Shown here: one piece after another, positions 1-64,000 of the stretch
How the letters are laid out: every line of letters begins with the position of its first letter
How positions within the stretch are numbered: position 1 is the first letter of the stretch
IMG/VR virus record: IMGVR_UViG_3300034072_000758
Location: 372,001-436,000 of that record
Length of the DNA: 64,000 nucleotides
Direction: 5' to 3' (one strand)
Program-made: the position numbers and the translations under genes
The notes under the pieces: generated by a model
What the model saw: only the letters and a program-made list of their open reading frames with translations
The model's database searches: none
What the model was told of the DNA's origin: nothing

Positions 1-39
1 CCGATTGTTATATTTCAATTAAATGAAGATAATCTTCCT

Positions 40-1578
40 TTGATTGATCCGGTTCCTACTACTACTTCGAGTAGTTTCTATCCAAATTTGATGTCTCGTT
101 TTTCGTTCACCGCGAAAAATTATTATTTTGAACTGTACAAAATCAATCATGATTTCAAAATTGGTGATCTTATTTCTGCTGATCCAGCCGGGTCGTCTTT
201 TCAAAAAACCAGCCCCGATTATCCGCATATTATCGGAGAGGTGACTTACACCTCCAACGGATCGAGTGTTTTTTTGGTCGATCCGTTTCAACAGATCAAT
301 GAAGATTTCGATTCGTTAATTGGTGATGTGGGCCAAGTCATTTATGCTAATGCTTCGGACGCTGGTGGAATGTCCCTTATGGGTAACCTTCCGGTCATGA
401 TTAAGCTTAGAAATAACACTAATTCTTTCGTGATTGGAAGTGGTTCCTCAACTGATGCCGGTGGTATCGTTAAACTAAATGGTATTTCGACTTCGGTTGG
501 TGATGGTTCGGCATCCGATTTTGTTTCGTATGTCAATGCTAATACGAATTTACATGGATGTGTGGCTTCTCTTCTCGCATCCCCTACAGTTATTTCCTCT
601 GATCCTTCGCAGTTGGGATATGGTGAACCAGCTTTTTACATCACGGGTGGGAATTATCCGGTCGCATCTATCAATGGTGTAAATGTTACATTTACTACCA
701 CAACTGTTGGCGAAGCGTCATACGGGGATACTTATGCGCTGGAAGAAGATTTGGCGACCGACATCAATGCCGCTAATATTCCGTTTATTGTGGCTTCCAC
801 GGAAATGAATAAATTGAAAATCAGTAATACTGATGGTGGTCCAATTGATATTGTAAACATCACTCCCGATTCTAGTGGCTACCATTTTGCTGGTACAGCT
901 TCGGCATCTGGTCTTCCGCTTTCTACCCCAGCGAATACAAGTAGCGGGATGATTCGCTTGGATGCGGTCGATGCTCGCGCTATCAACGTGTATGACGAAA
1001 TTGGTACAGCAGTAGATGATTTCGGATTGTATAGTTCTGAAAACGGTATCAAAGCTGCTGGTATTGTTATCGAGCAAGGTCTTCGCACTTCATCTAGCTA
1101 TGTTGTGACGAACATTCCGGCCCGCGATTCTTTGAATGCGGTTTTTGGTGACATATGTTTCGTAACAGATAAAGGTAACTCGGAGTGGGGCTACTATATC
1201 TATACTCTTGCGTCAGAGTGGGTGAAATTCGCAGATAAGGATTCCGCCGCAACAGATGCGCAATCTCTCGAAATCGAGATCGACGCTGAGAGTGATTTAG
1301 AGGGTCTGATCGCCGTGGTTTCAAACGGAAGCGGTATCAATATGGTCACGGTCAAAGTAATAGAAGCTTTTGACGCACCAGCAACCGTATCGGTAGGAGA
1401 CGACATAAACAACGTGAGATTAATGGATGTATCTCTCAATGATCTGACCGTTATTTCTGAATATTCATACACGCCATCATATCATTATACAACTGGTGGT
1501 GACACCAATATCAACTATTACTTGAACTTAAATGGTGCGACTACTGGTCGCGCAAAAATATCGATTTCTTACTCATAA
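40..1578 (+). CDS. Virion structural protein (fibre/baseplate-like, beta-rich); true start may lie upstream of the window
   Basis: 512-aa G/S/T/N-rich ORF; C-terminal ~100 aa (VTVKVIEAFD..ATVSVG) resembles the C-terminus of the next gene. Confidence 0.55.
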   Translation: MIDPVPTTTSSSFYPNLMSRFSFTAKNYYFELYKINHDFKIGDLISADPAGSSFQKTSPDYPHIIGEVTYTSNGSSVFLVDPFQQINEDFDSLIGDVGQVIYANASDAGGMSLMGNLPVMIKLRNNTNSFVIGSGSSTDAGGIVKLNGISTSVGDGSASDFVSYVNANTNLHGCVASLLASPTVISSDPSQLGYGEPAFYITGGNYPVASINGVNVTFTTTTVGEASYGDTYALEEDLATDINAANIPFIVASTEMNKLKISNTDGGPIDIVNITPDSSGYHFAGTASASGLPLSTPANTSSGMIRLDAVDARAINVYDEIGTAVDDFGLYSSENGIKAAGIVIEQGLRTSSSYVVTNIPARDSLNAVFGDICFVTDKGNSEWGYYIYTLASEWVKFADKDSAATDAQSLEIEIDAESDLEGLIAVVSNGSGINMVTVKVIEAFDAPATVSVGDDINNVRLMDVSLNDLTVISEYSYTPSYHYTTGGDTNINYYLNLNGATTGRAKISISYS

Positions 1579-1625
1579 GAATACGATTTTTTCTAAGTCT
1601 GTAGTTAATAAAAACGACTTTCTCC

Positions 1626-1632
1626 ATAAATA
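1626..1632 (+). promoter_or_regulatory. Candidate T4-like late promoter (ATAAATA)
   Basis: Motif 68 nt upstream of the fibre gene; the same motif occurs before other probable late genes. Confidence 0.5.
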
Positions 1633-1699
1633 CTGGTGCCTGAATTTTGGTTAATAGTTAACCAACACTTTAGTTTCAAACACCCTATAGGAGATACGT

Positions 1700-4600
1700 A
1701 TGTCTAATTTTAAAAATTTTGGACTTACAGGTGTCAGCAACGATGTTCAGTTTGGTAAAGGCGGCGCGCGCCTTACACAAATCAACGGGACATTTGCGGC
1801 AAAGAACGCTCAAGGTAACGCATTCGTAAGATTGCAAGTTGCCGAAGGTAATGCCGCTGAGGATGCTGTAACCGTAAGCCAACTGTCGAACGCAATTGCG
1901 AACGTCACAAGCCTCAATGATGGTCTTCAAGCCGAAATCGATGCTATTGAACTTGGCGCTGGTCTGAACACAGACGGCACATATTCGGCCCCGGTTTCGT
2001 CCAATTATCTGGAAAACGCAACCAGCCTCCGTGACGCTGATTCGCTTTTGGACGCCGCTCTCAAGTCGAACGTTGACGCTGTTTATACACGTCTCGATTC
2101 GGCAGACGCAAACACTACCGCTCTGTCCGGTAACGTAACTGCCCTAGAAGGCGATGTCGCCGCTCTGGAAGGCCGCGTTGACACAGTTGAAACAGACCTT
2201 GCTACATTGGAATCTGATCTGGCTGCTGAGACCTCCGCTCGTGAAGCCGCTGATCTGGCTATCAATTCGAACGTTTCGGCTGTTGCTGCTAACGTAGCCG
2301 CTGTTGCTTCGGGCCTGTCAAACACCAACGCAAACGTTTCCGCTCTGGAAGGTCGTGTAGTCACAGCCGAAGGCGACATCGACGCTCTCGAAACACGCAT
2401 GACAGCCGTCGAAGCCAACACTTCCGGCATCGCCGACCGTGTTGACGCTCTGGAAGCTAACGTCACAACACTTCAAGGTGATGTTTCCGCTCTGGAAATC
2501 GATCTGGCTGCTGAGACCTCCGCTCGTGAAGCCGCTGATCTGGCTATCAATTCGAACGTTTCGGCTGTTGCTGCTAACGTATCGGCTCTCCAAAGCGACG
2601 TTGCTGATCTGGAAGCTGGTCTGGCACAAGAAATCCTCGACCGTACCGCTGCGGATGATGCTCTGGAACTGGCTCTGGCCAATACAGATGCAAACGTTGC
2701 TACACTGTCGGGTTCCCTGTCGAACACCAACGCTAACGTAGCCGCTCTGGCTGCTAACGCTGTTCTTAAGGACGGTTCGGTTGCCTTCACTGGCGCTCTG
2801 AACATGGGTAACCACCTGATCTCGAACGTGGCTGAACCAGTATCCGCTCAGGACGCTGCTACAAAGAACTACGTCGATGGTAAGGTTGCTGGTCTGGGTA
2901 ACGCTTTTGACTACAAAGGCACAATCGACGCAGAAGGCGGTATCGACGCTGATACAGACACACAGTTTGATCTCGGTCGTGAAGCTGGTGACTACTATAA
3001 GATTGCCGTTGCTGGTGAAGTTACATCCGGCGCTGTCACAATCTTCTTCAACGTAGGCGACGGTCTGGTTTGGAACATTGCTGGTGGTATCGATAAGATC
3101 GACAACACTGATTCGGTTGTTCTCGGAACTGCTGGTCAGATTGAAGTTTCTGGTACAACAGACGTAGGCTTTACCGTTTCTATCGATGGTGATTATACTG
3201 CCGCTCGTCAACAAGAAGTTTCTGACGAAGCTAACGCTCGTGTCGCCGCCGATGGTATTCTGACACAAGCTATTTCCGACGAAGCTAACACCCGCGCTGC
3301 TGCTGATACTCTGATCAACAACGCCATCGACGCTGTTGAAGCTGATCTGGCTAACACCAACGCTAACGTAGCGGTCGTTGTTTCCAATCTGGCCAACACA
3401 GACGCAAACGTTGCCGCTCTGGATGGTCGTGTAGACACTGCCGAAGCCGACATCAACGCTCTGGAACTGGCTCTGGCCAACACAGACGCAAACGTTGCCG
3501 CTCTGGATGGTCGTCTGACAGCAGTTGAAGCCAACACAACCGGCATTGCTGGTCGTGTTGACGCTCTGGAAGCTAATTCGGTAATCCTGTTCTCGAATGT
3601 TGCCGCTCTGGAAGCCGCTGATACAGCAATCAATGCCAACGTTGCCGCTCTGGCCGCTGATCTGGCTAATACCAATGCTGATCTGGCTACTCTGGAAGGC
3701 CGCGTTGACACTGTTGAAACAGACCTCGCCACACTGGAAGGTCGTGTTGATACAGCCGAAGCCGACATCAACGCTCTGGAAGCTGCTGACGTTCTGATCA
3801 ATTCGAACGTAACGGCTCTGACCGGAACTGTTTCGGACCTTCAAGATGAAGTTGACGCAACACAAGCGGGTGCTGGTCTGGCAACAGACGGTTCATATGT
3901 TGTGCCAACAGGTACAACTTATATCAACAACACAACATCGCTCGCCAATGCCACTCTGGCTCTGGACGTTGCTGTTGCTAACGTTGCGCAAGCTCTCGAA
4001 AACCTCCAACAAGACGAAATCATTTCGCTCGATACTTTCACATCGGTTAAGGCTGCTAACACAGGCACACAGTTCAACGGAAACGTTGACGGTACTAAGA
4101 CCCTCGTTGGTGAAGTTCTGGCCGGTGCGGCGACAGACTCCAAGTTCGTTCTTGACACAAGAACTGCTGGTGAAATCGCTATCTCGGCTGTTTCTAACAC
4201 TGCCACAGACGTTGATCTGCGACTGGTTGCGCAAGGCGCTGGTCACGTAATCATCGGCGAAACAGGCGTTGGTTTCATCCAAGCCGACGATGGCTACGAC
4301 ATGACCGTTGCTGGTGGTGTTGGTGCTGATCTGAATCTCTTGGGCGCTGCCGTAAAGATCGGTTCGGAAGATGGAACATCGGTTGCTGAGTTCGTCGGTA
4401 CAAACGGCGCTGCTACAAAGGTAACTGTAACCAACGGCAACACTGCTGTTACTTTCGCTGCTACTGGCGCAACAAACACAGACCTCGTATTTGCTCCTTC
4501 GGGAACAGGTTCGGTCAATGTTTCGAACGCTAAGATCACAGGCGTTGCTAACGCTGTTGCTACCACAGACGCAGTAAACAAGGGTCAACTGGATACAGCG

Positions 4601-4942
4601 GTCGCCGCTTCTCAAGTTGGTTCCCTGCGCACTGTAGTTGCTTCGCTCACAGAAGTTGACGGCACAGTTGACATCGGCGTTGTTCTCGGAACAGTCGTTC
4701 GTATCAAGGTTCTGGTAACTGGTGCTTTCGGTTCGGGTACAACTATCACAGTTGGTTCGGACGCTGGTACAGCTAACGAACTCGCAACTGCTTCGGACAT
4801 CGATGAAGCTGCCGCTGGTGTTTACATCATCGAAACAGTTAAACAATACCTGTCGTCTTCGACAATCCAAGCAACAATCACCAACTCTACTCTGTCGGGT
4901 ACTGGTGCTGCTAAGGTTATCGTTGAGTACATCGCTGAGTAA
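1700..4942 (+). CDS. Long trimeric coiled-coil fibre protein (tail/head whisker-like)
   Basis: 1080 aa; heptad repeats (ANVAALEGRVDTAEADINALE); DAATKNYVD and DAVNKGQLD neck-like motifs; GGAG RBS; strong codon bias; followed by a terminator. Confidence 0.75.
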   Translation: MSNFKNFGLTGVSNDVQFGKGGARLTQINGTFAAKNAQGNAFVRLQVAEGNAAEDAVTVSQLSNAIANVTSLNDGLQAEIDAIELGAGLNTDGTYSAPVSSNYLENATSLRDADSLLDAALKSNVDAVYTRLDSADANTTALSGNVTALEGDVAALEGRVDTVETDLATLESDLAAETSAREAADLAINSNVSAVAANVAAVASGLSNTNANVSALEGRVVTAEGDIDALETRMTAVEANTSGIADRVDALEANVTTLQGDVSALEIDLAAETSAREAADLAINSNVSAVAANVSALQSDVADLEAGLAQEILDRTAADDALELALANTDANVATLSGSLSNTNANVAALAANAVLKDGSVAFTGALNMGNHLISNVAEPVSAQDAATKNYVDGKVAGLGNAFDYKGTIDAEGGIDADTDTQFDLGREAGDYYKIAVAGEVTSGAVTIFFNVGDGLVWNIAGGIDKIDNTDSVVLGTAGQIEVSGTTDVGFTVSIDGDYTAARQQEVSDEANARVAADGILTQAISDEANTRAAADTLINNAIDAVEADLANTNANVAVVVSNLANTDANVAALDGRVDTAEADINALELALANTDANVAALDGRLTAVEANTTGIAGRVDALEANSVILFSNVAALEAADTAINANVAALAADLANTNADLATLEGRVDTVETDLATLEGRVDTAEADINALEAADVLINSNVTALTGTVSDLQDEVDATQAGAGLATDGSYVVPTGTTYINNTTSLANATLALDVAVANVAQALENLQQDEIISLDTFTSVKAANTGTQFNGNVDGTKTLVGEVLAGAATDSKFVLDTRTAGEIAISAVSNTATDVDLRLVAQGAGHVIIGETGVGFIQADDGYDMTVAGGVGADLNLLGAAVKIGSEDGTSVAEFVGTNGAATKVTVTNGNTAVTFAATGATNTDLVFAPSGTGSVNVSNAKITGVANAVATTDAVNKGQLDTAVAASQVGSLRTVVASLTEVDGTVDIGVVLGTVVRIKVLVTGAFGSGTTITVGSDAGTANELATASDIDEAAAGVYIIETVKQYLSSSTIQATITNSTLSGTGAAKVIVEYIAE
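2216..2581 (+). repeat. Exact 81-bp direct repeat (2216-2296 and 2501-2581) inside the fibre gene
   Basis: Both copies encode DLAAETSAREAADLAINSNVSAVAANV. Confidence 0.9.
3388..3514 (+). repeat. Exact 43-bp direct repeat (3388-3430 and 3472-3514) inside the fibre gene
   Basis: Both copies encode LANTDANVAALDGR. Confidence 0.9.
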
Positions 4943-4969
4943 TCAGTAATATACAAGACTAAAAACACT

Positions 4970-4999
4970 AAGGACTGTGCTTCGGCACAGTCCTTTTTT
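4970..4999 (+). terminator. Intrinsic terminator
   Basis: AAGGACTGTGC-TTCG-GCACAGTCCTT plus T-run. Confidence 0.9.
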
Positions 5000-5034
5000 A
5001 TTGATCTAAAGTAAAATTCTTTAATTTCAGTGGG

Positions 5035-5062
5035 TTGACAGCATTCTTATATGTGATATAAT
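5035..5062 (+). promoter_or_regulatory. Sigma70-type early promoter
   Basis: TTGACA-16-TATAAT. Confidence 0.8.
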
Positions 5063-5111
5063 GGTGTCTGTAGTGGTGAATACCATTCTTTCTAATTTGG
5101 GAAGTAATAAT

Positions 5112-5636
5112 ATGAAAAGAGAACGCGATTCTCAGCGCTCTAAGCTTTATAAAGCCGAAGGGGTATTAGGGAAATATTCTAAACGTCTCGAAACTGTACC
5201 GCAGATAGAGCGTTATGTAAAAAAGGTCAGTGAGAAAGCCACCATCCAGCGTCGATATAAGCGTTTCTTGACGAGAAATATTATTGTGCGAGACGGGCGA
5301 GGTCGTCTCAGTGCTGGGGGTGACTATTCTGGAATTTGGATGCCGGTATGGTCTCGCACGGAATATCTGGTACTTCACGAATTGTCTCACACGCTTACTC
5401 AGCGAAAATACGGCCAGAAAGTCGCCGGTCATGGTTGGCAATATGCGGCGATCTATCTGGACCTTGTTCGTTTTGCATTGGGTGTAGAAGCGTTCGAATC
5501 TCTCAAAGAAAGTTTCAAAAAACATAAGGTTCGTTTCTCGGAAAAGAAAACTCGTCAGATTACAGATGAGCAACGCAAAGTTCTTATCGAACGAATGGCA
5601 AAGGCGCGCGAAGCAAAAGGGAAAAAGGCGGCGTAA
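5112..5636 (+). CDS. Putative zincin-like metalloprotease (HExxH)
   Basis: VLHELSH motif followed by GHG..Y/F; start set at ATG 5112 after the promoter. Confidence 0.5.
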   Translation: MKRERDSQRSKLYKAEGVLGKYSKRLETVPQIERYVKKVSEKATIQRRYKRFLTRNIIVRDGRGRLSAGGDYSGIWMPVWSRTEYLVLHELSHTLTQRKYGQKVAGHGWQYAAIYLDLVRFALGVEAFESLKESFKKHKVRFSEKKTRQITDEQRKVLIERMAKAREAKGKKAA

Positions 5637-5647
5637 GCCGTCTTTTT
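5622..5647 (+). terminator. Intrinsic terminator
   Basis: AAAAAGGCGGC-GTAA-GCCGTCTTTTT. Confidence 0.8.
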
Positions 5648-5693
5648 CATAAATATATACATAGTATTAAAAGGAAAATGGATCAATAGGATA

Positions 5694-6269
5694 ATGGAAT
5701 TAAAGCTTATCAGCCTTGTTGAACTGCCACTGGAAGTCATGAAAGACTGGTATTCCTGTGTAAAGATGTATGCACCGGAAGGATGTATATCGACGGTACA
5801 GAAGAAAACTCCAACGGGGTATAAGGATGTTTGCCTTGCGGTCAAGCGTATTGGTGATAAGTTTGAATACGTAATCGCATTAACCCGCAATCTCTCCGAA
5901 GAGGAAGTCGAAGAGATCATCGAAAACTTCGATTACAACGGGGATTATTCCATTGAATCATCGTCCGATCCAATTCAATCTCTGACGATGGACGAAGACA
6001 ATTACGAGCATATCTGTACCCAGATGGCTAAACATCGCCACGAGAAGTGGGTAAGAGAGCGTATAGAAGATGGCTGGCGATATGGCCCAGCTATGAGCTT
6101 GAAGAACAAGACTTCGCCTCTTCTTAAGCCGTGGCATGAATTATCAGACGAGCATAAGACCGTTGATCGTGATGAACCAGAACAGATCATAAAGATGCTG
6201 GCCGACAACGGCTATTATGTGATCAGTAAACACGAACTTGAAGGTATTAAAGCTCTGTTGAGGCTCTGA
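5694..6269 (+). CDS. RyR-repeat domain protein
   Basis: MAKHRHEKWVRERIEDGWRYGP...TSPLLKPWHELSDEHK matches the RyR repeat pattern; ATAAATA at 5649-5655. Confidence 0.65.
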   Translation: MELKLISLVELPLEVMKDWYSCVKMYAPEGCISTVQKKTPTGYKDVCLAVKRIGDKFEYVIALTRNLSEEEVEEIIENFDYNGDYSIESSSDPIQSLTMDEDNYEHICTQMAKHRHEKWVRERIEDGWRYGPAMSLKNKTSPLLKPWHELSDEHKTVDRDEPEQIIKMLADNGYYVISKHELEGIKALLRL

Positions 6270-6313
6270 TATTTAAATTGAAAGTAAATTCGTTCATATG
6301 TTATGGTTAATCC

Positions 6314-7660
6314 ATGAACGAGATTTTGAACATCATAGCCGCCCTCGAAGCTACCACAAAACGTAGTGACAAAGATCAAATCCTCATGGATGCCTTCATG
6401 TCGAAGAACTACCAGTTCTTCATTGGCCTCCAATATGCTTATGACAGTATGATCACGTTCGGCGTCAAAAAAGTCCCTCTGATAGAAGATACCGAAGAGA
6501 TCGAAGGAACTCTGACATTTGATCAGTTCATTGCTCTTTGTGACCAATTAGCCGCGCGCAAACTTACAGGAAACGCAGCAAAGACAGCGATCAACAACGC
6601 GGCTATGGCTTGTGACGCGAATCTCTGGAACAATTTCTTCCGCCGCATCTTGTTGAAGGATATGCGCTGTGGAATCGATGTGAGTTCGATCAACAAGGTG
6701 CTGACGAAACTTTCCATATCCGGGGGTGATCGTTTCCTTGTTCCCACCTTCGAATGTCAATCGGGGTATGACGTAAATAAGCATCCAAAGAAAATGGTCG
6801 GTCAGAAAATGATCGACACTAAGATGGATGGTGCTCGCTGCTTGGCGGTAATCGATCCGGTGAATATGACGGCAAAGCTCTATACGCGCACCGGTAATGA
6901 CATCGTAAATTACCCACATATCGAACGCGCGCTATTAAATCATTTCGCGCCCGCCTTTGACCAGAAGATCGTATTGGATGGCGAACTTATGGCTGACACG
7001 TTCAAAGGTGTCATGGAACAACTGAATCGAAAAAAGAATGTAGATACGTCCACTTCTCGATACTGTGTGTTTGACATCATCCCTTATGATCATTTCGCCA
7101 AGGGACAGTCGCCCATTACACAAATCGAACGTCACCAGATGCTTATGGCACTCCATGAACAATTCACGTCCAGCGGGGGCGTCGTGTCCCTCACGCCGAA
7201 GATGATGATCAATCTGGACACCGAAGAAGGCCGACTGGCTCTGAAAGAGTACAACAAGACCGTGCTGGAAAATGGTTTTGAAGGCGTTATGATCAAAGAC
7301 CCATTCGCGCCATATATTTGTAAAAAGAACACAAATTGGCTCAAGCTCAAGCCATTTATTGAGGTGAGTCTGAAAGTTGTAGGTCTTCTCGATGGCGACG
7401 AAAATAAAAAATTCAGCGATGTAGTTGGATCACTCGTGTGTGAGGGCGAAGACGAAGGTGTGTTTTATAAAGCGCAAGTCAGCAGCGGTATTTCCGAGGA
7501 AGAACGTGCTTTATGGAAAGCCGATCCTAATTTAGTGCTTGGACTTGTCGCAGAAATAATTGCGATGGAGTCGGACTTTGTTGAAAAAGGTAATTATTAC
7601 TCTTTGCGTCATCCTCGTTTGAAAGGATTTCGAGGATTTAAGAAGGGTGAAAAAATATAA
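6314..7660 (+). CDS. lig: ATP-dependent DNA ligase
   Basis: KMDGAR (motif I), LDGEL, EGVMIK, WLKLK motifs; C-terminal OB fold (SLRHPR). Confidence 0.95.
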   Translation: MNEILNIIAALEATTKRSDKDQILMDAFMSKNYQFFIGLQYAYDSMITFGVKKVPLIEDTEEIEGTLTFDQFIALCDQLAARKLTGNAAKTAINNAAMACDANLWNNFFRRILLKDMRCGIDVSSINKVLTKLSISGGDRFLVPTFECQSGYDVNKHPKKMVGQKMIDTKMDGARCLAVIDPVNMTAKLYTRTGNDIVNYPHIERALLNHFAPAFDQKIVLDGELMADTFKGVMEQLNRKKNVDTSTSRYCVFDIIPYDHFAKGQSPITQIERHQMLMALHEQFTSSGGVVSLTPKMMINLDTEEGRLALKEYNKTVLENGFEGVMIKDPFAPYICKKNTNWLKLKPFIEVSLKVVGLLDGDENKKFSDVVGSLVCEGEDEGVFYKAQVSSGISEEERALWKADPNLVLGLVAEIIAMESDFVEKGNYYSLRHPRLKGFRGFKKGEKI

Positions 7661-7734
7661 CGTTTCTTAACAATTTTCTTATTGCGGCGGGCTTCATCTT
7701 TATGATACGGTTACGTTAACCATAATTATAGAGT

Positions 7735-8325
7735 ATGCGTATGTCCTCAGTCTCACAAGCCGAACAGACCCCCGCCAAGTATGGAGTTGTGATTACAAAG
7801 AAGTTCTACAAGGATTTCAAAATTGAGCCTACGAGTCGGTTGTTCTACGGCAAGTTTCCATATCGTATAGAATACGTAAGTCGTCACACCTATTTGACGC
7901 CGCAAGGTGATAAAGAAATATATCACCAAAATAGAAGCAAATATTTCAAGAATGTTGAGGATATGAATGCTTTCATTGCTGAATATTCTCCACGCCGCAC
8001 GTTACACAAGTTTAAGGTCATAAATGTGCCGATCTCGGAAAAGCATATGACCGCTCTCAAATCTCCCAATAAAGATCATTTGAATAAAGTCGTATATCGA
8101 CAGACATATTTTCTACGGGAATATAAGTATTGCTGGGAGCTTCGCCGCGAAGTAACCGAGCTTCAACGAAATCTACTCAATGAAAAGTACCCGGAACTTG
8201 TAGTGAGTTCTCGAAACTTATTCGCTAAAATTTCCCTAGATGACGATATGCACGTGTTCCTTGAAGTAGCAGGAATGCGAGTGAAACAAGTAACAGAAGT
8301 AATCCTTATAGAGGAAGTCGCGTAA
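7735..8325 (+). CDS. Hypothetical protein
   Basis: 196-aa ORF in a co-directional operon. Confidence 0.6.
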   Translation: MRMSSVSQAEQTPAKYGVVITKKFYKDFKIEPTSRLFYGKFPYRIEYVSRHTYLTPQGDKEIYHQNRSKYFKNVEDMNAFIAEYSPRRTLHKFKVINVPISEKHMTALKSPNKDHLNKVVYRQTYFLREYKYCWELRREVTELQRNLLNEKYPELVVSSRNLFAKISLDDDMHVFLEVAGMRVKQVTEVILIEEVA

Positions 8326-8679
8326 ATGACAAAGCTTAATACAAAAATCGTTCGCCAACTGGTTTCATCTGGCGACATTCGTTTGAATACCGAAATTGAA
8401 GCTACCTATAGTGTGGCTGATTTGTCTGGACTTCCTGTAGCGACTTCGACCGGACGCTTCCGGGTACAAACTATTAAGATTATTAACGAGATCGCATACA
8501 TTCATTGCTTAGACCCTGATTCCAAGACACATAAAATCATTGCCGAAAACGTACTATCCATAGACGGTATGGATGTATCCCGGTTCGTTAATTCAAGTTT
8601 CAACAGTAACGTCCAGTCTTCAATCATCACCGCACCGCGTAAGCGCGGTCGGCCAAGAAAGAATGCTATCAATGGCTGA
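8326..8679 (+). CDS. Hypothetical protein with C-terminal AT-hook
   Basis: PRKRGRPRK motif. Confidence 0.55.
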   Translation: MTKLNTKIVRQLVSSGDIRLNTEIEATYSVADLSGLPVATSTGRFRVQTIKIINEIAYIHCLDPDSKTHKIIAENVLSIDGMDVSRFVNSSFNSNVQSSIITAPRKRGRPRKNAING

Positions 8680-8926
8680 TAATATCATTGATAGCCCAAT
8701 ACTTCGTATCACCAAAGATTACGAAAAAAGACTTCGAGCAAAGCAAAAAGAGATTGATGATCTCCAAACAAAGATTAATACTGTTCGCGGTATTAATGAA
8801 ATGCTTAAGCTTGAAATTTTAAACTTGGAGAATACTATTATGAATTTGAATAATTCCGTAGTACAAGCCACCGAACACGTCAAAAAATTAAAGAATAATC
8901 TACCAGAAGACCTTGATAATATTTGA
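8672..8926 (+). CDS. Small coiled-coil protein
   Basis: Heptad-like sequence; start moved to ATG 8672, overlapping the upstream gene end. Confidence 0.55.
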   Translation: MADNIIDSPILRITKDYEKRLRAKQKEIDDLQTKINTVRGINEMLKLEILNLENTIMNLNNSVVQATEHVKKLKNNLPEDLDNI

Positions 8927-8950
8927 TCCCTCTGTTAGAATAGCAGTATT

Positions 8951-9535
8951 ATGATGGGTGATACATTAGTTCTTAACACGGATGGCCAGCCGGTGAGCGT
9001 TACGCCACTGTCCGTCATGACGTGGCAAGATGCTATCAAGTCTATCTGGATTGGTAGCGTAAAAGTAGTTGAAGAATACGACGATTGGGTTGTTCGCAGC
9101 CCGTCGATGACCATGCGCGTCCCTTCGGTCGTCATGACCAAGTATTATATCGACGTGAAAAAGTCTGTCGGTTACAAGAAGGAAAATATCTTCCTTCGTG
9201 ACCACTATCAGTGTCAGTATTGCCATAAGAAGTTCCCAGAGCATCTTTTGACAATCGACCACGTACATCCTCAATCCAAGGGTGGTGCGTCGGTTTGGGA
9301 AAACGTCGCTACCTCTTGTTCGCCATGTAACAACAAGCGTGGGAACAATGGCAGTATCATGCCGTTGAACAAGCCATATCGTCCGTCTTATTACAAGCTG
9401 GTCGAACTCCGTAAACAATACCCGATTGTTGTTCCACATCAGTCTTGGGTAGATTACTTGGATTGGGACGAAAGTAAAATTAAAGTAATCGCAAGAAAAA
9501 AATCTTTCCAAAAAGATTTAATACTTGATTTTTGA
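8951..9535 (+). CDS. HNH endonuclease (McrA-like)
   Basis: RDHYQCQYC...TIDHVHPQSKGG...WENVATSCSPCNNKR. Confidence 0.9.
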   Translation: MMGDTLVLNTDGQPVSVTPLSVMTWQDAIKSIWIGSVKVVEEYDDWVVRSPSMTMRVPSVVMTKYYIDVKKSVGYKKENIFLRDHYQCQYCHKKFPEHLLTIDHVHPQSKGGASVWENVATSCSPCNNKRGNNGSIMPLNKPYRPSYYKLVELRKQYPIVVPHQSWVDYLDWDESKIKVIARKKSFQKDLILDF

Positions 9536-9581
9536 GCGTCTGTTAACTATACTTAATTAATTCCTACGGAGAATTAATTAA

Positions 9582-9806
9582 ATGACAGACAATACTCAAG
9601 ACAACGTTCCGTCTTTGGAAGTCACCGATATTCAAAACGCTATCAAGATCATTGATTTTGCTTGCGATCAAGGTGCTTTCAAAGGCTGGAACGTCATTAA
9701 GCAAGTGAACGGCGTCCGCGAACGCCTCAATGCTTTCGCCGAATTTGTAGAATCGCAAAAGTCGGAAGAAGAAGCCGCTCCGCAAGCATCGTCGGAGACC
9801 GCTTAA
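9582..9806 (+). CDS. Hypothetical protein
   Basis: 74-aa ORF with GGAG RBS and strong codon bias. Confidence 0.65.
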   Translation: MTDNTQDNVPSLEVTDIQNAIKIIDFACDQGAFKGWNVIKQVNGVRERLNAFAEFVESQKSEEEAAPQASSETA

Positions 9807-9807
9807 C

Positions 9808-10479
9808 ATGTCAGCAACAGCAACGCCCCCAACAAGACACTTGGCCCAATTGGTCAACACTGGCACACGAGTAGCTGTCGTCTACATGCAACTCCCTAAC
9901 GATCCAGAATATGCACTCGTTGTTGGTATCGATAGCCTTCCCCCGGTATTCCAAGACTTCATCACCGATCTTCTGCTGCGTGATGGTCAAAAGGTTACCA
10001 GTTTCGCTCAGACTCTTATGGGTCGTCAGATGCCGAACTCCACCAAGAGTGTTCTTCAAGGTCTCCATGAATCGGCTCTGCTTCAACGTGTGAGCGTTGA
10101 TAATGTCATGATGTTGCCGCGCGCCAACATGCCGATCCCTCTTCGTGCGATCCTCGAAGAAATGGGTAACTTGACCCGCACCGAGAACTCTACCAAGATC
10201 AACCAGTTCATGTTGAATGATCAGGTTGGTAAGTCTGAAAGCGCTAGGCAGCAAGCTAACGACTTTATTGCACAAGCTCAATTGCTCGAAGCCGATGCCC
10301 GCGCCTACCGCGAAAAGGCTTATGCTCTTTGGCCGGAACTGCGCCCAGCACCAGCCCCTATTTCCCAGCCGATTTCTGAAAGCGAGGTGTCTACGACAAC
10401 CACGGCGACGAAACGTGCGGCTCCAAAGGCCAAAGCTCCTGCCGCTAAGAAGAATACAAAGTCTAAAGTTGCCGGATAA
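9808..10479 (+). CDS. Hypothetical protein with basic low-complexity tail
   Basis: 223-aa ORF abutting the previous stop. Confidence 0.7.
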   Translation: MSATATPPTRHLAQLVNTGTRVAVVYMQLPNDPEYALVVGIDSLPPVFQDFITDLLLRDGQKVTSFAQTLMGRQMPNSTKSVLQGLHESALLQRVSVDNVMMLPRANMPIPLRAILEEMGNLTRTENSTKINQFMLNDQVGKSESARQQANDFIAQAQLLEADARAYREKAYALWPELRPAPAPISQPISESEVSTTTTATKRAAPKAKAPAAKKNTKSKVAG

Positions 10480-10513
10480 ATATGGTACTACTGGTTGAAA
10501 TACACCAGTAGTA

Positions 10514-10831
10514 TTGCAACATGGTATAGGGATTCAAATGGAAGATAAAAATTTTCTCAATCACATATTGGCGACCATGTACCCGTTGATCATAGATCAG
10601 AAATATGTAATTAGCGCTGACCTTACTGACTATACGGGGAAAAATATTATTCTTAGTGGTGACGACACTATGAAGCTTAAAGATAAGCGCTTCATGTCTC
10701 GTATTGATCGGATTGCTCTTACCGTCGATGTTCCGTTGCTGATGCGTGATTTTGTAAACAACTATATCACTCATATAGAAATGGAAGCTGACGATGACGA
10801 TGACGCATCAAGACCAACCTTACCTGAGTAG
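10514..10831 (+). CDS. Hypothetical protein
   Basis: ORF downstream of ATAAATA at 10476-10482. Confidence 0.55.
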   Translation: MQHGIGIQMEDKNFLNHILATMYPLIIDQKYVISADLTDYTGKNIILSGDDTMKLKDKRFMSRIDRIALTVDVPLLMRDFVNNYITHIEMEADDDDDASRPTLPE

Positions 10832-11192
10832 TGACGCACTTGATGCGAACCCTCATCTTTCAACCGATGTAGATGTGCTTCAAAGAGCAATAATTTCGCT
10901 CAAGAATGAAGTGGCTGAGTGGCGAAAGAAAGCTGCGGAAAACGATATAAACATAAACACTACATTAGAGCGTAAACTTAGTGAAAATCTCATGTTACTA
11001 AGAACGATTGGTGATGATTATCACGCCATTATAAATTATATGTGTTTGAAAGATATTGTAAAAGATAGCGAAGCTCTCCAAGCCCAATTCGATGAATTGT
11101 TTATTTGTTTGTCCCTCGTAATTTCTGAGGAAGACTACAATAAAAAATTGAAAGAGACCCGCCTAGAGTTATATAGTAAGGCTCGTAAGTAG
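10794..11192 (+). CDS. Hypothetical coiled-coil protein
   Basis: 132-aa ORF; start uncertain. Confidence 0.55.
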   Translation: MTMTHQDQPYLSSDALDANPHLSTDVDVLQRAIISLKNEVAEWRKKAAENDININTTLERKLSENLMLLRTIGDDYHAIINYMCLKDIVKDSEALQAQFDELFICLSLVISEEDYNKKLKETRLELYSKARK

Positions 11193-11211
11193 CGTAAAGA
11201 GTAAGCGTACA

Positions 11212-12210
11212 ATGACAAAAGCAAGTGAAATGATTGGCGATCCAAACGCCAGACTTATTCTCGACCACGGGTTTGTCCGTCTGGTTGATCATATGGGTAG
11301 CGACGGAGCCGTTGTCCAAGCCGCCCGAACCTCATATGGTGATGGTACTAAATCCGTATCCGCTGACACGGCCCTGATCCGTTATTTGATGCGTCACCAA
11401 CACACGTCTCCTTTTGAAATGTGTCAAGTGAAGCTTCATATCAAGATACCGATCTTCGTAATGCGTCAATTGGTTCGTCACCGCACAGCCTCACTGAATG
11501 AATATTCCGGTCGTTATTCTGTCATGACTGACGAGTTTTATGTGCCGGAAGATCATATGGTAAAGCCCCAGAGCCAAACCAATAACCAAGGCCGCGCCGG
11601 GGAACTTTCTGAAACAAATGTGGCTGGGGCGAAGTGGTTCATTCAGACAGCGAATGAAATGAGCTATGACATCTACAAGGCTCTCTTGGGACCAACGGAA
11701 GACACCGATAAGCGCGACGTGGTGTTTGATCCATATGACCCGAATGACCCGATGTTTGATCCCGATTTCAATGGCATCGCCCGCGAATTGGCCCGCACGG
11801 TTCTCCCGGTCAGTAATTACACCGAACTCTATTGGTGTCAAAATCTTCGCAATCTGTTCCATTTGATCAAACTGCGTTGGGATAAACATGCGCAGGAAGA
11901 AATTCGTATTTTGGCGAATGCTATCTATGATCTGGTTCTTCCTTTGTTCCCAGCCTCGGTCAAAGCATTTGATGATTATGTTCGTCTGGGTGTGTCTCTT
12001 TCCAGAATGGAAAAGGAAATCTTCGAGCGAATTATTGCTTCGACTGAATCCGCCAAGACTGTGTTCTCGCGCTGGTTGGTGGAAGCCGGTAGCGATAAAG
12101 TTTTCGCCGAGAAGAACGATCTTTCGGTTCGTGAATTGAAAGAGTTCGTTACTGAATGGAAGCTCCCGCTGTACGATGAAGCGGTAGAACATCTGGCCAC
12201 GCTGGCTTAA
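11212..12210 (+). CDS. thyX: Flavin-dependent thymidylate synthase
   Basis: RHRTASLNEYSGRY signature; HTSPFE; ELARTVLP. Confidence 0.97.
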   Translation: MTKASEMIGDPNARLILDHGFVRLVDHMGSDGAVVQAARTSYGDGTKSVSADTALIRYLMRHQHTSPFEMCQVKLHIKIPIFVMRQLVRHRTASLNEYSGRYSVMTDEFYVPEDHMVKPQSQTNNQGRAGELSETNVAGAKWFIQTANEMSYDIYKALLGPTEDTDKRDVVFDPYDPNDPMFDPDFNGIARELARTVLPVSNYTELYWCQNLRNLFHLIKLRWDKHAQEEIRILANAIYDLVLPLFPASVKAFDDYVRLGVSLSRMEKEIFERIIASTESAKTVFSRWLVEAGSDKVFAEKNDLSVRELKEFVTEWKLPLYDEAVEHLATLA

Positions 12211-12220
12211 TATAAAAAAG

Positions 12221-12242
12221 AAGGGGCCGAAAGGCCCCTTTT
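12221..12242 (+). terminator. Intrinsic terminator
   Basis: AAGGGGCC-GAAA-GGCCCCTTTT. Confidence 0.85.
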
Positions 12243-12408
12243 CAGTCGAAGTCGTAAGCAAAAAAGCAAGATCACAAGCAATCTTGTATTCGTATCCTAC
12301 CCGACATCGAAAAATAGTCAACTGAGAAAATACATTTAAATTGATTTTCTTTGTTCGACTCCGTTAATGTGGATTAACCATAATTCTTAAAAGAAGGATG
12401 AAAAGAAA

Positions 12409-12717
12409 ATGGCTCGCAAGAAGAAAGAAAAGATCAACGAGGTTAAGGAAATCCTGACCCCCGAAGATACCCGTCGCCTGAATGAGTACGTGGACGCTTC
12501 TCTGGCAATGTTCCTCGAAATTGACGACCGCAAGGAAGCTCAAACCGAGTTAGCTCAAAAGCTGGCCGAAGATTTCGGCTGGGAAAAGTCGGAAGTGATG
12601 GAAATCGCCAAGACCGCTTACAAGGGTTCCCTGCGTGACAAGGAACAAAAGATGGATCGTGTTCGCACGGCTCTGGAAGCTATTGGTCGCGGTTACGACT
12701 CCGAACAAGCCAACTAA
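12409..12717 (+). CDS. DsbA/GapR-like small DNA-binding protein
   Basis: Helical 102-aa protein (E..D.K....A.....ED.G.....V..IAK) directly upstream of the polymerase. Confidence 0.5.
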   Translation: MARKKKEKINEVKEILTPEDTRRLNEYVDASLAMFLEIDDRKEAQTELAQKLAEDFGWEKSEVMEIAKTAYKGSLRDKEQKMDRVRTALEAIGRGYDSEQAN

Positions 12718-12752
12718 ATATAACCCCATAACCGGACAGGTGGAATTTAAAT

Positions 12753-15524
12753 ATGTATGTTGACGCACTTTTTGATAGAAAAACCGATACTATTCTCGTA
12801 GCAGAGAGAGTAAATGGGGTGCGTGAGTTTGTTGAATACAGACCAGAACATACTCTTTATTATTACCATCCGTCCGGTTCTTCTCGATCCATCTTTGGTG
12901 ATCCACTTAAAAAGTTTGTCACCAACGATATGTTCAAGTTCAATAATGAACTGAAACGTCTACAAGACAAAGGCACCCAGATTTTCGAATCGGACGTGAA
13001 CCCGGTGTTCCGTTCTTTGGGTAAACACTACAAGGGCGTGGACTCTCCTGTCCTGAACGTTGCGTTTTTCGATATTGAGACCGACTTTCACAAGGAACGC
13101 GGGTTCGCCGACCCGAAAGACCCGTTCAATGCCGTTACCGCTATTACGGTCTATTTCAGCCATACCGAAAAGATGCACACGCTCGTGCTCAAGCCGCCCA
13201 CGGTCGATACCGAAGAGGCGTTCAAAATCTGTGCTGATTTTGAAGATACCGAGCTATACATCAACGAAGTCGATCTCTTGAAACGCTTTTTGGAAATGAT
13301 CGATGATGTTGACGTATTCACCGGCTGGAACTCTGAGACTTACGATATTCCATACACAGTAAACCGCATAGAGCGCCTTCTAGGTAAGGAAGCTCTCGCG
13401 GCCCTGTGTCTATGGGATAAGCTTCCGCGCGAACGCATTGTTATGAAGTTCAACAAGGAATATCAAACCTTTGATTTCCCCGGTCGCCCGCACTTAGATT
13501 ATCTGGAACTTTATAAGAAACATAACCCCCAACAGCTTCACAGCTATAAGCTGGATTTCGTATCCGAACATGAAGTTGGCGCGAACAAGACCAAATACAC
13601 CGGTACTCTGGATGATCTTTACAAAAAAGATTTTCGTCTGTTCATCGAATATAACAGAACTGACGTTGGCCTTCTTGTAAAGATCGATAAGAAGAAGAAA
13701 TTCTTGGACTTGGCCAACCAAGTCGCTCACGACAATGGTGTCGTTCTCCGCACGACTATGGGTTCGGTGGCGCTGGTCGAACAGGCTATTTTAAACGAGA
13801 TTCACGAAATGGGTCTCGTAGCACCAAATCGCCGCGTTGAAGAGGAAGAAATCGAAGACCTGTCCGATGATACGGATGGCTTCTACGACGATGAAGATGA
13901 TGATGACGGTGAAGACGATGGCAAGAAGCCGGTCGTTGGCGCTTATGTCGCGGTCCCGAAAGTTGGTATTCAAACCGACATCGGATGTATCGACATTAAT
14001 TCCCTGTATCCGTCTTGTATTCGCGCTTTGAATATGAGTCCTGAGACTCTGGCTGGACAGTTTATTCCGACTTATACGGACGCTTTTATCAATGAGCGTC
14101 TTGCTGTTCTACCTAAGAACAAGAAAGCCGACGCATGGGAAGGCGTGTTCTTCTGTAAAGAATACGGGCTGATCATGGATGAAGATACCGAGCATCCGAT
14201 CACGTTGGAAGCTCTGGATGGTCGTCATATCACGAAGACTGGTAAAGAGTGGTATGAGTTCATCTTTAATCCAGCCAACCATGTTTGTATCACTGCTAAC
14301 GGAACCTTGTTCAAAACGGACAAGGATGGGATCATCCCTGCCCTTTTGGCTCGCTGGTATTCCCAGCGTAAAGAGATGCAAAAGAATGAGCGTAAGTATA
14401 CGGACCTTCTTAAAGACCCGGATTTAGGTGAAGATCAGCGCAAGGAATACAAATTCCTCGAAGGTTTCTGGAACCAGCGCCAACAAGCACGTAAGATTTT
14501 GCTCAACTCCCTGTACGGCGCTCTGTTGAATGAAGGTCTGCGTTTCTATGACGCTCGTTTGGGTAAATCTGTTACTCTGACTGGACGTTCTATTGTCAAG
14601 CATATGAACTCCAAGATCAATGAAATCATTACCGGTGTATACGACTACAAGGGTGATGCGATCTTCTATTCAGATACCGACTCGTCATATTTCTCTGCCT
14701 ATCATTTCCGTGATCAATATCTTCCGTTGGAATGGAACCGAGATAACGTCATCGACATCTACGACATGATCTCGGATATGGTCAACGAGAGCTTTCCGGG
14801 TTTCATGAACAAGGCTTTCAACACCTCTATGGAGCGTGGTGGAGTTATTAAGGGTGGCCGCGAACTGGTGGCATCGAAGACGTTGTTCATTCGTAAGAAG
14901 AAGTATGCGGCCCTTATGTACGACAAAGAAGGGGATCGCTACGACCTTGACGGCAAGCCGGGTAAGCTGAAAGCGATGGGTCTTGATCTAAAGCGCGCCG
15001 ACACGCCGAGCTATATGCAAGACTTCCTCAAGGACATCCTAATGGGCGTCTTGACCGATACACCGATTGACGATCTGTACGAGCGCACCAAGCGATTCCG
15101 CGAAGAGTTCGTGGATAAGGACGGTTGGGAAAAAGGAACGCCCAAGGCAATCAAATCTTTCTCGGACTTCCTGAAACGCTTTGAAACGGGCGACACATCT
15201 AAAACAATTCCCGGCCACGTCCGCGCTGGGATCAATTGGAATCGCATGTGTGATGTTTATGATGATCGTTTTGCCATGCGTTGTACGGATGGCACCAAAG
15301 TTATCATGTGTGCGCTGAAAAAGAATGCTTTGGGTATGGAGCGTATCGCTTATCCGATTGACGAACCGCATTTACCAGACTGGTTCAAGGAGCTTCCATT
15401 TGATCATGAGGCGATGGAAGAAACCATTATCGATAAGAAACTCGATAACCTGATTGGTGTTCTTGAGTGGGACATCAATAAAACTAAGAATTTCATGGCC
15501 GAAGACCTGTTCGTGTTTGAATAA
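12753..15524 (+). CDS. Family B DNA polymerase (T4 gp43-like)
   Basis: ExoI FDIET; motif A DINSLYPS; motif B KILLNSLYG; motif C YSDTDS; KKKYA; acidic insertion before motif A. Confidence 0.97.
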   Translation: MYVDALFDRKTDTILVAERVNGVREFVEYRPEHTLYYYHPSGSSRSIFGDPLKKFVTNDMFKFNNELKRLQDKGTQIFESDVNPVFRSLGKHYKGVDSPVLNVAFFDIETDFHKERGFADPKDPFNAVTAITVYFSHTEKMHTLVLKPPTVDTEEAFKICADFEDTELYINEVDLLKRFLEMIDDVDVFTGWNSETYDIPYTVNRIERLLGKEALAALCLWDKLPRERIVMKFNKEYQTFDFPGRPHLDYLELYKKHNPQQLHSYKLDFVSEHEVGANKTKYTGTLDDLYKKDFRLFIEYNRTDVGLLVKIDKKKKFLDLANQVAHDNGVVLRTTMGSVALVEQAILNEIHEMGLVAPNRRVEEEEIEDLSDDTDGFYDDEDDDDGEDDGKKPVVGAYVAVPKVGIQTDIGCIDINSLYPSCIRALNMSPETLAGQFIPTYTDAFINERLAVLPKNKKADAWEGVFFCKEYGLIMDEDTEHPITLEALDGRHITKTGKEWYEFIFNPANHVCITANGTLFKTDKDGIIPALLARWYSQRKEMQKNERKYTDLLKDPDLGEDQRKEYKFLEGFWNQRQQARKILLNSLYGALLNEGLRFYDARLGKSVTLTGRSIVKHMNSKINEIITGVYDYKGDAIFYSDTDSSYFSAYHFRDQYLPLEWNRDNVIDIYDMISDMVNESFPGFMNKAFNTSMERGGVIKGGRELVASKTLFIRKKKYAALMYDKEGDRYDLDGKPGKLKAMGLDLKRADTPSYMQDFLKDILMGVLTDTPIDDLYERTKRFREEFVDKDGWEKGTPKAIKSFSDFLKRFETGDTSKTIPGHVRAGINWNRMCDVYDDRFAMRCTDGTKVIMCALKKNALGMERIAYPIDEPHLPDWFKELPFDHEAMEETIIDKKLDNLIGVLEWDINKTKNFMAEDLFVFE

Positions 15525-15580
15525 AATTGAAAAACCCGCAGTTATCTGCTAGTTTTTCTTTCGTGAGGTAAATAAAAAGT

Positions 15581-16312
15581 ATGCGTAACCAGTTGTTAGA
15601 TGTGCTCTCAAAGACAGCAAGACTCTTTGATGCTTTGAAATTCACAGTAAGTGGAGATCGTGAGATCACCATTATTGGTTGGGACACATCCCAACACCTT
15701 TTCGTTGTTGGTACATTGACCAATGATGTTCCTGAGTTTGCTGGTGATTTTGCGATCACCAACCTGAAACTCTTGGATGGTCTGTTGAATTTCCCCAACT
15801 ACAAGACTGATGACGCTGTTATCACTGCCAAGAAGCGCGAAATAGATGGTTCAACAACTATCGAGTCTTTGGAGTTCAGGAATCCAAAGACTAAAAACTT
15901 CTCGGATTTTCGTCTGAGAAACACGAAGCTGATGAAAACGCCAAAGATCGTGAAGCCCGATTGGGATGTCACGGTAACTCTGGATGCCGGTAAGCTGGCT
16001 GAGTTTGAAAAATTGGTTTCGCTGTACAAAGAGTTCGATAAAGACTTTGGCCTCCATATAAAAGATGGCGACCTCTATGCGACGATTGGCACACAATCCA
16101 GCGCCACCCAAAGCACACAAATGGTTTTGGTCGAAGGTGTGGATTCCGAACTCCGTTCTGGCTTGGTTTGGAGCATGGCTATGTTCCAAGCTGTTATCGG
16201 TCAGGTCGGCAAGACCCCCACCATTAAAGTAGCTCGTGGTGGCGTCATGTCCATTTCCACGAAATCCGAACATGGGGTCTACGAATATCTAATCAGAGCA
16301 AAGAGAGTATAA
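15581..16312 (+). CDS. Sliding clamp (gp45-like)
   Basis: 243 aa, DFAITNLKLLDGLL pattern, immediately after the polymerase. Confidence 0.6.
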   Translation: MRNQLLDVLSKTARLFDALKFTVSGDREITIIGWDTSQHLFVVGTLTNDVPEFAGDFAITNLKLLDGLLNFPNYKTDDAVITAKKREIDGSTTIESLEFRNPKTKNFSDFRLRNTKLMKTPKIVKPDWDVTVTLDAGKLAEFEKLVSLYKEFDKDFGLHIKDGDLYATIGTQSSATQSTQMVLVEGVDSELRSGLVWSMAMFQAVIGQVGKTPTIKVARGGVMSISTKSEHGVYEYLIRAKRV

Positions 16313-16318
16313 AATATA

Positions 16319-16864
16319 ATGTTTAAAATACCATTTAAATGGCTCCCAGCCGCATGGGGATTGAAAGGTAAGGCTTATAAGCAAGCCGAAGCCTATTACA
16401 ATTTCAAAGAGGGCGAAACTCTCGACCGTAAACTACTCGATATTGAGTTTGACGGTCAACCGCCAGAAGAGAAAGTTCTGGCACTAGACAAGAAGTATGG
16501 AAAGCTTTCGAGCTACGATTACGATCTTGAATTGATCGAGCAACAAGACTTGGACCTCGATAGTAAAAACCTTGCTATTCTCGAAGTGAAGAAGAAGCAC
16601 GGTAAAATTCAAGACTTTGAGTATCGCCGAGACAAAGCTGAAATTGAACAAGAGCCTTGGGTTGACATCATCGATCACGGTTTCGACCCGGAGCAAATGA
16701 TCAACGGTTTCTATATGTCGTTTGCTTGGAACTCTCATTGGATCGATCTTTTGAGACGCCACGGATACAACGGAAAGACCGAAGAAGAAATTATCGACCA
16801 GTGGTACACCGATGTGTGTAACAGTCAGGTCCAAAGCGTTTTAGACGGAAAAGAAGACGAGTAA
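16319..16864 (+). CDS. Conserved hypothetical protein
   Basis: 181-aa ORF in the replication operon. Confidence 0.65.
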   Translation: MFKIPFKWLPAAWGLKGKAYKQAEAYYNFKEGETLDRKLLDIEFDGQPPEEKVLALDKKYGKLSSYDYDLELIEQQDLDLDSKNLAILEVKKKHGKIQDFEYRRDKAEIEQEPWVDIIDHGFDPEQMINGFYMSFAWNSHWIDLLRRHGYNGKTEEEIIDQWYTDVCNSQVQSVLDGKEDE

Positions 16865-17979
16865 TGACTACCTACGCTATAGTTGACGTTGCTAACCTGT
16901 TTCATCGGGCCAGACATGCGGTGCGAGGCGACACGTTCACCAAAGCCGGAATGACCCTGAATATTATTTTCAGAAGCATCAAGAAACTATATCGTGACTT
17001 CAATGCCGATCACGTGGTTCTGTGTGCGGAAGGTCGTAGCTGGCGTTATGACCTTTTCCCAGAATACAAGATCAAGAGTAAGTTGAAGCGCATTAATCTG
17101 GATGCCAACGACAAAGAAGAAGAACAGATTTTCTACGACACAATGAATGAGTTCATTGAGTTTATGAGAACCCAATCTCGTTGTACAGTCCTTCAAGCCC
17201 AAGGCGTCGAAGGCGATGATTTCATGGCGCGCTGGACCCAACTTCACCCGGAAGATAATCATATCATATTGTCCGGCGATAACGATTTCCTTCAATTGGT
17301 ATCCGATAATGTTTCTCTCTATAACGGGATGGAAAATTACCATATAACCAGCAAGGGTGTGTTCAATGAAAAGCAACAGGAAATGTATTTCCTGATTTCG
17401 CCATCAGACGGTAAGCTGAAAGTAAAAGGCACCGTTGAGGACGTGCGTAAAAAGCATGAAAAGGACGAAAAAGCCAAGGTGAAAGCTGACCCCAATTATG
17501 AACCCACCCCATTTGAGTTCGCTCCCGAAAAAGAATGGTGGAAGAAAGCCCTATTCTTGAAGATCATTCGTGGTGATGCCAGTGATGGCATATTCTCAGC
17601 CTACCCCGGTGTTCGATATAATGGTTCCTCGAAGCGCGTGGGTATTCACGAAGCTTGGGAGGATCGTGAAGCCCAAGGATACGCATGGAATAACTTCATG
17701 CTCTCGACTTGGGAAAAGGCCGAATATGGTGGTGAAACCAAGACGGTTACAGTCAAGGAAGAGTTCGCGTTTAACGAAATGCTTATCGATTTGACTAAGC
17801 AACCTGATAACATCAAAGAGATCATGGATCACGCGATCATCCAAGCGGTCAATAAGCCAACGGTTTCTATGGTTGGAATCAATTTCACCCGTTTCTGTAA
17901 GAAGCATGAACTCCCGCTCTTGTCTAAGGAATCGGATTTCCACGCTCAATATCTGGGGGCTGGATATGGCCGCAATTAA
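16864..17979 (+). CDS. RNase H / 5'-3' exonuclease (T4 rnh-like)
   Basis: N-terminal IVDVANL, EGDD, SGDNDFLQL and IRGDASDGI motifs of the 5' nuclease family. Confidence 0.9.
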   Translation: MTTYAIVDVANLFHRARHAVRGDTFTKAGMTLNIIFRSIKKLYRDFNADHVVLCAEGRSWRYDLFPEYKIKSKLKRINLDANDKEEEQIFYDTMNEFIEFMRTQSRCTVLQAQGVEGDDFMARWTQLHPEDNHIILSGDNDFLQLVSDNVSLYNGMENYHITSKGVFNEKQQEMYFLISPSDGKLKVKGTVEDVRKKHEKDEKAKVKADPNYEPTPFEFAPEKEWWKKALFLKIIRGDASDGIFSAYPGVRYNGSSKRVGIHEAWEDREAQGYAWNNFMLSTWEKAEYGGETKTVTVKEEFAFNEMLIDLTKQPDNIKEIMDHAIIQAVNKPTVSMVGINFTRFCKKHELPLLSKESDFHAQYLGAGYGRN

Positions 17980-18175
17980 AGACTTTTCAGCCAAGGTGAA
18001 AAAAGCCAATCTTATTGGCTCCAATGAGATCAGGCTTTCGACTAAGGAAGCCATCGATCTCGTTACGGACATTAATGCGGTCCTTGCCGACTTAGCCGAA
18101 CTCTCTCGTAAGCTACAGGCCACAGAGAAGCTTCTGGGGGCCGAAATCATCATGGATGGTGGTGAATTTGAGTGA
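17966..18175 (+). CDS. Hypothetical protein
   Basis: 69-aa ORF from ATG 17966 overlapping the upstream gene end. Confidence 0.55.
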   Translation: MAAIKDFSAKVKKANLIGSNEIRLSTKEAIDLVTDINAVLADLAELSRKLQATEKLLGAEIIMDGGEFE

Positions 18176-18503
18176 CGCGCCTTTGAGGACGGCTTTGGCC
18201 GCTACTATCGATGGTTTGTGGGAAATCACCACGGCTGTTGTGGATACCGATCCCAACAAAGACACAAATGTATCCCATCTGCGATGGATGTTGGAAACCC
18301 TTGAAGAGAACATAAACGATTATCCCACCGATAAGATTAGTCGATGGATCGGATACGTTCAAGGTGTCATGGCTATGAAGGGTTTGATCAGCGTGAAAGC
18401 CGAGCGGGATAGAACCCGCCCGTTATTTCATGATGCATATTCGGCAATGGGACAGTCAATCCCGCCTACACTCTCGAATAAAACTGAGGATCACGAACGT
18501 TAA
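18156..18503 (+). CDS. Hypothetical protein
   Basis: 115-aa ORF; KISRWIGYVQG motif. Confidence 0.55.
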   Translation: MVVNLSDAPLRTALAATIDGLWEITTAVVDTDPNKDTNVSHLRWMLETLEENINDYPTDKISRWIGYVQGVMAMKGLISVKAERDRTRPLFHDAYSAMGQSIPPTLSNKTEDHER

Positions 18504-19392
18504 GGGCGATCAGTCGCAGCCAGTTCGGCGAATTGCGAAGATCAAACGAGTTCTGAACCAGACGGATAGTCACCGGCTTGGTGAGAATACCATTGCGTTC
18601 CAACTCGCGGATAACTTCGATCACTTCATGCTTTTGCTGATCCGTGAGATTGGACTTGATGTGATCCTTGATCTGATCGATATAGCCTAACATTTCTTGG
18701 TTCGTGAACCAAAGATCGATAGTATAGGCGCGCGAAACAACGGCGCTGTCCCATTGAGACAGACGGCGATTTGAAATGAAGATGATCCTTCCCGAATAAT
18801 CGATCTTGTTAGGAAGATGGGCGCAGACGTAGGAATAGACCGCCATTTTTTTGATAGGATCGATATGGCTGTCGTCGCTGAAATCGTCAACTTCGCAATA
18901 GTCCTTCGGCGTCTTATAAGACGTATAAGGCAGGAAACGTTCAATATCTTCGAGTGTGGGAACGTTGCGAAGAATACGGGACATGGATTCGACCCAAATC
19001 TTGCGCTCGTCCGGGGTCATGACCGCTGTGTTGAACGACCGGGCGGTGTCATAAGAGACTTGTTTGACTTCGCCGGTATTGAGAGCGCCTTTGAGGATGT
19101 TGATACCGTTGGCATCATCGATCACAGCATCACAATCATCGAATACCAGAAGGCCGTCGAGATTTTCCACGAGCTTGCGATACAGAGACGCGACGGTGAT
19201 GTTACCAGTGGCCGAACAGAAGTCGATACCTTCCTTAAGACCAAGTTCCTCGATCTTCTTGAAAACGTGGTGGGATTTACCGCAGCCGGGAGCACCGGTA
19301 ACGATCAGAGACTTCGTATTCATAGTCTTTCCGCCAGCGATCAGTTCAACGTAATCGTTGAGAATATCGTACTGCTGGTTCATATCGCGCAT
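18466..19392 (-). CDS. P-loop ATPase (AAA-like)
   Basis: Walker A GAPGCGKS, Walker B LLVFDDCD, IIFISN sensor; GGAG RBS before ATG 19392. Confidence 0.85.
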   Translation of the reverse strand: MRDMNQQYDILNDYVELIAGGKTMNTKSLIVTGAPGCGKSHHVFKKIEELGLKEGIDFCSATGNITVASLYRKLVENLDGLLVFDDCDAVIDDANGINILKGALNTGEVKQVSYDTARSFNTAVMTPDERKIWVESMSRILRNVPTLEDIERFLPYTSYKTPKDYCEVDDFSDDSHIDPIKKMAVYSYVCAHLPNKIDYSGRIIFISNRRLSQWDSAVVSRAYTIDLWFTNQEMLGYIDQIKDHIKSNLTDQQKHEVIEVIRELERNGILTKPVTIRLVQNSFDLRNSPNWLRLIALNVRDPQFYSRV

Positions 19393-19455
19393 TCGAAGTC
19401 TCCTATATTTTGTATTACTCAACTCTACTATAAATCCAATAAATGTCAATGTATG

Positions 19456-19484
19456 TTGACAGCATAAAAACAAAATATTATACT
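19456..19484 (+). promoter_or_regulatory. Sigma70-type promoter
   Basis: TTGACA-17-TATACT; predicted start site coincides with ATG 19491. Confidence 0.75.
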
Positions 19485-19490
19485 GCGCCT

Positions 19491-20051
19491 ATGAAAATGA
19501 TAGATAGTGAAAATCCCGCATCTGTAAAATTACAGAAAGACGCATTTGAGTTCGCTGCGACCGCGCACCGTTCGATTAATCAACTGCGTAAGTATACCCA
19601 GACGCCGTATGAAGGTCATCCCTTTGCGGTGGGTCAAATGCTGATCAATCTGGTTCCAGAAGCAACACCGGAAGATGTCGCATCCGCGTATTTACATGAC
19701 GTGGTTGAAGATACTCCCGTGAAGATCGAAGAAATCTATGAGAAGTTTGGTCCGGTGGTTGGACAAAACGTTGATGGCTTGACTGACGTAAGCAAGCCAG
19801 AAGACGGCAACCGCAAATTCCGTAAGGAAATGGACAAAGAACATACTCTGGAACAACCAGTCAATGTTCTGAACATCAAGCTGGTGGACTTTCTTCATAA
19901 CCAAGAGAGTATCTTGGAATATGACCCGGACTTTGCGACCGTGTGGTGTCGTGAAAAGGCCAAGATTATCTTCGATCCGAGGATGGATAAGGCGTCTCCG
20001 GTCCTTCTGGAAAAGGCTCGTAACGCATTCAGGTCGTGGTACAAAGCTTGA
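19491..20051 (+). CDS. HD-domain small alarmone hydrolase (RelA/SpoT/Mesh1-like)
   Basis: AFEFAATAH...Q.RK....PY..HP..V...LHDVVEDT...KLVDFLHN. Confidence 0.85.
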   Translation: MKMIDSENPASVKLQKDAFEFAATAHRSINQLRKYTQTPYEGHPFAVGQMLINLVPEATPEDVASAYLHDVVEDTPVKIEEIYEKFGPVVGQNVDGLTDVSKPEDGNRKFRKEMDKEHTLEQPVNVLNIKLVDFLHNQESILEYDPDFATVWCREKAKIIFDPRMDKASPVLLEKARNAFRSWYKA

Positions 20052-20106
20052 CAATACTTTGATCCTATACTATAAGTGTGGGGAAACTAATATAAAGGGA
20101 CATTTT

Positions 20107-21018
20107 ATGGACTATATCTTCGACATCGATGGTACTATTGCGGACGTTAAGCACCGCTTACACTTCATCGAGAATGGTAATCGTGACTGGCCGGGGTTCT
20201 TCAAGGCCATGATTCACGACTCGCCTATCGTTGATATGTTTACGATGGCCCATGAATTGAAAAAGGCTGGCGGAAACATTTTGGTTTCGACCGCGCGCCC
20301 CGATGACTATCAGCAAGAGACTATCGACTGGATGGTTGCTTTGGGCTTCCCATACGACAAGCTGTATATGCGCGCGGCTGGTGACTTCCGCCGCGACAGC
20401 ATTGTCAAGGAAGAACTGCTGTTACAGATGGTTCAAGACGGCTATGATCCGAAGGTCGCATTCGATGACAAGGTTAATGTTATCGAAATGTACCGCAACA
20501 ACGGTCTGATCGCTTTACAGTGCGACGCTGACGCCGAGAAGATCAGCCCGTATGCTGGTCAAACTCTGCTTCACGTTCTGGTCGGGCCTTCGGGCGCGGG
20601 TAAGTCTACGTATATCGCCAAGAACTACAAGGAAACCGATGTGGTGTCTTCGGACGGCATTCGTCTCTGGTTGTTCGGTGATTTTGATACGGCGCATACC
20701 CCGGAAAATTTGAAGCGTACTTGGTCTACGGTCTATGCGTTCGTCGCTGCCCGTCTGGCGAATGGTATTTTCACGGTTCTCGATGCGACCAACATCAAGG
20801 CCAAGGATCGTCTGGAAGTTTTCAAGCATGTCCCCAAGGGCGTTCTCGTGAACTACATTCTGATTGATCGTCCTCTGGATGATAAGCTGCGGGATCGTGG
20901 CTGGCGTCCTGAGTCTTTGGTGTTGAAGCACCACAAGACTTTCCAGTCGTCCGTTAAGTCGGCTCTGGCTGGGGATGACCGCCCTGACGTGTTCGTATTC
21001 GATAAGCGTGAAAAGTAA
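20107..21018 (+). CDS. Polynucleotide 3'-phosphatase / 5'-kinase (Pnk-like, HAD then P-loop)
   Basis: FDIDGT HAD motif, RAAGDFRRDSIVKEE, FDD; GPSGAGKST and VLDATN kinase motifs. Confidence 0.85.
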   Translation: MDYIFDIDGTIADVKHRLHFIENGNRDWPGFFKAMIHDSPIVDMFTMAHELKKAGGNILVSTARPDDYQQETIDWMVALGFPYDKLYMRAAGDFRRDSIVKEELLLQMVQDGYDPKVAFDDKVNVIEMYRNNGLIALQCDADAEKISPYAGQTLLHVLVGPSGAGKSTYIAKNYKETDVVSSDGIRLWLFGDFDTAHTPENLKRTWSTVYAFVAARLANGIFTVLDATNIKAKDRLEVFKHVPKGVLVNYILIDRPLDDKLRDRGWRPESLVLKHHKTFQSSVKSALAGDDRPDVFVFDKREK

Positions 21019-22172
21019 TGTATATTTCGCAAGAACAGGTGGATGCCTATCTCGCCAAAGTGGATTTATCCGACAGCGAGAATGGTGTCCACGCCATCAA
21101 TATCATCAAGGACCGGGTTATTCAGGCAATTTCTGAATGGTCCGGCCTTGAACCGGCTGTGATTAATCCAGACCCAATCGTTGAAGTCTCAGATAACTTC
21201 GACAATTTGTATTATGACGAGAACGCCATCGCGCGTGACCCTCGTTATACGCATTATGTCGATGCTCACCACATTTTCCGTACCCAAATGACATCGGCTA
21301 TTCCGCCGTTCCTGAGAAAGTACGCCAGATCATACACGGGCCTCGACACATCCTTGTTCCTTGCGGCACACGGGCTGGTCTATCGCCGGGATGTTATCGA
21401 CCGCACCCATGTGGGTGAACCACACCAATTGGACCTATGGGTTCTGAATCGGTCGCGCCGCTTGAATCGGAATGATCTGGTGGATATGATCGGTGTGGTT
21501 TTGAACACATTGCTTCCCGGCTGTAAATATCGTTGTAATGAGACCTATCACCCATACACTATCAATGGTCTCGAAGTTGAAGTGTGGTTTGGTACGGAAA
21601 AGACAGGGCGGTGGGTGGAAGTATTAGAATGTGGTGAAGCGCACCCTTGGCTTCTGGACGATACCTATATGAACAGCAGACATGACCGTTGGACCGGCCT
21701 TGCTATGGGTATCGGTCTGGATCGTCTGTGTATGCTTCTCAAGGGCATTGATGACATTCGCCTGTTGCGCAGCACGGACCCTCGCGTGGCCGTTCAGATG
21801 GCGAACCTTAAGCCGTACAAGGGAGTCAGTAAGCAACCGGCCATCAACCGCGATATGTCTCTGTGCGTTCAAGAAGTCGATATGGAAAATATCGGCGGTC
21901 GTGTCCGTGAGGCTCTTGGCGAGCGCGCCGATTGGTTGGAAGAAATCGAGCTTCGTAAGGATTTCTCTTATGATGAAATACCCGATCAGGCGCGGGAGCG
22001 TCTGGGTATCCAACCGGGTCAGCGCAATATTCTGTTGCGTTTGATCCTGCGTTCCCCCACCGATAGCATTCCCAAAGAAATTGGGAATGAAATTTATGAC
22101 ATCGTATACCGAGTCATTAACGAAGGAGCCGGGGGATACGAAATAAAATACTCTGGAAAAGGAAAAGAATAA
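21018..22172 (+). CDS. Single-chain PheS-like class II ligase with C-terminal anticodon-binding (FDX-ACB-like) domain
   Basis: FRTQMTS; motif 2 GLVYRRDVIDRTH..PHQLD; HPYTINGLEVE; WVEVLECG; motif 3 GLAMGIGLDRLCML; C-terminal INRDMSL..LR.ILRS. Confidence 0.8.
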   Translation: MYISQEQVDAYLAKVDLSDSENGVHAINIIKDRVIQAISEWSGLEPAVINPDPIVEVSDNFDNLYYDENAIARDPRYTHYVDAHHIFRTQMTSAIPPFLRKYARSYTGLDTSLFLAAHGLVYRRDVIDRTHVGEPHQLDLWVLNRSRRLNRNDLVDMIGVVLNTLLPGCKYRCNETYHPYTINGLEVEVWFGTEKTGRWVEVLECGEAHPWLLDDTYMNSRHDRWTGLAMGIGLDRLCMLLKGIDDIRLLRSTDPRVAVQMANLKPYKGVSKQPAINRDMSLCVQEVDMENIGGRVREALGERADWLEEIELRKDFSYDEIPDQARERLGIQPGQRNILLRLILRSPTDSIPKEIGNEIYDIVYRVINEGAGGYEIKYSGKGKE

Positions 22173-22173
22173 T

Positions 22174-22578
22174 ATGTCTCAACCACCGTATGCTACGATT
22201 ACCGCTCACAAGGGTCACCTTGTCTGTGAACTTCTGGTAGATGGTGACGTTCCCGGTGCCGTAGCGTCCAGTATCAATAACCCCGGTCGTTTCGGTCAGG
22301 TTATCATGGACACCAGTATCCATCTGGGTATTTCGGCAGAAGCCGTTGCGCTTCTGAAAACGATCAAGCGCGGGAGGGACGCTATCGGTGATGTCGATTG
22401 GTTCACCACGGCGGACGGTAAGGCGGCGTTTTGTTGGATTGGTGGTCCAAAGGCTCTGATCCGAGTCGAAGGGGCTGTTGGTTCTCGTGAATATATCGGC
22501 GCTACTAATATCGAGGGTAAGTACGTGCTCGTAGCCAATGATGTTCCAGCCGAAGCCATAGAAGCCATCGAAGCATAG
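22174..22578 (+). CDS. Hypothetical protein
   Basis: 134-aa ORF closing the operon. Confidence 0.65.
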   Translation: MSQPPYATITAHKGHLVCELLVDGDVPGAVASSINNPGRFGQVIMDTSIHLGISAEAVALLKTIKRGRDAIGDVDWFTTADGKAAFCWIGGPKALIRVEGAVGSREYIGATNIEGKYVLVANDVPAEAIEAIEA

Positions 22579-22603
22579 AAAAAGCCCCTTTCGGGGCTTT
22601 TTT
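22579..22603. terminator. Bidirectional intrinsic terminator
   Basis: AAAAAGCCCC-TTTC-GGGGCTTTTTT between convergent genes. Confidence 0.85.
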
Positions 22604-22604
22604 G

Positions 22605-22880
22605 TTATCGTTTGGATCGGGATACGCTGCGAAGAGGATGTCGTTTTTTCGGGTGAACCCGGCGTTCGAGAAGTAGGGGCTTGCGCGCTTCGCCGTCATC
22701 GTACTTTTTATATTTAAAGATCGGCCCTTCAAAGTCGCGCTTAAATAGTTCGTCACGGATTACGATCCCCTCACGTCTTTCTTCGTTTATAACTTGAATG
22801 TCAGGATCGATTTTCGCCGTTTCTTGGCGAATGTGATCTAGTTCCTCAGCGGTAGCATTCTCAACAACAAAAATCTTCAT
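22605..22880 (-). CDS. Hypothetical protein
   Basis: GGAGG RBS before ATG 22880. Confidence 0.55.
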   Translation of the reverse strand: MKIFVVENATAEELDHIRQETAKIDPDIQVINEERREGIVIRDELFKRDFEGPIFKYKKYDDGEARKPLLLERRVHPKKRHPLRSVSRSKR

Positions 22881-23007
22881 GTGACCCTCCAACCAAATAA
22901 TATTCGTTACTCTATATTATATCTACAGATTGTCAAGTAATAATTCAGAAAAAAATTGATTTACTGTATTCCTCTAAGTTATACTTAAGAATCTTTGAGG
23001 ATAAAAT

Positions 23008-23739
23008 ATGAGTAATACTTTAGTAACCGCATGGTTTGATATTGGTAGAGTAAATTGGAACCAACACTCAAGAAGCGCGGAAGAATATATCGACCGATTT
23101 TCTAATCTAGCAAAGCTAGATACCAATTTGATAATTTACACTACCCGCAATTACGCGGGTAGACTTGAGAAGATCAGAGCCGATAACGGATTCTCGAATT
23201 TGACGAAAGTTGTAATCGTTGAATTTCCCGATCCAAAGTACGCCGATATATTAAAAGCTATTGAAGAAACCCAACAACATCCTGATTTCACTAAGCATTT
23301 AATGGCTGATGTTACAGGTCTCCCTCAGTATCAATATCCCGAATACGTGCTCGTTACTACCCTCAAGTCCTCATTCGTGGCGGATGCCATTGAACGTGGG
23401 TTAGTAACCACCGAACATGCCACTTGGGTAGATTTCGGCTTCATGGTGACACCATCAACTGAACTGGTTATCCCACCATTGTATCCTGAGCATATTTCAG
23501 CTTTTCCGCTCGAAGAAATCGCGGACCCGGATGCGTTCATTTATGACTCTATCGTCAATGCGTATTCAACACCGTCCACCAAATTATTCACAGCCCCGGT
23601 AACCATGTGGCGTTCATTATCAGATGAAATGCTTATTGCTTTGGAACTGGTGCTTGAAAATGGAATGGTGGCCAAAGATACCGTTCTGTTTTCCATTTGT
23701 AACATTAAATTCCCGCATGTTTTTGAGAGCAATCGATAA
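23008..23739 (+). CDS. HtrL/YibB-like glycosyltransferase-related protein
   Basis: TLVTAWFDIGR N-terminus; K..FVADAI; WVDFG. Confidence 0.65.
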   Translation: MSNTLVTAWFDIGRVNWNQHSRSAEEYIDRFSNLAKLDTNLIIYTTRNYAGRLEKIRADNGFSNLTKVVIVEFPDPKYADILKAIEETQQHPDFTKHLMADVTGLPQYQYPEYVLVTTLKSSFVADAIERGLVTTEHATWVDFGFMVTPSTELVIPPLYPEHISAFPLEEIADPDAFIYDSIVNAYSTPSTKLFTAPVTMWRSLSDEMLIALELVLENGMVAKDTVLFSICNIKFPHVFESNR

Positions 23740-25115
23740 TGAATAAGCTTGTAATATTTGATCTTGACGGTGTTTTGCTTGATAGCCGAGAACTCCATTA
23801 TGAATCGCTCAACGCGGCCTTAGCCAAGGTTGGCCAAGAATATATCATCACCCGCGACGAACACCTGAGCCTGTACGATGGCCTCAACACCACGAAGAAG
23901 CTTCGTATGCTCACCGAGCGTAAGGGCCTCCCAGCGGGCTTACACCAGCAAGTATGGGAAGACAAGCAAGCGGCCACCTTTGACCTGATCAAGCGCTTCC
24001 CACTGTCTCCCAAGGCCGTACAAGCGTGTCAGGAGATTAAGAAACGCGGCTGGAAGATCGCCGTGGCCTCCAACAGCATCCGCGAGACTGTAAAGCTGGC
24101 TTTGATGGCTATTGGTATCATGGAATATGTAGACGTGTTCGTAAGCAACGAAGACGTGACCCGGACGAAGCCTTACCCGGAAATGTATTGGCAAGCTATG
24201 ACCAAATTGAACGCCTTGCCCCGCAACACCATCATCTGTGAAGACTCACACATTGGCCGACAAGGCGCGCTGGATTCGGGTGCTAATCTGTTACCTATCG
24301 AAAATTCAGAGACTTGGACCGTCTCTGACATAACAAATCTTATTCAAGAAGTGGAAAACAAATCTATGGAACGCATTGCGTGGATTGATAAAAAGCTCAA
24401 CGTTCTTATCCCGATGGCGGGCGCTGGATCGCGCTTCGCCGATGCGGGCTATACCTTCCCTAAGCCTCTGATCGAGGTCCGTGGTAAGCCGATGATACAA
24501 GTGGTCGTTGAGAATCTTAACATACAAGCTAATTATATTTTCGTGGTCCAGAAAGCGCACTATGAAAAATATGATCTGGAACATGTGCTGAATAACATTG
24601 CCCCCGGCTGTAAGATTATTCAGACCGATGGCTTGACCGAAGGCGCTGCCTGTACTGCCCTGCTGGCCAAGGAATATATCGACAACGATGCCCCGCTGTT
24701 TTTTGCCAACTCGGATCAATTTGTGGAATGGAACAGCAATGAAGTCCTGTATGCCTTCAACGCGGATGGGATCGACGGTGGTATCGTTACGTTCGATGCC
24801 AATCACCCGAAATGGTCTTATGCCAAGGTAGGCGAAGATGGTTTTGTTTCGGAAGTTGCTGAGAAGAAAGTAATCTCCAACGATGCTACGGTCGGCTTCT
24901 ATTGGTGGAAACAAGGTTCGGATTTTGTAAAATATGCCGAACAAATGATAGAAAAGAATATCCGTGTCAACAATGAGTTCTATGTTTGCCCGGTATTTAA
25001 TCAGGCTATCGAAGACGGTAAGAAGATTCGTGTCAAGAAGACCGATGGTATGTGGGGGATCGGAACGCCGGAAGACCTCAACACCTTCTTGGAAAACTAC
25101 AAGGGTAAAATTTAA
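23739..25115 (+). CDS. Fused HAD phosphatase + sugar-nucleotidyltransferase
   Basis: FDLDGVL / KPYPE / EDS HAD motifs; IPMAGAGSRF...PKPLI nucleotidyltransferase motif; GIGTPEDL. Confidence 0.9.
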   Translation: MNKLVIFDLDGVLLDSRELHYESLNAALAKVGQEYIITRDEHLSLYDGLNTTKKLRMLTERKGLPAGLHQQVWEDKQAATFDLIKRFPLSPKAVQACQEIKKRGWKIAVASNSIRETVKLALMAIGIMEYVDVFVSNEDVTRTKPYPEMYWQAMTKLNALPRNTIICEDSHIGRQGALDSGANLLPIENSETWTVSDITNLIQEVENKSMERIAWIDKKLNVLIPMAGAGSRFADAGYTFPKPLIEVRGKPMIQVVVENLNIQANYIFVVQKAHYEKYDLEHVLNNIAPGCKIIQTDGLTEGAACTALLAKEYIDNDAPLFFANSDQFVEWNSNEVLYAFNADGIDGGIVTFDANHPKWSYAKVGEDGFVSEVAEKKVISNDATVGFYWWKQGSDFVKYAEQMIEKNIRVNNEFYVCPVFNQAIEDGKKIRVKKTDGMWGIGTPEDLNTFLENYKGKI

Positions 25116-25118
25116 CCC

Positions 25119-25856
25119 ATGAAAGTCGCCGTTCTATTTTATGGCCAACCTCGCTTCTGTAATGTTCTTGAATTGGTCAAGAACATTCAGGAGACGATCA
25201 TCAATAATGGTCATGATGTTGACGTGTATTCCCACTGCTGGTTTGAGCCGTCTGGGAGCTACACTGCTTCCACTTGGACCAACATGACCAGCACGACGAA
25301 AATGGTTCCAGACAACGCTATTGAGGTCATACGTAAGGAATATAAACCCGTTCGTATGCTGATCGATAAGCCACAGACATTCACGATTGATCCTGAAATA
25401 CTGGCATTCATCAATGATCCGGCTAAACACTGGAACCATGTCGGTGTTCCGTGGAACCAAAATATTTCAAATGTTCTCAGTCAGCTTAAAAGTGTTCAGA
25501 ACGTTTCTCGATTAGTTGATGATAGCTATGATTGGTATATTTTGGCTCGCTATGATGCTATCATTAAGAACTTTCCAGACCTGAATACTTGTGATCCTTC
25601 TTTGTTCTATTTGAACAATGTACATCATAAAATGCCAGATATGATCCAATTGTTTAGCAAGAAGTATCTGACTTGGGCGCAGAATGTATTCGATGATCAT
25701 AAGCAAGTTTATACCAATCTGATCGAACCCAGCCCCGAAGGCTTTAAACTTGCCGCTTTTGAAAAATATCACACGCGCCAAGACCTTAATCCTACAAATA
25801 TGAGGGCTTACGCCCTTCGAATACAAGGCGATCAGTTGGTCGTTCAATGGAATTAA
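25119..25856 (+). CDS. Putative glycosyltransferase-like protein
   Basis: MKVAVLFYGQPR, DVYSHCW and YDWYILARYD motifs typical of polysaccharide-locus proteins. Confidence 0.55.
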   Translation: MKVAVLFYGQPRFCNVLELVKNIQETIINNGHDVDVYSHCWFEPSGSYTASTWTNMTSTTKMVPDNAIEVIRKEYKPVRMLIDKPQTFTIDPEILAFINDPAKHWNHVGVPWNQNISNVLSQLKSVQNVSRLVDDSYDWYILARYDAIIKNFPDLNTCDPSLFYLNNVHHKMPDMIQLFSKKYLTWAQNVFDDHKQVYTNLIEPSPEGFKLAAFEKYHTRQDLNPTNMRAYALRIQGDQLVVQWN

Positions 25857-25873
25857 TATATAGGAAATATAAT

Positions 25874-26128
25874 ATGAGAATAAAAATTGGAAACACTTGG
25901 TTCAGCCCAAAAGATCATGCGATCATGGTTGAACTTACAGACGCTGACAAAGAAAATATCGCGGCCATGCCAGAAGAAGCACACAAGTATGCTCAATTTC
26001 CCGACACTGATTTGTCGTCTGCGGATGATAAAAGAGCGTGGATGCGTGATGAACTAGAAATCGTTGAATCGATTTACATGAAAGCAAACGTGAATACCAC
26101 GACCAGTTATAAGTTGGACCGGTCATGA
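25874..26128 (+). CDS. Hypothetical protein
   Basis: AGGA RBS before ATG 25874. Confidence 0.55.
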   Translation: MRIKIGNTWFSPKDHAIMVELTDADKENIAAMPEEAHKYAQFPDTDLSSADDKRAWMRDELEIVESIYMKANVNTTTSYKLDRS

Positions 26129-26583
26129 TACTCATTGCTCACCGTGGATTATTCGAAGGACCGAATGAAAACCTAGAGAATACCCCCGAACAGATCGTCA
26201 CGGCTTTGTATGAAGGATACCATGCTGAGATCGATGTTTGGTACGAAGATGGCACTTGGTGGCTGGGGCATGATGCTCCGCAATATGAAACCACTTATGA
26301 TTTCCTTTCACAAGATGGTCTCTGGATACATTGTAAAAATATGGAGGCTGCTAGTAAGCTCGCTCTCGACCCCACAAAACATATCTTCTACCACAACACG
26401 GATGCCTTGACCCTGACATCCAAAAGTATTTTGTGGACCTATCCCGGCCAACAGTTGTTTGGCAATAGCATTTGGGTACAGCCGGAATGGGAACGCGGGT
26501 GGGAAGATCATGTCACGAAAACAAATTGCTTTGGTATATGCTCCAAGCATGTTCAAAAGATAAGAGCCATCCTCAGAAAGTAA
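26125..26583 (+). CDS. Glycerophosphodiester phosphodiesterase / PLC-like protein
   Basis: IAHRG...ENT...EIDV...LGHD...WIHCKN. Confidence 0.8.
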   Translation: MILIAHRGLFEGPNENLENTPEQIVTALYEGYHAEIDVWYEDGTWWLGHDAPQYETTYDFLSQDGLWIHCKNMEAASKLALDPTKHIFYHNTDALTLTSKSILWTYPGQQLFGNSIWVQPEWERGWEDHVTKTNCFGICSKHVQKIRAILRK

Positions 26584-26584
26584 G

Positions 26585-26610
26585 AAAGCCGCCCCAGAAG
26601 GGCGGCTTTT
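26585..26610. terminator. Bidirectional intrinsic terminator
   Basis: AAAGCCGCCC-CAGAA-GGGCGGCTTTT. Confidence 0.85.
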
Positions 26611-26611
26611 A

Positions 26612-27454
26612 TTATGCGGCGACCTTTTCTTTGACCAGTGCCGGTCGTTCGAGAACCGTTTGACATTGGCCATTGTATTCGTCGTGTTCCTTGACCGTGC
26701 CTTTCAGCTTGATCACCTTACCCAGATCATTTCTGTCCGGCGAGAACGATACGCTCTTGATCACATAGCAGACGCCGTTAGCATCTACCAGAGTGGTGAT
26801 GGATACCCACTCGGTCACCCCGAAGCGCATGTACGCTTGGCGATGATAGCCGCTGATACGGATGATGGTAGCCTCGATAGACAGGCGCTCGCCGACTTCA
26901 CCCACAGTTTTGAGGGGATCGGGCTTCGGTAGAAGAAGATGCGTGTATCGCGTGTTGATTTCCGTGCGCAGGACTTCCATAAGCGAATCGACTTCAAACG
27001 TGTCGCATTCCGATACCCATTGGATATAGCCCAGCGGGAGATTTTCGATGCGATAGCCTTTATACTTACCGAAAGAGACCAGACCTTGAAGAAGATCGTG
27101 ACGCAGGGACACTTCGCGGGCGGCGCGTTCGGCCTTCCAGCGAATTTCGCGTTCTTCGGCTTCCTTGGCACGACGCTCGCGTTCTTCCTTGTTGGCGCGG
27201 GTGATGTCGCGCAGTTCGCGTTCGATCAGGCTTTTTTCGTCGGCGCGCAGCGGAATGTCCGTGGTCAGCGAAATGACGATAGCCTTTTCGATAGCTAGAT
27301 CGAGATCGTTGGACAGATTTTGGAGGTGGAACGAGCGGACTTCGCGGCAAACTGTTCCGTTGCGCAGATGATACTCGTGAACATAGGTCTGGCGCAGGGT
27401 GAACAGAGCGTTCGTGGCACCGATGCTGATGAAGAGATTAGCGGTGAAAGCCAT
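26612..27454 (-). CDS. Hypothetical protein with FGKYKG motif and C-terminal OB-like domain
   Basis: SFGKYKG..I..LPLGYIQW; C-terminal K.TVKEH.EY.G..QT.L.R. Confidence 0.65.
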   Translation of the reverse strand: MAFTANLFISIGATNALFTLRQTYVHEYHLRNGTVCREVRSFHLQNLSNDLDLAIEKAIVISLTTDIPLRADEKSLIERELRDITRANKEERERRAKEAEEREIRWKAERAAREVSLRHDLLQGLVSFGKYKGYRIENLPLGYIQWVSECDTFEVDSLMEVLRTEINTRYTHLLLPKPDPLKTVGEVGERLSIEATIIRISGYHRQAYMRFGVTEWVSITTLVDANGVCYVIKSVSFSPDRNDLGKVIKLKGTVKEHDEYNGQCQTVLERPALVKEKVAA

Positions 27455-27521
27455 ATTTTATTCTCCTATCCAATATTCAATATGAACATCATACAGGAGT
27501 TTATGTTGTTGTCAAGACAAC

Positions 27522-27926
27522 CTATGCGTATTTTACCGCGAAAGCTGTAAGATAATTCTCAACATCTTCTGGTTTGGTTTTTTTGTAAATCTTTAAGGTT
27601 GTTTTCTTTCGGTCGAACTCGCATTGAAGAATATGAATAGCACCACCCTCGTAGTTCAAATAATATTCGTCGCAAGTGTAATCGAACAATTCCTCTACAT
27701 GGAAATCGAAAGATAGAAATAAATTGAATAGCTTTTTATGGATAATGGTTAGTTCCATACGCAAACCAGATATAAAATTCAATCGTAGTTGAACCTCGTC
27801 ATTAGATCGAATGATTACCGTTCTTCGATTGGATTTTCCATCCAGCCCATAAAAATTAACTTGTTCGTTGCCAGTGGTTTCCCACAAGTTGTAGATCAAC
27901 CTAGCTGTGATAAATGAGAAGCCCAT
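27522..27926 (-). CDS. Hypothetical protein
   Basis: 134-aa AT-rich ORF. Confidence 0.5.
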   Translation of the reverse strand: MGFSFITARLIYNLWETTGNEQVNFYGLDGKSNRRTVIIRSNDEVQLRLNFISGLRMELTIIHKKLFNLFLSFDFHVEELFDYTCDEYYLNYEGGAIHILQCEFDRKKTTLKIYKKTKPEDVENYLTAFAVKYA

Positions 27927-28074
27927 TGGGAAAACCTTGTTATTTTTCTCTTATTATTCCGATATTTAAGAGATAAATTCAGTATATGTCAAGTTGTAAT
28001 TCGGAAAAAACCACCCTAAACTAATAGCCTAAAAGTGTCTAAATATTTTAGACGAACAGTAAAATGAAAACAAA

Positions 28075-28314
28075 ATGGACATCATCAAGTTCCCAAAATC
28101 AGGTAAAAAACCCTTTGAAGTGACCAAGCTTGAAAAAGATAAGCTTATGACTTCATCGTCAATGACTTTTAGCTGTGACTGTGGAAATAAAATGGAAATT
28201 ACTACTTCACACATGCTGTTCAAGAACATGGAGTTCTATTGCCCCAACTGTGGGACCGCATATCGAATAAACAATCCCGCTTTCAAACAGCCTCCTAAAC
28301 CACCAATCAAGTAA
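28075..28314 (+). CDS. Small zinc-ribbon protein
   Basis: CDCG...CPNCG. Confidence 0.65.
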   Translation: MDIIKFPKSGKKPFEVTKLEKDKLMTSSSMTFSCDCGNKMEITTSHMLFKNMEFYCPNCGTAYRINNPAFKQPPKPPIK

Positions 28315-28660
28315 AGTCGCCGATTCCATATTTCTGGCAAAGAGCAATGAGAGCTTTTGCCCCAGCTTCCTTTGTGAAAGTTATATGGAAGTGTTCTACG
28401 CCATCACCCCAATCACCTCGATCAATAATCAGCGCGTGAGCATGAGCCGCAAGTACATCTTTTACTTCGGGCGACAATTCATACATTGCGCGAGTTATTT
28501 CATTATGTTCGGCTTTTATAGTTAGTGGATTGTCGAATGATGGGTCGATCATAAATTTCCATTTGGCTGGAATCACTTGCCTTTTGGTGTGCTCATAACT
28601 AACTCTTGACTTATTGATGTAGTCTATTTGTTCTTCTTTGCTCAAATCATTCCACCGCAT
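28307..28660 (-). CDS. Hypothetical protein
   Basis: 117-aa ORF with GAGG RBS. Confidence 0.55.
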   Translation of the reverse strand: MRWNDLSKEEQIDYINKSRVSYEHTKRQVIPAKWKFMIDPSFDNPLTIKAEHNEITRAMYELSPEVKDVLAAHAHALIIDRGDWGDGVEHFHITFTKEAGAKALIALCQKYGIGDFT

Positions 28661-28729
28661 AGCTACCTCTTTTAAATTGTGTTTTCATTTCTCATTAACT
28701 ATAATCACAATACACTATTGAGGTAAAAT

Positions 28730-29095
28730 ATGTCAATTCCTTCCTTCACACCAAATAGACAAACGGTTCAACTCAAGTCTTTCAAACCATTGCCTAACCG
28801 TTTGTTCGTCACCGATATGGACCGTGGCGAAAAAAAGACCAAGAGTGGTCTCATTGTCATCGATGATAACGGTACAGATCGTGGCATCCGCCCCCGCTGG
28901 GCTAAAGTCTGGGCTATCGGCGAAGGTGTTCAAGACATCGAAGTCGGTCAATGGATTTTGATTGAACATGGCCGCTGGTCATTCAAGATGACCTTCGAAT
29001 TTGAAGGTCAGGATGAAGCCGTAAATGTTTGGCAGGTTGACTATCTTGGCGATCATATTATGCTCGTGTCGGACACTCCACCACTGGAAGACTAA
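28730..29095 (+). CDS. GroES-like co-chaperonin
   Basis: FKPLPNRLFV...KTKSGLIV...AKVWAIGEG...EVGQ. Confidence 0.85.
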   Translation: MSIPSFTPNRQTVQLKSFKPLPNRLFVTDMDRGEKKTKSGLIVIDDNGTDRGIRPRWAKVWAIGEGVQDIEVGQWILIEHGRWSFKMTFEFEGQDEAVNVWQVDYLGDHIMLVSDTPPLED

Positions 29096-29673
29096 TGCTT
29101 CTGACCAATGATAATATTTGTATGTCAGGTGGCGCTATCGGCGCAGACCTCCAATGGGGCGCTATAGCTGGCTGTATGGGCCATACGGTGATCCATTGGG
29201 GGTTTGCTGGCCATCGAACAGATGCTCCCCCACAGGAGGTCGTGAAGCTTACGGACGAGCAATTGGATGTAGCTAACGAGCATTGTAAGCGAGCCAGCTT
29301 GTCTTTGAAGCGTTACTATCCGCCAAAAAGCGAGTTCGTTAAAAATTTACTTCGCCGTAATTATTATCAAATATGTGAGTCGGATAGGGTCTACGCTATT
29401 GCTGAGATCGTAGATAATCAGGTACAGGGCGGAACAGCTTGGGCCGTTCAAATGTTCATTGATAAGAACAATGGCGACGTTTGTGAAGTCTATGTGTTCG
29501 ACCAAGACCAAGATTGTTGGTTCATGTGGGGCGGAGCTATCTGGGTAGCCGTAGACCAACCTCCTACGCCTCACGGTGTTTGGGCGGGTATCGGTACTCG
29601 AAAGCTACGAGACAACGGTAAGAACGCCATCAGAGCCATTTTGGGATGGACAAAAGACAAAGCCCCCGCATAG
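29095..29673 (+). CDS. Putative SLOG-superfamily (DprA/YpsA-like) nucleotide-binding protein
   Basis: SGGAIGAD glycine loop, RRNY.QI, GGTAWAVQM, WAGIGTR. Confidence 0.5.
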   Translation: MLLTNDNICMSGGAIGADLQWGAIAGCMGHTVIHWGFAGHRTDAPPQEVVKLTDEQLDVANEHCKRASLSLKRYYPPKSEFVKNLLRRNYYQICESDRVYAIAEIVDNQVQGGTAWAVQMFIDKNNGDVCEVYVFDQDQDCWFMWGGAIWVAVDQPPTPHGVWAGIGTRKLRDNGKNAIRAILGWTKDKAPA

Positions 29674-29828
29674 CGAGGGCTTTTCTTATTTGTTGCGCTG
29701 GCGCGTCTTGGCGTCGAACACATCGATTTTGTATTTCTTCCGCAACTCCCTAATCTTGTCCGAGTTTTGCTCGTGCTCGATGGTGGCGAGTTGGACCAAA
29801 AGAAATTCTATGTCCCGGCGTTCTTCGG

Positions 29829-30113
29829 TCACATCGCCCAACTTTTGCCGTCTTCGAAATTACGAGCCAGATCAGAGAGTTGGTTATAATAAACGGCCAC
29901 CCCACAGGGGATGCCGTTCGGAAACTTTTCCATGACCATTTGCCAGATCGCGCTCTCACCACGCGAGTATAGGATAAGAGCGTTTTCAAACGCTAGATCG
30001 GCGCGTAGTTTTTCTTGTAGGCGAGTATTGTCCGCAACCCGTTCTTCGCCGTGATGTTTGCTGGTATATTCGCCGTTGGCGGCATCACGAGCAACAGTGC
30101 TTTCGTTTTTCAT
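29829..30113 (-). CDS. Hypothetical protein
   Basis: GGAG RBS; 94 aa. Confidence 0.55.
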   Translation of the reverse strand: MKNESTVARDAANGEYTSKHHGEERVADNTRLQEKLRADLAFENALILYSRGESAIWQMVMEKFPNGIPCGVAVYYNQLSDLARNFEDGKSWAM

Positions 30114-30122
30114 TATCTCTCC

Positions 30123-30461
30123 TTAAAAGTCTGCCATGTTGAAGTCCATCGAAATCGAGGCCCAAGCCTTGAGTTCGTTGATATTGTAATCGCCGATGGA
30201 AGCCAGCGGGAAGGTCAGTTCACGCAGAACTTGTTGAGCGACCAGCTTCTTGTCGCCGTCATACTTTTCGAAGAGAACCTTGAGGCTCGCCAGAACATTG
30301 GCGCGCGTCGAATATTCGGTGAAGTCGCGCACCAGATAGGCTGTCAGACCACGGTTGTCAGTCAGGCTCTTGGCCAGAAGCTCGCTGTTTTGTTTGGCCA
30401 GCGTATCGCAGCGGGCGATTTCGGTATTGATGGTTTCGAGATCAAAGGCCAGACGGGGCAT
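30123..30461 (-). CDS. Hypothetical protein
   Basis: GGAG RBS; 112 aa; strong codon bias. Confidence 0.6.
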   Translation of the reverse strand: MPRLAFDLETINTEIARCDTLAKQNSELLAKSLTDNRGLTAYLVRDFTEYSTRANVLASLKVLFEKYDGDKKLVAQQVLRELTFPLASIGDYNINELKAWASISMDFNMADF

Positions 30462-30556
30462 ATTTTATGTCTCCATAGTGATTGAATATAGTCCCAATGT
30501 ATCATAAGATTATTTGCTGTCAATGGATAAATATAGTAATATTTGGAGATACACTT

Positions 30557-31765
30557 ATGTCGAATAACGATTGGTATAAAAATTTCAAGAAGCTCACAGA
30601 AGCAGCAGACGACCAAGAAGAAACAGGCGACGTAAATTTCTACGTTTATGCTCAGGATATTACTCAACACATGAACGAGAAGTTCATGAAAAAAGAAAAC
30701 CTCAAGAGTGTTTTTGAACTTATGTTGATCTGTGATGGTGAAGCTACTCACGTCGCATCCCTCACCGCCTCTAGCTATTATATCACGCTGGGTTATCGCG
30801 TTGTTCCAAACTACTCGGTGGATACCGAAGAACAGAGAGAACACATCGATTCTCTGGAAATGGACCTGAAAGCAGAAGATCACGAAGGTCACGGCTATAC
30901 GAAGTTTATGGATTATCATTCCATCCCGAAAGATCGTGTTTCTGAATTGGTTCCATTTGAGCGCCAAGATACCGATAAAGAGACTTGGGAAGAAGCCGAA
31001 GAATATTTTAGTGGTAACGATCATTCTCCACCCATCACTCATTATCATTCATCGGTTCATGAAGAGGTTGTGGATGAGCAAGCACCGCCCGTTCAAGATA
31101 CCGAAGAGTTTGTTCCGGGTGATGATGTTCATCTAGGTTTCGGCGTCAAGGGTGGCGCGGGTTTTACTGGCAAGCTGGATAAAATCGAGAATGGTCAAGC
31201 TCATATTACAAACGCTCAAGGTAAAACCTACAAAGGTCCAGCCGACCGCTTGAGCCGTGATCAAAATGCAAAGCCAAATGGTGTCGGACAGGCGAAAGGC
31301 CAACCAACACCAGCCAATATGGTTAAGAAGCTTCCAGCCAATTTCGTAAAGCTCCCAGAAGGCGATGAGCAATTCGAAAAGCCTCGCCTCAAGCTTGTAA
31401 AAGCATTCTCCGGTGAAACTAACGGTAAGCAACTCATGGCCAAGGTCTATAAAGATATGGATTGGAATGAGTATCGCGTAAAGCATTATGAGAATGGTAG
31501 CCACCTCACGGAAGCCGATTATCATACGAATGATAAAGAAGAGGCTCTTGAATATGCTAAGAATTATGCGAATGGTAAATTTGAAACTCAAACCCACCAA
31601 CCCGAATATCGTTACGATTATGACCGCTTGTCGGGAACGGGTATTATCGTTCGACTTTCAGATAATACTACCTCTCTACGCTATACCGGAGAAGATGCGG
31701 AACGTCTTCGTCACATGTCAGATGATGAATTAAAAGACGAAGCCGAAACACAAGATTTTGACTAA
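30557..31765 (+). CDS. Acidic modular protein, candidate internal head protein
   Basis: GGAG RBS, ATAAATA at 30527-30533, N-terminal WYKNFKKLTEA. Confidence 0.6.
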   Translation: MSNNDWYKNFKKLTEAADDQEETGDVNFYVYAQDITQHMNEKFMKKENLKSVFELMLICDGEATHVASLTASSYYITLGYRVVPNYSVDTEEQREHIDSLEMDLKAEDHEGHGYTKFMDYHSIPKDRVSELVPFERQDTDKETWEEAEEYFSGNDHSPPITHYHSSVHEEVVDEQAPPVQDTEEFVPGDDVHLGFGVKGGAGFTGKLDKIENGQAHITNAQGKTYKGPADRLSRDQNAKPNGVGQAKGQPTPANMVKKLPANFVKLPEGDEQFEKPRLKLVKAFSGETNGKQLMAKVYKDMDWNEYRVKHYENGSHLTEADYHTNDKEEALEYAKNYANGKFETQTHQPEYRYDYDRLSGTGIIVRLSDNTTSLRYTGEDAERLRHMSDDELKDEAETQDFD

Positions 31766-31794
31766 AAAAGGCGGGGAACTTCCCCGCCTTTTTT
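31764..31794. terminator. Bidirectional intrinsic terminator
   Basis: AAAAAAGGCGGGG-AACTT-CCCCGCCTTTTTT. Confidence 0.9.
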
Positions 31795-33148
31795 ATAGTA
31801 TAAGTCTCCAAAGAGCGTTCGAAAACACACCTTCGAGGGGTAATATCCATTCTCCATCTACCCACTTAAGCTGTTTGTTATTGTGGTTATTCACAACAAA
31901 CTCTTCGTCAGGGCTTGTGGCTGCGGAGAATACGACTTCCCAATGATTGTTGACATATTGAATTATGTCATTTTCTTTAGCGGTCAGAGCACCCCATGCT
32001 TGAGATACGCCGCCGATGTCGTTGAGAAGCAGATAGCGTTGGCCATTTACTTCCGGTGGAAGCTTCTGGTTTGGGTAGGTTTCCATCGGGTTGATTACCG
32101 CATCAATGGGCGGCAATGTATTCGACGGAAGAGTCATTGGGTCAATTGACCAGTACAGAACACTAGGATCGTTCGTATATTCGATTGTTCCCAAAATACC
32201 AGTTCTGTCATCAACCTTCGCGGTAAGTAATATTTGGCTTGCTGCTGGTCGCAATACCCCAAAAGTGCTGATCAATTTGCGCCACGAATATGGATCACCA
32301 TTTTCATCAACTTCACTTGCTTTCGGCCCCAATAGCTTCATGCGATTACCGCTAATCATGACAGAGTGGTTACCAAGTGTTTCAACGACATAACCCATAT
32401 CGGTTGACAGCATGTCGCCCCCATCCATTATAACCCCCGGAATAGGAGCACTGTCGGTCATGTTGGTAATGACGCGCTCGATCAGCTTTTGTTCCGTGAC
32501 CAAGGCCGGTGGAGATAGCCAGAATTTAATCTTGAGCGTAATCGACGCGATGTCGATTTCGTCAGATGAACCGATAGGAATACTGCGCGAAGACAGAGTA
32601 AGGTCCGGGTCTGGGGTACAGAGCGTAATAGCACCCCAATCCAATGGGTTCTCGCTATTTTGAATTTGGAAATCGGGATAGATTGCTAAACCAATTTGTT
32701 CGAGTATCTGTTGTTTTTGATCCCAATTGCTCGTCCAAAGATCGACCTGAATAGTCATTTCAAACGGTAATGGCATCAGGCGACGAACGGAATACGAACG
32801 CCCGCGATCCCCGGTGTATTGTCCGGTCTGTTCATCGAAATGGCGTTCGGTCACTTGAACGGTGCTCTCGTGTGTTGGGTTCTGTAAGTCTTCACGGCTA
32901 AAGCGCAAGCCGGTTTGGAAAACAGTGATCATCGGACACACGTTCAGAGCCGATTCGCTTTGGTTTCGGATAATGTTTGCTACAACTTCGTTCGTAATAG
33001 CCATGCGGCAAGGCACAGATTTAAGCTCAGGCTCCAAATCACCACGACGCCCGGTCATGTATTGGTAACCTGAGAAAGCACGAACAATTTGTTCTAGGTA
33101 GCGGACTTGCTGACGATCATAAAAATAATCGATCTTAGTGATTGCCAT
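31793..33148 (-). CDS. Tail completion / sheath stabilizer protein (T4 gp15-like) with C-terminal extension
   Basis: YFYD.Q..RY......FS; PLPFEMTIQVDLWTSNWDQKQQILEQI; WLSPPA. Confidence 0.7.
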   Translation of the reverse strand: MAITKIDYFYDRQQVRYLEQIVRAFSGYQYMTGRRGDLEPELKSVPCRMAITNEVVANIIRNQSESALNVCPMITVFQTGLRFSREDLQNPTHESTVQVTERHFDEQTGQYTGDRGRSYSVRRLMPLPFEMTIQVDLWTSNWDQKQQILEQIGLAIYPDFQIQNSENPLDWGAITLCTPDPDLTLSSRSIPIGSSDEIDIASITLKIKFWLSPPALVTEQKLIERVITNMTDSAPIPGVIMDGGDMLSTDMGYVVETLGNHSVMISGNRMKLLGPKASEVDENGDPYSWRKLISTFGVLRPAASQILLTAKVDDRTGILGTIEYTNDPSVLYWSIDPMTLPSNTLPPIDAVINPMETYPNQKLPPEVNGQRYLLLNDIGGVSQAWGALTAKENDIIQYVNNHWEVVFSAATSPDEEFVVNNHNNKQLKWVDGEWILPLEGVFSNALWRLIL

Positions 33149-33151
33149 TTA

Positions 33152-33487
33152 TTACTCCTTTGGAGCTTCTGGCTCGCTCTTTTGCTCATCATCTTGGTCG
33201 TTGTCAAACTCGACTTCGCCCGACAATACGCCATTGCTCAGAGAAATCTTTTCGATCTTCCCAAAAGCCAGTGTCACGACAATAACACCAATAAGTCCCA
33301 GAACAATCCAGAGGCCAACAGCCAAAGCATTCACTCGACCTTCGGCGGCGGTTTCTGGCCACGGAAGGTAAGCGATGCTGGCGATGATCCAAGACGCAAG
33401 GGCGGTAACCACCATACCCGCGCCTAAAAGGATAGCGAATGTGATCAGTTGAAGCTTGCGTAAAGCGTTTATAATTTTATCCCACAT
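33152..33487 (-). CDS. Two-TM membrane protein
   Basis: Two hydrophobic segments and an acidic C-terminus; late operon. Confidence 0.6.
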   Translation of the reverse strand: MWDKIINALRKLQLITFAILLGAGMVVTALASWIIASIAYLPWPETAAEGRVNALAVGLWIVLGLIGVIVVTLAFGKIEKISLSNGVLSGEVEFDNDQDDEQKSEPEAPKE

Positions 33488-33499
33488 TCGCGTATTTCC

Positions 33500-33826
33500 T
33501 TATTCTTCGTCTACGAGTTTACGGCCTTTCTTTTCGGCAGTCTTTGGTGTTTGCTTTTCAACAGGAGCGGCAGCAAGCTTCTTGATAGCTTCTGCTGGCG
33601 ATTCAAAGAAATCATCACCCATGTCCTTTATGGAAACTTGTCTGACCTTTACGGCCTTCGGGTTATGCTTGTTGTACTTCTGAGCTTCGGCAGTCAGAAC
33701 TTCACCACGCGCACCAATCAGGTCGCCACGAGCGTTCATTTTACCATTACCCAGAGCAATGGCATTGGGATTGGCGGCGATCAAAGCGGCCATGTTTACT
33801 TGTCTACCTTTGAGAGACTTAGCCAT
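33500..33826 (-). CDS. Conserved hypothetical protein
   Basis: 108 aa, MNARGDLIG motif. Confidence 0.65.
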   Translation of the reverse strand: MAKSLKGRQVNMAALIAANPNAIALGNGKMNARGDLIGARGEVLTAEAQKYNKHNPKAVKVRQVSIKDMGDDFFESPAEAIKKLAAAPVEKQTPKTAEKKGRKLVDEE

Positions 33827-33856
33827 AGTAATTAATACCTCAATATTGTGTACTAT

Positions 33857-33864
33857 TATTTATA
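33857..33864 (-). promoter_or_regulatory. T4-type late promoter TATAAATA
   Basis: Exact T4 late consensus upstream of the operon containing the tail-completion gene. Confidence 0.6.
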
Positions 33865-33983
33865 TGAAAATAGTCCCCTAGATTTCGATGAAATTTTTAA
33901 TTACCGATTTAAATTGAAAAATATAGTTAATATTTGGTAGGATCGATTTCGACTAGATAATTGGCACCCAAAAAACAAGCACC

Positions 33984-35441
33984 ATGAGCAAAGAAGCAAC
34001 TCTCAAGATTTTGGACGAAGTGAACGTCAAATTTGACGGCCTCGATCCTTCCACTCGTCGCAAGATTAGTGACGCATGTAAGTATTTCATGCCCTATGCG
34101 CGCCACACCCCCCTATTCAAGTTAGGACGCTGGGATGGATATGTTAACTTCGCTACTGTTGGTGGTGGAACATATCTCAATCTTCTTGAGCAAGTCTTAC
34201 CTATCGTAGTTGAAGAGGGCTACGATCTCAAGCTCGATGATCGACGGGTCAATTACAATTTCGATTTCAAGCCAATTGGAACGGATTTCCTTTCGGATAC
34301 TCTTTGGCCGGAAGGTCACCGTTTCGCGGGCGAACCGATCATGCTGCGTGAAGATCAGGTAGAGGCCGTCAATCGATACCTTGCCAACCCTCATGGCATC
34401 CAGTGTCTCTCTACGGGGTTTGGTAAGACGATCCTCTCCGCCACATTGTCAAAGATTGTGGAGCCTTATGGTCGATCAATTGTGATCGTCCCGTCTAAGA
34501 CACTTGTTGAACAGACCGAAGAAGATTTTAAGAACATCGGTCTTGATGCTGGTGTGTTTTTCGGTGACCGCAAAGAATGGAATAAGACCCACACGATTTG
34601 TACATGGCAATCACTTTCTGTGCTCACAAAGAAAACTCGCCGCGATGAAGTGGAATGTACGATCCACGATTTCCTAGATGGCGTGATCGCAGTTCAAGTG
34701 GACGAATGCCACGGCCTGAAAGCCAACGAGCTTCGTGATGTAATGTGTGGTCCTATGGCCAATGTGCCAATCCGCTGGGGAATGACCGGCACTATTCCAA
34801 AGCAAGACTTCGAGCGAGTGTCCTTACAAATTACCATCGGTGGTGTCGTTGGCGAAGTTCGGGCTAAAGAACTTCAAGACGCCGGGTTCCTGTCAAAATG
34901 TGAGATCAACATTCTTCAAACTGAGGATGATCATGTGTCGTTCGCGGCCTATGACAAGGAATATAAATTCCTGACATCAGACGAAGATAGGTTGCGCTGG
35001 ATTGGTGAACTCGCCAATAGCCTAGAAGGCAACACGTTGGTTCTTGTCAATCGCATTGAAACTGGCAAGTCCTTGACGGCCATGATCGATAATGCGGTAT
35101 TCGTCTCTGGTGGGATGAAAACTAAAGCGCGCAAAGAAGAGTTCAAGGACACTAACCAATCGGACAACAAAACCCTTGTGGCAACATTCGGGGTTATGTC
35201 TACGGGTGTGAATATCCCGAAGATTCACAATCTCATTCTGGTAGAATGCGGCAAGTCGTTTGAGCGTACTATTCAGTCGGTAGGCCGTGTTCTTCGCCGT
35301 GCTGATGGTAAAAGCAAAGCTGACATCTACGATGTGTGCTCTACGCTCAAGTTCTCCAAGAAGCATCTTACCGAGCGTAAGAAGTATTACAAGGAAGCTG
35401 AATACCCATTCAAGATCACGAAAGTGAAATACAATGCGTAG
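33984..35441 (+). CDS. uvsW: UvsW-like superfamily 2 DNA helicase
   Basis: Walker A STGFGKT, DECH, GMTGT, STGVNIP, QSVGRVLR. Confidence 0.92.
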   Translation: MSKEATLKILDEVNVKFDGLDPSTRRKISDACKYFMPYARHTPLFKLGRWDGYVNFATVGGGTYLNLLEQVLPIVVEEGYDLKLDDRRVNYNFDFKPIGTDFLSDTLWPEGHRFAGEPIMLREDQVEAVNRYLANPHGIQCLSTGFGKTILSATLSKIVEPYGRSIVIVPSKTLVEQTEEDFKNIGLDAGVFFGDRKEWNKTHTICTWQSLSVLTKKTRRDEVECTIHDFLDGVIAVQVDECHGLKANELRDVMCGPMANVPIRWGMTGTIPKQDFERVSLQITIGGVVGEVRAKELQDAGFLSKCEINILQTEDDHVSFAAYDKEYKFLTSDEDRLRWIGELANSLEGNTLVLVNRIETGKSLTAMIDNAVFVSGGMKTKARKEEFKDTNQSDNKTLVATFGVMSTGVNIPKIHNLILVECGKSFERTIQSVGRVLRRADGKSKADIYDVCSTLKFSKKHLTERKKYYKEAEYPFKITKVKYNA

Positions 35442-35868
35442 GCACGGCTATTTCCTTACCATGAGTAAAACACAACGAGAAATCTATGTCGAGCGCGTCT
35501 TGCCGGTAGATGAAGAAATTGTGTTTCCTATTTTGGTGGAAATAGCCCCTCAACTTCCTGAGATACAGGAAAACAAGTTTTACTACTATATCATGAAGGG
35601 AAAGGCGAGAATTGCTTTCATCACAAAGCGCCTCGATAACATGTGTGTGGGGAGATATATTCTCAAGGATGGAAAATGGTCAGCCCCGACTTGTTTCAAA
35701 AACGAATGCTTCGCGCGAGGTCGATCATTGACCGCTATTCTTCCGCCGTTTCTGATAGACGAAGAATGGGCTAAAGAAGTCGCGGACAAGTCAGTATATG
35801 GGCGTTCTAAAGCTTTATCTCTGGCGGACTTGGAACGCATTGGTGGTGGTACTCCCGACCAGAATTGA
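35434..35868 (+). CDS. Hypothetical protein
   Basis: 144-aa ORF; 3' end overlaps the antisense tRNA-Glu. Confidence 0.55.
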   Translation: MRRHGYFLTMSKTQREIYVERVLPVDEEIVFPILVEIAPQLPEIQENKFYYYIMKGKARIAFITKRLDNMCVGRYILKDGKWSAPTCFKNECFARGRSLTAILPPFLIDEEWAKEVADKSVYGRSKALSLADLERIGGGTPDQN

Positions 35869-35921
35869 ACTGGCACTCTCCGCTTGAAAGGCGGGCGTCA
35901 TGACCATTAGACCACGGGAGC
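35847..35921 (-). tRNA. tRNA-Glu(UUC), third in transcript
   Basis: Cloverleaf GCTCCCG..CTTTCAA..TTCAATT..GGGAGT-A-CCA. Confidence 0.92.
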
Positions 35922-35945
35922 ATAGTCAACAAAGTGTTAAATTGT

Positions 35946-36020
35946 TGGTACTCCCAACGGGATTCGAACCCGTGTCGCCGGATTGAAAGTCCAGCATCCT
36001 GACCACTAGAAGATGGGAGC
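35946..36020 (-). tRNA. tRNA-Glu(UUC), second in transcript
   Basis: Cloverleaf, loop CTTTCAA, encoded CCA. Confidence 0.92.
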
Positions 36021-36053
36021 ATAGAAAATCAAAAGCCCGATCTCTCGTTCTTT

Positions 36054-36127
36054 TGGTACTCCCTACGGGAATCGAACCCGCGTTGTCAGATTGAAAGTCT
36101 GTTGTCCTGCCATTAGACGAAGGGAGC
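36054..36127 (-). tRNA. tRNA-Glu(UUC), first in transcript
   Basis: Cloverleaf, loop CTTTCAA, encoded CCA. Confidence 0.92.
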
Positions 36128-36165
36128 ATAAAGCCTCAAACCCTCGTCTATAAACGAAGGTGAGG

Positions 36166-36201
36166 TTAGCGTTCCTCTCGTTCCTCTCGGATGGCAAACA
36201 T
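36166..36201 (-). CDS. Glu-rich leader peptide MFAIREEREER
   Basis: AAGGA RBS; ATG TTT GCC ATC CGA GAG GAA CGA GAG GAA CGC TAA; stop is 38 nt upstream of the first tRNA-Glu. Confidence 0.7.
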   Translation of the reverse strand: MFAIREEREER

Positions 36202-36272
36202 AACAACAGTTCCTTAAAAAGCGCACATGCGCGTTGGTAGATAATTGTTCTATCAGAAACTATTTATCTGTG

Positions 36273-36653
36273 TCAAGCTTTTTGTTGTAAATAGTTTGGA
36301 ATAAAATGCGACACGTTCGGGTAAACCCAGCATGGGTCTTCTCGGTCGATCTCGATTGATTCCTCAGCATCAAAATCGTATCTGGTTAAAAATTCGTCTA
36401 ACGTATAAACGAATAAAAAATTTTGTGTCGGAATGCCATTTTTTAGGCGATGATACTCATCGAATGAGAGGATTTTTTTATACGCAAAAGAGCGGTGTAT
36501 TTCCCCTATTTGTGCGTTTGGCATTGGCACGAACGCATTGAGTTCAGCAAAGACCCGTTCATATTCGGCGTCAAGATCGTTGAGAAATGATTTCTTGCTT
36601 TCTCGTTCAACGGTGAAAATACCACCATCTACTACAATGATCAGACGTTCCAT
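36273..36653 (-). CDS. Hypothetical protein
   Basis: 126-aa ORF. Confidence 0.55.
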   Translation of the reverse strand: MERLIIVVDGGIFTVERESKKSFLNDLDAEYERVFAELNAFVPMPNAQIGEIHRSFAYKKILSFDEYHRLKNGIPTQNFLFVYTLDEFLTRYDFDAEESIEIDREDPCWVYPNVSHFIPNYLQQKA

Positions 36654-36771
36654 TGCTGTATATCCCTGTCAGTTAGTTCTCTCGATATAGCGCCACATTT
36701 ATCAATTTGTCAAATTCTAAAATTGACATCAAGAAAGGTGATTTGGTAGTTTTAAAAATGGAGTAAAGAGT

Positions 36772-37389
36772 ATGGTCAATTTCGCAGCCCTAGTAGCCAA
36801 ACCTATCGGACATGGTTTCACAGCCAATGCCGTGAAATATTATGAAGATACGGTGGTTGAACTTGCTTATAGCGGTAAGTTCGAAGAAGGCTCTTTTGAT
36901 CATCGGTTCATCGAAAGTCTCAGCAATCAGGCCGAATGGACAACAAGACAGTTCGATTGTCTTAAGAAACTGTTCGACCGCAATAAGATCGACCACTCGT
37001 CTCATAGATTGCGCACTCCCGTCCGCGAAAGCAACCGTCTCCTAGAGGATGAAATTCGATTTCTGGGCGATAACTTAGTAATCGTAACTAACAGCAACAG
37101 ACGGTATTCCGAGAAGCAAGAAATACTGACTGAACTTGGGGCCGAATATATCAAGAAACATCGGTTCTGGCAGATTACCATCGATAATCTGGATGTCATA
37201 GATATTCTGATTACTTATGCCGAAGAGTTCGGGGCGACTGTTGACGAAATAACCGCCCTGTATCTTGAAAGCTGCGATAGAAATATCGTAACGGTAGATG
37301 TTCAAGATGACGCTATTCATCTTCATTTGGTGGGTGAACCTCTTCTCGAATGCTTTATTAAAAATATGATGATCGGGGAAGCGATATGA
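36772..37389 (+). CDS. Hypothetical protein
   Basis: GGAG RBS; 205 aa. Confidence 0.65.
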   Translation: MVNFAALVAKPIGHGFTANAVKYYEDTVVELAYSGKFEEGSFDHRFIESLSNQAEWTTRQFDCLKKLFDRNKIDHSSHRLRTPVRESNRLLEDEIRFLGDNLVIVTNSNRRYSEKQEILTELGAEYIKKHRFWQITIDNLDVIDILITYAEEFGATVDEITALYLESCDRNIVTVDVQDDAIHLHLVGEPLLECFIKNMMIGEAI

Positions 37390-37952
37390 ACCGCAACTTC
37401 AAACTCCCGTATACGTCCGCGAATTGTCGCCAATTGGTTCGATTGAGCCAGCTAAAAGAAATAGTGCTTCCCGACGAAATAATTGAGAAAGCAAAAGAAG
37501 ACGTGGTTTCTTGTCCAGACTTATCAGCACAAGAAGCCGAGACCGTACAGCGAATGATTGATCTTGATTTCGATTTTACCCTACGATCTTCGCCGTTTAT
37601 GTTATCTCTGTTGATCTATGCGGCGGACAAAGCTGGTCGATCATTGAAATATTATGATCGCTTAAATCGATATGAGAAATCCGAAGAATACAGCATTCTT
37701 CGAGAAATGGATCAAATCGCAGCGCCGGATTTGATGACGATAAAAGAAAATATTATTGTCACTACTCGTGGTAATTTGAAATACATGCCCGGTGTAAAGC
37801 TTATAATGGGGCGTTTGACAGATGCCTTGTTCTCGGAACTTATAGAGAAAAATCTTTTACTAGAAAAAAGTAGAATGACTACTTTGACAGAAGAACGATT
37901 GTCTAGCTATGACAGTCAATTGATGAAATTTTATTTGAATTTGATCGAATAA
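37386..37952 (+). CDS. Hypothetical protein
   Basis: ATGA overlap with the previous gene. Confidence 0.6.
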   Translation: MNRNFKLPYTSANCRQLVRLSQLKEIVLPDEIIEKAKEDVVSCPDLSAQEAETVQRMIDLDFDFTLRSSPFMLSLLIYAADKAGRSLKYYDRLNRYEKSEEYSILREMDQIAAPDLMTIKENIIVTTRGNLKYMPGVKLIMGRLTDALFSELIEKNLLLEKSRMTTLTEERLSSYDSQLMKFYLNLIE

Positions 37953-37989
37953 AATCATTAAAACCGGTTTTAATGAACATAAATACTAT

Positions 37990-38292
37990 ATGTTCATATA
38001 CATCATCAGCGACGGCACCAGTGTTAAAATTGGGATTAGCAAGACACCCGAAAAGCGCCTTAAGCAGCTTCAAACCGGGCATCCCAAGAAGCTGATCTTG
38101 TGTAAGGTCCGCGAGGTTCCCGACGACCGCGCCAAGAAGCTGGAAAACATCATTCACAGAACTTGCGGCCATTACCGTCTCAAAGGAGAGTGGTTCTCGA
38201 TGTCATTGCCTCTGGCTGAATCGATGGTTCATGATGTTCTTTTGAGAACTGATGAATTGAAAAATCTTGACAATTATTTCATACTTAACTAA
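37990..38292 (+). CDS. GIY-YIG (T5orf172-like) nuclease
   Basis: FIYII...VKIGISK.PEKRLKQLQTG...LE..IH....GEWF. Confidence 0.85.
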   Translation: MFIYIISDGTSVKIGISKTPEKRLKQLQTGHPKKLILCKVREVPDDRAKKLENIIHRTCGHYRLKGEWFSMSLPLAESMVHDVLLRTDELKNLDNYFILN

Positions 38293-38323
38293 AATATGGA
38301 GGATTAGCACGGAGTAATGTAAA

Positions 38324-38863
38324 GTGATTTACGGATACGAATATGATGAAGAAGAAATAAATGATTTCAATGAAGTTGAATTGTCTCTTCCAGAGAGAAC
38401 TATTATTTACAACCAACTCGAATTACTTAAAGCTGCCGATTATAAGCATCAAGATACTTATACAAAAGCACAATCCATCCTTGAACTAGGATTAGAAAAT
38501 GTGTATCCACAAGAAGTGTTTTTAACTTATCACCCAATTTTGAAACCGAAAGATACGATGAAATTTGTCTCTAACGTTTTGGAAATGTTTGTTCGCATAC
38601 GTAGGTCTTATTTGAAACATAATCTGGATGAAGTATTGAAATATGACGGATTCGATTCTACGGACGAATCAGATTATTACACAGCCGCTAATTTTCTTTT
38701 TGATAATAATGTGGATTATCGTGAAATAAAGAAGTATCACCACAATTCTTTTTGTAACGAAGGTCGGTATACAGACTTACTTATGAAATACAAGCTTATG
38801 TTAATTCCGTCTGAATACCATTTAACTGTTGAAAATTTGCGAAACTTAGAGAGCGGTTATTAA
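38324..38863 (+). CDS. YfbU-family protein
   Basis: LS..ER.I..NQ..LL; V..VLEMF; GFD...E..Y...A.FL pattern; visibly AT-rich. Confidence 0.6.
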   Translation: MIYGYEYDEEEINDFNEVELSLPERTIIYNQLELLKAADYKHQDTYTKAQSILELGLENVYPQEVFLTYHPILKPKDTMKFVSNVLEMFVRIRRSYLKHNLDEVLKYDGFDSTDESDYYTAANFLFDNNVDYREIKKYHHNSFCNEGRYTDLLMKYKLMLIPSEYHLTVENLRNLESGY

Positions 38864-39075
38864 CCGCGCTCGTATTTCGATTTACCCTCAAACAGGCTCT
38901 CGTATGTTCCTGAGTCTTTATGCTCGTTGTACAAGGCTTCCAGATCGACCGGAGCATCTTCCAACAGCGCATCTAGCTCTGGGTCAAGATGGTCGTAAGT
39001 AGCGTTCAAGAGGGTCTGTAGAACGTCCTCTGGAAGCTCATGAACGTAATAGACTTGGCGACTATCCTTCGTCAT
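38860..39075 (-). CDS. Hypothetical protein
   Basis: 71-aa acidic ORF. Confidence 0.5.
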   Translation of the reverse strand: MTKDSRQVYYVHELPEDVLQTLLNATYDHLDPELDALLEDAPVDLEALYNEHKDSGTYESLFEGKSKYERG

Positions 39076-39403
39076 GATCAGGACGCTGGAACAGGGTTTG
39101 GGTAACTGTGAATTTGAAGTTCTCTATCTTGGCATTCACGCAGCTATGAGCGAAGCGCGGCAAAACATTTGTCTTGCGAAACTCGTCATATGCCGAAGGG
39201 ACGTTGGTTTGGACAGGGGCCTTTACGTGATCATCTTCAATGTAATAAAGATAGGCCGTATTGATGTCTACGGCAAATTCTTGACCATTTTCAGAGCCAA
39301 GTAAGAAAGTCGATTCTAAAACAGAAACGTTCTTCAATGGGAGATCGTGATCCGATTCAATCAGCGCCAATGCTTCTTGTAATTTCTTATACCAATTCGA
39401 CAT
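39062..39403 (-). CDS. Hypothetical late protein
   Basis: ATAAATA at 39425-39431 (minus strand); N-terminal WYKKLQEA. Confidence 0.55.
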   Translation of the reverse strand: MSNWYKKLQEALALIESDHDLPLKNVSVLESTFLLGSENGQEFAVDINTAYLYYIEDDHVKAPVQTNVPSAYDEFRKTNVLPRFAHSCVNAKIENFKFTVTQTLFQRPDHDEG

Positions 39404-39432
39404 ATCAATACCTCTAATATAAGGTATTTATG

Positions 39433-39458
39433 AAAAAACCGCCGATTAACGGCGGTTT
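39433..39458 (-). terminator. Intrinsic terminator
   Basis: AAACCGCC-GTTAATC-GGCGGTTTTTT on the minus strand. Confidence 0.75.
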
Positions 39459-39462
39459 AACT

Positions 39463-39702
39463 TTAGTCTCTTTTGTGTCCGGTATTGATCTCTTGAATCA
39501 AAATCGATGGCGCATTATCGCCTGTCAGGCGTTCGACGCATTTTTCGATATTGTCAAATTTATCTTCAAGCTGGGGATCGGTACGGGCTACCTTGACCGT
39601 GATGCCCTTTTCTTCCAGAGCATTGACGATGACCGGGATTAACGAAGTTTTACCTTCATGCTCGTTGCCTTGGATGCTGATAACAATGTTAGCGAGTGCC
39701 AT
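39463..39702 (-). CDS. Small P-loop-like protein
   Basis: GNEHEGKT motif, 79 aa. Confidence 0.5.
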   Translation of the reverse strand: MALANIVISIQGNEHEGKTSLIPVIVNALEEKGITVKVARTDPQLEDKFDNIEKCVERLTGDNAPSILIQEINTGHKRD

Positions 39703-39711
39703 ATCTTTCTC

Positions 39712-40062
39712 CTATAAGTTCATTCGGCGTTTTGCGTTGGCGAGATAGGTGTGAATGTTCTCCTTACCAATCTCGTTCATGCTGTGTACCGTGTAGGCTG
39801 GGAGCTTGAGGTCATTGTCTATACAATGATCTACCAACCATTTGGCACAATCATAGCCTGTTTTTTCTACGTTGAACACCCCGCCATAATGTAGATCAGC
39901 CAAATCGTGATCGAAAGACACATGTGCGGGGAGGCCGTTATTTATGATGTAATCTTTGAACTCGTCAAAGTTACGGACAATAACGTATGAAGCCACCGGA
40001 AGCTTCACCCAAGTGACTTCCGATGGCTCACGCATGTCATCTAAGAACAGATGATATGTCAA
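39712..40062 (-). CDS. Cyclic-phosphate-processing receiver-like domain protein
   Basis: LFLDD.R.P; SFDHDL; TGYDCAKWL; HS.N..G..NI. Confidence 0.7.
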   Translation of the reverse strand: MTYHLFLDDMREPSEVTWVKLPVASYVIVRNFDEFKDYIINNGLPAHVSFDHDLADLHYGGVFNVEKTGYDCAKWLVDHCIDNDLKLPAYTVHSMNEIGKENIHTYLANAKRRMNL

Positions 40063-41294
40063 AGAAGGCTATCCCATGTGTTGCGATGGCGGGATGCCAC
40101 GCGCATCAGTTCGACTTCAACCACTTGGTCTTCGAACTTGATCTGATAAGTGAACGTGCCAATCTTGCGGTTGATACCAACCAGATGTTCACCACTGAAC
40201 AGGATGGGGTGACACCAAACACGAATGACTTTGCGCTGAGGCGCGTCATTGGTTTGGACCGCATCTTCGTCACCATCTTCGTCGTCGTCCTCTCCATACG
40301 CTTCGTATTCGAGGAAGTCTTCTTCAACCGAAATACCAGCCTTAGCAGCCGAGATAGGGTCGTAGATAGTGGTCATGTGTGAACGCTCACCCAGCTTTTT
40401 ACCGAGGAAGTAAATGTCCACGCGGTTTTCATCTGTCCCGAACGGATTGATCCACAGTTCCTTTTGGTTCTGTCTCAACACCGGCTCACCATTCAGTGTC
40501 GTGCGAATAGTGAACATGCTGGTTTCGTTAGCCGGGGTGACGTTCAGGACAGAAATAGCCTGTGTCACGGTTTCCGAATAGCGATTCATTTCTTCAACCA
40601 GCGACTTCAAGATGTCGAAGTTGAGCTTTTCGCCCATCGTGAACTTCAAGTTCAGAATTTGCGCGGTCTTAGACTGGTCTTTCAGGCAGTCCTTACAATA
40701 TTCCGTGATGAAGTCTTCTTCCAGACCCTTGTATTCGAAGCGATAAAATACGCGACTAGGACGGTTCGTGATATGCGAGTTCAGGCGGTACTCGTCATTA
40801 CAAGTCAGCAGGAACAGTTTTTTACTGTTGAACACGCCATCCAGAAGGGTCAGGAGGTGTGGCTGATGTTCGTCCTTGTCATACACCTTCTCGAACTCGT
40901 CAAAGATGACCACAGCCGGGGTATCGATGCTCGACATGAAGGTATTGAAAGGATCGCCGTAGAACGGGGAGTTGATCAGGATAACCGGAAGGCCCGTTTC
41001 CTGAGCCAGCAAGGCGATGCGCTTGGCCAACAGGGTTTTACCCGAACCCTTTTCACCGATCAGCAGAGCGCCGGTTTGCGCTGGACGATCATGGAAGGTT
41101 CCGAGGATGCGGTTCGCGCGAGTGTCGATGTCACCGTAAATCTTCTTCGGCATTTCGAAATCATCGACTGTTTCGAGGAAAAAGCCTCGTGTTTGCGAAA
41201 GCTTAACCACGTAGGTCTTCGGTTCGAGAAAATCAGTCGTGGCGCTGGAACTGGCGATGAATACGCAGTTACCTTCTTTCGTATAATGGGTCAT
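40059..41294 (-). CDS. AAA+ ATPase
   Basis: GEKGSGKT; VIFDEFEK; LLTLLDG; LLTCN; NRPSR. Confidence 0.9.
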   Translation of the reverse strand: MTHYTKEGNCVFIASSSATTDFLEPKTYVVKLSQTRGFFLETVDDFEMPKKIYGDIDTRANRILGTFHDRPAQTGALLIGEKGSGKTLLAKRIALLAQETGLPVILINSPFYGDPFNTFMSSIDTPAVVIFDEFEKVYDKDEHQPHLLTLLDGVFNSKKLFLLTCNDEYRLNSHITNRPSRVFYRFEYKGLEEDFITEYCKDCLKDQSKTAQILNLKFTMGEKLNFDILKSLVEEMNRYSETVTQAISVLNVTPANETSMFTIRTTLNGEPVLRQNQKELWINPFGTDENRVDIYFLGKKLGERSHMTTIYDPISAAKAGISVEEDFLEYEAYGEDDDEDGDEDAVQTNDAPQRKVIRVWCHPILFSGEHLVGINRKIGTFTYQIKFEDQVVEVELMRVASRHRNTWDSLL

Positions 41295-41430
41295 TAAATC
41301 CTCTGGGGAACGCTACTGGATGCCGTAAGTTATAGTTAACAGGATTTATTTCGAGACACAATAAAAAAATGGTAAATATCTTATGAAAAAATAAATTGAT
41401 TTTTCATAGGCCAGAGGACTAGAATTTCAC

Positions 41431-41769
41431 ATGCTAATGGACTTTTCGCATCTGAGTACAGAAGAACTCAGTAAACGTATGATGGAGCTTTCCAAAAAAT
41501 TCAATATCGCACAGCGCACTAATAGTGGTTCTACCGAGCAACTACAAGTCGTTTTGAACAGTCTTCGTTTTGAATTACAATCCAGAATGAGCACGAAGAT
41601 TGCCGAGGACATGTATAAGAAGATACCAACCGTGGTAGATTCTGATCCAGACCTCAACGAGAAGAATTATAAGCCGAAGCCGCCGAAAACGGACACTGAA
41701 AAGAAAAAAGAAAAGATCACTCAGAACCCGTTCCAAAAAACATCTAAACCAACTTCGGGAGAATTTTAA
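41431..41769 (+). CDS. Hypothetical protein
   Basis: 112-aa ORF. Confidence 0.6.
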   Translation: MLMDFSHLSTEELSKRMMELSKKFNIAQRTNSGSTEQLQVVLNSLRFELQSRMSTKIAEDMYKKIPTVVDSDPDLNEKNYKPKPPKTDTEKKKEKITQNPFQKTSKPTSGEF

Positions 41770-42473
41770 TGGACGAAGACGACGATACACCGATGATCAC
41801 GCAGCGCTTTCATTTCAATGCGCAAGCCACACGCTACATCGATAACGCGGTGTTTCCCTTCATCATCGAAGCCAGAGCGCTATTTGATTATCACAGCGAA
41901 AATGAAGACGAAATCGTTTTCTGCCTAGAGAAAATCCAATACTGGATCGACCATGTTCTTGATAATTCAGTCATGTTTTCGGTCTCCAACAAAACCGCTC
42001 GATCCATTTTCCTTAGTGAAAATCAAGCCCCCGATAACATGATGATCATTACCCCGGATGACCCGGATGATGATATGTTCTTGGCGGTAGTCTTGGCAAA
42101 ACTTCAAGCTTTGGGTGGTGATCATATCACTTTTGGTTCTCTGGAATTGACACGCCCCAACCGCATGGGTATTTCGTCCATCATCTTCAACGGTGCTGAT
42201 AAGGAGCCATGCTCTCTTCTGCCTAGTGGAGAGGATTGGTTCGGTGACGCCCCTCGTAGGTATTTTGATAAGCCGTGGTGGGAACGTGATGACGGAAGCT
42301 CATTCGATGCTTTGCCGTCCGATAACCAAGATCATACGGTTCGTCCAGCTTGGGCTTTCGATTTCGAGTTCTTACGAGAGAAGCACCCAATCACCCCAAA
42401 TAGACCAAAACCAACCCCACCAACAGGCGGCGTCGGGTTCGTAGCAAAAATTATTGACGGCGGCAAAAAGTGA
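41769..42473 (+). CDS. Conserved hypothetical protein
   Basis: 234-aa ORF coupled to the DnaE-like fragment. Confidence 0.65.
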   Translation: MDEDDDTPMITQRFHFNAQATRYIDNAVFPFIIEARALFDYHSENEDEIVFCLEKIQYWIDHVLDNSVMFSVSNKTARSIFLSENQAPDNMMIITPDDPDDDMFLAVVLAKLQALGGDHITFGSLELTRPNRMGISSIIFNGADKEPCSLLPSGEDWFGDAPRRYFDKPWWERDDGSSFDALPSDNQDHTVRPAWAFDFEFLREKHPITPNRPKPTPPTGGVGFVAKIIDGGKK

Positions 42474-42991
42474 ACCGACTTGTAAATCGGGATGGAAGCA
42501 TTATCGTAAGCGCTGAGGATATTTCCAAGGCACTTACGACCGCCTGTCCCTCCGACAAAATCTTTGTAGATCGCATCACCGATGATGTACGTGCCTACAA
42601 TGAATGGTGTGAGAAGCGCTTCAAGCCAGATTTCAAGATCGAAGTGAGGGAATATACGCCACCCACCCCGGAAGATCATGTTCAGCAATCACAAATCTGG
42701 AACATACCCTCTGGCTATAAAACGGTTGATGCTAGAGAATATGTTTTGGGGTTGTGTCAGACCCCGGCTGAACTGGATCGCGTAAATTACGAAATGGCTC
42801 TATTTGAAGAACGTGAGCTAATGCCACTTCTCCAATTGATGATTTATTTGGTTGACGAGTTCCGCAAACACAAAATCGTTTGGGGTGTCGGTCGCGGGTC
42901 ATCTTGTGCCAGTTATGTCCTGTTCCTGATTGGTATCCACAAAATCGATTCAATCAAGTACGGATTGGACGTTCACGAGTTCCTTAAGTAG
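42470..42991 (+). CDS. DnaE (Pol III alpha)-like N-terminal fragment
   Basis: RVNYEM..F; WGVGRGSSCASYVLFLIGIHKIDSIKYGL..EFL matches the DnaE GRGS region. Confidence 0.8.
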   Translation: MNRLVNRDGSIIVSAEDISKALTTACPSDKIFVDRITDDVRAYNEWCEKRFKPDFKIEVREYTPPTPEDHVQQSQIWNIPSGYKTVDAREYVLGLCQTPAELDRVNYEMALFEERELMPLLQLMIYLVDEFRKHKIVWGVGRGSSCASYVLFLIGIHKIDSIKYGLDVHEFLK

Positions 42992-43274
42992 ATTCGATTA
43001 TTTCGAGATCGTTGAGGCCATTCAACACCATTTCGGAAGGAATGGTGTTGTTGTGATTCAGGCTCCACAAAGCGCTGGTATGGGGGATATTCGCTTTGTG
43101 TAAAGCTTCTTGAGCAAGCGACAATCCCATTTCGTCACGAAGGGTAGCGCTCATTTCCTTTGCGCTGGTGAAGGTATAATTCTTCGTCACCGGAGCAATC
43201 AGATAACCCATATGAAAGGTCATATTATCAAAATCGATATGAAAATATCGATCCGCTGATTTACAAATGAACAT
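42984..43274 (-). CDS. Hypothetical protein
   Basis: GGAGG RBS; 96 aa. Confidence 0.5.
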   Translation of the reverse strand: MFICKSADRYFHIDFDNMTFHMGYLIAPVTKNYTFTSAKEMSATLRDEMGLSLAQEALHKANIPHTSALWSLNHNNTIPSEMVLNGLNDLEIIEST

Positions 43275-43394
43275 ATGGCCTCCATGTATAACGTAATTAT
43301 TTGATTATCTCATATTTTTTACATATGTCAATAGAAATAAATTGTTGAGACTCCATCAATATGATACTATATTATAATAAAGGAAATACTATAC

Positions 43395-43898
43395 ATGAGA
43401 ATACTTTTAGAAAACAATAAATCTTTCCATCTAAATGAGATACCAGATACAGTCGATCACATTTATTATTGTGTACTCGATTATTCTAATCCCAATACTG
43501 ATGTTGATTTCTTTCAAATTCCGTTGATCTTCATGGAACAGTTTCCTAGACCATCGGCGGAATTAATGATTGGGAAGTATCGTATTCAAATGCCGTTGGA
43601 TTGGTCAGTAATCATCGCGGATAAAAACCTTGGTTTGCTTGAGGTCATGGAAATCAAGCATTTGAATGATCGCCAGTTCGACGCATTCGTTCTTAATCCT
43701 TCGGCTTATATGCCGCAATTTTACGACATCAGTATCAATAATATCTACCCAGATGTGAACTGGTGCGTACCTAAGCTGAAAAAAGGGCATATTCTCGTAG
43801 TGCCTCTGTCAGACGAACCCGATCCGCCTTGTGCGTATTTCGTCAAGGAAACAAACAAGCTTCACGACAGCTTGGATATTTCGAGAATTTTATCATAG
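43395..43898 (+). CDS. Conserved hypothetical protein
   Basis: AAGGA RBS; 167 aa. Confidence 0.7.
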   Translation: MRILLENNKSFHLNEIPDTVDHIYYCVLDYSNPNTDVDFFQIPLIFMEQFPRPSAELMIGKYRIQMPLDWSVIIADKNLGLLEVMEIKHLNDRQFDAFVLNPSAYMPQFYDISINNIYPDVNWCVPKLKKGHILVVPLSDEPDPPCAYFVKETNKLHDSLDISRILS

Positions 43899-43910
43899 GA
43901 AGAATGTAAC

Positions 43911-44249
43911 ATGTCAAGAAAAAACAAGATTTTAGCAATGGTCCAAGACCATGATCGTTTTATAGGTATCGGAAACGTCAAGCAATCGGGCTACCTCGCC
44001 AAGGAAATTTTTCATGAATTGCTTGGTTATGTTGATGATCTGGAAGAACGTGTCTCGAAGCTGGAAGCGTCAACTACAGTTACCGTCGCGTCTTCTGTTC
44101 CAGAAGGTCTTATCCAGCCAAAGCCGGTAAAAAAGGCCACCGCACCAAAAAATACATTGAAAACCGCCGCAACTACGGTTAAGAAAGAAAGTGAATCGGT
44201 TCCTTCCACACCGTCAAAGCGTCCTGTAAAGAAGAATGTCAAAGTTTAA
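43911..44249 (+). CDS. Hypothetical protein with basic tail
   Basis: 112-aa ORF. Confidence 0.6.
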   Translation: MSRKNKILAMVQDHDRFIGIGNVKQSGYLAKEIFHELLGYVDDLEERVSKLEASTTVTVASSVPEGLIQPKPVKKATAPKNTLKTAATTVKKESESVPSTPSKRPVKKNVKV

Positions 44250-44727
44250 GCTCGACATATTTGAGACCCTAGCGGCGGTTGATAGCCGCAACTTTGATTT
44301 CCTTCAAAGTAAATCCGATGATGAACGGAAAGCTTTCGCCCCCGTGGTGGTTATGCGATGGGCTTCCGCCATCACCGATGGTAAATCGGCGGGGAATCAG
44401 ATCGTAGCGGTGAACGAGAAAGTCAATAAGGACTTCTGGGACATCGCCGATCACCCCGATTTACAATTCCGCCTGATGGCATCCGCAGGAATGGGGCGAA
44501 AACAACGCCACGAATGGATTGCTAACGCCAAGGCAGACAAGTCTTCCAATAAGCTCATTTCTTTCATACAGTCGATTTATCCTGAATACAATGACATGGA
44601 AGCGAACATAGTCCTGAGTAAGTTTAATATTGACTCGTTCAAATACTTTTTAGTATCTTGTGCTGTAGAAGAAAAAGAAGAAAAAGACTTACTCAATGCC
44701 TTCAAAGCCCACCTTAAGTATCTTTAA
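44236..44727 (+). CDS. Putative clamp-loader small subunit (gp62-like)
   Basis: LDIF..L.A.D....DF......E.K.F.P.V.MRWAS pattern. Confidence 0.5.
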   Translation: MSKFKLDIFETLAAVDSRNFDFLQSKSDDERKAFAPVVVMRWASAITDGKSAGNQIVAVNEKVNKDFWDIADHPDLQFRLMASAGMGRKQRHEWIANAKADKSSNKLISFIQSIYPEYNDMEANIVLSKFNIDSFKYFLVSCAVEEKEEKDLLNAFKAHLKYL

Positions 44728-45523
44728 GTGCCATAGTTGTGGTGGTGAGTTCAAGTCAAAGGCTCGCTACCAGAATCATGTATGCGGCGCACCGCTCAAA
44801 TGCGATACACCTAAGCCCAAAAAAACCCCGCGCCCCAAGATCGTGAAGAACGACATATTTGAGTGCGAGTTTTGCGGTAAAGAATATAAATCACAAGCAT
44901 CGTTTGAAAAACACGCTTGTGAAAAAAAGCTTCGCTACATAAATCGAGACGAACGAGTTGAACGGACAGCATTCGACATCTATGCCAAGTGGTATAGAAT
45001 GACTATGTACCGCGACACTACGGAAATTCTTTTCATAAAGAGTCCTTCGTATTCGGCTTTTATAGATTTCGCCAAGTTCATTATCGAAGTCCAACCACCG
45101 CAAAAATGGTTTCACTATTTGGAGTGGTTGGTGAAAAAGCAAGTTCGAAATACCGATTGGTGTACTCAAGAAAAGTACAGCGAATACTTGCGGTTCCTGA
45201 TCCGCAATGAGACCTACGAAAATGCCATCGAGAGATCGGCAATTGTCGTATTGAAGCACTGTGTTCAAAGCGGAATTGAGCCTCGTGATTTTATGGCCAA
45301 AGTGTCCATCCCGTTGGTGGTACTCTGGTTGGAAACTGGACGTATCAGCCCGTGGATTTTGCTGATGTCCGATAATAAAAACAAACTCATGTCTCGACTG
45401 TCCAATGAAGAAGCAACTCGCATGACGCAGATCATCGATGTCCAATATTGGAACAAAAAAATTGACTTCGACCAGAAAAGAAAGGATACTGCTAAGTATC
45501 TACTTAGACAGTTAGAAATATGA
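44696..45523 (+). CDS. C2H2 zinc-finger-containing protein
   Basis: CHSCG..F..H and CEFCGKEY..H motifs. Confidence 0.7.
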   Translation: MPSKPTLSIFKCHSCGGEFKSKARYQNHVCGAPLKCDTPKPKKTPRPKIVKNDIFECEFCGKEYKSQASFEKHACEKKLRYINRDERVERTAFDIYAKWYRMTMYRDTTEILFIKSPSYSAFIDFAKFIIEVQPPQKWFHYLEWLVKKQVRNTDWCTQEKYSEYLRFLIRNETYENAIERSAIVVLKHCVQSGIEPRDFMAKVSIPLVVLWLETGRISPWILLMSDNKNKLMSRLSNEEATRMTQIIDVQYWNKKIDFDQKRKDTAKYLLRQLEI

Positions 45524-45765
45524 GTGAAGAACAAGTACCGGCGGGAATGTATTCCCAGCCGCACAATATGGATACCCCAGACGATATTCCCGCTAGATTG
45601 TCTACCGATGGTTTGCGCGACCGTGCGTTGATTGCGCAGTGCTTGAAGGAAAATCAGCTTCTTAGGGAACAAATAAGTAAGCTGAACCGCAAAATGCTAT
45701 CACTCTCCAATCAATTACATACCATAAAAAACGAACTTAAAAGAAAAGTCGATAAGAGGGACTGA
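45520..45765 (+). CDS. Small coiled-coil protein
   Basis: ATGA overlap; heptad pattern. Confidence 0.55.
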   Translation: MSEEQVPAGMYSQPHNMDTPDDIPARLSTDGLRDRALIAQCLKENQLLREQISKLNRKMLSLSNQLHTIKNELKRKVDKRD

Positions 45766-45768
45766 TAC

Positions 45769-46221
45769 ATGGCGTATGTCAGAGTAAATGATATGGAGAC
45801 CGACCGCCGTTTGGACTTCATTGTATTCCCAGATGATGATTATCTGGACGATTTCTGGGAAAAGGAAGACCCGTTACTTAAAGCAATCACGCATGATTTC
45901 TTTAAGGATCGTGTTCGCTGGTGTGATCTGTCCCCGGTACATTATCGCTTTCTCATAATCGAGACAATGAAAGTCTTGACCAAACTGGACGATCCCCGAT
46001 TCCGCGACGAAGACGATGAAGTGGTCAAGAACCTCAAGTTCCTCCTATGCGGCCTCGTGAGATCAACGCAGGATGTTACTGATGCTTTGGTGGAGTTCAT
46101 TAAGATCGACCGTCTAAACGATGGTGAAGTTCTGTTCAATTTCACCATGTCCGCAAACATGCTTCTTGAACTGAGTAGGAAGCCGAAGAAAGGCTTGAAG
46201 GTCGTTGTAGATAATGGCTAA
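45769..46221 (+). CDS. Hypothetical protein
   Basis: 150-aa ORF. Confidence 0.6.
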   Translation: MAYVRVNDMETDRRLDFIVFPDDDYLDDFWEKEDPLLKAITHDFFKDRVRWCDLSPVHYRFLIIETMKVLTKLDDPRFRDEDDEVVKNLKFLLCGLVRSTQDVTDALVEFIKIDRLNDGEVLFNFTMSANMLLELSRKPKKGLKVVVDNG

Positions 46222-46798
46222 GGTCAATACAGACATCGATATAGATTTTGCGGATCGTGCGGCTATTCTCGTCAAATTGCCGCATATACCGGCTATGCTT
46301 CAAAAGAGCGATGGTCCGGCTCCGCACAATTCTGGTGTTTATTTTCAGCAGCCTATCATTGACCCGATCAACAAGCTACCCATTCTGGATGCCGATCAAG
46401 CCGAAGAACACGGGTTCTTCAAGATCGATTTTTTGAACAATTCATTGTATGACGGTATCCGAGACGAAGCTCACTTAATCGATCTCATGACACAAGAACC
46501 CATGTGGGAACTGTTGTGGAATGAGGCGGTGTCGTCTAAGCTGGCCCATTTGGGTAAGGCTCAAGCCATAATAAACAAAATACAACCACAAAATATTGAG
46601 GAACTGGCGATAGTAATATCGCTAACGCGACCGGGTAAAGCGTACCTTCTGGATGCCTCCATTGAAGAAATTCGTGAGAATATTTGGAAGAAAGAAGAGA
46701 AATTTTATTTCAAAAAAGCTCACGCAATAGCTTACGCTACCTCCATTGTGGTTCAATTGAACTTCATGTGCGAAAAGCTGCTGGCTGATGACCGATGA
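46214..46798 (+). CDS. DnaE (Pol III alpha)-like catalytic-region fragment
   Basis: DIDIDF catalytic motif; HNSGVY; GFFKIDFL; P..IEELA..ISL.RPG; FKKAHAIAYA. Confidence 0.85.
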   Translation: MAKVNTDIDIDFADRAAILVKLPHIPAMLQKSDGPAPHNSGVYFQQPIIDPINKLPILDADQAEEHGFFKIDFLNNSLYDGIRDEAHLIDLMTQEPMWELLWNEAVSSKLAHLGKAQAIINKIQPQNIEELAIVISLTRPGKAYLLDASIEEIRENIWKKEEKFYFKKAHAIAYATSIVVQLNFMCEKLLADDR

Positions 46799-47123
46799 AT
46801 TAATTGTATATAGCACAACACTCTTTGCTCAAAGTAAGCACTTTAGGGTGCCATTGATCGATCTCACGATTAACGAATGCCATCTGGATAGTGGGCGGTT
46901 CTATAAATTTCGTAAAATAGAATGTTCGTATACTGTCCCCATTATGATTGATAGAAGCTCTAGTCAGCGGGTTGTAGATTTTTTTACTGACAAAGTAGAG
47001 CTAATCAAAGATAAGCCGTGGGATGTGGAAATTCTTTCACACCATGTTAATAAAATTGAAATTCGATTTAAATTTCATTATGATGAAGACGCAGTAATTT
47101 TTAAGTTGTTGAGTACCCAATGA
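46788..47123 (+). CDS. Hypothetical protein
   Basis: 111-aa ORF. Confidence 0.5.
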   Translation: MTDELIVYSTTLFAQSKHFRVPLIDLTINECHLDSGRFYKFRKIECSYTVPIMIDRSSSQRVVDFFTDKVELIKDKPWDVEILSHHVNKIEIRFKFHYDEDAVIFKLLSTQ

Positions 47124-47647
47124 TACACATGGTTCCAAAAGATGTTCTTCACATCACAGATTGTAATCTGATCAGTACAAATAACGGATATAGTTCGAGC
47201 GGTATTAACGTATCTCTCGACTTATCCAAGATCAGCAATACCACTCGGTTCATGGATGATATTCAAGAAGGACTTATGAACCTTGGCTATGTTGTTGCGA
47301 TTTTACAAAACTTTAACCTGTACGACAAGTTTTTAGAACCCACCGATGTTCGGAAATACTTTGATACCGTGCCATGTGATGTGTATATGCAACCCGTATA
47401 CGGAATGACTTACAATCTTTTGTTCGCAGACATAAATGAGTACAATCGATTTGTGACCTATAAAGGTTTTCATTCTTTTCGAGTGAAAAGCCAATCAGTC
47501 CACGCCGAAATTGATACTTATTTCCAACAAATGCCGCCTACTCAGCGCTTTAGACACGACCGGGCTTCCGACCGAGTTGTCTTCACGAGCGATCACGATG
47601 CTACAGCATTCAAAGTAAGATTTTCGGAAAATGTGTACGAAATATGA
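47120..47647 (+). CDS. Hypothetical protein
   Basis: 175-aa ORF. Confidence 0.55.
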   Translation: MIHMVPKDVLHITDCNLISTNNGYSSSGINVSLDLSKISNTTRFMDDIQEGLMNLGYVVAILQNFNLYDKFLEPTDVRKYFDTVPCDVYMQPVYGMTYNLLFADINEYNRFVTYKGFHSFRVKSQSVHAEIDTYFQQMPPTQRFRHDRASDRVVFTSDHDATAFKVRFSENVYEI

Positions 47648-48255
47648 GAAATATAGTAGCGTTCGTCGGATTTAAAGGTTGTGGTAAGAACTCCGCAGCA
47701 AACATACTCACTCGATATGGATATACCAACTTTGCTTATGCCGATTCACTAAAGGATACGGTGGCTACGATCTTTTGCTGGGATCGTAAAATGGTCGAAG
47801 GTGATACCGCAGAAAGTCGCGTTTGGCGCGAAACTGTGGACACTTGGTGGGCTAAGAAGCTGGATATGCCACACTTCACACCGCGCTTCGCACTTCAATA
47901 CGTTGGAACTGATCTTTTTCGTAAACATTTTCACACTAATGTGTGGCTGATGAATATGGAGCGCCGAATTGATTTGGTGGGAACCGATATTGCTATAACA
48001 GATTGTCGTTTTCCAAATGAAATCGGATTAGTTCGTGAGCTTGGGGGTACGATCATTCGTATCAAACGTGGTGATGAACCTATTTGGTATAACGATGCTT
48101 TGCTTGCGAATACCGAACAAAACTTTTCCATTATGGAAAAACACGGCATTCATGAAAGTGAATGGGCTTGGATTGGCCAACATTATCATCACGTAATCGA
48201 GAACTCTTCTTCTATTGACAGATTAGAACAGGCCGTGCTATCTGTCGTGAAATAA
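47644..48255 (+). CDS. Deoxynucleoside monophosphate kinase
   Basis: GFKGCGKN; FAYADSLKD; PRFALQYVGTD; ITDCRFPNE; HESE. Confidence 0.9.
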   Translation: MRNIVAFVGFKGCGKNSAANILTRYGYTNFAYADSLKDTVATIFCWDRKMVEGDTAESRVWRETVDTWWAKKLDMPHFTPRFALQYVGTDLFRKHFHTNVWLMNMERRIDLVGTDIAITDCRFPNEIGLVRELGGTIIRIKRGDEPIWYNDALLANTEQNFSIMEKHGIHESEWAWIGQHYHHVIENSSSIDRLEQAVLSVVK

Positions 48256-48273
48256 ATCACGTTAGGAGTAGTC

Positions 48274-48801
48274 ATGCGCCGCAAGCTGTCATTTCAAACT
48301 AAAGATATAAAGACCCCGGAATTGCTGGTTCTTTATGTGCTTGTTCGCACCGACATGGCCTCTATGAGTAGCGGTCGATCCGCCGCCCAAGTCGGCCACG
48401 CGACTACTCAGTTCGAGTTCGACGCCAGCAACTCACCATCGAATGACCCGGAAATCGATGCTCTGCGTGTTCTGTCCGGCATCACTTCGACTGGTCCCGT
48501 GAATCCGGCTCTGGATCAAAAGATCGCCGCGTGGAAAGCTTCAACCCGTGGTGGCTTCGGTACACAAATCGTTCTGAATTGCCCGTCCGCCGCAGAAATG
48601 TATGCGCGGGTTGAGAAGGCTCAGGCAGCTAACGTTCACGCTGGGATTGTCAACGACCCGGAGTATTTCGTTCAAGATGGGCGCGCATTTCATCCAATTT
48701 CCGTGGATACCTGCGCATACATCTTCGGGCGGAAGGACGAATGTTTCCCCTTCGTCGGGGATATGGCATTGCTGATGGATAAAGATTTTCTGAATAGGTA
48801 A
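48274..48801 (+). CDS. Peptidyl-tRNA hydrolase, Pth2 type
   Basis: YVLVRTDM..MSSGRSAAQVGHA; QIVL; IVND. Confidence 0.75.
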   Translation: MRRKLSFQTKDIKTPELLVLYVLVRTDMASMSSGRSAAQVGHATTQFEFDASNSPSNDPEIDALRVLSGITSTGPVNPALDQKIAAWKASTRGGFGTQIVLNCPSAAEMYARVEKAQAANVHAGIVNDPEYFVQDGRAFHPISVDTCAYIFGRKDECFPFVGDMALLMDKDFLNR

Positions 48802-48806
48802 TTGAT

Positions 48807-49394
48807 ATGGCTACCTATTCAGAACTTCCCGATCCACCAGAGTCGCCCAAGAAACAAGGCCGGAACATGCCAGCCAAAGAATTTTACAAGATCGTGAATG
48901 CCGAAGGTCATTACTTTGACAATAATAACTTCGGCCCAAACAATCATGGCCAAATTTTCAAGGTCCACAATGACGCATTGGCTGTCGCGCGGCGACTGGC
49001 CATAAATGATGGTCATAATTGTACGCTGGAAACTTGCGTTACGGTGCCTGTGAGCCAAGAGGTCATGTTTGATGATCCGCAAGTTCTTTATCTGATCGAA
49101 GTTAGACAAAAGCTGAAAAATATCGATGGCAACATCGCACAGCATTTGTTCCGAATGTCTTTGACACACGATGTCAGGGAATACCCATTCGTTATTCATC
49201 GCAATCCGATTGATAAATCTGAAAACAAATTTATCAAGACCGAAGCTGAGATCGATTATGTCATATCGTCCAAGAAGACGCGCTGGCGCTATCTCTCAGT
49301 TCGAACACTGGATGATGTCATGATGCTCAAGCTCATTATGGGAGCGGACTTTCTCATGGCCATCGATCTCGAAACTTTTGAAGTTTTGAAATAA
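48807..49394 (+). CDS. Hypothetical protein
   Basis: 195-aa ORF. Confidence 0.6.
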   Translation: MATYSELPDPPESPKKQGRNMPAKEFYKIVNAEGHYFDNNNFGPNNHGQIFKVHNDALAVARRLAINDGHNCTLETCVTVPVSQEVMFDDPQVLYLIEVRQKLKNIDGNIAQHLFRMSLTHDVREYPFVIHRNPIDKSENKFIKTEAEIDYVISSKKTRWRYLSVRTLDDVMMLKLIMGADFLMAIDLETFEVLK

Positions 49395-49772
49395 TCAGTC
49401 TGTTGCCATGTGAAGAATAAAACGGCCATCATCTGCCTTGTTTATAAACAAGGGTGTCAGGTGAGGGCCGAAACCCGTGTCCGCAGCTTCAATATCTTTG
49501 TACACCAACCCAGACATCTGGTGAAGAAGAACGATACGATAGGCTTTGTTACAACGCACAAACAAAGTTAGCTTTATCTGATCATCTTTATATGGTTGTG
49601 AGCCTACAGGAATAGCGATACATTTTGTCGAAGCCTCCATATGGCTTACATCCGATACTTGCGGATTAACATAAATCGATGGGGGTGTAATTATAGGTGT
49701 TGCTACCGGCGCACTACTTACCAGCAACATTGAACTCAATACTAAACTGATCATTGAAATACGGTCCTTCAT
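49395..49772 (-). CDS. Hypothetical secreted/membrane-anchored protein
   Basis: Signal-peptide-like N-terminus. Confidence 0.5.
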   Translation of the reverse strand: MKDRISMISLVLSSMLLVSSAPVATPIITPPSIYVNPQVSDVSHMEASTKCIAIPVGSQPYKDDQIKLTLFVRCNKAYRIVLLHQMSGLVYKDIEAADTGFGPHLTPLFINKADDGRFILHMATD

Positions 49773-49810
49773 GGTATCTTTATAGTATCATAATCTTTTC
49801 TCAAATACTA

Positions 49811-49838
49811 TTGACAAATGAATTTCTACTGGTAAATT
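49811..49838 (+). promoter_or_regulatory. Sigma70-type promoter
   Basis: TTGACA-16-TAAATT with upstream TG. Confidence 0.6.
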
Positions 49839-49859
49839 GATTGTAACAATGGAGGTTTT

Positions 49860-50543
49860 ATGCTTATCCCTGATCTGGCTGAACTCATGTCCCGAAAAGA
49901 AGACCTCCACCCGGAATTGGCGGAGTGTCTTACCGATGGCGCTCTAGGCCGAATGATCCACAATCGCTATATCATTGAGCCGATTTATCATGAGCAAATG
50001 AATGCTCTGACCAATGCCCGCTATGTCGCCAAGAAGCTCGCCGCCGAAGAGGCTTTGGCTCAGGGTAATGCCTCGCGGTTTGTATACCTCAACGAGCGCC
50101 CTTATCGCTTTGAAGCCTTTATGGAAGCCATAGCGGCCCGTGCTGTGGACGAAGAGGAAACCTTCAACACGCTCTTGTCGTCCGTCTGGATGGATAGCGA
50201 GAACATCCATGCGTATGTGGAAGAATGGAAAAGCGTGTGGAAGCTCTCGAATCCGGCATTGATAATGTCGGATGAAGACCGTGTTATCTTCGATTCGCTT
50301 CCAGCCACCATCACTATCTATCGTGGTCTTGACAACGTAACTGGTACTCTGGAAGGTATGTCGTGGACTGTCAGTAAGGAACGCGCTAAGTGGTTTGCCA
50401 AGCGCTTTTCGGCGGTCGAACCGGTGATCGCATCGGTTACTATCGCCAAAGATAAGATATATGCCTATCTGGGTGGTCGCAACGAGGAAGAAATCGTTGT
50501 AAACCCGGACGATCTCGAAGACATCATTGTGGAGGATTTATGA
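49860..50543 (+). CDS. Hypothetical protein
   Basis: GGAGG RBS; IYRG...SWT..RAKWFA..R.EEEI motif. Confidence 0.7.
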   Translation: MLIPDLAELMSRKEDLHPELAECLTDGALGRMIHNRYIIEPIYHEQMNALTNARYVAKKLAAEEALAQGNASRFVYLNERPYRFEAFMEAIAARAVDEEETFNTLLSSVWMDSENIHAYVEEWKSVWKLSNPALIMSDEDRVIFDSLPATITIYRGLDNVTGTLEGMSWTVSKERAKWFAKRFSAVEPVIASVTIAKDKIYAYLGGRNEEEIVVNPDDLEDIIVEDL

Positions 50544-50794
50544 TACGGAACCCGTTTAAGATCGATTATTCCCGCCGCAACTTTGATGGTGTCGTGAAGG
50601 CATATGAGACCAAAGGCCGTATGCTGTTCTACCCGGACGGTTCACGGTGTAACGGTAATTCGTTCGCCGCCGACTTCTGGCGTGGATACGATGGTATCAA
50701 TGCGAAACAATGGGATACTGAGTCCCGCAAGATGCTAGGCTACGTGTTCTTCCGTGCGGGGCAGCTTGTCCGTAAAAACGAGGTATCCGCATGA
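50540..50794 (+). CDS. Hypothetical protein
   Basis: ATGA overlap. Confidence 0.6.
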   Translation: MIRNPFKIDYSRRNFDGVVKAYETKGRMLFYPDGSRCNGNSFAADFWRGYDGINAKQWDTESRKMLGYVFFRAGQLVRKNEVSA

Positions 50795-51147
50795 GCCGGG
50801 GCCTCAAAGTTCAGGTTAAGTGTGAGCGGTGTAAACAACCGTTCATGGCGCGCATAGCAGACCGCAAGCGCGGCTGGGGTAAATTTTGCTCCAAGTCCTG
50901 TAAAGCCGTAGTTCAGGAGAAGCGTACTGGTCAATACGCACATTTTATGAATGGCGTTAACAGCCCAGAGAAGTCTAATCGCTGGACGGACGAAGACGGC
51001 AACCAGAAGGCCCGCCGCTGGCTTCGCAATGGTAAGTCCGTGGTGTCCACAACGGATCATATGACTGGTGAAGTCTCCATCGAACAGTTCAACCGACATG
51101 GCGAATCGGATGGCTTCTATCTGTCTCCGGGTGAGGATGACTTCTGA
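50791..51147 (+). CDS. Zinc-finger protein
   Basis: CERCKQPF...RG.GKFCSKSC. Confidence 0.65.
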   Translation: MSRGLKVQVKCERCKQPFMARIADRKRGWGKFCSKSCKAVVQEKRTGQYAHFMNGVNSPEKSNRWTDEDGNQKARRWLRNGKSVVSTTDHMTGEVSIEQFNRHGESDGFYLSPGEDDF

Positions 51148-51398
51148 TGAACATCAAAAGCATACGCCTTGTATACGAGTATGCGGGGGAGATCGCCGAA
51201 CGGTTGGGCGGCGGTGTCCGGTATGAGAAGCGTGGCAATCACCCAAAGATCGTGTTTGAATATAAAGACACGACCTATAAGCTACCTGTAACGACGCACC
51301 CGAAGCGCGGCGAGCAAAATCAAATGGATTGGGTACGTCAGCGCTTCACCCAACACGCCAAGCGCATTGATCAACGGGAACTAGAGATCGCCGAATAA
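51147..51398 (+). CDS. HicA-like small protein
   Basis: 83 aa, KRGNHPKIVF...LP.TTHP pattern. Confidence 0.4.
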   Translation: MNIKSIRLVYEYAGEIAERLGGGVRYEKRGNHPKIVFEYKDTTYKLPVTTHPKRGEQNQMDWVRQRFTQHAKRIDQRELEIAE

Positions 51399-51584
51399 GC
51401 TATAGCGTCTTCGGTGCTGGTAAGCGCTTGGCCATACTGACCGAAATCACGGTTGGATCATCGCTCAAGCGAGCGTAATCTTCCTCCGCCATGTCGATGG
51501 TATATGTCCCCGATAATCGATCTCACCGTTACATAATCGGGTGGGGAACTTCCGGCCTTCATTTTTCATATCGTCTCCTGATAA

Positions 51585-51613
51585 AAAGACCCACCCGATT
51601 ACTCAGGTGGGTC
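51585..51613. terminator. Bidirectional terminator
   Basis: AAAAGACCCACC-loop-GGTGGGTCTTT. Confidence 0.7.
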
Positions 51614-51770
51614 TTTGCTTTAACACAAGAGATAACCCACTCTTTTAGGGAGTTTTATCGTGGGGCGTTCCACGTTTTAGGAGACCGGCATGACTAAACC
51701 CATCACCGATATAAAAAGCATACACCACTCATTGAAGATTGCGCAATTTATTTTTACAGTTTCTTAACAT

Positions 51771-51928
51771 AAAAAAAAGAGCACCGGAACGAGGACCGAT
51801 GCTCTTTCTTTTTCCAACCCCAAATTAATGGGAACGGTGAGTTTCACTTGAACACCTCAAGAGTTGTTAACGCGGTGCGTTCCGCATCACAGACATTCGA
51901 GAAAGGAGTAAACAAAATGTCTGCGAAG
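51771..51928 (-). ncRNA. Candidate multi-hairpin sRNA with anti-SD loop
   Basis: TTTACT-16-TATTAT promoter (51960-51933); four hairpins; 12-bp terminator with T-run. Confidence 0.55.
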
Positions 51929-51989
51929 CCTTATAATATATGGGAAAATTTACTTAGTAAACTTTTTTTCAGAAAAATGAAAAAATAAT

Positions 51990-52018
51990 TTGACAAAGAT
52001 TCGTGGATTTTGATAAAT
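51990..52018 (+). promoter_or_regulatory. Promoter region of the main tRNA operon
   Basis: TTGACA at 51990 with ATAAATA at the -10 position. Confidence 0.55.
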
Positions 52019-52094
52019 AGAATTGTAACGGACGAAACCGCATGTTGCGATCTCGCCCACCATCACGAAATTCAAGAAGGAAAGACCCTTTCAA

Positions 52095-52235
52095 ATGTTT
52101 GCCGCCGTCGCCACCATGATCAATATTGCCAATCAAGTCGATACCGACTTTGATATGGCTATTGCCATGCCCGCCACGCAGCAGCCATTTAGCGTGGGGT
52201 CAATCCATCTGACAGGTGATGATACTGGAATTTAA
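52095..52235 (+). CDS. 46-aa tRNA-operon leader peptide
   Basis: GAAGGA RBS; MFAAVATMINIANQVDTDFDMAIAMPATQQPFSVGSIHLTGDDTGI. Confidence 0.7.
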   Translation: MFAAVATMINIANQVDTDFDMAIAMPATQQPFSVGSIHLTGDDTGI

Positions 52236-52304
52236 AACAGTTCACACCAATCAAAACAGATAAGGATCGACCCCCGAAGCGCAAAGTTTCGGGGGTTTTC
52301 TTTT
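52196..52304 (+). promoter_or_regulatory. Attenuator: antiterminator and intrinsic terminator
   Basis: Terminator ACCCCCGAAG-CGCAAAG-TTTCGGGGGT plus T-run (52270-52304); GGGGTCAATCC (52196-52206) pairs 10/11 with GGATCGACCCC (52264-52274). Confidence 0.7.
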
Positions 52305-52349
52305 GTCTAAACACTTTGTCCGAAGTTTGTATACAAATTTAGGACATAT

Positions 52350-52421
52350 GCCACGATAGCTGAGAAGGATTAGCGGCTGTCTGAAAAGCAGTAGAGAGAC
52401 GTTCGATACGTCTTCGTGGCA
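52350..52421 (+). tRNA. tRNA-Phe(GAA), atypical D-loop
   Basis: GCCACGA/TCGTGGC acceptor; loop CTGAAAA. Confidence 0.85.
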
Positions 52422-52422
52422 C

Positions 52423-52496
52423 AGTAGATTAGCTCAGTCTGGTAGAGCACACGCTTGATAAGCGTTAGGTCACTGGTTCAAATCCAGTATCTACTA
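52423..52496 (+). tRNA. tRNA-Ile(GAU)
   Basis: Cloverleaf; loop TTGATAA. Confidence 0.9.
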
Positions 52497-52497
52497 C

Positions 52498-52570
52498 GGT
52501 CGATTAGCTCAGTTGGTAGAGCACTGTCTTGATAAGGCATAGGTCGCTGGTTCGAATCCAGCATCGACTA
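52498..52570 (+). tRNA. tRNA-Ile(GAU), second copy
   Basis: Cloverleaf; loop TTGATAA. Confidence 0.92.
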
Positions 52571-52594
52571 CCTCCTTCGGGAGACTTTATTAAT

Positions 52595-52668
52595 GTAGCC
52601 GTAGCTCAGTCTGGTAGAGCATCTGGTTGAAACCCAGAGTGTCAGTGGTTCAAATCCACTCGGTTACA
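52595..52668 (+). tRNA. tRNA-Phe(GAA), second copy
   Basis: Cloverleaf; loop TTGAAAC. Confidence 0.9.
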
Positions 52669-52670
52669 CT

Positions 52671-52748
52671 TGCGGATTGGGGGAGCTTGGAGTCCCCGCT
52701 GGCCTCATAAGCCAGAGATCACCGGTTCAAGTCCGGTATCCGCTCCCA
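52671..52748 (+). tRNA. tRNA-Met(CAU), initiator-like
   Basis: 1:72 T-T mismatch; loop CTCATAA; encoded CCA; lacks the GGG/CCC anticodon-stem pairs. Confidence 0.75.
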
Positions 52749-52796
52749 ATACTTCCCTCCGGGGATGTAGTCTTTGACATTGTGAATAACGATTAT

Positions 52797-52870
52797 ACAA
52801 GCGTAGCTCAGTCCGGTAGAGCGACGGTCTCATACGCCGTTTGTCGCAGGTTCGAATCCTGCCGCTTGTA
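52797..52870 (+). tRNA. tRNA-Met or Ile2 (CAU)
   Basis: Cloverleaf; loop CTCATAC. Confidence 0.85.
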
Positions 52871-52871
52871 C

Positions 52872-52947
52872 TGAGGGTTGGTGTAGTAGGTAACATAGCT
52901 GACTTTGAATCAGAAGATGGCAGGTTCGAGACCTGCACCCTCAGCCA
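52872..52947 (+). tRNA. tRNA-Gln(UUG)
   Basis: T1-A72; loop CTTTGAA; encoded CCA. Confidence 0.92.
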
Positions 52948-52951
52948 ATAT

Positions 52952-53023
52952 TTCCGTGTAGCTCAATGGTAGAGCACCCGCCTGTTAAGCGGACGGTTGC
53001 TGGTTCGAGTCCAGCCACGGGAG
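52952..53023 (+). tRNA. tRNA-Asn(GUU)
   Basis: Cloverleaf; loop CTGTTAA. Confidence 0.92.
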
Positions 53024-53033
53024 CGGAGGGATT

Positions 53034-53154
53034 GTAGGTGGACCAGATGGCATGGGGAACCTTCATATGTGAATGTCGTATAAGTGAACCCGTATAGGGT
53101 GAATACGCTCCCCCTATGTTGGGAGAGATTGTGGTTCGAATCCACACGTTTACA
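53034..53154 (+). ncRNA. tRNA-like element with an expanded, non-canonical centre
   Basis: Perfect T-arm TGTGG-TTCGAAT-CCACA; weak acceptor stem; no canonical anticodon loop. Confidence 0.45.
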
Positions 53155-53155
53155 C

Positions 53156-53231
53156 CTGAGTGTGGGGGAGTCTGGCCGTCCCTGTCGGTTTTGGAAACCG
53201 AAGATCGTGAGTTCAAATCTCACCACTCAGA
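53156..53231 (+). tRNA. tRNA-Pro(UGG)
   Basis: Cloverleaf; loop TTTGGAA. Confidence 0.9.
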
Positions 53232-53276
53232 CAAGGCATTGTAGGTGGGCGTTCGCGCGGTGAAACCTTCGATTAT

Positions 53277-53353
53277 GGTGATGTATCTCAGTCTGGTAGA
53301 GAGGCGCGTTGTCAGCGCGACGGTCGCGGGTTCGAATCCCGTCTTCACCGCCA
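53277..53353 (+). tRNA. tRNA-Asp(GUC)
   Basis: Cloverleaf; loop TTGTCAG; encoded CCA. Confidence 0.9.
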
Positions 53354-53354
53354 A

Positions 53355-53426
53355 GGTCTCATAGTTCATCGGTTAGAACACCGCCCTGTCACGGCGGAGG
53401 GACGGGTTCGATTCCCGTTGAGATCG
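53355..53426 (+). tRNA. tRNA-Asp(GUC), second copy
   Basis: Cloverleaf; loop CTGTCAC. Confidence 0.92.
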
Positions 53427-53428
53427 CC

Positions 53429-53650
53429 CTACAGAATTGTAATCTCGTCAGCCTTCACAGTGAAAGCTAAATCCTTACCGGAGACTTCGAAATGGTATTC
53501 ACCATTTCCCAGATCGACAAGCATATCGCTCACCGTACCTTTTTTCACCCTGCGATTTTGACCGTATTGAGTAACGGTGATCGACTTGTTGAGCGATGCT
53601 TTGAGCTTTGGTTGGCGAGCATACGCCATGAGCTTTTCGGAGAGTTTCAT
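53429..53650 (-). CDS. Hypothetical protein
   Basis: Last gene of a five-gene antisense cassette. Confidence 0.55.
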   Translation of the reverse strand: MKLSEKLMAYARQPKLKASLNKSITVTQYGQNRRVKKGTVSDMLVDLGNGEYHFEVSGKDLAFTVKADEITIL

Positions 53651-53895
53651 GGTTTGTTCAGTGCCTCTAAAATGACTTTGATATTCTCGATCATCCGAGC
53701 TTTACCGGCGTCGTCGTGAGCCGCATAAATTTCATCCAAAGTTTTTTCTTTGGGTTTAATCGGATCGGGAACTGATGTGTCGCCAGCCAATCGTAAGCTA
53801 TTGCTCATGCTAACATATTCGCGGGCTTCTTCTAATGTGGAACAACCATGTCCCAATAAAGGTTGCCACCGATTGTCTGCGAAAAACTCGATCAT
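53647..53895 (-). CDS. Hypothetical protein
   Basis: Start moved to ATG 53895 (ATGA overlap with the upstream stop). Confidence 0.55.
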   Translation of the reverse strand: MIEFFADNRWQPLLGHGCSTLEEAREYVSMSNSLRLAGDTSVPDPIKPKEKTLDEIYAAHDDAGKARMIENIKVILEALNKP

Positions 53896-54227
53896 ACGGA
53901 TGTCAATCCGGCTTTGAGACACCATGCGTTCCATTGATCTTGGGCGTAGTTCATGGCGTCTTGTTCCGTGACACCCTTTTCGGAAAGACACTTCAAGCTA
54001 TGGTCCGGGTTCTTCCCACCAAACCACGCAGTCATTTTGACATGTGGTCCATGAACGCTCATGTTGACGCAGCGATCACCGTGGTATGTGCGCTCGATAG
54101 TACAGACCCTATACGATCCTGACCAACCTTCGATCTTAGAGACGCCAGCCCAACTAATAGTGGGTAAGCCGGGAGCGCTCCAATCGTCCGGTGTCTTCTT
54201 GGTCTTTGGTTTCCAAACTAAGGTCAT
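53892..54227 (-). CDS. Hypothetical protein
   Basis: ATGA-coupled; 111 aa. Confidence 0.6.
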   Translation of the reverse strand: MTLVWKPKTKKTPDDWSAPGLPTISWAGVSKIEGWSGSYRVCTIERTYHGDRCVNMSVHGPHVKMTAWFGGKNPDHSLKCLSEKGVTEQDAMNYAQDQWNAWCLKAGLTSV

Positions 54228-54775
54228 TTCGTCACCAGTTCTGCCAACGCGGCCTTGGCTTCCTCGACAGCCAGTTGCATTTGACCCATTTCTTCAAAGG
54301 TCATTTGGATCGGACCATTGGTAGCTAAGTGGACGTTGATGCCCTTTGTGGGGTTCTTCATTTGGTCGAACCGTTCTTCGTCATAATAGTTCGATTGGAA
54401 TTTAATGGCATCCTGTAATGTTTTATAATTACCCGGATACCGAGCCATAGATTCTTTTGCCTGATGAAGAATGTATTCATCGACGGTGGCGAATTGAGCA
54501 AGATCGGGATTAGTCCCGCGATAATATTTGTAATTGTAACCTGAACCCAGATTGACGATGATTACCACCTGACTTCCACGAGAGAAAGTCTTTCGGATTT
54601 CGACTTGAGGAAAGCCTAGCTTAATCCCGGTGATTTTGGCTTTCCAAGCCACTTTATCATCGTCGCTCATGTTGGATTGATAGCCGCCCGTAGGACCACC
54701 ATCGAAGCCATAGTCGTCGGCCCATTCTTGCTTGGTTTTGACTTTTTTGGGTTTATCCCACATTAGCAAGGGCAT
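54224..54775 (-). CDS. Hypothetical protein
   Basis: 183 aa; GAGG RBS. Confidence 0.65.
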   Translation of the reverse strand: MPLLMWDKPKKVKTKQEWADDYGFDGGPTGGYQSNMSDDDKVAWKAKITGIKLGFPQVEIRKTFSRGSQVVIIVNLGSGYNYKYYRGTNPDLAQFATVDEYILHQAKESMARYPGNYKTLQDAIKFQSNYYDEERFDQMKNPTKGINVHLATNGPIQMTFEEMGQMQLAVEEAKAALAELVTK

Positions 54776-54776
54776 A

Positions 54777-55079
54777 CTATTCCTCGATACGATGTTTGAT
54801 TACGGTATGGACTGTTCGGGTTTCTACGACAACATACTGTACGGGCGTTTTATTATATGTGCGCTGCCGCTCAATGAATGCCTTGGTACTTTCAAGCGTC
54901 GGAAAGCCATTGGCACGATCCCCGCGCCCCATGTTGATTTCTTGAAGATGTGGATAACCATTGTCGATCATCACCTCAAAATCGACGCTAGTGTATGTCT
55001 TCTCATTATTTTGAGGATCGCTCAAGATAATCTCCATGAAAATGTTGCGATAATATATCACGACATTTTCATTCGTCAA
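54777..55079 (-). CDS. Hypothetical protein
   Basis: 100 aa. Confidence 0.55.
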   Translation of the reverse strand: MTNENVVIYYRNIFMEIILSDPQNNEKTYTSVDFEVMIDNGYPHLQEINMGRGDRANGFPTLESTKAFIERQRTYNKTPVQYVVVETRTVHTVIKHRIEE

Positions 55080-55083
55080 TCAT

Positions 55084-55157
55084 CTGTGTGTAGCTCAGTT
55101 TGGTAGAGTGTTCGCCTCGGACGCGAAAGGCCGCAGGTTCAAATCCTGTCACACAGA
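55084..55157 (+). tRNA. tRNA-Pro(CGG)
   Basis: Cloverleaf; loop CTCGGAC. Confidence 0.92.
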
Positions 55158-55159
55158 CC

Positions 55160-55276
55160 TTAGAACGTGATCGACATCTTGTTCAAATAAATGAACAGAA
55201 CGATCAGTGATCCGATGGCACTCCAAATGAGGATGCCGAAGATAAGCTTAAAAGCTCGGTCGTAAGAAGATTTCAT
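55160..55276 (-). CDS. 38-aa single-TM membrane peptide
   Basis: GAGG RBS; MKSSYDRAFKLIFGILIWSAIGSLIVLFIYLNKMSITF; below the ORF-track cutoff. Confidence 0.55.
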   Translation of the reverse strand: MKSSYDRAFKLIFGILIWSAIGSLIVLFIYLNKMSITF

Positions 55277-55359
55277 TTTAGTTTCCTCAGTGTTTTCTAC
55301 GATGATCACTGTTTTTTACACAAATGTCAATAATATTTAGCGACATAATGTCGCAGTAT

Positions 55360-55431
55360 GCTCAGGTAGGTCAGTGGTAGACCGTCTCTTTCGTAATGAG
55401 AATGCCGGGGGTTCGATTCCCTCTCTGAGCA
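55360..55431 (+). tRNA. tRNA-Thr(CGU)
   Basis: Cloverleaf; loop TTCGTAA. Confidence 0.88.
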
Positions 55432-55475
55432 CGGACTTCATTAAGTGTCTATTGAAAAGAAAGGAGGACAACGAA

Positions 55476-55706
55476 ATGCAAGTACAAACCCACAAACAAG
55501 TAAAACTCCATCGCAACAACGAACGCGATACTCGTTGGATTCCTTCTGAGTTCGCTCATGAAGGGCGAACGGTAGACCTGAAAAATGGCGGCGAGTGGAG
55601 CCGTGGATGGATTGTTAAGGAAGTATTTGACCCCGCTGTGGAATCAAAGTATATTCAAGAACAGTCCCAGAACTACAAGAACCACCGTAAGGCAACTGAC
55701 GTGTGA
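55476..55706 (+). CDS. Hypothetical protein
   Basis: AAGGAGG RBS before ATG 55476. Confidence 0.65.
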   Translation: MQVQTHKQVKLHRNNERDTRWIPSEFAHEGRTVDLKNGGEWSRGWIVKEVFDPAVESKYIQEQSQNYKNHRKATDV

Positions 55707-55735
55707 TTCGTGAGGGACGCTCTGTCCCTCATTAT

Positions 55736-55806
55736 TGAGGGATGGTGTAACGGTAACACATCTGACTCTGACTCAGAAGTTCTAGGTTCGAATCCTAGTC
55801 CCTCAA
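55736..55806 (+). tRNA. tRNA-Gln(CUG)
   Basis: T1-A72; loop CTCTGAC. Confidence 0.92.
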
Positions 55807-55817
55807 CAAGGTATGTT

Positions 55818-56099
55818 ATGCGACTTATGACCTCCGATGAAATACAACCCTTGGAAAAGAAGTTCATGGGGTACATTTCGACTCCGGTGTTGGATATTGA
55901 TGGGATCGGTCAGTTATGCGTTAATAGAGTATATATTCCTACTGATAAACTTGGTATCGGCAAATGGTATGTCACAGATGTGGCGACACCCGATGCGCAT
56001 TTCGCCTTCATTCGTAACCCAGATCATTCGATCATGGAGGTAATTGTTTCCGGGGATACATCAGACGAGTATCTGATGAAGTTGGCCGTATGTCTTTAA
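55818..56099 (+). CDS. Hypothetical protein
   Basis: Start reassigned downstream of the tRNA. Confidence 0.5.
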   Translation: MRLMTSDEIQPLEKKFMGYISTPVLDIDGIGQLCVNRVYIPTDKLGIGKWYVTDVATPDAHFAFIRNPDHSIMEVIVSGDTSDEYLMKLAVCL

Positions 56100-56482
56100 T
56101 CGAAACATCTAGCCTGTCTGGGCTTGAGGCGATGGCTATAGATTATGGCTTGGATGGCTTTCACGAGTATGCCAACAAATTTTCTTTTTTTATGCGTCTC
56201 GAAGAAGTCGATTACGACAAGTTCATAACCGAAGAATTGGTTATGGAAGTTGATGGATATTCTTTTCGGTTTAAAACCAACCCAGAAGAAACAGACGCAG
56301 AAATGGCATATGGCTGGCTTAAGTGTATATACACCGATACTTTTGAAGTTTCTATCGTCGGCGACGTAGAGCAAAACGAAAGTAAGCAACTTGTCACGAG
56401 TAACAGTTTGTCGCAAGATGAACTTGAAGATATAGTGTTTCGGTTAGCGTTGTTGACCAGTGATTACGGTATGGTCGATTAG
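56090..56482 (+). CDS. Hypothetical protein
   Basis: 130 aa; stop lies inside tRNA-Val. Confidence 0.55.
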   Translation: MSLIETSSLSGLEAMAIDYGLDGFHEYANKFSFFMRLEEVDYDKFITEELVMEVDGYSFRFKTNPEETDAEMAYGWLKCIYTDTFEVSIVGDVEQNESKQLVTSNSLSQDELEDIVFRLALLTSDYGMVD

Positions 56483-56547
56483 CTCAGTGGTAGAGCGCTC
56501 CCTTGACATGGGAGAGGCCGTAGGTTCGAACCCTACATCGACCACCA
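56473..56547 (+). tRNA. tRNA-Val(GAC)
   Basis: Cloverleaf; loop TTGACAT; encoded CCA. Confidence 0.92.
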
Positions 56548-56644
56548 ATTTTATTTTGGTGACTAAGTAAATTTAAATTGTAAATGCTTTGATGGGTGTG
56601 GTTATATCAGAAAAACCACAAAACAAAACTATCGGAGCAAAGCA

Positions 56645-56770
56645 ATGTCTAAGCCAGATTTCTTACGTCACTGTAATTTCCTCACGCCCGCTCAGGTTCG
56701 TGGGGTAACAATTACTCAGCCAGTAGCCCAACCGGCTGAAAAACAAGATGCTGTGGATAAAAGTAAATAA
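56645..56770 (+). CDS. 41-aa small ORF
   Basis: GGAG RBS; MSKPDFLRHCNFLTPAQVRG... Confidence 0.4.
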   Translation: MSKPDFLRHCNFLTPAQVRGVTITQPVAQPAEKQDAVDKSK

Positions 56771-56811
56771 ATATTTACAGCATGGCCTTGAATGTTGTAT
56801 TCTAGGCTTAT

Positions 56812-56885
56812 CGGGGTTTAGCGCAGTCTGGTAGCGCGTCCGTTTTGGGTGCGGAAGGTCGAGAGTTCGAATCCCTCAATCCCGA
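56812..56885 (+). tRNA. tRNA-Pro(UGG), second copy
   Basis: Cloverleaf; loop TTTGGGT. Confidence 0.92.
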
Positions 56886-56919
56886 CATGTCCACGGTAAC
56901 CATTCCGTAATGCGAAAGG

Positions 56920-56948
56920 CCCTGCCACCGGAAGGTGGTGGGGTTTTT
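56920..56948 (+). terminator. Intrinsic terminator
   Basis: CCCTGCCACC-GGAA-GGTGGTGGGG plus T-run. Confidence 0.75.
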
Positions 56949-57021
56949 CATTTCCCAACAAAATAAATTGACTTGAAAATCTTCTTTGTGCGATGATCGT
57001 TCATCAGTATAAGAGAGTATC

Positions 57022-57324
57022 ATGTTAAAACTATCGACCGAAGTTCAAAACATTTTGTATAAGGCTGTAACGTTAGAAAACGAATACATGCCTACAGACT
57101 TAGAAATCACTACTTTGGGTGATTTTCTTCTGAATGTAGTCGAGCGCGCTCCCGATGCTGATTTTTTGGATCACCCGGAGATATTCGTCACGGTGTTTGA
57201 TTTGATGCTTAATTACACAAGTACAGTATGCCCCAATCATCCTCGTGTTCAATATATACGAGACCTGAAACAATTCTTTGAAGCACTTTGGAAAGACAAA
57301 AATGAAACTCGAAAAACTAATTAG
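57022..57324 (+). CDS. Hypothetical protein
   Basis: 100 aa. Confidence 0.55.
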   Translation: MLKLSTEVQNILYKAVTLENEYMPTDLEITTLGDFLLNVVERAPDADFLDHPEIFVTVFDLMLNYTSTVCPNHPRVQYIRDLKQFFEALWKDKNETRKTN

Positions 57325-57730
57325 TGACGCGAAAAAAGGTGACGCTCCGTCTCAGTATAGCATTGGTATGCTATATGGTTACGGTACGCCGCTGACGCCG
57401 GACTTTTCCGAAGCAATCTTCTGGTTTGAAAAAGCCAGAGAACAGGATCACGCTGAGGCCATTTATAATCTCGGTGCGATTTATCAGTTCGAAGAGAACT
57501 TCAAAAATCTGGAAATTGCTAATCAGTATTTCGAAGAAGCTGCCAAGCTGAAACACGATGTCGCTGCGTACAATCTCGGTCTGAACTATATGACCGGCCA
57601 CGGAGTTCGTAAGGATGACGAGAAGGCGAAGTATTGGTTCGAGCAAGCCATTTTGTTTGGCAATAAGGTTGCGGTAACTATGTTGGCGCAATTGAAAACA
57701 AATCCAACTTTTTATAAAAGAGTTGCTTGA
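57302..57730 (+). CDS. Sel1-like repeat protein
   Basis: Three A.Y.LG..Y..G...A..WFE.A repeats. Confidence 0.9.
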   Translation: MKLEKLISDAKKGDAPSQYSIGMLYGYGTPLTPDFSEAIFWFEKAREQDHAEAIYNLGAIYQFEENFKNLEIANQYFEEAAKLKHDVAAYNLGLNYMTGHGVRKDDEKAKYWFEQAILFGNKVAVTMLAQLKTNPTFYKRVA

Positions 57731-57755
57731 CAGATCAAAACTGTTGATATATAAC
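57727..57755 (+). promoter_or_regulatory. Sigma70-type promoter for the large ncRNA
   Basis: TTGACA-17-TATAAC directly before the first long stem. Confidence 0.55.
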
Positions 57756-57762
57756 CTTAGAC

Positions 57763-59074
57763 ATGGTGATGAACCGGTGACTTGAGCTTTGGTAAAGCTC
57801 GAATTTACCAGTTAAAGAGAATTAAGCTGGTCCCCGATTTGCTTAGTTCGACGGTTCATCATCATATTGAACTAAATTGGATGGAGAGGTTGCGGTAACG
57901 AGTCCCCAGAGTCATTTGACTCAGCCTTTGGACTTAACCCCGTCCGTGCTTTTCGGTGTGGTAGCTCAAGATTGACAAGAGCGTTCCATCCAATTTAGTT
58001 TAATTGGGTAAGTCTTCGGGCCTACCGTTGGGGGAAGGATCAACACGGCTGCTGGCATGTTCCAGACAGGTGCCTTCCCTTTTAAATTCGCTCGAAAGAG
58101 CAAAGAGATTGTTCGGTAGGATCAAATCTTGGGTGATCGTGCGCTGGTCATCATGAGATAAAAGACCGGGGGCTAGTCCAGCCTCAAGTATCGGTGAAAG
58201 TCCGATCCGAACAACCAAATTCTGTGCTTCGTTGCGAAAGCGAAGGGGATTGACAGTCAGTCCCTAGCCTCATTGGAGGTCATCACAGAACGTTACCCCA
58301 CGGTGAAATATACGTGTGGCAGAGGGAGAGAGCCAATTGCGAGGAAATGCGCGCCGGTCTTTCCCTCATATAATTCGCTTGAAAGAGCAAATAACAAGTT
58401 GGCCGCTCGCATGATCGTTCCGAGAGGTAAGAGCAAAGATCGGTAGATGTTTCTACCAAATTGACGCCAACAACCGAGAAAGAGGGAACTACGGGCCTAA
58501 CCAATCCGTAAATCTCTCAGTGAGTGGACAGGAGTTGCGGACGCCCTTGGTCGGGAAGGTCACAACTCCGAAGTTGCTCAAAGTTTGGGCCGAAAGGCCA
58601 TAGCCGCGTGGTGACGAACCAGTAAGTCGGCTACGAGTTTCACCGAGAATGAGGCTGGGTGTACCCGTAAGTCCTCTACTCTCTGGTGTTTAAAGTTGAA
58701 TACGGACGAGCGCCCTGTGCGCGAACAGGTGATGGGCGCAGCCCTAGAGGATGGCAACGTCCGCTATACCTTCGGGGAAGCATCGGTTGGTAGTGATTAA
58801 TCCAATCCGCTCGTGTTCTACTCTAAACATTTCGGGTGACTAACATTTAGGGCTGGGGTCGCTACCCAAATCCGGTGTTGGTGTACAATTAATGAACGGC
58901 AAACTAGACTTGTTTCAGTAATTCTTTGTGCTGGCTTATTTGATAGAGCAAACAGCCTGAAAACTAAATAGAATACTCCCTGTGTGATCTGGCACTGGCA
59001 GGATTGTGGTTGACAAGACCCACTCGGCGAGTCTAAATGGACAGGCATTTACGGTACGCCTACTTATTACCGTT
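57763..59074 (+). ncRNA. Large ornate structured RNA, GOLLD-like
   Basis: ~1.3 kb without a credible ORF; dense stems with GNRA/UUCG loops and long-range pairings; ends at tRNA-Ala. Confidence 0.75.
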
Positions 59075-59076
59075 AT

Positions 59077-59149
59077 GGGGCCATAGCTCAGTTGGTAGAG
59101 CACCTGCTTTGCAAGCAGGATGTCGTCGGTTCGACTCCGACTGGCTCCA
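59077..59149 (+). tRNA. tRNA-Ala(UGC)
   Basis: G3-U70; loop TTTGCAA. Confidence 0.95.
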
Positions 59150-59266
59150 CTCGAATTTTGTGATAGATCGCCCCATAGGGGATATGCGTCCGTCACAGAG
59201 TTCCGGGGTTTGGGCCGCTTCCTCTCAAAAAGAAAAAGCGGTCGCTTAAGTTTTCGGAGTTGCGTA

Positions 59267-59596
59267 ATGAACCGGGCAGAAGCATTACTTGGCACAAAGC
59301 CAAAAGTTCCTAATCAGGTTCCTCCCGAAGCTAAACAACATATTCATGAATGCATCAAAAACGCCATGAATAATGGCGACACATCCTGCTATATCAATGT
59401 CCACGATCACCGTGTTCCTATCAGCACACTCGATTTGGAAGTCATTGAAGTATACCTCAAAGCCGAAGGATATAGATGTCATGTCCATTCCTATACGGAT
59501 GAACATGGCAGCGATGATGTTCTAGTCATCAAATGGGGAGAAACTTTCTTCGAAAGAGTGAAAAGATGGTTCCGTTCTATCCAAGAAAAAAACTAA
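59267..59596 (+). CDS. Hypothetical protein
   Basis: GGAG RBS before ATG 59267. Confidence 0.65.
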   Translation: MNRAEALLGTKPKVPNQVPPEAKQHIHECIKNAMNNGDTSCYINVHDHRVPISTLDLEVIEVYLKAEGYRCHVHSYTDEHGSDDVLVIKWGETFFERVKRWFRSIQEKN

Positions 59597-59877
59597 AAGT
59601 ATATTACGGATACTACTACTCCAAAAGTCCCCAACCGGTGCGCGGGCGAAGATATTTGGGTTGGTATCGCCGGAATGCAACACGCTTTCATCGTATTTAC
59701 CGCGTAGTAGAAAGCGTTGCTACGCTTGATCCACCAATTCGTCCCGGTCTTCCCAGAATGTATTTTACGGTCAAGTATTCCGGTCGTGATTGGGATTACG
59801 GTGAATTGAATTGGACCAAAGAACAGGCCGATGAACGTTGGCTGAACAGAAGAAACGAAGGTGCTTGTTTCACCTGA
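59566..59877 (+). CDS. Hypothetical protein
   Basis: Basic/aromatic ORF; start uncertain. Confidence 0.45.
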   Translation: MVPFYPRKKLKVYYGYYYSKSPQPVRGRRYLGWYRRNATRFHRIYRVVESVATLDPPIRPGLPRMYFTVKYSGRDWDYGELNWTKEQADERWLNRRNEGACFT

Positions 59878-59879
59878 TA

Positions 59880-59986
59880 TGGGCTGCTTGGAGTTTAGCT
59901 GGGTTCGAATCCCGCTCGATCCACCATTAAGATTGGGTCGATGTCACCGGAAGACAAGAGCGGGTTCGAGTCCCGTCCAGTCCACA
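59880..59986 (+). ncRNA. Anticodon-less double tRNA-like (Ala minihelix) element with crossed acceptor stems
   Basis: Two T-arms; TCGATCC-A-CCA pairs with the downstream GGGTCGA (G3-U70); GGGCTG pairs with the distal CAGTCC. Confidence 0.6.
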
Positions 59987-59994
59987 CCCTTTAT

Positions 59995-60067
59995 GGGGCC
60001 ATAGCTCAATTGGTAGAGCGCAAGTATGGCATACTTGAGGTCGCCGGTTCGATCCCGGCTGGCTCCA
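59995..60067 (+). tRNA. tRNA-Ala(GGC)
   Basis: G3-U70; loop ATGGCAT. Confidence 0.92.
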
Positions 60068-60085
60068 CATTTATTAGTTGACAGC

Positions 60086-60113
60086 TTGACAACAAAATAA
60101 AACCTGTTACTCT
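60086..60113 (+). promoter_or_regulatory. Sigma70-type promoter
   Basis: TTGACA-16-TACTCT with extended TG. Confidence 0.6.
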
Positions 60114-60145
60114 CCTGAATAACTCTAATATCAGGAGAATAAAAT

Positions 60146-61045
60146 ATGGTACATCAACCCATGCGTGGTCCGCAAATCGGCTCCGTTTCCGACTACGACG
60201 ACTATGACGATTATGGCTATTCGGAAATGGATAGCTATGGCATCGTTCGTCGGCATCGCAGCCAAAAAGAAAATATCAACAATTCTAAATGGGTTGATCC
60301 TATTCACGGTGGTCGCCGAACGAAACAGTCCGATCCCTATTACTTCTCCGAATATTTCCTTTTCGGTCGTCACGGCGACATCAAGCAAAAGGGCGTCACT
60401 GGCGATTATAGTGATCGTCTGAGTGAATGGGATCGTCTTCGTTATGACTTTCTGATGCGCAAGCATGTGCCGAATGGTTGGATGCGCGCAAGTCCTAGCC
60501 AACTCGAACCCTTCCTGACCGAATATTTCGGGGTCTTCAAGAACATCAAGGTGGTGGCTCTGGCCGAAGGCTGTAAAATGAGCGGCTATAACTACTTCAT
60601 CGTCTGGTATACATACGAAGAAGTGGCCGAACGCTCGAAGCCGAAGATCAAGCGCAAGATTGAGGCTGAAAGGAACAAGCTCAAGGAAGCCGAAGATCAA
60701 GGCTACCGCAATTCCGATCTGGGGATGTACCTTAAGTCGGCGGTGCGGGCGCTGGTCAGCGCGGCTCGTCCTATGTTCGGTGGCAAGCCCAAGGTTCACT
60801 GGCGCATTGACGCTCGTATCAAGCGTCTGGAAGCCATGACTATCGATGATCGCAAGCGCAAGAAGGGTGAGTTCAACAAACTCGCTAAGCGCATCCTCAA
60901 GCTGCTGAACGACACCAAGGCGGACCTGACCGCTCAAAAGTCGTACTACAGTTCCGATCTGGACAAGGCGATTGAAACCGTCGAAACCAAGATCAAGGAC
61001 TACAATACGCCGGGGTATAACCCATACGCGCGGGGCGCAGAATAA
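60146..61045 (+). CDS. Hypothetical protein (probably two domains)
   Basis: AGGAG RBS; 299 aa. Confidence 0.7.
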   Translation: MVHQPMRGPQIGSVSDYDDYDDYGYSEMDSYGIVRRHRSQKENINNSKWVDPIHGGRRTKQSDPYYFSEYFLFGRHGDIKQKGVTGDYSDRLSEWDRLRYDFLMRKHVPNGWMRASPSQLEPFLTEYFGVFKNIKVVALAEGCKMSGYNYFIVWYTYEEVAERSKPKIKRKIEAERNKLKEAEDQGYRNSDLGMYLKSAVRALVSAARPMFGGKPKVHWRIDARIKRLEAMTIDDRKRKKGEFNKLAKRILKLLNDTKADLTAQKSYYSSDLDKAIETVETKIKDYNTPGYNPYARGAE

Positions 61046-61482
61046 TGATCGTCGGCGAGTTCAAAACCGCAACCGGCATGACGACCATCTTTCATGATGC
61101 GGATGGTTATCATGTCAACGCCGCTGGTCGAGAAGACATTCACGGGGCGATGACGGCGGATGCGGTCGTTCGTTATCTTTGCGGTGCTTTGATCAGCGCC
61201 AATCACAAGCTGGGTATTGACCAGTTTGAAGATATGGAAGCGTTCGAAGAAACCGATCCGGGGATCGAAGCTGCCGCCTCCTTCTATCGTCAATTGGGGG
61301 ATGGTGACGAAGTTTATTCATTTGTTCCTCTAAACGAAGTGTGTATCCGTGGTACTCCCGAACGGCTGAAAGCTCTAGGGGAGTTTCTGATCGAAAGTTC
61401 AACTATGAGTGACGATCACGCACATTTCCAAACTCAGGGCGGCGTCAAGCCCGATTTCGTTGTGGTTAAGTCAGATGAATGA
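61045..61482 (+). CDS. Hypothetical protein
   Basis: TAATG coupling. Confidence 0.6.
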   Translation: MIVGEFKTATGMTTIFHDADGYHVNAAGREDIHGAMTADAVVRYLCGALISANHKLGIDQFEDMEAFEETDPGIEAAASFYRQLGDGDEVYSFVPLNEVCIRGTPERLKALGEFLIESSTMSDDHAHFQTQGGVKPDFVVVKSDE

Positions 61483-61855
61483 AAAACTGGAAGCCAAACT
61501 TGCTTGGGAAAAACTCTGTAAGCAAGCAAATACCAATCCGGCCTATACGCGCGACGTTGTGTTATCGACGGATAACAGTTTCCGCATCGCGGCTAAATCG
61601 GCGGTCGATGATCGATACGCGGATTGCGTATCAATAGAAATTTCGCATGAGGGTGATCCCCAGATGGGTTGGTCTTATGCTCATTTCTCACCGGCCCGTG
61701 CGCGTCTGTTCGCTCACATGCTAATCGAACGTGCCGATGCGCTGGAAGCAAAAAACGGCGTAGAGATCATCGATACCGAAAGCCTACAAGATCAGGCGCA
61801 TCGTCTTCGGGTGGCGGTTGATGAAAAACGCCGAAAGCTGGGATTGTTGAAATGA
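61475..61855 (+). CDS. Hypothetical protein
   Basis: Start at ATG 61475, overlapping the upstream gene end. Confidence 0.6.
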   Translation: MNEKLEAKLAWEKLCKQANTNPAYTRDVVLSTDNSFRIAAKSAVDDRYADCVSIEISHEGDPQMGWSYAHFSPARARLFAHMLIERADALEAKNGVEIIDTESLQDQAHRLRVAVDEKRRKLGLLK

Positions 61856-62055
61856 AACATTCCGACTTTGAACTCAACATGGAGTTTCGATGCGGTGGTA
61901 GTGATTGGAAAGTCACCGACATCGGAACTCGCACAATTATTGCCATCAAACTTACGGGTACGATCAACGACCTAACGTGGCTTGCTGGTCCGCCATACGC
62001 TCTCGAAGAAGTAGTCTTCGATGAAAATGATTTCGCAGGATGTGAAGTAATATGA
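61852..62055 (+). CDS. Hypothetical protein
   Basis: ATGA coupling; W.VTDIGTRTIIAI. Confidence 0.6.
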   Translation: MKHSDFELNMEFRCGGSDWKVTDIGTRTIIAIKLTGTINDLTWLAGPPYALEEVVFDENDFAGCEVI

Positions 62056-62375
62056 AATTGATTATTCTTCAAGCTGAACACGCAGAAGCCGCAATCGCTA
62101 CTCGCATCGTAACTCTGGAATACGAGTCAAAAGAAGCTGTCGATAAGTTGATCGAAGGCTACCTAGCATCGGCCCCCAAGCCGTTTACTTGGCGCGAATA
62201 CCGAGCGACTACGCCGGAAGAACGAGCCAAAAGAAAAGAAGAACGGGAAAATTGGGCTAAAGCTCAACCCGATCTTCAAATCGGCAAAGCGAAATTCCCA
62301 GCCGAAGTTCTTGTAAGGGCTTCTACTTACGTGTATGATCTGAATGCGTTCTTCGAAGAGTTTAAGGAAGGTTAA
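62052..62375 (+). CDS. Hypothetical protein
   Basis: ATGA coupling. Confidence 0.6.
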   Translation: MKLIILQAEHAEAAIATRIVTLEYESKEAVDKLIEGYLASAPKPFTWREYRATTPEERAKRKEERENWAKAQPDLQIGKAKFPAEVLVRASTYVYDLNAFFEEFKEG

Positions 62376-62378
62376 TTC

Positions 62379-62648
62379 ATGTACCACTTCATCGCCCTAC
62401 TTCTCACGTTTCTTCACGTGATCATCGCCATCATTGTTGGTGGTATCGGTTCAGTTTTGTTCATGTTCAGGACAAAAAATTTCCGCGATCTGACCGCAAT
62501 GATTCTGGTCATCGGTGGCATCTATATGCTGATCGGGGCTATTTTCTTCCCGGTGTTTGCTATCGGTTCGTTCGCCCTGTTCTGGCCAGTTTACATCGTC
62601 ACCCTGTATCTTCTTCACATCAAGAAAGAAGACAATACGCTCACATAA
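62379..62648 (+). CDS. Small multi-TM membrane protein
   Basis: Hydrophobic; stop lies inside tRNA-Thr. Confidence 0.65.
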   Translation: MYHFIALLLTFLHVIIAIIVGGIGSVLFMFRTKNFRDLTAMILVIGGIYMLIGAIFFPVFAIGSFALFWPVYIVTLYLLHIKKEDNTLT

Positions 62649-62714
62649 GTTCAATTGGTAGACTATCTCCTTGGTACGGAGGCAGTAGGAGTTCGAGTCT
62701 CCTTGTGAGCACCA
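62639..62714 (+). tRNA. tRNA-Thr(GGU)
   Basis: GCTCACA/TGTGAGC acceptor; loop TTGGTAC; encoded CCA. Confidence 0.88.
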
Positions 62715-62741
62715 TAATCGTTATTCACAAGGATCACTCAA

Positions 62742-62909
62742 ATGATGATATTCACTTGGCTATTGTCAGCGGCTTCGCTAAACAATCAGGCACATCTTAG
62801 AAATTTGCCGAAGACCAAGATCGACCCAGCACCGAATGAGCATCCGGTTACGGAAACACCTCCAAAAAAGAAAAAGAGAGCTTGGTTCTCTTTGTTGGAC
62901 ACCGACTGA
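62742..62909 (+). CDS. 55-aa small protein
   Basis: AAGGA RBS; MMIFTWLLSAASL...KKKKRAWFSLLDTD. Confidence 0.45.
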   Translation: MMIFTWLLSAASLNNQAHLRNLPKTKIDPAPNEHPVTETPPKKKKRAWFSLLDTD

Positions 62910-62910
62910 T

Positions 62911-64000
62911 TCACACGAACCAGTCGGTTCCTTCTTTTGTATCCAATAGGGTGACGCCGCGTTCGGCCAAAGCATTCCGAATGATGTCCGCCATGACCCA
63001 ATCTTTACCGGCTCTTGCCAGATTGCGGTCGTAGATCAGACCTTCGATGATTTCACGCTCGTCCTTAGACACATTCTTGAACCAATCCTCGTATCGATGA
63101 TTGAGGACACCAAGCAATTGCGCAGCCGCAACGAACTCGGACTTGGTTTCCGGCTTCATCAAACTGGATAATTCAGCCAGAGCCAAAGGCGTATTCAGAT
63201 CATCATGAAGATGATCGAGGAATGATTGTGGCACCGGAACTTCGTGCGTGGTGAGCTTTGCCGTCTGGCGCAGGAAGGCATAGTAGCCATCCAGCCGGTT
63301 CTTCGTGGTTTGAAGAAGTTCTGGGGTCCAATTCAAGACGGTTCTATAATGCGCTGAGAGCAACGCCAAGCGCACGATTTCCCCATCCCATTCCTTTACG
63401 AGATCGTGGACCAACACGACATTCCCTACCGACTTGGACATCTTGCCGTTATTGGTCAGGAACTCGTTATGCATCCAGTAGCGGGAATACTCGTGATTAT
63501 GGCCGCAATGACCTTGAGCACATAACCCCTGAGAGATTTCATTCTCATGGTGCGGAAAGGCCAAGTCTATACCCCCGCCATGAATGTCGATAGGAAGACC
63601 CAGATTGGCTTCAATCATGGCCGAGCACTCAATGTGCCAACCGGGGCGTCCAGCACCCCACGGACTTTCCCAAGCCGGTTCACCGGGCTTCGACGGTTTC
63701 CATAGTACGAAGTCTTTTTGGTCGCGCTTATACGACACCTCACCGATCCGGCTTTCGGCTTCGTCATCCGAACCATTGGAGAAAACACCATGATCCGGGT
63801 ATGAATCCACGTCAAACAAAACGTGACCTTCCGACACATACGCATGGCCGTTCTTGATCAGACGCACAATCATGTCGATCATGGCCGGGATATGGTTGGT
63901 CGCCAGAGGTTCAATGGGAGGCCGTAGGACGCCCACGGAGGCCATGTCTTGACGATATATGTCCGTGTAGCGTTCAGCAATAACCTTGTAGTCCACGCCC
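62911..64000 (-). CDS. cysS: Cysteinyl-tRNA synthetase (N-terminus beyond the window)
   Basis: DFVLWK..WESPWGAGRPGWHIECSAM; DIHGGGIDLAFPHHENE; WMHNE; KMSKS; DDLNTP; ADIIRNAL. Confidence 0.96.
   Translation of the reverse strand, partial: GVDYKVIAERYTDIYRQDMASVGVLRPPIEPLATNHIPAMIDMIVRLIKNGHAYVSEGHVLFDVDSYPDHGVFSNGSDDEAESRIGEVSYKRDQKDFVLWKPSKPGEPAWESPWGAGRPGWHIECSAMIEANLGLPIDIHGGGIDLAFPHHENEISQGLCAQGHCGHNHEYSRYWMHNEFLTNNGKMSKSVGNVVLVHDLVKEWDGEIVRLALLSAHYRTVLNWTPELLQTTKNRLDGYYAFLRQTAKLTTHEVPVPQSFLDHLHDDLNTPLALAELSSLMKPETKSEFVAAAQLLGVLNHRYEDWFKNVSKDEREIIEGLIYDRNLARAGKDWVMADIIRNALAERGVTLLDTKEGTDWFV

What the first reader, a model, noticed from the sequence alone, without database searches (positions are those of the whole stretch)
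19491..22578. Operon of small alarmone hydrolase + Pnk + PheS-like ligase: candidate tRNA-rescue module
An HD/SpoT-type hydrolase, an end-healing phosphatase-kinase (domain order reversed relative to T4 Pnk) and a class II aaRS-like ligase lie in tandem; the last two are coupled by TAATG. Established: T4 Pnk with Rnl1 repairs anticodon-nuclease cuts, and small alarmone hydrolases can neutralise toxic RelA/SpoT homologues, some of which pyrophosphorylate the tRNA CCA end. Inference: the three genes unblock, heal and recharge (or ligate) tRNAs attacked by host defences. No Rnl1-type ligase is visible in this window.
Basis: partly seen in the sequence, partly recalled or inferred. Interest (0 to 1): 0.68.

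Follow-up and report, generated by a model that had tools for sequence, protein, structure and literature searches.

The report
Phage tRNA-care genes, loosely assembled
A giant phage carries, in one transcription unit, an alarmone hydrolase, an RNA end-healing kinase-phosphatase, a mitochondrial-type phenylalanyl-tRNA-synthetase look-alike of unknown function (SrmL) and a small unknown protein. Each gene family is real, but relatives show they are independent parts, not a conserved three-step tRNA rescue machine.

Summary
Window 19491-22578 has four co-directional genes, not three. They are a RelA/SpoT-type HD hydrolase, a phosphatase-then-kinase Pnk, a PheS-like protein joined to Pnk by TAATG, and a 134-aa ORF. 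A strong promoter-like site precedes them and a strong terminator follows. No RNA ligase is in the window.

The PheS-like protein is not an RNA ligase. It belongs to NCBIfam NF051887, "PheS-related mystery ligase SrmL". Its predicted structure matches full-length human mitochondrial PheRS, with a catalytic core plus an anticodon-binding domain. In the closest huge-phage relatives it lies at the end of a tRNA array, next to tRNA-Phe(GAA) genes.

The trio is not co-conserved:
- Pnk is next to SrmL in none of about 165 other SrmL loci or 38 other Pnk loci.
- The closest relative keeps Pnk in the same slot without HD or SrmL.
- A 578-kb relative has the two genes about 165 kb apart.

This Pnk family normally sits beside an RNA ligase. 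The HD-type hydrolase recurs beside Pnk-ligase pairs in three other phages.

Best reading: a mosaic accessory operon of independent tRNA and translation maintenance genes. The most interesting part is SrmL.

The parts
19456..19484 (+). Sigma-70-like promoter site (TTGACA, 17 nt, TATACT) ending 6 nt before the HD start codon. It lies back to back with a TTGACA-16-TAGAGT site for the divergent minus-strand AAA ATPase gene.
   Evidence: 11 of 12 matches, the best site in 18000-23200; the pattern occurs 2 times in the window against 0.03 expected. Sequence read.
19491..20051 (+). Single-domain RelA/SpoT-type HD hydrolase (small alarmone hydrolase type), 186 aa.
   Evidence: Pfam HD_4 E 4.9e-11. 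phrog_990 metal-dependent phosphohydrolase E 1.3e-21. NCBIfam spoT_relA positions 1-136 only, E 6e-18. PDB hits to Rel/SpoT hydrolase domains, MESH1 and SAH, with catalytic motifs aligned.
20048..20076 (+). Possible internal promoter (TTGACA, 17 nt, TATAAG) overlapping the HD stop codon. An AAAGGGA Shine-Dalgarno-like stretch follows, ahead of the Pnk ATG.
   Evidence: Read by eye. Not reported by the scan, because the second hexamer lacks the final T. Weak evidence.
20107..21018 (+). Bifunctional polynucleotide 3'-phosphatase / 5'-kinase (Pnk), 303 aa. The HAD phosphatase is N-terminal and the P-loop kinase is C-terminal.
   Evidence: Pfam HAD_PNKP E 1.7e-24 and AAA_33 E 3.2e-14. phrog_505/415 polynucleotide kinase. 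TIGR04075 bacterial Pnkp kinase part E 4.7e-15. Profile hits to Pnkp1 (4xrp), T4 Pnk phosphatase and CthPnkp kinase. Invariant D6/D8, K101, D120/D121, P-loop G160-K166 and S181/D183/R186 across 24 homologues.
21018..22172 (+). SrmL, the 'PheS-related mystery ligase', 384 aa. It combines a class II PheS-type catalytic core (about residues 20-260) with a C-terminal ferredoxin-fold anticodon-binding domain (about 275-370). This is the architecture of monomeric mitochondrial PheRS.
   Evidence: NCBIfam NF051887: 416 bits against a cut-off of 300, E 9.6e-125. Pfam tRNA-synt_2d E 2.8e-31. AF2 model pLDDT 93.9. Foldseek best hit is human mtPheRS 3CMQ at full length, E 2e-26, TM 0.73/0.70. Relatives carry PF03147 FDX-ACB. 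The start overlaps the Pnk stop codon in TAATG.
22174..22578 (+). 134-aa protein from a phage-only family of unknown function. Its ATG starts one base after the SrmL stop codon.
   Evidence: 243 homologues at E<=1e-3 among 1.84 billion representatives. No Pfam, PHROG, NCBIfam or PADLOC hit. AF2 pLDDT 96.3. No solved-structure match. Only uncharacterised phage proteins in BFVD. No homologue beside SrmL or Pnk elsewhere.
22578..22603 (.). Intrinsic terminator hairpin (11-bp stem, GC-rich core, T-run). It is shared with the convergent minus-strand 91-aa gene and closes the unit.
   Evidence: top terminator-like site. Sequence read.
52350..52669 (+). Two different tRNA-Phe(GAA) genes (52350-52422 and 52595-52669) in the phage tRNA array, 30 kb from SrmL. 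They are candidate substrates of SrmL.
   Evidence: ARAGORN. In relatives L006, L009 and L014, two dissimilar tRNA-Phe(GAA) genes flank SrmL directly.

Best explanation
The interval is one accessory transcription unit in a hypervariable island of a roughly 517-kb phage. The island lies between the FEN exonuclease gene of the replication module and sugar-nucleotide genes. The unit joins four separately mobile genes that look after tRNA and translation during infection.

1. A small alarmone hydrolase. It would degrade (p)ppGpp or (pp)pApp and could strip 3'-pyrophosphate from tRNA CCA ends, blunting stringent-response and toxSAS-type abortive defences.
2. A Pnk whose two active sites are intact. 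It would convert 2',3'-cyclic or 3'-phosphate and 5'-OH RNA ends to 3'-OH and 5'-phosphate. Its usual RNA ligase partner is not in this window and would have to be encoded elsewhere or supplied by the host.
3. SrmL, a monomeric mitochondrial-PheRS-like enzyme. It most likely adenylates an aromatic, Phe-like amino acid and transfers it to tRNA-Phe(GAA), probably the phage's own. This would give the phage a host-independent charging route.
4. A small phage protein of unknown role.

Shown here: the domain identities, intact catalytic motifs, the fold of SrmL, the operon anatomy and the synteny statistics.

Inferred: the substrates, the counter-defence roles, and that the genes act in parallel rather than as one obligatory pathway.
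For: Domain and motif evidence.

SrmL:
- It matches full-length mtPheRS by fold and by profile. Human mtPheRS scores E 2e-36, and the alignment runs through the linker into the start of the anticodon-binding domain.
- The motif 2 and motif 3 arginines and 45 family-invariant residues are kept in the window protein.
- It lies directly next to tRNA-Phe(GAA) in L005 and between two such genes in L006, L009 and L014. All ten tRNA-Phe genes within 3 kb of any SrmL gene are in that phage clade.
- The family is present in at least 526 bacterial species genomes and 452 metagenome contigs. It appears vertically inherited in Kribbella, where it lies about 2 kb from nusG-rplK-rplA.

Independence of the parts:
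- Pnk is adjacent to SrmL in 0 of about 165 other SrmL loci and 0 of 38 other Pnk loci.
- L174 keeps FEN, Pnk, HtrL and NTP-transferase synteny but has different genes in between, including ART-PolyVal domains.
- The 578-kb relative has the two genes about 165 kb apart.
- Of 30 ORFs downstream of Pnk homologues, 23 are Rnl1-type RNA ligases. Four further loci have a PF09414 ligase upstream.

Operon anatomy.

Known SAH activities.
Against: - The tight coupling (TAATG, and a one-base gap before the fourth gene) and the single terminator show these genes are co-expressed here.
- Relative to L174, HD and SrmL appear to have landed on either side of the resident Pnk. In relatives L005, L006, L009 and L014 the HD homologue already lies 4-7 kb from SrmL. 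Some selection for joint expression cannot be excluded.
- SrmL occupies exactly the slot that Rnl1 fills in most Pnk loci.
- The Phe-binding residues of canonical PheRS are changed family-wide: FPF to HPY, and HQxE to HQxD. Phe as the amino-acid substrate is therefore not established.
- No experiment exists for any SrmL member. NCBI names it a 'mystery ligase', and no literature was found.
Confidence: 0.55

Rival explanations
1. Integrated ligase-free tRNA 3'-end rescue. The SAH removes 3'-pyrophosphate. The Pnk phosphatase removes 3'-phosphate or 2',3'-cyclic phosphate from damaged CCA ends. SrmL then recharges the restored tRNA, especially tRNA-Phe. The genes would work as one pathway that needs no RNA ligase.
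For: - Co-transcription layout and overlapping stop and start codons.
- HD_4 genes recur beside Pnk-ligase pairs in L189, L183 and L179.
- HD and SrmL are neighbours (4-7 kb apart) in four relatives, and here both abut Pnk.
- SrmL sits where Rnl1 sits in other Pnk loci.
- SAHs are described as having a Pnk-like 3'-phosphatase activity on tRNA, and the assay used tRNA-Phe.
Against: - Pnk-SrmL adjacency is unique to this contig among more than 200 loci examined.
- The closest relative lacks HD and SrmL at this locus.
- The 578-kb relative separates the genes by about 165 kb.
- The island between FEN and HtrL is hypervariable, so co-location may reflect an insertion hot spot.
- SAH action alone already yields a 3'-OH.
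- The kinase half of Pnk has no role in this scheme.
Confidence: 0.18
2. The HD protein is mainly an RNA end-healing phosphoesterase that works with Pnk, comparable to the HD module of bacterial HD-Pnk enzymes known from the literature. It would not be an alarmone hydrolase.
For: - It recurs next to Pnk and RNA ligase genes in three unrelated phage contigs: L189 (HD, Pnk, an 88-aa ORF, then a PF09414 ligase), L183 (Pnk, Rnl1, HD) and L179.
- SAHs can dephosphorylate tRNA 3' ends.
Against: - The sequence is a typical RelA/SpoT hydrolase domain (HD_4, spoT_relA) with all alarmone-hydrolase motifs. Its nearest solved relatives are (p)ppGpp hydrolases.
- The Pnk already carries its own HAD 3'-phosphatase.
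- The two activities are not mutually exclusive.
Confidence: 0.15
3. SrmL replaces Rnl1 as the sealing enzyme: a class II aaRS-like protein that joins healed tRNA halves.
For: Positional only. It lies immediately 3' of Pnk, where 23 of 30 tested neighbours are Rnl1-type ligases. No RNA ligase is in the window.
Against: - The fold and profile are PheRS throughout, with an anticodon-binding domain.
- There is no match to the RNA or DNA ligase families PF09511, PF09414 or PF01068.
- Class II aaRS chemistry activates carboxylates, not 5'-phosphates (established enzymology).
- In relatives, SrmL sits among intact tRNA genes far from any Pnk.
Confidence: 0.03
4. SrmL is not a translational synthetase at all. 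It would be a tRNA-dependent or tRNA-independent transferase for a non-protein substrate, for example a modified aromatic amino acid. Its phage role would be unrelated to charging tRNA-Phe for protein synthesis.
For: - The two pocket phenylalanines and the HQxE glutamate are replaced family-wide.
- NCBI curators treat the family as a mystery ligase distinct from PheS.
- From general knowledge, not tested here: bacteria that carry it should also have the essential canonical pheST genes.
Against: - T181 and A229, which align with the PheS pocket residues T251 and A294 of E. coli, are retained (numbering from memory).
- The anticodon-binding domain is conserved.
- It is directly adjacent to tRNA-Phe(GAA) in phages.
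Confidence: 0.2

Closest known systems
Phage stand-alone small alarmone hydrolases (PbcSpo of Salmonella phage PVP-SE1, PaSpo of phage SSU5)
   Same: A single RelA/SpoT hydrolase domain encoded by a phage. The catalytic motifs are present. The known members neutralise all tested toxSAS, and related SAHs restore pyrophosphorylated tRNA.
   Different: The SAH subfamily was not assigned. The activity is untested. Here the gene is fused into an operon with Pnk and SrmL.
T4 Pnk plus Rnl1 tRNA repair, and bacterial Pnkp/Hen1 or Pnkp1-Rnl-Hen1 repair systems
   Same: The HAD phosphatase is homologous to those of T4 Pnk and Pnkp1, and the kinase to that of CthPnkp. The same family is adjacent to Rnl1-type or PF09414 ligases in most other loci.
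   Different: The domain order is phosphatase then kinase. There is no ligase in this 64-kb window. An aaRS-like gene occupies the ligase slot.
Human mitochondrial PheRS (FARS2; PDB 3CMQ, 3TUP)
   Same: The whole-chain architecture and fold match: a PheS-type core fused by a short linker to a ferredoxin-fold anticodon-binding domain, with no editing subunit.
   Different: Sequence identity is about 21%. The pocket motif FPF is HPY and HQLE is HQxD in every SrmL. The origin is prokaryotic or phage. The substrate is unknown.
NCBIfam NF051887 'PheS-related mystery ligase SrmL'
   Same: The window protein scores 416 bits against a cut-off of 300, so it is a member.
   Different: It is a phage copy on a long branch, with two short insertions. 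Uniquely, it is placed beside Pnk rather than in a tRNA array or a bacterial chromosome.

Membership tests
Small alarmone hydrolase (RSH hydrolase-only) | Single RelA/SpoT HD hydrolase domain without a synthetase domain | tested here: met
   186 aa. HD_4 is the only domain family matched, apart from a sub-threshold hit to the general HD model. It matches positions 1-136 of the 687-position spoT_relA model.
Small alarmone hydrolase (RSH hydrolase-only) | Catalytic motifs: the His of HP, the HD dyad, the ED pair and the LHN helix | tested here: met
   The alignment to Rel/SpoT hydrolase chains shows the GHPFAV, LHDVVEDT and KLVDFLHN equivalents conserved.
Small alarmone hydrolase (RSH hydrolase-only) | Hydrolysis of (p)ppGpp or (pp)pApp, or of tRNA 3'-pyrophosphate; neutralisation of toxSAS | not testable with these tools
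   Needs enzyme and toxicity-rescue assays.
Bifunctional polynucleotide kinase-phosphatase (Pnk) | HAD DxDxT nucleophile motif, motif III Lys and motif IV DD | tested here: met
   D6, D8, K101, D120 and D121 are invariant in 24 homologues. HAD_PNKP E 1.7e-24.
Bifunctional polynucleotide kinase-phosphatase (Pnk) | P-loop kinase with the polynucleotide-kinase Asp/Arg signature | tested here: met
   The G160-K166 P-loop and S181, D183, R186 are invariant. The best solved match is the CthPnkp kinase domain, E 2.8e-20.
T4-type tRNA repair cassette (Pnk plus RNA ligase) | An RNA ligase gene (Rnl1, Rnl2/PF09414 or RtcB) encoded with the Pnk | tested here: not met
   None in the window. The rest of the 517-kb contig could not be read. 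A scan for PF09414 ligases did not return this contig among the best 80 of 267, which is inconclusive.
SrmL (NCBIfam NF051887) | Score above the curated equivalog cut-off | tested here: met
   416.3 bits against a cut-off of 300.
SrmL (NCBIfam NF051887) | PheS-type core plus C-terminal FDX-ACB domain, with the family-invariant HPYT, HQxDxW and GLAMGIGLDR motifs | tested here: met
   Alignments A1 and A4. Full-length fold match to mtPheRS.
Canonical phenylalanyl-tRNA synthetase (PheS alpha or mtPheRS) | Class II motif 2 and motif 3 arginines for ATP binding | tested here: met
   R123/R124 in GLVYRRD and R236 in GLDR are invariant.
Canonical phenylalanyl-tRNA synthetase (PheS alpha or mtPheRS) | Phe-binding FPF motif and HQxE glutamate | tested here: not met
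   HPY replaces FPF and D139 replaces the glutamate in all 49 aligned SrmL sequences. Bacterial PheS and human mtPheRS keep FPF and E.
Canonical phenylalanyl-tRNA synthetase (PheS alpha or mtPheRS) | Scores above the pheS or pheS_mito equivalog cut-offs | tested here: not met
   pheS_mito 114 bits against 258; pheS 96 bits against 237.
Canonical phenylalanyl-tRNA synthetase (PheS alpha or mtPheRS) | Charges tRNA-Phe with Phe | not testable with these tools
   Only indirect evidence: adjacency to tRNA-Phe(GAA) genes in four related phages.
ATP-dependent RNA ligase (nucleotidyltransferase superfamily) | Ligase nucleotidyltransferase fold and family match for the PheS-like protein | tested here: not met
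   No PF09511, PF09414 or PF01068 hit. The fold is a class II aaRS.
Conserved three-gene module (HD + Pnk + SrmL) | Co-occurrence of the three genes in related genomes | tested here: not met
   0 of about 165 other SrmL loci and 0 of 38 other Pnk loci have the pair. L174 and the 578-kb relative contradict it.

The most novel reading that the evidence does not exclude
SrmL is the prokaryotic and phage counterpart of the monomeric mitochondrial PheRS architecture. It works on a dedicated phage tRNA-Phe(GAA): each of these phages carries two dissimilar tRNA-Phe genes. The altered HPY/HQxD pocket may give it a changed amino-acid specificity. In this phage it has been recruited, together with an SAH, around a Pnk. 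Together they would form a ligase-free route that unblocks, dephosphorylates and recharges tRNA 3' ends attacked by host defences. A corollary is that mtPheRS may descend from an SrmL-like bacterial or phage gene, as several mitochondrial replication and transcription enzymes descend from phage genes.
Probability: 0.12. Interest if true: 0.85.

Novelty: new variant of a known kind. Interest (0 to 1): 0.52.

Why it matters
Phages are known to fight tRNA-directed defences with repair enzymes, spare tRNAs and alarmone hydrolases. This locus puts representatives of several such tools into one operon. That makes it a convenient test bed, even though the comparative data say the tools are separable.

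The larger point is SrmL:
- It is a very widespread family, found in hundreds of bacterial species and many huge phages.
- It has the exact architecture of mitochondrial PheRS but a remodelled amino-acid pocket.
- NCBI calls it a 'mystery ligase', and I found no paper on it.
- Its position between two tRNA-Phe(GAA) genes in huge phages gives the first concrete, testable substrate hypothesis.

If SrmL is a self-contained, editing-free tRNA-Phe charging enzyme, it would be an unusually compact phage-borne synthetase. It would also bear on the origin of the mitochondrial enzyme. If it charges something other than Phe, it would be a natural reassignment tool.

Tried and rejected
- **Near-identical phage genomes.** Megablast of 19400-22900 against 50,697 phage records gave only a 39-nt chance-like hit. 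No annotated close relative exists.
- **orf134 as a conserved partner of SrmL.** The ~130-aa ORFs downstream of SrmL in L005 and L006 are unrelated to it. No homologue lies in any SrmL or Pnk locus. Its own homologues sit in unrelated phage contexts. Rejected.
- **Minus-strand ORF 22605-22892 as a ligase remnant.** The weak PF09414 hit (E 1.4e-3, last 35 profile positions) was not reproduced by PHROGs or NCBIfam or by tblastn with real PF09414 ligases. Treated as chance.
- **A conserved neighbour of SrmL across bacteria.** Clustering 1,694 neighbouring ORFs found only genus-level synteny. In Kribbella the neighbours are nusG, rplK and rplA.
- **Defence-system models.** PADLOC gave no hits for any of six proteins.
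- **Literature.** Searches for SrmL, mystery ligase, and bacterial or phage monomeric PheRS found nothing relevant.
- **RNA ligase elsewhere on the same contig.** A PF09414-profile scan of IMG/VR returned 80 of 267 loci, none from this contig. Inconclusive.
- **Fold of orf134.** No solved-structure relative by Foldseek or VIA-align.
- **Complex prediction.** Not used. The report does not claim that these proteins bind, and adjacency is unique to one genome.

Full report
**What is there**

The window comes from IMG/VR contig IMGVR_UViG_3300034072_000758, which is 516,805 bp. It has no close relative among annotated phage records. The window carries DNA polymerase B, ThyX, an ATP-dependent DNA ligase, a FEN-type exonuclease, a T4 gp15-like tail protein and 22 tRNA genes.

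The finding's interval holds four co-directional genes:
- An HD hydrolase, 19491-20051.
- A Pnk, 20107-21018. The upstream ATG at 19921 is not the start, because all homologues begin at the M-x-x-I-F-D-I-D-G-T motif.
- A PheS-like gene, 21018-22172.
- A 134-aa ORF, 22174-22578.

The unit is bracketed on both sides. At the 5' end an 11/12 sigma-70-like site at 19456-19484 lies back to back with the promoter-like site of a divergent AAA ATPase gene. At the 3' end an 11-bp-stem terminator at 22578-22603 is shared with a convergent 91-aa gene. The Pnk stop and PheS-like start overlap in TAATG. The fourth gene's ATG starts one base after the PheS-like stop codon. A weaker promoter-like site overlaps the HD stop codon.

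**The HD protein**

It is a hydrolase-only RelA/SpoT homologue. Pfam gives HD_4, and NCBIfam spoT_relA matches only the N-terminal 136 positions of its model. The nearest solved relatives are Rel/SpoT hydrolase domains, MESH1 and a small alarmone hydrolase, with the catalytic motifs aligned.

Stand-alone phage SAHs neutralise every toxSAS tested (PMC7229694). SAHs also restore aminoacylation of tRNA-Phe whose CCA end was pyrophosphorylated, and the authors compare that activity to the 3'-phosphatase of T4 Pnk (bioRxiv 10.1101/2021.04.30.441581).

**The Pnk**

Both halves are intact. D6/D8, K101 and D120/D121 of the HAD fold are invariant in 24 homologues. So are the P-loop and the S181-D183-R186 signature of polynucleotide kinases.

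The family profile aligns its N-terminal half to the C-terminal phosphatase of T4 Pnk and to Pnkp1. It aligns its C-terminal half to the N-terminal kinase of Clostridium thermocellum Pnkp. The reversed order is real.

The family is a genuine RNA-repair family. Among 38 other loci with a full-length homologue, 23 of 30 tested ORFs just downstream are Rnl1-type ligases (PF09511). One of the 30 (L189) is a PF09414 ligase with an OB domain. Four further loci (L175, L176, L179, L194) have a PF09414 ligase just upstream. The window has no ligase of either type.

**The PheS-like protein**

It is a member of NCBIfam NF051887, 'PheS-related mystery ligase SrmL', at 416 bits against a cut-off of 300. 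It fails the pheS and pheS_mito cut-offs.

With 49 homologues the AlphaFold model is confident (pLDDT 93.9). Its best structural match is full-length human mitochondrial PheRS (3CMQ, E 2e-26, TM 0.73/0.70 over about 399 columns). The family profile also hits mtPheRS best, at E 2e-36. That alignment runs through the linker into the anticodon-binding domain. Some relatives carry Pfam FDX-ACB.

The ATP-binding arginines of motifs 2 and 3 are invariant. However, the two phenylalanines that line the Phe pocket of all PheRS are His and Tyr in every SrmL, and the HQxE glutamate is Asp. The residues aligned to the E. coli pocket residues T251 and A294 are kept (the E. coli numbering is from my own knowledge).

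This is a carboxylate-activating, tRNA-binding enzyme, not an RNA ligase. Its amino-acid substrate is probably aromatic and Phe-like but is not established.

**Distribution and context of SrmL**

The family is large. At least 526 bacterial species genomes encode it, including Kribbella, heterocystous cyanobacteria, Myxococcota, Gemmatimonadota, Xanthobacteraceae and candidate-phyla bacteria. At least 452 metagenome contigs encode it. In IMG/VR only six contigs do, five of them between 145 and 578 kb.

The window protein sits on a long branch. It falls in a well-supported clade with a 415-kb phage and Alphaproteobacteria. A second phage clade lies elsewhere in the tree. No neighbour is conserved across bacterial lineages. 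In Kribbella the gene lies about 2 kb from nusG-rplK-rplA.

The informative context is in the closest huge-phage relatives. In L006, L009 and L014, SrmL closes a tRNA array and is flanked on both sides by two dissimilar tRNA-Phe(GAA) genes. In L005 a tRNA-Phe and a tRNA-Val immediately precede it. All ten tRNA-Phe genes found within 3 kb of any SrmL gene belong to this clade.

These phages are related, so this counts as roughly one evolutionary event. Even so, both flanks of one gene being Phe in a 17-tRNA array is unlikely by chance, roughly 1% by my estimate. The window phage also has two different tRNA-Phe(GAA) genes, 30 kb away.

**Is the trio a module?**

- tblastn of the window's Pnk against 172 SrmL-bearing loci (about 165 of them other than this contig) found it only in this contig.
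- SrmL is absent from all 38 other Pnk loci.
- The closest relative available, L174, shares FEN at 73%, Pnk at 57% and the HAD-NTP-transferase at 89% identity. It keeps the order FEN, Pnk, HtrL, NTP-transferase, but has unrelated small genes and two ART-PolyVal proteins where the window has the AAA ATPase, HD, SrmL and orf134. Pnk is therefore the resident gene of a hypervariable island.
- The 578-kb phage that has SrmL in its tRNA array has its Pnk, with a PF09414 ligase, about 165 kb away.

Two facts count in favour of some functional affinity.
- RSH-type HD genes recur beside Pnk-ligase pairs in three other contigs: L189, L183 and L179.
- The HD homologue lies 4-7 kb from SrmL in L005, L006, L009 and L014. 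In this phage, two former neighbours now flank Pnk.

**Conclusion**

The most economical reading is a mosaic accessory operon. Its members each deal with tRNA or translation stress and act in parallel.
- The SAH acts against alarmone and toxSAS responses.
- The Pnk acts, with a ligase from elsewhere, against RNA breaks.
- SrmL gives phage-controlled charging of tRNA-Phe.
- The fourth gene belongs to a phage-only family of unknown fold and function.

The integrated 'unblock, heal, recharge' pathway remains possible in a ligase-free, 3'-end-focused form. It rests on one genome's gene order. The RNA-ligase reading of SrmL is rejected.

The part that deserves follow-up is SrmL itself. It is a widespread, unstudied, mitochondrial-PheRS-shaped enzyme, and there is now a specific substrate hypothesis for it.

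Noticed in passing
L006:7615-9087, L009:9714-11314, L014:9873-11482 (related huge-phage contigs): SrmL is flanked by two dissimilar tRNA-Phe(GAA) genes. The upstream copy is canonical. The downstream copy has a GCTT/AAGC D-stem, a UUGAAAC anticodon loop and a 4-nt variable loop. This may be an enzyme with a dedicated tRNA partner.
   Followed up: partly
window 52350-52422: This tRNA-Phe(GAA) has an unusual D-arm (GCTG...TAGC, with an AGAAGGAT loop). A more canonical tRNA-Phe(GAA) lies at 52595-52669. Several other tRNAs are also duplicated (Ile, Met, Asp, and three Glu on the minus strand at 35847-36127).
   Followed up: no
window 22174-22578: The 134-aa protein belongs to a phage family with 243 detectable homologues and a confident predicted fold, but no solved-structure relative. 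In some phages the domain is fused to longer proteins, for example a 394-aa DUF1937-domain protein in BFVD and a 1911-aa protein with 17 matched stretches.
   Followed up: partly
window 19422-19449 (-) and 22909-22936 (-): The same promoter-like motif, TTGACA-16-TAGAGT, precedes both minus-strand genes that bracket the operon (the AAA ATPase starting at 19392 and the 91-aa gene starting at 22880). This suggests a shared promoter class.
   Followed up: no
window 19484-19491: The -10 hexamer of the best promoter-like site ends 6 nt before the HD start codon, and no Shine-Dalgarno sequence is present. The HD mRNA may be leaderless.
   Followed up: no
window 23008-25856 and L174:4262-6813: Downstream of the operon lie HtrL_YibB, a HAD-NTP-transferase fusion (split into two genes in L174) and further uncharacterised genes. 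This looks like a sugar-nucleotide pathway, possibly for DNA or surface modification. In L174 the island instead carries two ART-PolyVal ADP-ribosyltransferase-domain genes.
   Followed up: no
L007/L094:7064-7429 (alphaproteobacterial chromosome OY970184.1): A 121-aa NusG-domain protein lies just upstream of the bacterial SrmL copy, in a region with an integrase, a phage capsid gene and a DNA-ligase fragment. In Kribbella, SrmL lies near the housekeeping nusG-rplK-rplA genes.
   Followed up: no
window 1700-4942: A 1080-aa protein made mostly of coiled coil, with a YadA-stalk-like stretch near the C-terminus. It is probably a fibre or tape-measure-like structural protein.
   Followed up: no
L260:99-1220: A CCA-adding-enzyme-like gene (PolyA_pol) lies 5 kb from a close homologue of orf134 in an unrelated phage contig.
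   Followed up: no

Follow-up and report, generated by a model that had tools for sequence, protein, structure and literature searches.

The DNA analysed here (the window) is a stretch of 64,000 nucleotides from positions 372,001 to 436,000 of IMG/VR record IMGVR_UViG_3300034072_000758. This virus record has 516,805 bp and direct terminal repeats, which bears out the phage origin of the gene under study and identifies its source as a 517-kb huge phage. The SrmL gene lies on the plus strand at 21018..22172, exactly where the preliminary description had placed an open reading frame of 384 amino acids; it is intact, starting with ATG and ending with TAA. The co-directional run that contains it, all on the plus strand, is opened by a gene for an HD_4 protein (RelA/SpoT-type HD hydrolase; 19443..20051; PF13328, 43 bits against a cutoff of 27.2). 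Directly upstream of SrmL lies a gene for a polynucleotide kinase-phosphatase (PNKP) with a HAD phosphatase and a P-loop kinase (20104..21018; PF25109, E 1.4e-24; PF13671, E 2.3e-14), whose PHROG match is a polynucleotide kinase. The TAA stop of PNKP overlaps the ATG of SrmL (TAATG), and from this arrangement SrmL is predicted to be translationally coupled to PNKP. The next gene, orf134 (22174..22578), begins 1 nt past the SrmL stop and has no Pfam match. It was rejected as a partner of SrmL, as only four homologs were found, on phage contigs without SrmL nearby. The phage carries a toolkit for translation and tRNA maintenance that includes 57 tRNAs, several further aaRS genes, PNKP and RNA ligases.

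The protein matched the NCBIfam profile NF051887 ("PheS-related mystery ligase SrmL") with 416.3 bits against a cutoff of 300, over model positions 3-349 of 349. A search of the whole genome gave 416.2 bits, in agreement with the protein search, and none of the 14 control genomes passed the cutoff. The likeness to SrmL noticed earlier is therefore formal membership. Scores remained far below the cutoffs for both the bacterial PheS profile TIGR00468 (95.7 bits; trusted cutoff 237) and the mitochondrial-type PheRS (PheRS-M) profile TIGR00469 (114.3 bits; cutoff 258). No PheT was found in the phage, where the sole match to TIGR00472 is a 12.5-bit chance match, and the protein falls outside bacterial PheS; a second PheS was likewise not found in the phage genome. 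When 30 SrmL members were aligned, all 49 family-invariant columns were present in the phage protein, as were the signatures YRRD, H.GEPHQ.D.W, HPYT, LECG, GLAxGxGLDR, RDxS, RLG and N337. In a three-way alignment, these signature residues are absent from PheS and PheRS-M. The phage protein is thus an intact member of SrmL, a known family with a name in NCBIfam. It has the same two domains as other members, from which it differs in being phage-borne and in carrying three short insertions in loops, located after residue ~100 and at residues 192-195 and 219-220.

The class II PheS-type catalytic core spans residues 23-259 (21084..21794, plus strand; PF01409, E 2.8e-31). It is followed by a C-terminal ferredoxin-fold anticodon-binding (FDX-ACB) domain at residues about 271-366 (21828..22115, plus strand), which in canonical PheRS forms the end of the beta subunit. 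The match of this domain to PF03147 (20 bits, E 9e-4) lies under the 31.1 cutoff in the phage protein, and the family member P0106 reaches 34 bits. The AlphaFold (AF2) model is confident, with a pLDDT of 92.6. Foldseek searches with this model returned human mitochondrial PheRS (FARS2, 3cmq, closed conformation) as the best full-length PDB match (E 3.6e-26, TMq 0.73, 399 columns), and the top matches were 3cmq and its mutants, with TMq 0.72-0.73 over 388-399 columns. The Pfam and Foldseek results together confirm the proposed single chain of a PheS core and an anticodon-binding domain. The proposed mitochondrial PheRS architecture also stood, as 3cmq aligned over the whole length. Like PheRS-M, SrmL joins a PheS-type core through a short linker to FDX-ACB, and has neither a beta subunit nor an editing domain. 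With bacterial PheS it shares a homologous core (PDB matches with E 1e-17), the motif 2/3 arginines, the Gln, the Mg-binding Glu and the equivalents of A294 and T251. Unlike bacterial PheS, however, it lacks the N-terminal coiled coil, has no PheT partner in the phage, and differs in its cavity and adenine-stacking residues.

In a tree of the catalytic domain, computed without an archaeal or eukaryotic outgroup and hence unrooted, SrmL, PheS and PheRS-M form three separate clans that meet at one node. Support was 100/100 for SrmL and 94/94 for PheRS-M (eukaryotic and giant-virus sequences). The phage protein falls inside the SrmL clan, which answers the proposed phylogenetic comparison with PheS, mitochondrial PheRS and SrmL; within the clan it groups with alphaproteobacterial copies and those of 415-, 570- and 578-kb phages (support 88/77). 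Within the PheS lineage, SrmL makes up an old branch of its own. A descent of mitochondrial PheRS from SrmL finds no support in three clans at one node of an unrooted tree, which is compatible with a sister relationship of SrmL and PheRS-M and equally with its absence. Across many phyla the family shows strong conservation. Its occurrence in bacteria is wide but patchy (at least 508 species representatives), and huge phages have it too. Canonical PheS was kept in 10 of 10 SrmL-bearing bacterial genomes and PheT in the 5 of 5 tested, indicating that SrmL is accessory and stands alongside canonical PheRS in bacteria. The idea that it replaces PheRS in tiny genomes was discarded, since four Patescibacteria of ~1 Mb keep PheS and PheT.

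Residue roles in the catalytic core were taken from PMC8136816 and PMC3275996. R123 (motif 2), H131, Q137, E201 and R236 (motif 3, A229...R236 in the phage protein) are invariant in the 30 SrmL members, and E186 is nearly so. R123, H131, Q137, E201 and E186 map to Arg201, His209, Gln215, Glu279 and Glu263 of MtPheRS, and R236 to its motif 3 Arg, all of which bind the adenylate (PMC8136816). E186 and E201 are the Mg/ribose ligands. The class II aaRS catalytic residues R123, R236, E186, E201, Q137 and D139 are thus present, with the exception of Pro135, which takes the place of the adenine-stacking Phe. The network around the alpha-amino group is kept as well (RT[HQ]T[TS], Q137, and D139 replacing Glu in the three-way alignment). 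The contacts to ATP, Mg2+ and the alpha-amino group of the substrate are therefore conserved. Ligase activity had been said to hinge on the motif 2/3 residues, and the arginines of both motifs and the Mg/ATP ligands are intact.

The remainder of the active site is family-specific, with H178, Y180, E204, P135 and W141 as distinctive core residues. PheS and PheRS-M both keep HPAR, DTF, FHQxEG, FPFT and LGCG (HPAR, DTY, FHQME, FPFT and LGCG in PheRS-M), which SrmL lacks: its motif 1 (HPAR) is degenerate, and the PheS cavity and adenine signatures FPFT, FHQxEG and LGCG are replaced by HPYT, PHQxDxW and LECG. The pocket-floor Gly has become the invariant Glu204, and one Phe of the ring wall the invariant His178. 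The changes at P135, E204 and H178 argue for a different substrate or chemistry. A229 and T181, the counterparts of A294 and T251 in E. coli, are retained. The changed cavity positions H178, Y180, E204 and A/I208 are those that also differ in human cytosolic PheRS (N410, Y412, N434, F438), an enzyme that still activates Phe despite these residues (PMC8136816, PMC3275996).

A similar mixture of kept and altered positions is found on the anticodon-binding domain, which is retained in every SrmL member. An alignment with PheT B8 and PheRS-M domains revealed a 10-residue insertion in the beta2-beta3 loop, the G34-binding loop, which distinguishes SrmL from PheRS-M. This insertion carries the family-specific sequence A-R-x-R-L-G, in which R328 and G330 are invariant. 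SrmL does not conserve the residues by which PheT recognizes G34 (Tt D729, Y731, R780). D279, S281 and N337 are invariant and lie at tRNA-contacting positions; the domain alignment pairs the first two with Mt beta'Asp745 and Ser747, both of which are in contact with A35-A37 of the tRNA (PMC8136816).

Genomic context gives a first hint of what the SrmL family acts on. In related phages (L003, L006, L007, L112/113, L114, L115, L116), whose SrmL copies are embedded in tRNA arrays, tRNA-Phe(GAA) lies at most 1.3 kb from SrmL. At four of these loci it flanks SrmL on both sides, at a closest distance of 7-8 nt. This adjacency is confined to related phages, and tRNA-Phe was found near SrmL in 0 of 80 bacterial loci. 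A rank-sum permutation of the adjacency over six lineages gave P = 0.32. In the subclade of the window's copy, 4 of 5 lineages have tRNA-Phe as the tRNA closest or second closest to SrmL, for which a post hoc hand calculation gave about 0.02. The adjacency is therefore suggestive synteny and statistically insecure.

The window itself contains two divergent tRNA-Phe(GAA) genes, both found by ARAGORN, as had been described. They lie 31 kb from SrmL. Copy 1 (52350..52422, plus strand; 52.2 bits with Rfam RF00005) is atypical in its D-arm, with a G13-U22 pair, purines at 16/17 and U21; it has a 4-nt variable loop and a C32/A38 anticodon loop, and its score is within the range of the neighbouring tRNAs (49.7-70 bits). 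Copy 2 (52595..52669, plus strand; 68.4 bits) has a canonical body (U20, A73) and an anticodon arm termed class B (G30-C40, G31-C39, U32, C38). Comparison of 16 phage tRNA-Phe showed the same arm in the tRNA-Phe that immediately follow SrmL in related phages: the downstream copies in L003, L007, L112 and L115 share a near-identical arm YYGG-UUGAAAC-CCRR on divergent bodies, and it recurs in the single tRNA-Phe of L114 and in copy 2 of the window. A scan of IMG/VR with one exact 15-mer variant found the class B arm in tRNA-Phe of 34 records, of which only that of the 415-kb phage also has SrmL. Among the 33 SrmL-free viral records, 17 are at least 90% complete (SrmL in 0 of 17), and class B tRNA-Phe was accordingly rejected as a dedicated partner of SrmL.

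From the two divergent genes and the odd D-arm it had been proposed that a Phe-specific SrmL forms a private, orthogonal pair with copy 1. This did not hold up well. Divergent duplicates are common in this phage, where 16 anticodons occur in two or three copies, and the identity of 56.6% between the two tRNA-Phe is typical of the 20 same-anticodon pairs (51-82%). Moreover, the tRNA-Phe that adjoin SrmL in relatives are of types other than copy 1, and the SrmL-free records with the arm of copy 2 speak against pairing as well. We consider a private pair with copy 1 very unlikely.

Considering these results together, we predict, with belief and doubt about evenly balanced, that SrmL is an editing-free accessory synthetase for tRNA-Phe that uses Phe or a close analogue. 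SrmL would convert an aromatic alpha-amino acid, either Phe itself or an analogue close to it, into the aminoacyl-adenylate and would then pass the amino acid to a tRNA gripped by the anticodon loop, for which tRNA-Phe(GAA) is the likeliest candidate. It would do so without a beta subunit and the editing site that this subunit bears. In the phage, SrmL would be one piece of the large translation and tRNA-maintenance toolkit, and charging of tRNA-Phe could be kept up independently of the host alpha2beta2 enzyme. Family and fold, the conserved catalytic residues, the retained A229 and T181, the A35-A37 contacts, the adjacency in phages and the accessory role speak for this prediction. The family-specific active site, the loss of the G34 contacts, the permutation result, the bacterial loci, the 31-kb distance in the window and the lack of a neighbour conserved across phyla speak against it.

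The altered cavity also lends itself to a reading in which the substrate activated by SrmL is not Phe but, for example, a polar aromatic amino acid (hydroxylated, aminated or of another kind). The acceptor would be tRNA-Phe or another A35 tRNA, and the charged tRNA would be used for recoding or in a non-ribosomal reaction that depends on tRNA. Such a reading would fit the invariant polar residues H178 and E204 in the Phe cavity, the replacement of Glu by D139, and W141, all of them missing from PheS and PheRS-M; it would also fit a remodelled G34-binding loop alongside retained A35-A37 contacts. The complete canonical PheRS that accompanies SrmL even in Patescibacteria suggests a non-redundant role. 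However, eukaryotic cytosolic PheRS varies at the same cavity positions and keeps its specificity for Phe, and the 80 loci show no conserved biosynthetic or transferase partner beside SrmL; we regard this reading as rather unlikely. Several aaRS paralogues have tRNA-independent roles, and SrmL resembles EpmA/PoxA, GluQRS/YadB, HisZ, AsnA and the amino acid:carrier-protein ligases in being a stand-alone, patchily distributed accessory aaRS core with a family-specific active site. If it were a tRNA-independent ligase like EpmA/PoxA, AsnA or the carrier-protein ligases, with its ferredoxin-fold domain reused for another partner, this would agree with the degenerate motif 1, the loss of the adenine-stacking Phe and the canonical G34 contacts, and the lack of tRNA linkage at bacterial loci. 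Such paralogues generally lack an anticodon-binding domain, whereas every SrmL member retains it, with D279, S281 and N337 invariant. In addition, the phage copies lie within tRNA arrays and no acceptor-protein gene is conserved nearby, which makes a tRNA-independent ligase improbable. The altered motif 1 and adenine-stacking position could even indicate a non-catalytic relic or a regulator, comparable to the pseudo-synthetase HisZ. This is hardly credible for a protein that keeps 49 of 49 family-invariant columns, the catalytic Arg and Glu included, is encoded by an intact and apparently translationally coupled gene, and belongs to a family so strongly conserved.

Monomeric PheRS has been described as organelle-specific and as the sole monomeric class II synthetase (reviews PMC3275996, PMC12525003). 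A literature search found neither 'SrmL' nor a bacterial monomeric PheRS under other names, and no paper on the family or function assigned to it. The distribution of SrmL shows the monomeric PheRS design to be widely though patchily distributed among bacteria and to extend to huge phages, and the kept and changed positions of its active site and anticodon-binding surface are now mapped residue by residue. It is doubtful, yet conceivable, that SrmL represents a lineage of monomeric PheRS-like enzymes in bacteria and phages with the same domain fusion as mitochondrial PheRS, and that this design arose in bacteria or phages. The adjacent tRNA-Phe would then complete a phage-controlled charging system that either loads a non-canonical aromatic amino acid or keeps the supply of Phe-tRNA independent of the host. 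If this were true, the supposedly mitochondria-only design would have a bacterial or phage origin. Should the substrate of the predicted accessory synthetase be Phe, SrmL would be a compact, editing-free bacterial PheRS that bears on how the mitochondrial enzyme arose; should it be another amino acid, SrmL and a phage tRNA would offer a natural aaRS/tRNA pair for genetic-code work.

Clustering of the open reading frames at the 80 loci gave no neighbour of SrmL conserved across phyla, and synteny was found only at the level of Nostocales. PADLOC defence models had no match to SrmL or to four genes in its neighbourhood: HD_4, PNKP, orf134 and a 334-aa ORF on the minus strand. A small GNAT recurs in the vicinity of SrmL, both in a single phage lineage (L003, L112, L113) and on one bacterial contig (L005). 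In the related phages L003, L006 and L007, tblastn detected homologs of the HD_4 gene at a distance of 4-7 kb from SrmL.

The ORF at 21018-22172 (+) is intact and encodes 384 aa (ATG start, TAA stop), with a PheS-type class II core at residues 23-259 (PF01409, E 2.8e-31 in Pfam), as the preliminary description had read it. The guess that it belongs to SrmL ("PheS-related mystery ligase", NCBIfam NF051887) also proved right: the profile was covered over its whole length at 416 bits, the curated cutoff being 300 bits. The models for mitochondrial PheRS (114 bits vs a cutoff of 258), bacterial PheS (96 vs 237) and archaeal PheS (62 vs 350) failed on the protein, and none of 14 control genomes passed the SrmL cutoff. 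A word search with E <= 1e-10 as its limit returned 4,970 relatives, identity reaching 50-60% in the best of them, and a pattern scan using one genome per species found a relative in 508 species, including Alphaproteobacteria, Myxococcota, Nostocales cyanobacteria, Actinomycetes, Longimicrobia, Patescibacteria, Chloroflexota and Gammaproteobacteria. Our literature search found no mention of the name SrmL, nor any monomeric PheRS of bacteria described under a different name; according to reviews, monomeric PheRS is organelle-specific (PMC3275996, PMC12525003). The phage copy adds a new member to a family that has a name but no assigned function. Its source record (516,805 bp) has direct terminal repeats and is a complete huge phage.

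The C-terminal 123 residues matched the ferredoxin-fold anticodon-binding domain PF03147 with 20 bits (E 9e-4), under the cutoff of 31.1 bits; another family member scored 34 bits. An AlphaFold2 model computed from 30 homologs reached a mean pLDDT of 92.6 and a pTM of 0.88. Entries for human mitochondrial PheRS headed its PDB matches, with alignment along the entire chain (3cmq: E 3.6e-26, TMq 0.73, 399 columns), and bacterial PheS alpha chains aligned with the core alone (240-275 columns). The Pfam matches and the full-length 3cmq alignment bear out the single-chain, mitochondrial PheRS-like arrangement described earlier, a catalytic core followed by an anticodon-binding domain.

For phylogeny, we aligned 30 SrmL sequences with the canonical PheS of ten SrmL-bearing genomes and with mitochondrial-type monomeric enzymes (PheRS-M) of an alveolate and of giant viruses, a set for which giant-virus contig L010 supplied the seed gene. 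The maximum-likelihood tree of the catalytic core contained three clans, SrmL (100/100), PheS (100/97) and PheRS-M (94/94), on stems of about 1.6, 1.2 and 0.7 changes per site. The tree, which is unrooted and for which the program warns of long branches meeting, shows SrmL nested in neither of the other two groups, and does not give the sister pair among the three. The window copy fell inside the SrmL clan, where it clusters (88/77) with copies from Alphaproteobacteria and from phages of 415, 570 and 578 kb. Branching within the clan departs from species phylogeny, so genes have often been transferred horizontally. The giant-virus genes L010:9917-11017 and L009:2-1051 encode true PheRS-M, with FPFT and FHQME motifs plus FDX-ACB, and are kin of the Klosneuvirus enzyme.

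The phage genome contains no PheT (best match 12.5 bits, chance level) and no second PF01409 gene. In bacteria, SrmL is accessory and not a replacement for PheRS: canonical PheS was present in all ten SrmL-bearing genomes tested (250-350 bits on PF01409) and PheT in five of five, among them four Patescibacteria of ~1 Mb in which PheS and PheT neighbour each other. One of these genomes (G002, a Patescibacteria genome of about 0.8 Mb) carries a tandem SrmL pair (L106:217-1392 and L106:1531-2658), the second copy having degenerate motifs 2 and 3 while keeping the family's Glu (E204 in the window protein) and the HPY motif.

The active site was compared in a three-way alignment of SrmL, PheS and PheRS-M, with residues mapped from M. 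tuberculosis (Mt) PheRS structures (PMC8136816) and the Safro review (PMC3275996). PheS and PheRS-M have HPAR, DT[FY], FHQxE, FPFTxPS and LGCG in common; the invariant SrmL counterparts are no HP, then RYT, PHQxDxW, HPYTxxG and LECG. The arginines of motifs 2 and 3, motifs whose missing residues had been named as evidence against ligase activity, are both present (R123, equivalent to Mt R201, and Arg236). Also kept are His131 (Mt H209, which forms one face of the adenine site), Gln137 (Mt Q215), the Mg/ribose residues Glu186 and Glu201 (Mt E263 and E279), Thr181 and Ala229 (E. coli T251 and A294) and the amino-group network RT[HQ]T[TS]. With this pattern, the probable chemistry is adenylation of an alpha-amino acid. 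Invariant changes are adenine-stacking Phe213 to Pro135, Glu217 to Asp139, the ring-wall phenylalanines (Mt F255/F257, T. thermophilus (Tt) F258/F260) to His178 and Tyr180, and pocket-floor Gly282 to Glu204; Val286 becomes Ala or Ile208, a hydrophobic change.

Our preferred mechanism, at about even odds, is that SrmL is an editing-free single-chain synthetase which would charge tRNA-Phe after adenylating Phe or an aromatic closely analogous to it, acting alongside host PheRS without replacing it. The main rival is that SrmL loads a non-Phe amino acid onto tRNA-Phe or another A35 tRNA. The aligned cavity would admit a polar aromatic analogue as readily as Phe. Human cytosolic PheRS differs at the same four cavity positions (178, 180, 204 and 208 in SrmL), with N410, Y412, N434 and F438, and still selects Phe (PMC3275996, PMC8136816), so the SrmL cavity is compatible with Phe.

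SrmL C-termini were aligned with PheT B8 and PheRS-M domains, taking contacts from publications. SrmL retains RDxS in beta1: its D279 is the counterpart of Mt beta'Asp745 (Tt D696), a contact of the A36/A37 riboses, and its invariant S281 that of Mt beta'Ser747, which bonds A35 N6 (PMC8136816). The G34 pocket is remodelled, with no conservation of FDxY (Tt D729, Y731). At Tt S742, SrmL has an invariant Asn337. Tt R780 has a counterpart in the alpha/phage subclade alone, and the window protein has Ile-Lys there. In the beta2-beta3 loop 10 residues are inserted, of which R328 and G330 are invariant. Binding of tRNA via the anticodon loop is plausible.

Among 80 bacterial SrmL loci, ORF clustering found no neighbour conserved across phyla, and none had tRNA-Phe within 10 kb. 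Bacterial settings of the gene include plain chromosome, a repABC plasmid and a region resembling a prophage. In related phage contigs, tRNA-Phe(GAA) genes lie on both sides of SrmL in L003 (8 and 312 nt), L007 (163 and 213 nt), L112/113 (96 and 322 nt) and L115 (7 and 385 nt), and at 121 nt in L006, 665 nt in L114 and 1,223 nt in L116. The distance is about 8 kb in the more distant relative L008 and 31 kb in this window; LR745206.1 has none within 12 kb. In four of five lineages of the window's subclade, no tRNA or only one lies closer to SrmL than tRNA-Phe, and closeness over six phage lineages was not significant (rank-sum permutation, P = 0.32). Since these phages are related, we regard the adjacency as suggestive of conserved synteny. 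A GNAT acetyltransferase gene (~150 aa) occurs 0.4-1.8 kb from SrmL, possibly by chance, in one phage lineage (L003:10851-11315, L112:12140-12586, L113:6079-6525) and one bacterial contig (L005:7166-7618). SrmL-bearing phage contigs also carry odd tRNA-like genes (L008:1832-1906, L116:1443-1514), one with a four-base anticodon GGAA adjoining two tRNA-Phe genes and the other with a two-base anticodon per ARAGORN.

The 57 tRNA genes of the phage serve all 20 amino acids and include a CUA suppressor; those in the window lie at 35847-36127 and 52350-62714. Both reported tRNA-Phe(GAA) genes are present (copy 1, 52350-52422; copy 2, 52595-52669), but the proposed orthogonal pair of SrmL with the odd-D-loop copy was not supported: the 56.6% identity between the two tRNA-Phe genes is typical of the 20 pairwise values (51-82%) among 16 anticodons in two or three copies, and copy 1, despite its unusual D-arm and 4-nt variable loop, has an Rfam score inside the range of the window's array. 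Copy 2 and the SrmL-adjacent downstream copies of relatives have in common an anticodon arm with U32 and C38. As CCGG-UUGAAAC-CCGG, this arm occurs in tRNA-Phe(GAA) of 34 viral contigs that are 4-415 kb long (from IMG/VR, among loci L120-L193, e.g. L120:3164-3236), 33 of which lack SrmL, so neither copy appears to be a private SrmL partner. C38 breaks the G34-A38 purine stack, a proposed PheRS recognition element (PMC8136816). Same-anticodon copies are divergent as though the phage held two separate tRNA sets. Several genes in the array abut (spacers 0-1 nt); neither window tRNA-Phe encodes the full CCA end, which most related phage copies do. Outside the window, G000:C1:117291-117364 of the same phage is a CUA-anticodon amber suppressor (ARAGORN label 'Pyl'); the phage genes here are open under table 11, and with this tRNA TAG might be read through in a stage-specific way.

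SrmL is tightly packed with co-directional genes for HD_4 (19443-20051), polynucleotide kinase-phosphatase (PNKP, 20104-21018) and orf134 (22174-22578); PNKP ends and SrmL begins within overlapping codons (TAATG), and orf134 begins 1 nt past the SrmL stop. Three related phages have an HD_4 homolog at a distance of 4-7 kb from SrmL. The phage also has at least five other aaRS-type genes and three RNA-ligase-family (PF09414) genes (G000:C1:49442-49894, 346269-346841 and 70826-71287). T4-type PNKP and RNA ligase repair cleaved tRNAs, and RelA/SpoT-type HD hydrolases can undo toxin-made pyrophosphorylation at tRNA 3' ends. Given these roles, it is reasonable to suppose a tRNA-maintenance setting for SrmL. 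The PF09414 genes and the SrmL-adjacent PNKP would make a complete tRNA break-repair pathway. As an SrmL partner, orf134 was rejected, not being conserved as such, and defence-system models gave no match to SrmL, HD_4, PNKP or orf134. Just downstream, 23008-25115 encodes a protein of the HtrL/YibB family and another in which HAD phosphatase and sugar-nucleotidyltransferase are fused, suggesting a phage sugar-nucleotide pathway. The flanking regions 11212-17979 and 31793-35441 encode ThyX, a family B DNA polymerase, a 5'-3' exonuclease, a DEAD/ResIII helicase and a T4 gp15-like tail sheath stabiliser, which together point to a T4-like myovirus backbone.

What the first reader, a model, noticed from the sequence alone, without database searches (positions are those of the whole stretch)
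35847..36215. Glu-rich leader peptide (MFAIREEREER) directly upstream of three tRNA-Glu genes
On the minus strand an AAGGA RBS precedes ATG TTT GCC ATC CGA GAG GAA CGA GAG GAA CGC TAA. Next comes a hairpin (CCTCA-CCTTCGT-TTATAG-ACGAGGG-TT-TGAGG), then three tandem tRNA-Glu(UUC) genes. Both Glu codon types occur twice and both are read by the downstream tRNA. Either CGAGAGG repeat can alternatively pair with CCTTCG in the hairpin 5' arm. This looks like ribosome-stalling control of tRNA-Glu synthesis by charged tRNA-Glu levels. Caveat: the hairpin lacks a long U-tract, so the switching mechanism is unclear.
Basis: partly seen in the sequence, partly recalled or inferred. Interest (0 to 1): 0.85.

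Follow-up and report, generated by a model that had tools for sequence, protein, structure and literature searches.

The report
Structured leader before three tRNA-Glu genes
A giant phage carries a compact cassette of three glutamate-tRNA genes preceded by a conserved, strongly folded leader that contains a tiny glutamate-rich reading frame; every sequence feature is real, but nothing yet shows that translating this frame controls tRNA output.

Summary

An SD-led ORF with at least 4 Glu codons arises in about 1.5e-4 of shuffled leaders. However, the Glu codons come from one 9-nt tandem duplication, and its core 9-mer also sits in the untranslated tRNA1-tRNA2 spacer.

The hairpin is not an intrinsic terminator. 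It lacks a U-tract, one relative weakens the tail further, and canonical U-tract terminators exist elsewhere in this phage. It fits a phage-wide layout of stem-loop, then TAT, then tRNA.

New here: the hairpin's 3' arm is also complementary to the first 13 nt of tRNA-Glu-1 (p<0.002). Masking the 5' arm, as a ribosome at the stop codon would, flips the predicted fold and unfolds the tRNA.

The 430-bp cassette has sharp borders in a relative, and 107 nt of leader there are unchanged.

Best reading (0.5): an autonomous tRNA-Glu cassette whose constrained leader serves folding and processing, with an incidental ORF. A translation-gated folding relay remains possible (about 0.2). There are no expression data and no diverged homologues.

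The parts
36271..36276 (-). TTGACA, a -35-like hexamer and the upstream border of the conserved cassette. It overlaps the TGA stop (36275-36273) of the 126-aa ORFan.
   Evidence: Sequence. The match of the 773-nt contig from run X3 ends exactly at 36276, while the contig itself runs on unlike the window. The consensus scan did not report it as a promoter, because the best -10 candidate (TAGAAC, 36252-36247, 18-nt spacer) lacks the final T.
36235..36246 (-). Variable patch, probably near the transcription start.
   Evidence: All 5 substitutions and the 1-nt deletion that separate the X3 relative from the window within the leader fall in this stretch.
36216..36232 (-). Small GC stem-loop (GCGC-ATGT-GCGC) followed by a run of five T.
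   Evidence: Sequence and fold. It is unchanged in the X3 relative. Its stem is too short for the terminator scan.
36211..36215 (-). AAGGA Shine-Dalgarno-like motif, 9 nt before the ATG. It is also the first of three AGGAAC copies (36214-36209, 36185-36180, 36176-36171).
   Evidence: Sequence. It is unpaired in the leader fold. Only 23 of 52 called genes of this phage have any SD-like 4-mer and few have a 5-mer, so this is a strong site for this genome.
36166..36201 (-). Mini-ORF MFAIREEREER plus TAA. It contains a tandem 9-nt repeat, CGAGAGGAA twice (36189-36172).
   Evidence: The 9-mer GAACGAGAG (36183-36175) recurs in the untranslated spacer at 36050-42.
36154..36165 (-). Strand A: the hairpin's 5' arm, CCTCACCTTCGT. 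It resembles the 5' end of tRNA-Glu-1, sharing the 7-mer CCTTCGT.
36134..36149 (-). Strand B: the end of the loop plus the 3' arm, AGACGAGGGTTTGAGG. It pairs either with A or with tRNA-Glu-1 positions 2-13.
   Evidence: The duplex of the upstream 35 nt with the tRNA's 5' end is -17.7 kcal/mol, and 0 of 500 shuffles reach this. The helix forms in folds where A is masked.
36128..36133 (-). Single-stranded linker CTTTAT. Its TAT is the phage-wide -3..-1 motif before tRNAs.
   Evidence: TAT precedes 13 of 22 tRNAs, against a 1.7% background. A relative reads CTCTAT.
36054..36127 (-). tRNA-Glu(UUC) copy 1. Strand C is its first 13 nt (36127-36115).
36021..36053 (-). Spacer between tRNA 1 and tRNA 2. 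It carries GAACGAGAG (36050-36042).
   Evidence: X3 shows no change over 36031-36053. X9 has changes at 36024 and 36042.
35946..36020 (-). tRNA-Glu(UUC) copy 2, 80% identical to copy 1.
35922..35945 (-). Spacer between tRNA 2 and tRNA 3, which diverges in the relative.
   Evidence: X3 has 1 substitution and 4 indel events here.
35847..35921 (-). tRNA-Glu(UUC) copy 3 (72-75% identical to copies 1 and 2). Its CCA end is the downstream border of the cassette. The opposite-strand 144-aa ORF overlaps it by 22 nt.
   Evidence: The match of the X3 202-nt contig stops at 35847.

Best explanation
The region 36276-35847 (minus strand) is a self-contained tRNA-Glu expression cassette in a 517-kb phage. 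It consists of a promoter-like TTGACA, a leader of about 110-145 nt, and three diverged tRNA-Glu(UUC) isodecoders with encoded CCA.

The leader is functional RNA, but it is not a terminator-type attenuator. Its strong stem-loop is one instance of a layout used throughout this phage: a stem-loop, then 3-6 single-stranded nucleotides ending in UAU, then the tRNA.

Inferred mechanism:
- RNase P cuts after the UAU.
- The stem-loop leaves the upstream RNA with a protected 3' end.
- The stem-loop also keeps strand B locked away. B would otherwise pair with the first 13 nt of tRNA-Glu-1, so locking it lets the tRNA fold as it is transcribed.

The Glu-rich mini-ORF is a by-product of a 9-nt tandem duplication of a purine-rich spacer motif. 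It has good initiation signals and may be translated, but the cassette does not need this in order to work.

Shown here: the anatomy, the fold statistics, the recurring layout, the B:C complementarity, and the cassette borders and conservation. Inferred: the promoter, the processing role, and the lack of a coding role.
For: Three bona fide tRNA-Glu genes are present.

Hairpin and layout:
- The hairpin has z = -5 but no U-tract. A relative weakens the tail further, to CTCTAT.
- Real U-tract terminators sit next to other tRNAs of this phage.
- TAT occupies -3..-1 before 13 of 22 tRNAs, against 1.7% background. A stem-loop ends just upstream in 8 of 15 leaders against 23% background, p = 0.01.
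- The same arrangement (the 5' arm mimics the tRNA 5' end, the 3' arm is complementary to it) occurs at tRNA-Gln 55736, which has no Gln mini-ORF.
- At equilibrium, the A:B hairpin plus the cloverleaf is the minimum free energy structure (-39.7 kcal/mol), and B pairs with A with probability above 0.98.

Mini-ORF:
- The Glu codons derive from one 9-nt duplication, and GAACGAGAG recurs in the untranslated tRNA1-tRNA2 spacer.
- No other of about 18 tRNA leaders in this phage has a cognate-rich SD-led ORF.
- None of 12 other phage tRNA-Glu genes has one either.

Conservation and borders:
- In run X3 the cassette is matched from exactly 36276 to exactly 35847.
- There are 0 changes in 36128-36234, against 6 changes in the 12-nt patch and 5 events in the 24-nt spacer 2-3.
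- A helicase fragment in the same run is only 85% identical.
- The cassette is absent beside the helicase in relatives at 63-71% identity.
Against: An SD-led ORF with at least 4 cognate codons is rare by chance (1.5e-4 per shuffled leader; unique among 20 mini-ORFs).

Its stop codon abuts strand A, which is exactly where a ribosome would switch B from A to the tRNA.

Perfect conservation of 107 nt is more than a processing stem-loop alone would seem to need.

The promoter is only a -35 hexamer with a poor -10.

The processing role rests on general knowledge of RNase P and 3'-exonuclease protection, not on data from this phage.
Confidence: 0.5

Rival explanations
1. Translation-gated folding relay, a modified form of the first reader's idea.

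Four consecutive, mutually exclusive strands are involved:
- 1: the CGAGAGG repeats inside the ORF.
- 2: strand A.
- 3: strand B.
- 4: the 5' end of tRNA-Glu-1.

Proposed logic:
- When a ribosome stalls on the Glu codons because charged tRNA-Glu is scarce, A stays free. A:B forms, tRNA-Glu-1 folds and is matured.
- When a ribosome runs to the stop codon, it covers A. B then traps tRNA positions 2-13, and folding and RNase P cleavage of tRNA-Glu-1 are delayed.

This would be negative feedback on tRNA-Glu supply that works through folding and processing rather than transcription termination.
For: - The initiation signals are strong for this genome, and SD and ATG are unpaired.
- There are 4 Glu codons in 10, with p about 1.5e-4.
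- The stop codon is directly adjacent to A.
- B:C complementarity is -17.7 kcal/mol, p < 0.002.
- Folds with A masked as at codon 10 or at the stop form B:C and lose the acceptor and D arms. A mask at codon 6 keeps A:B and the cloverleaf.
- The leader is fully conserved over 107 nt in a relative.
- An engineered analogue shows that sequestering the pre-tRNA 5' region controls RNase P cleavage in E. coli (PMC7897497, seen).
Against: - There is no evidence of translation.
- It would affect only the first of three tRNAs.
- A:B plus the cloverleaf is 12 kcal/mol more stable than the trapped state, so any effect would be transient.
- The A/B/C arrangement also exists at tRNA-Gln without a cognate leader ORF.
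- The Glu codons stem from one duplication of a motif that also occurs in an untranslated spacer.
- It does not recur in this phage's other leaders or in 12 other phages.
- No natural precedent turned up in the literature.
- I found this pattern after looking at many folds, so the post-hoc risk is real.
Confidence: 0.2
2. Decayed repeat unit without function. The leader is the remains of an older spacer-plus-tRNA-Glu unit of the tandem array. The hairpin is a collapsed tRNA copy, and the SD, ATG and ORF are accidents. The apparent conservation reflects recent spread of the cassette.
For: - tRNA debris is common in this phage. There is a perfect acceptor-stem minihelix before tRNA-Gln and T-arm-like fragments near 59.9 kb and 53.1 kb.
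- A shares CCTTCGT with tRNA-Glu-1, and a gap-tolerant alignment of the hairpin to tRNA-1 gives p = 0.04.
- GAACGAGAG is shared by the leader and spacer 1-2.
- The cassette has sharp borders and is missing in more distant relatives.
Against: - Neither the tRNA-Glu covariance model nor Rfam tRNA finds a hit in the leader.
- A strict local alignment is not significant (p = 0.21).
- The leader shows 0 changes in 107 nt, while spacer 2-3 and the 12-nt patch of the same cassette have diverged. This argues for constraint rather than recency.
Confidence: 0.15
3. Classical attenuation or termination. The hairpin terminates transcription before the tRNAs (or ends the upstream 126-aa gene), and ribosome stalling lets the CGAGAGG repeats act as antiterminator.
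For: - The hairpin is stable and GC-rich.
- The ORF with Glu codons lies upstream of it.
- The second repeat can pair with A.
Against: - The tail is CTTTAT, not a U-tract, and the terminator scan does not call it.
- A relative has CTCTAT.
- Genuine terminators in this phage have T-runs.
- The antiterminator pairing is weak (about -9.7 kcal/mol for the whole alternative fold against -16.7).
- A ribosome stalled on the Glu codons would cover the proposed antiterminator strand itself.
Confidence: 0.04
4. Protein- or RNA-binding platform. The three AGGAAC copies (the one in the SD plus the two in the repeats) are GGA-type binding sites for a regulator, for example a CsrA/RsmA-like protein or the 30S subunit. 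This regulator would control stability or processing of the precursor, and the ORF would be irrelevant.
For: - Three AGGAAC hexamers lie within 45 nt.
- The 11-mer is not enriched elsewhere in the window, so it is a local feature.
- The region is conserved in the X3 relative.
Against: - Two of the three copies come from a single duplication.
- No binding partner is known.
- The motifs are not displayed in hairpin loops in the predicted fold.
Confidence: 0.05

Closest known systems
Leader-peptide transcription attenuators (trpL, hisL, pheL, thrL, leuL; pheM of pheST)
   Same: - A short SD-led ORF with clustered codons for one amino acid.
- The ORF lies upstream of genes concerned with that same amino acid.
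- The ORF overlaps or abuts strands that can pair alternatively.
   Different: - There is no intrinsic terminator.
- The genes downstream are the tRNAs themselves, not biosynthetic or synthetase genes.
- The ORF is shorter (11 codons), and its Glu codons alternate with Arg.
- The candidate output helix would trap a tRNA 5' end instead of stopping the polymerase.
- No natural tRNA-operon example turned up in the literature searches.
Engineered RNase P riboswitch (PMC7897497)
   Same: Pre-tRNA maturation is controlled by sequestering or exposing the 5' leader/acceptor region through alternative pairing in the leader.
   Different: That system is synthetic and ligand-driven. Here the trigger would be a ribosome, and nothing has been tested.
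mRNA-tRNA co-transcripts separated by RNase P (polycistronic tRNA operons of E. coli, PMC7049720; tRNA punctuation in organelles, from general knowledge)
   Same: tRNAs lie directly after coding or leader RNA. RNase P cleavage at the tRNA 5' end would create the 3' end of the upstream RNA, here just after a stable stem-loop.
   Different: The regular stem-loop, NTAT, tRNA spacing and the mimicry of the tRNA 5' end by the stem-loop are not described features of those systems, as far as I know.
T-box riboswitch
   Same: A leader RNA that senses a specific tRNA, using a codon-like specifier.
   Different: There is no Rfam T-box match and no UGGN bulge. T-boxes control synthetase and biosynthesis genes, and they sense uncharged tRNA directly, without a ribosome.
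Phage tRNA gene clusters (T4, T5-like and jumbo phages)
   Same: Multiple phage-encoded tRNAs occur in arrays. The tRNA-Glu genes are about 80% similar to annotated tRNA-Glu genes of several phages, including T5-like ones.
   Different: Three diverged isodecoders of a single tRNA form a separate cassette. It lies on the opposite strand and 16 kb away from the main tRNA region, and it has its own long conserved leader.

Membership tests
Leader-peptide transcription attenuator | Short ORF with a ribosome-binding site and start codon in the leader | tested here: met
   AAGGA-N9-ATG with 11 codons. SD and ATG are unpaired. Translation itself was not tested.
Leader-peptide transcription attenuator | Cluster of codons for the regulating amino acid | tested here: met
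   4 Glu codons in 10, p about 1.5e-4. However, they arose by a single 9-nt duplication.
Leader-peptide transcription attenuator | Intrinsic terminator (GC-rich stem followed by a U-tract) before the regulated genes | tested here: not met
   The stem is present, but the tail is CTTTAT and the scan does not call it. A relative has CTCTAT.
Leader-peptide transcription attenuator | Antiterminator pairing that overlaps the ORF and competes with the terminator | tested here: inconclusive
   The second repeat can pair with the 5' arm, but only weakly (alternative fold -9.7 against -16.7 kcal/mol).
Leader-peptide transcription attenuator | Regulatory codons and frame conserved in diverged homologues | not testable with these tools
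   Only near-identical relatives cover the leader. There was no match in viral, metagenome or genome collections.
T-box riboswitch | Match to the T-box covariance model (Stem I specifier loop, T-box bulge) | tested here: not met
   The Rfam scan of 34500-37500 at E up to 1 returned only tRNA hits and weak plastid-ycf2 hits on the opposite strand of the tRNAs.
tRNA-Glu genes | Cloverleaf, UUC anticodon, high score against the tRNA model | tested here: met
   ARAGORN; Rfam 60.7-61.5 bits; tRNA-Glu model 73-82 bits. Compensated changes occur in the anticodon stem across 10 sequences.
Degenerate (ghost) tRNA copy as the origin of the hairpin | Detectable similarity of the hairpin to a tRNA-Glu model or sequence | tested here: inconclusive
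   There is no covariance-model hit at E up to 10, although that model was built on a structure string mis-registered for the acceptor and T arms. Strict local alignment gives p = 0.21. Gap-tolerant alignment gives p = 0.04. The 7-mer CCTTCGT is shared.
Sigma-70-type promoter | -35 and -10 hexamers with 16-18 nt spacing | tested here: inconclusive
   TTGACA is perfect, but the best -10 is TAGAAC at 18 nt, and the scan does not report it. Clearer promoters of this type precede tRNA-Asn and tRNA-Gly.

The most novel reading that the evidence does not exclude
The leader is a ribosome-operated relay that tunes maturation of a phage tRNA to the supply of its own charged form.
- Stalling on the four Glu codons leaves the hairpin closed, and tRNA-Glu-1 folds.
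- Unhindered translation to the stop codon opens the hairpin, and its 3' arm captures the first 13 nt of the tRNA.

This would be the first natural leader-peptide control of a tRNA gene. It would also be a new output for attenuation logic: folding and RNase P access instead of transcription termination.
Probability: 0.18. Interest if true: 0.85.

Novelty: new member of a known kind. Interest (0 to 1): 0.42.

Why it matters
Phage tRNAs are increasingly seen as tools for late translation and for escaping host tRNA-cleaving defences, yet how phages control their expression is almost unknown.

If the mini-ORF really gates tRNA-Glu maturation, attenuation logic would extend to tRNA genes themselves, with a new read-out. 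That would give a compact natural sensor of charged-tRNA supply.

Even under the ordinary reading, several points are concrete and testable statements about pre-tRNA processing in giant phages:
- the recurring stem-loop, TAT, tRNA layout;
- stem-loops that mimic the tRNA's own 5' end;
- a 430-bp tRNA cassette with sharp borders.

Tried and rejected
Searches for relatives:
- Megablast of the region against GenBank phages found nothing. Distant blastn found only generic tRNA-Glu similarity.
- Both flanking proteins (126 aa and 144 aa) are ORFans, so they could not anchor relatives.
- Exact or loop-wildcard searches for the hairpin and for the hairpin-tRNA junction returned only the source contig in viral contigs, and nothing in metagenome or genome collections.
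- Helicase-anchored searches gave relatives of at most 71% identity. Where the downstream flank was available (63-64% identity) there were no tRNAs beside the helicase; the contig of the 71% relative ends just after the helicase.
- The Logan contigs L032 and L033 are identical to the window, so they are not independent.

Expression data:
- The search for RNA runs gave two runs holding only short pieces, one of them probably DNA. There is no evidence for or against transcription.

Extending the genome view:
- Walking 17 kb to the right of the window found only three more tRNAs, none with a cognate mini-ORF.

Hypotheses tested and set aside:
- Ghost tRNA: a tRNA-Glu covariance model finds nothing in the leader.
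- Long-range pairing of the SD/ATG region with the D and anticodon arms of tRNA-Glu-1 dominates the unconstrained MFE. However, it is only marginal against shuffles (p = 0.046) and is weakened by substitutions present in relatives, so I set it aside.
- The 11-mer of the repeat is not enriched elsewhere in the window.

My own error:
- My hand-written structure for alignment A1 was mis-registered for the acceptor and T arms.
- In one search only the D and anticodon stems are therefore informative.
- Model R1 was built on the same string.

Literature:
- Literature searches found no natural leader-peptide control of a tRNA operon.
Full report
**What is there.**
All coordinates below are on the minus strand. 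ARAGORN finds three tRNA-Glu(UUC) genes at 36127-36054, 36020-35946 and 35921-35847. Rfam scores them 60.7-61.5 bits. They are only 72-80% identical to each other but share the acceptor end and the anticodon loop, and all encode CCA.

- AAGGA at 36215-36211, then 9 nt, then ATG at 36201.
- Ten further codons, with GAG and GAA twice each, ending in TAA at 36168-36166.
- A hairpin beginning on the very next base (36165-36134), followed by CTTTAT and tRNA-Glu-1.

The hairpin folds at -16.7 kcal/mol with z = -5.0.

**Where it sits.**
The window is part of a 516,805-bp phage contig from a subsurface metagenome. Its helicase is about 50% identical to those of jumbo phages such as PA5oct and Atu_ph07.

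The tRNA-Glu trio and a 126-aa ORFan form a small minus-strand island between plus-strand genes. The island is 16 kb from the main tRNA region, which lies on the other strand. The 144-aa plus-strand ORF overlaps the last 22 nt of tRNA-3. Stop codon usage is ordinary.

**Is the mini-ORF more than chance?**
- In 20,000 dinucleotide shuffles of the 145-nt leader, an SD-led ATG ORF of 8-25 codons appears in 2.4%. One with at least 4 Glu codons appears in 0.015%.
- In the real 128 kb (both strands) there are 20 such mini-ORFs. Only this one is dominated by a single amino acid.
- The RBS is strong for this genome. Only 23 of 52 called genes have even a 4-nt SD-like motif.

Three points temper this:
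- The four Glu codons are one event, a tandem duplication of CGAGAGGAA (36189-36172).
- The core 9-mer GAACGAGAG also occurs in the untranslated spacer between tRNA 1 and tRNA 2 (36050-36042).
- The finding was selected from a large scan, and I cannot quantify that look-elsewhere factor.

**The hairpin is not a terminator.**
- Its tail is CTTTAT, and the terminator scan does not call it.
- A relative in run X10 reads CTCTAT.
- This phage does have canonical U-tract terminators beside other tRNAs.

The TAT is instead a phage-wide signal. It occupies -3..-1 before 13 of 22 tRNAs, against a 1.7% background. A stem-loop ends a few nucleotides upstream of the tRNA in 8 of 15 leaders, against 23% of random sites, p = 0.01. 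From general knowledge, bacterial RNase P favours U at -1 and a single-stranded leader. I therefore read the layout as a processing context.

**A three-strand arrangement.**
The 3' arm plus the end of the loop (strand B, 36149-36134) is complementary to two partners. One is the 5' arm (strand A). The other is positions 2-13 of tRNA-Glu-1 (strand C).
- The duplex of the 35 nt upstream of tRNA-Glu-1 (which contain B) with the tRNA's first 16 nt is -17.7 kcal/mol, with 0 of 500 shuffles as good.
- A and C share CCTTCGT.
- At equilibrium, A:B plus the cloverleaf is the MFE (-39.7 kcal/mol), and B pairs with A with probability above 0.98.
- If A is made unavailable, as by a ribosome with codon 10 or the stop codon in its A site, B:C forms and the acceptor and D arms are lost (-27.9 kcal/mol).
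- A mask corresponding to a stall at codon 6 leaves A:B and the cloverleaf intact.

The same arrangement occurs before tRNA-Gln(CUG) at 55736. There the upstream stem-loop is a perfect copy of the tRNA's own acceptor stem, 4 nt after the stop of a real gene. That site has no dedicated cognate-rich leader ORF, so the arrangement does not depend on one.

**Origin.**
The phage's tRNA region contains other tRNA debris, so the Glu hairpin could be a collapsed tRNA copy. Support for this is weak:
- A gap-tolerant alignment gives p = 0.04.
- A strict alignment gives p = 0.21.
- Neither Rfam nor a tRNA-Glu covariance model hits the leader.

**Relatives.**
No diverged homologue of the leader was found in any collection. 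The flanking proteins are ORFans. Where sequence downstream of the helicase was available (relatives at 63-64% identity), there are no tRNAs beside it.

Laying public contigs on the region was informative:
- In run X3, a 773-nt contig matches 36031-36276 and then runs on unlike the window.
- In the same run, a 202-nt contig matches 35959-35847 and then diverges.
- The shared unit therefore runs exactly from TTGACA to the CCA of tRNA-3.
- Within it, all leader differences (5 substitutions and 1 deletion) fall in 36235-36246.
- Spacer 2-3 has 5 events in 24 nt, and tRNA-1 has 2 substitutions.
- The stretch 36128-36234 (small 5' stem-loop, SD, ORF, hairpin, linker) has none.
- A helicase fragment in the same run is only 85% identical.

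The leader is thus at least as constrained as the tRNAs. This argues that it is functional. It does not show whether the function lies in RNA structure or in coding.

**No recurrence.**
No other of about 18 tRNA leaders in this phage has an SD-led cognate-rich ORF. None of 12 tRNA-Glu genes in other phages has one either. Literature searches found no natural leader-peptide control of a tRNA operon. An engineered riboswitch shows that sequestering the pre-tRNA 5' region can gate RNase P (PMC7897497).

**Reading.**
- Most likely (0.5): this is an autonomous tRNA-Glu cassette. Its constrained leader supplies a 5' stem-loop, a processing context (stem-loop, then CUUUAU, then tRNA), and a clamp that keeps B off the tRNA. 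The ORF is an incidental product of a duplicated purine-rich motif.
- A modified version, a ribosome-gated folding relay with the correct feedback sign, fits the anatomy surprisingly well. It is untested, would act on one tRNA only, and would be thermodynamically transient (0.2).
- A functionless decayed repeat (0.15) and a GGA-motif binding platform (0.05) remain possible.

**Verdict.**
The features are real and statistically unusual, and the leader is conserved. The proposed regulation is neither shown nor excluded. Under the best reading this is a new member of a known kind: a phage tRNA operon with a structured leader. Interest is moderate, driven by a low-probability but cheaply testable novel reading.

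Noticed in passing
window-wide; e.g. 52347-52349, 55733-55735, 56809-56811, 59074-59076, 36128-36130: TAT occupies positions -3..-1 before 13 of 22 tRNA genes (background 1.7%). A stem-loop ends 3-7 nt upstream in 8 of 15 leaders (p = 0.01). This looks like a phage-wide pre-tRNA 5' processing context.
   Followed up: partly
window 55711-55731, upstream of tRNA-Gln(CUG) 55736-55807: A stem-loop whose two arms are exact copies of the tRNA's own 7-bp acceptor stem (a minihelix). It lies 4 nt after the stop codon of the upstream gene and 4 nt (TTAT) before the tRNA. It is either a collapsed duplicate or a functional mimic.
   Followed up: partly
window ~59900-59994 and 53025-53155: Stretches with T-arm-like GGTTCGA motifs, and acceptor-like ends in the first stretch, that neither ARAGORN nor Rfam calls as tRNAs. 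They may be tRNA fragments or unusual tRNAs. A short motif, ATTGTAGGTGG, recurs at about 53030 and 53240.
   Followed up: no
window 36276 and 35847: In a related phage (run X3), similarity to the window begins exactly at TTGACA and ends exactly at the CCA of the third tRNA-Glu. The 430-bp cassette therefore behaves as a discrete, possibly mobile unit. It is absent beside the helicase in relatives at 63-64% identity, where the downstream flank was available.
   Followed up: partly
window 35847-35868: The 144-aa plus-strand ORFan ends inside the antisense of tRNA-Glu-3 (22-nt overlap). This suggests that cassette insertion reshaped its C-terminus.
   Followed up: no
window 35847-36127: The three tRNA-Glu(UUC) copies are only 72-80% identical, with compensated stem changes, but have identical acceptor ends and anticodon loops. 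They are diverged isodecoders rather than recent duplicates.
   Followed up: partly
window 62911-64000 (continues to about 64245; L031 10533-11867), minus strand: A 444-aa gene with a class I aminoacyl-tRNA synthetase catalytic domain (Pfam PF01406, the CysRS type) lies next to the tRNA region.
   Followed up: no
L031 ~15810-15870 and ~16110-16160 (window ~68190-68540): Near-consensus sigma-70-like promoters lie directly before tRNA-Asn (TTGACT-17-TATAGT) and tRNA-Gly (TTGCGA-17-TAAGAT). A canonical U-tract terminator follows tRNA-Val.
   Followed up: no
proteins P0015, P0023, P0028, P0035, P0067 (relatives of the helicase at window 33984-35441): Some related helicases are 130-360 residues longer. 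Several of these carry intein/Hint-type or LAGLIDADG-type Pfam domains. The window's copy carries none.
   Followed up: no
window 37990-38292: A 100-aa ORF with T5orf172/MUG113 (GIY-YIG-like) domains lies about 1.7 kb from the cassette. It could be a mobile-element nuclease and so relevant to cassette mobility.
   Followed up: no
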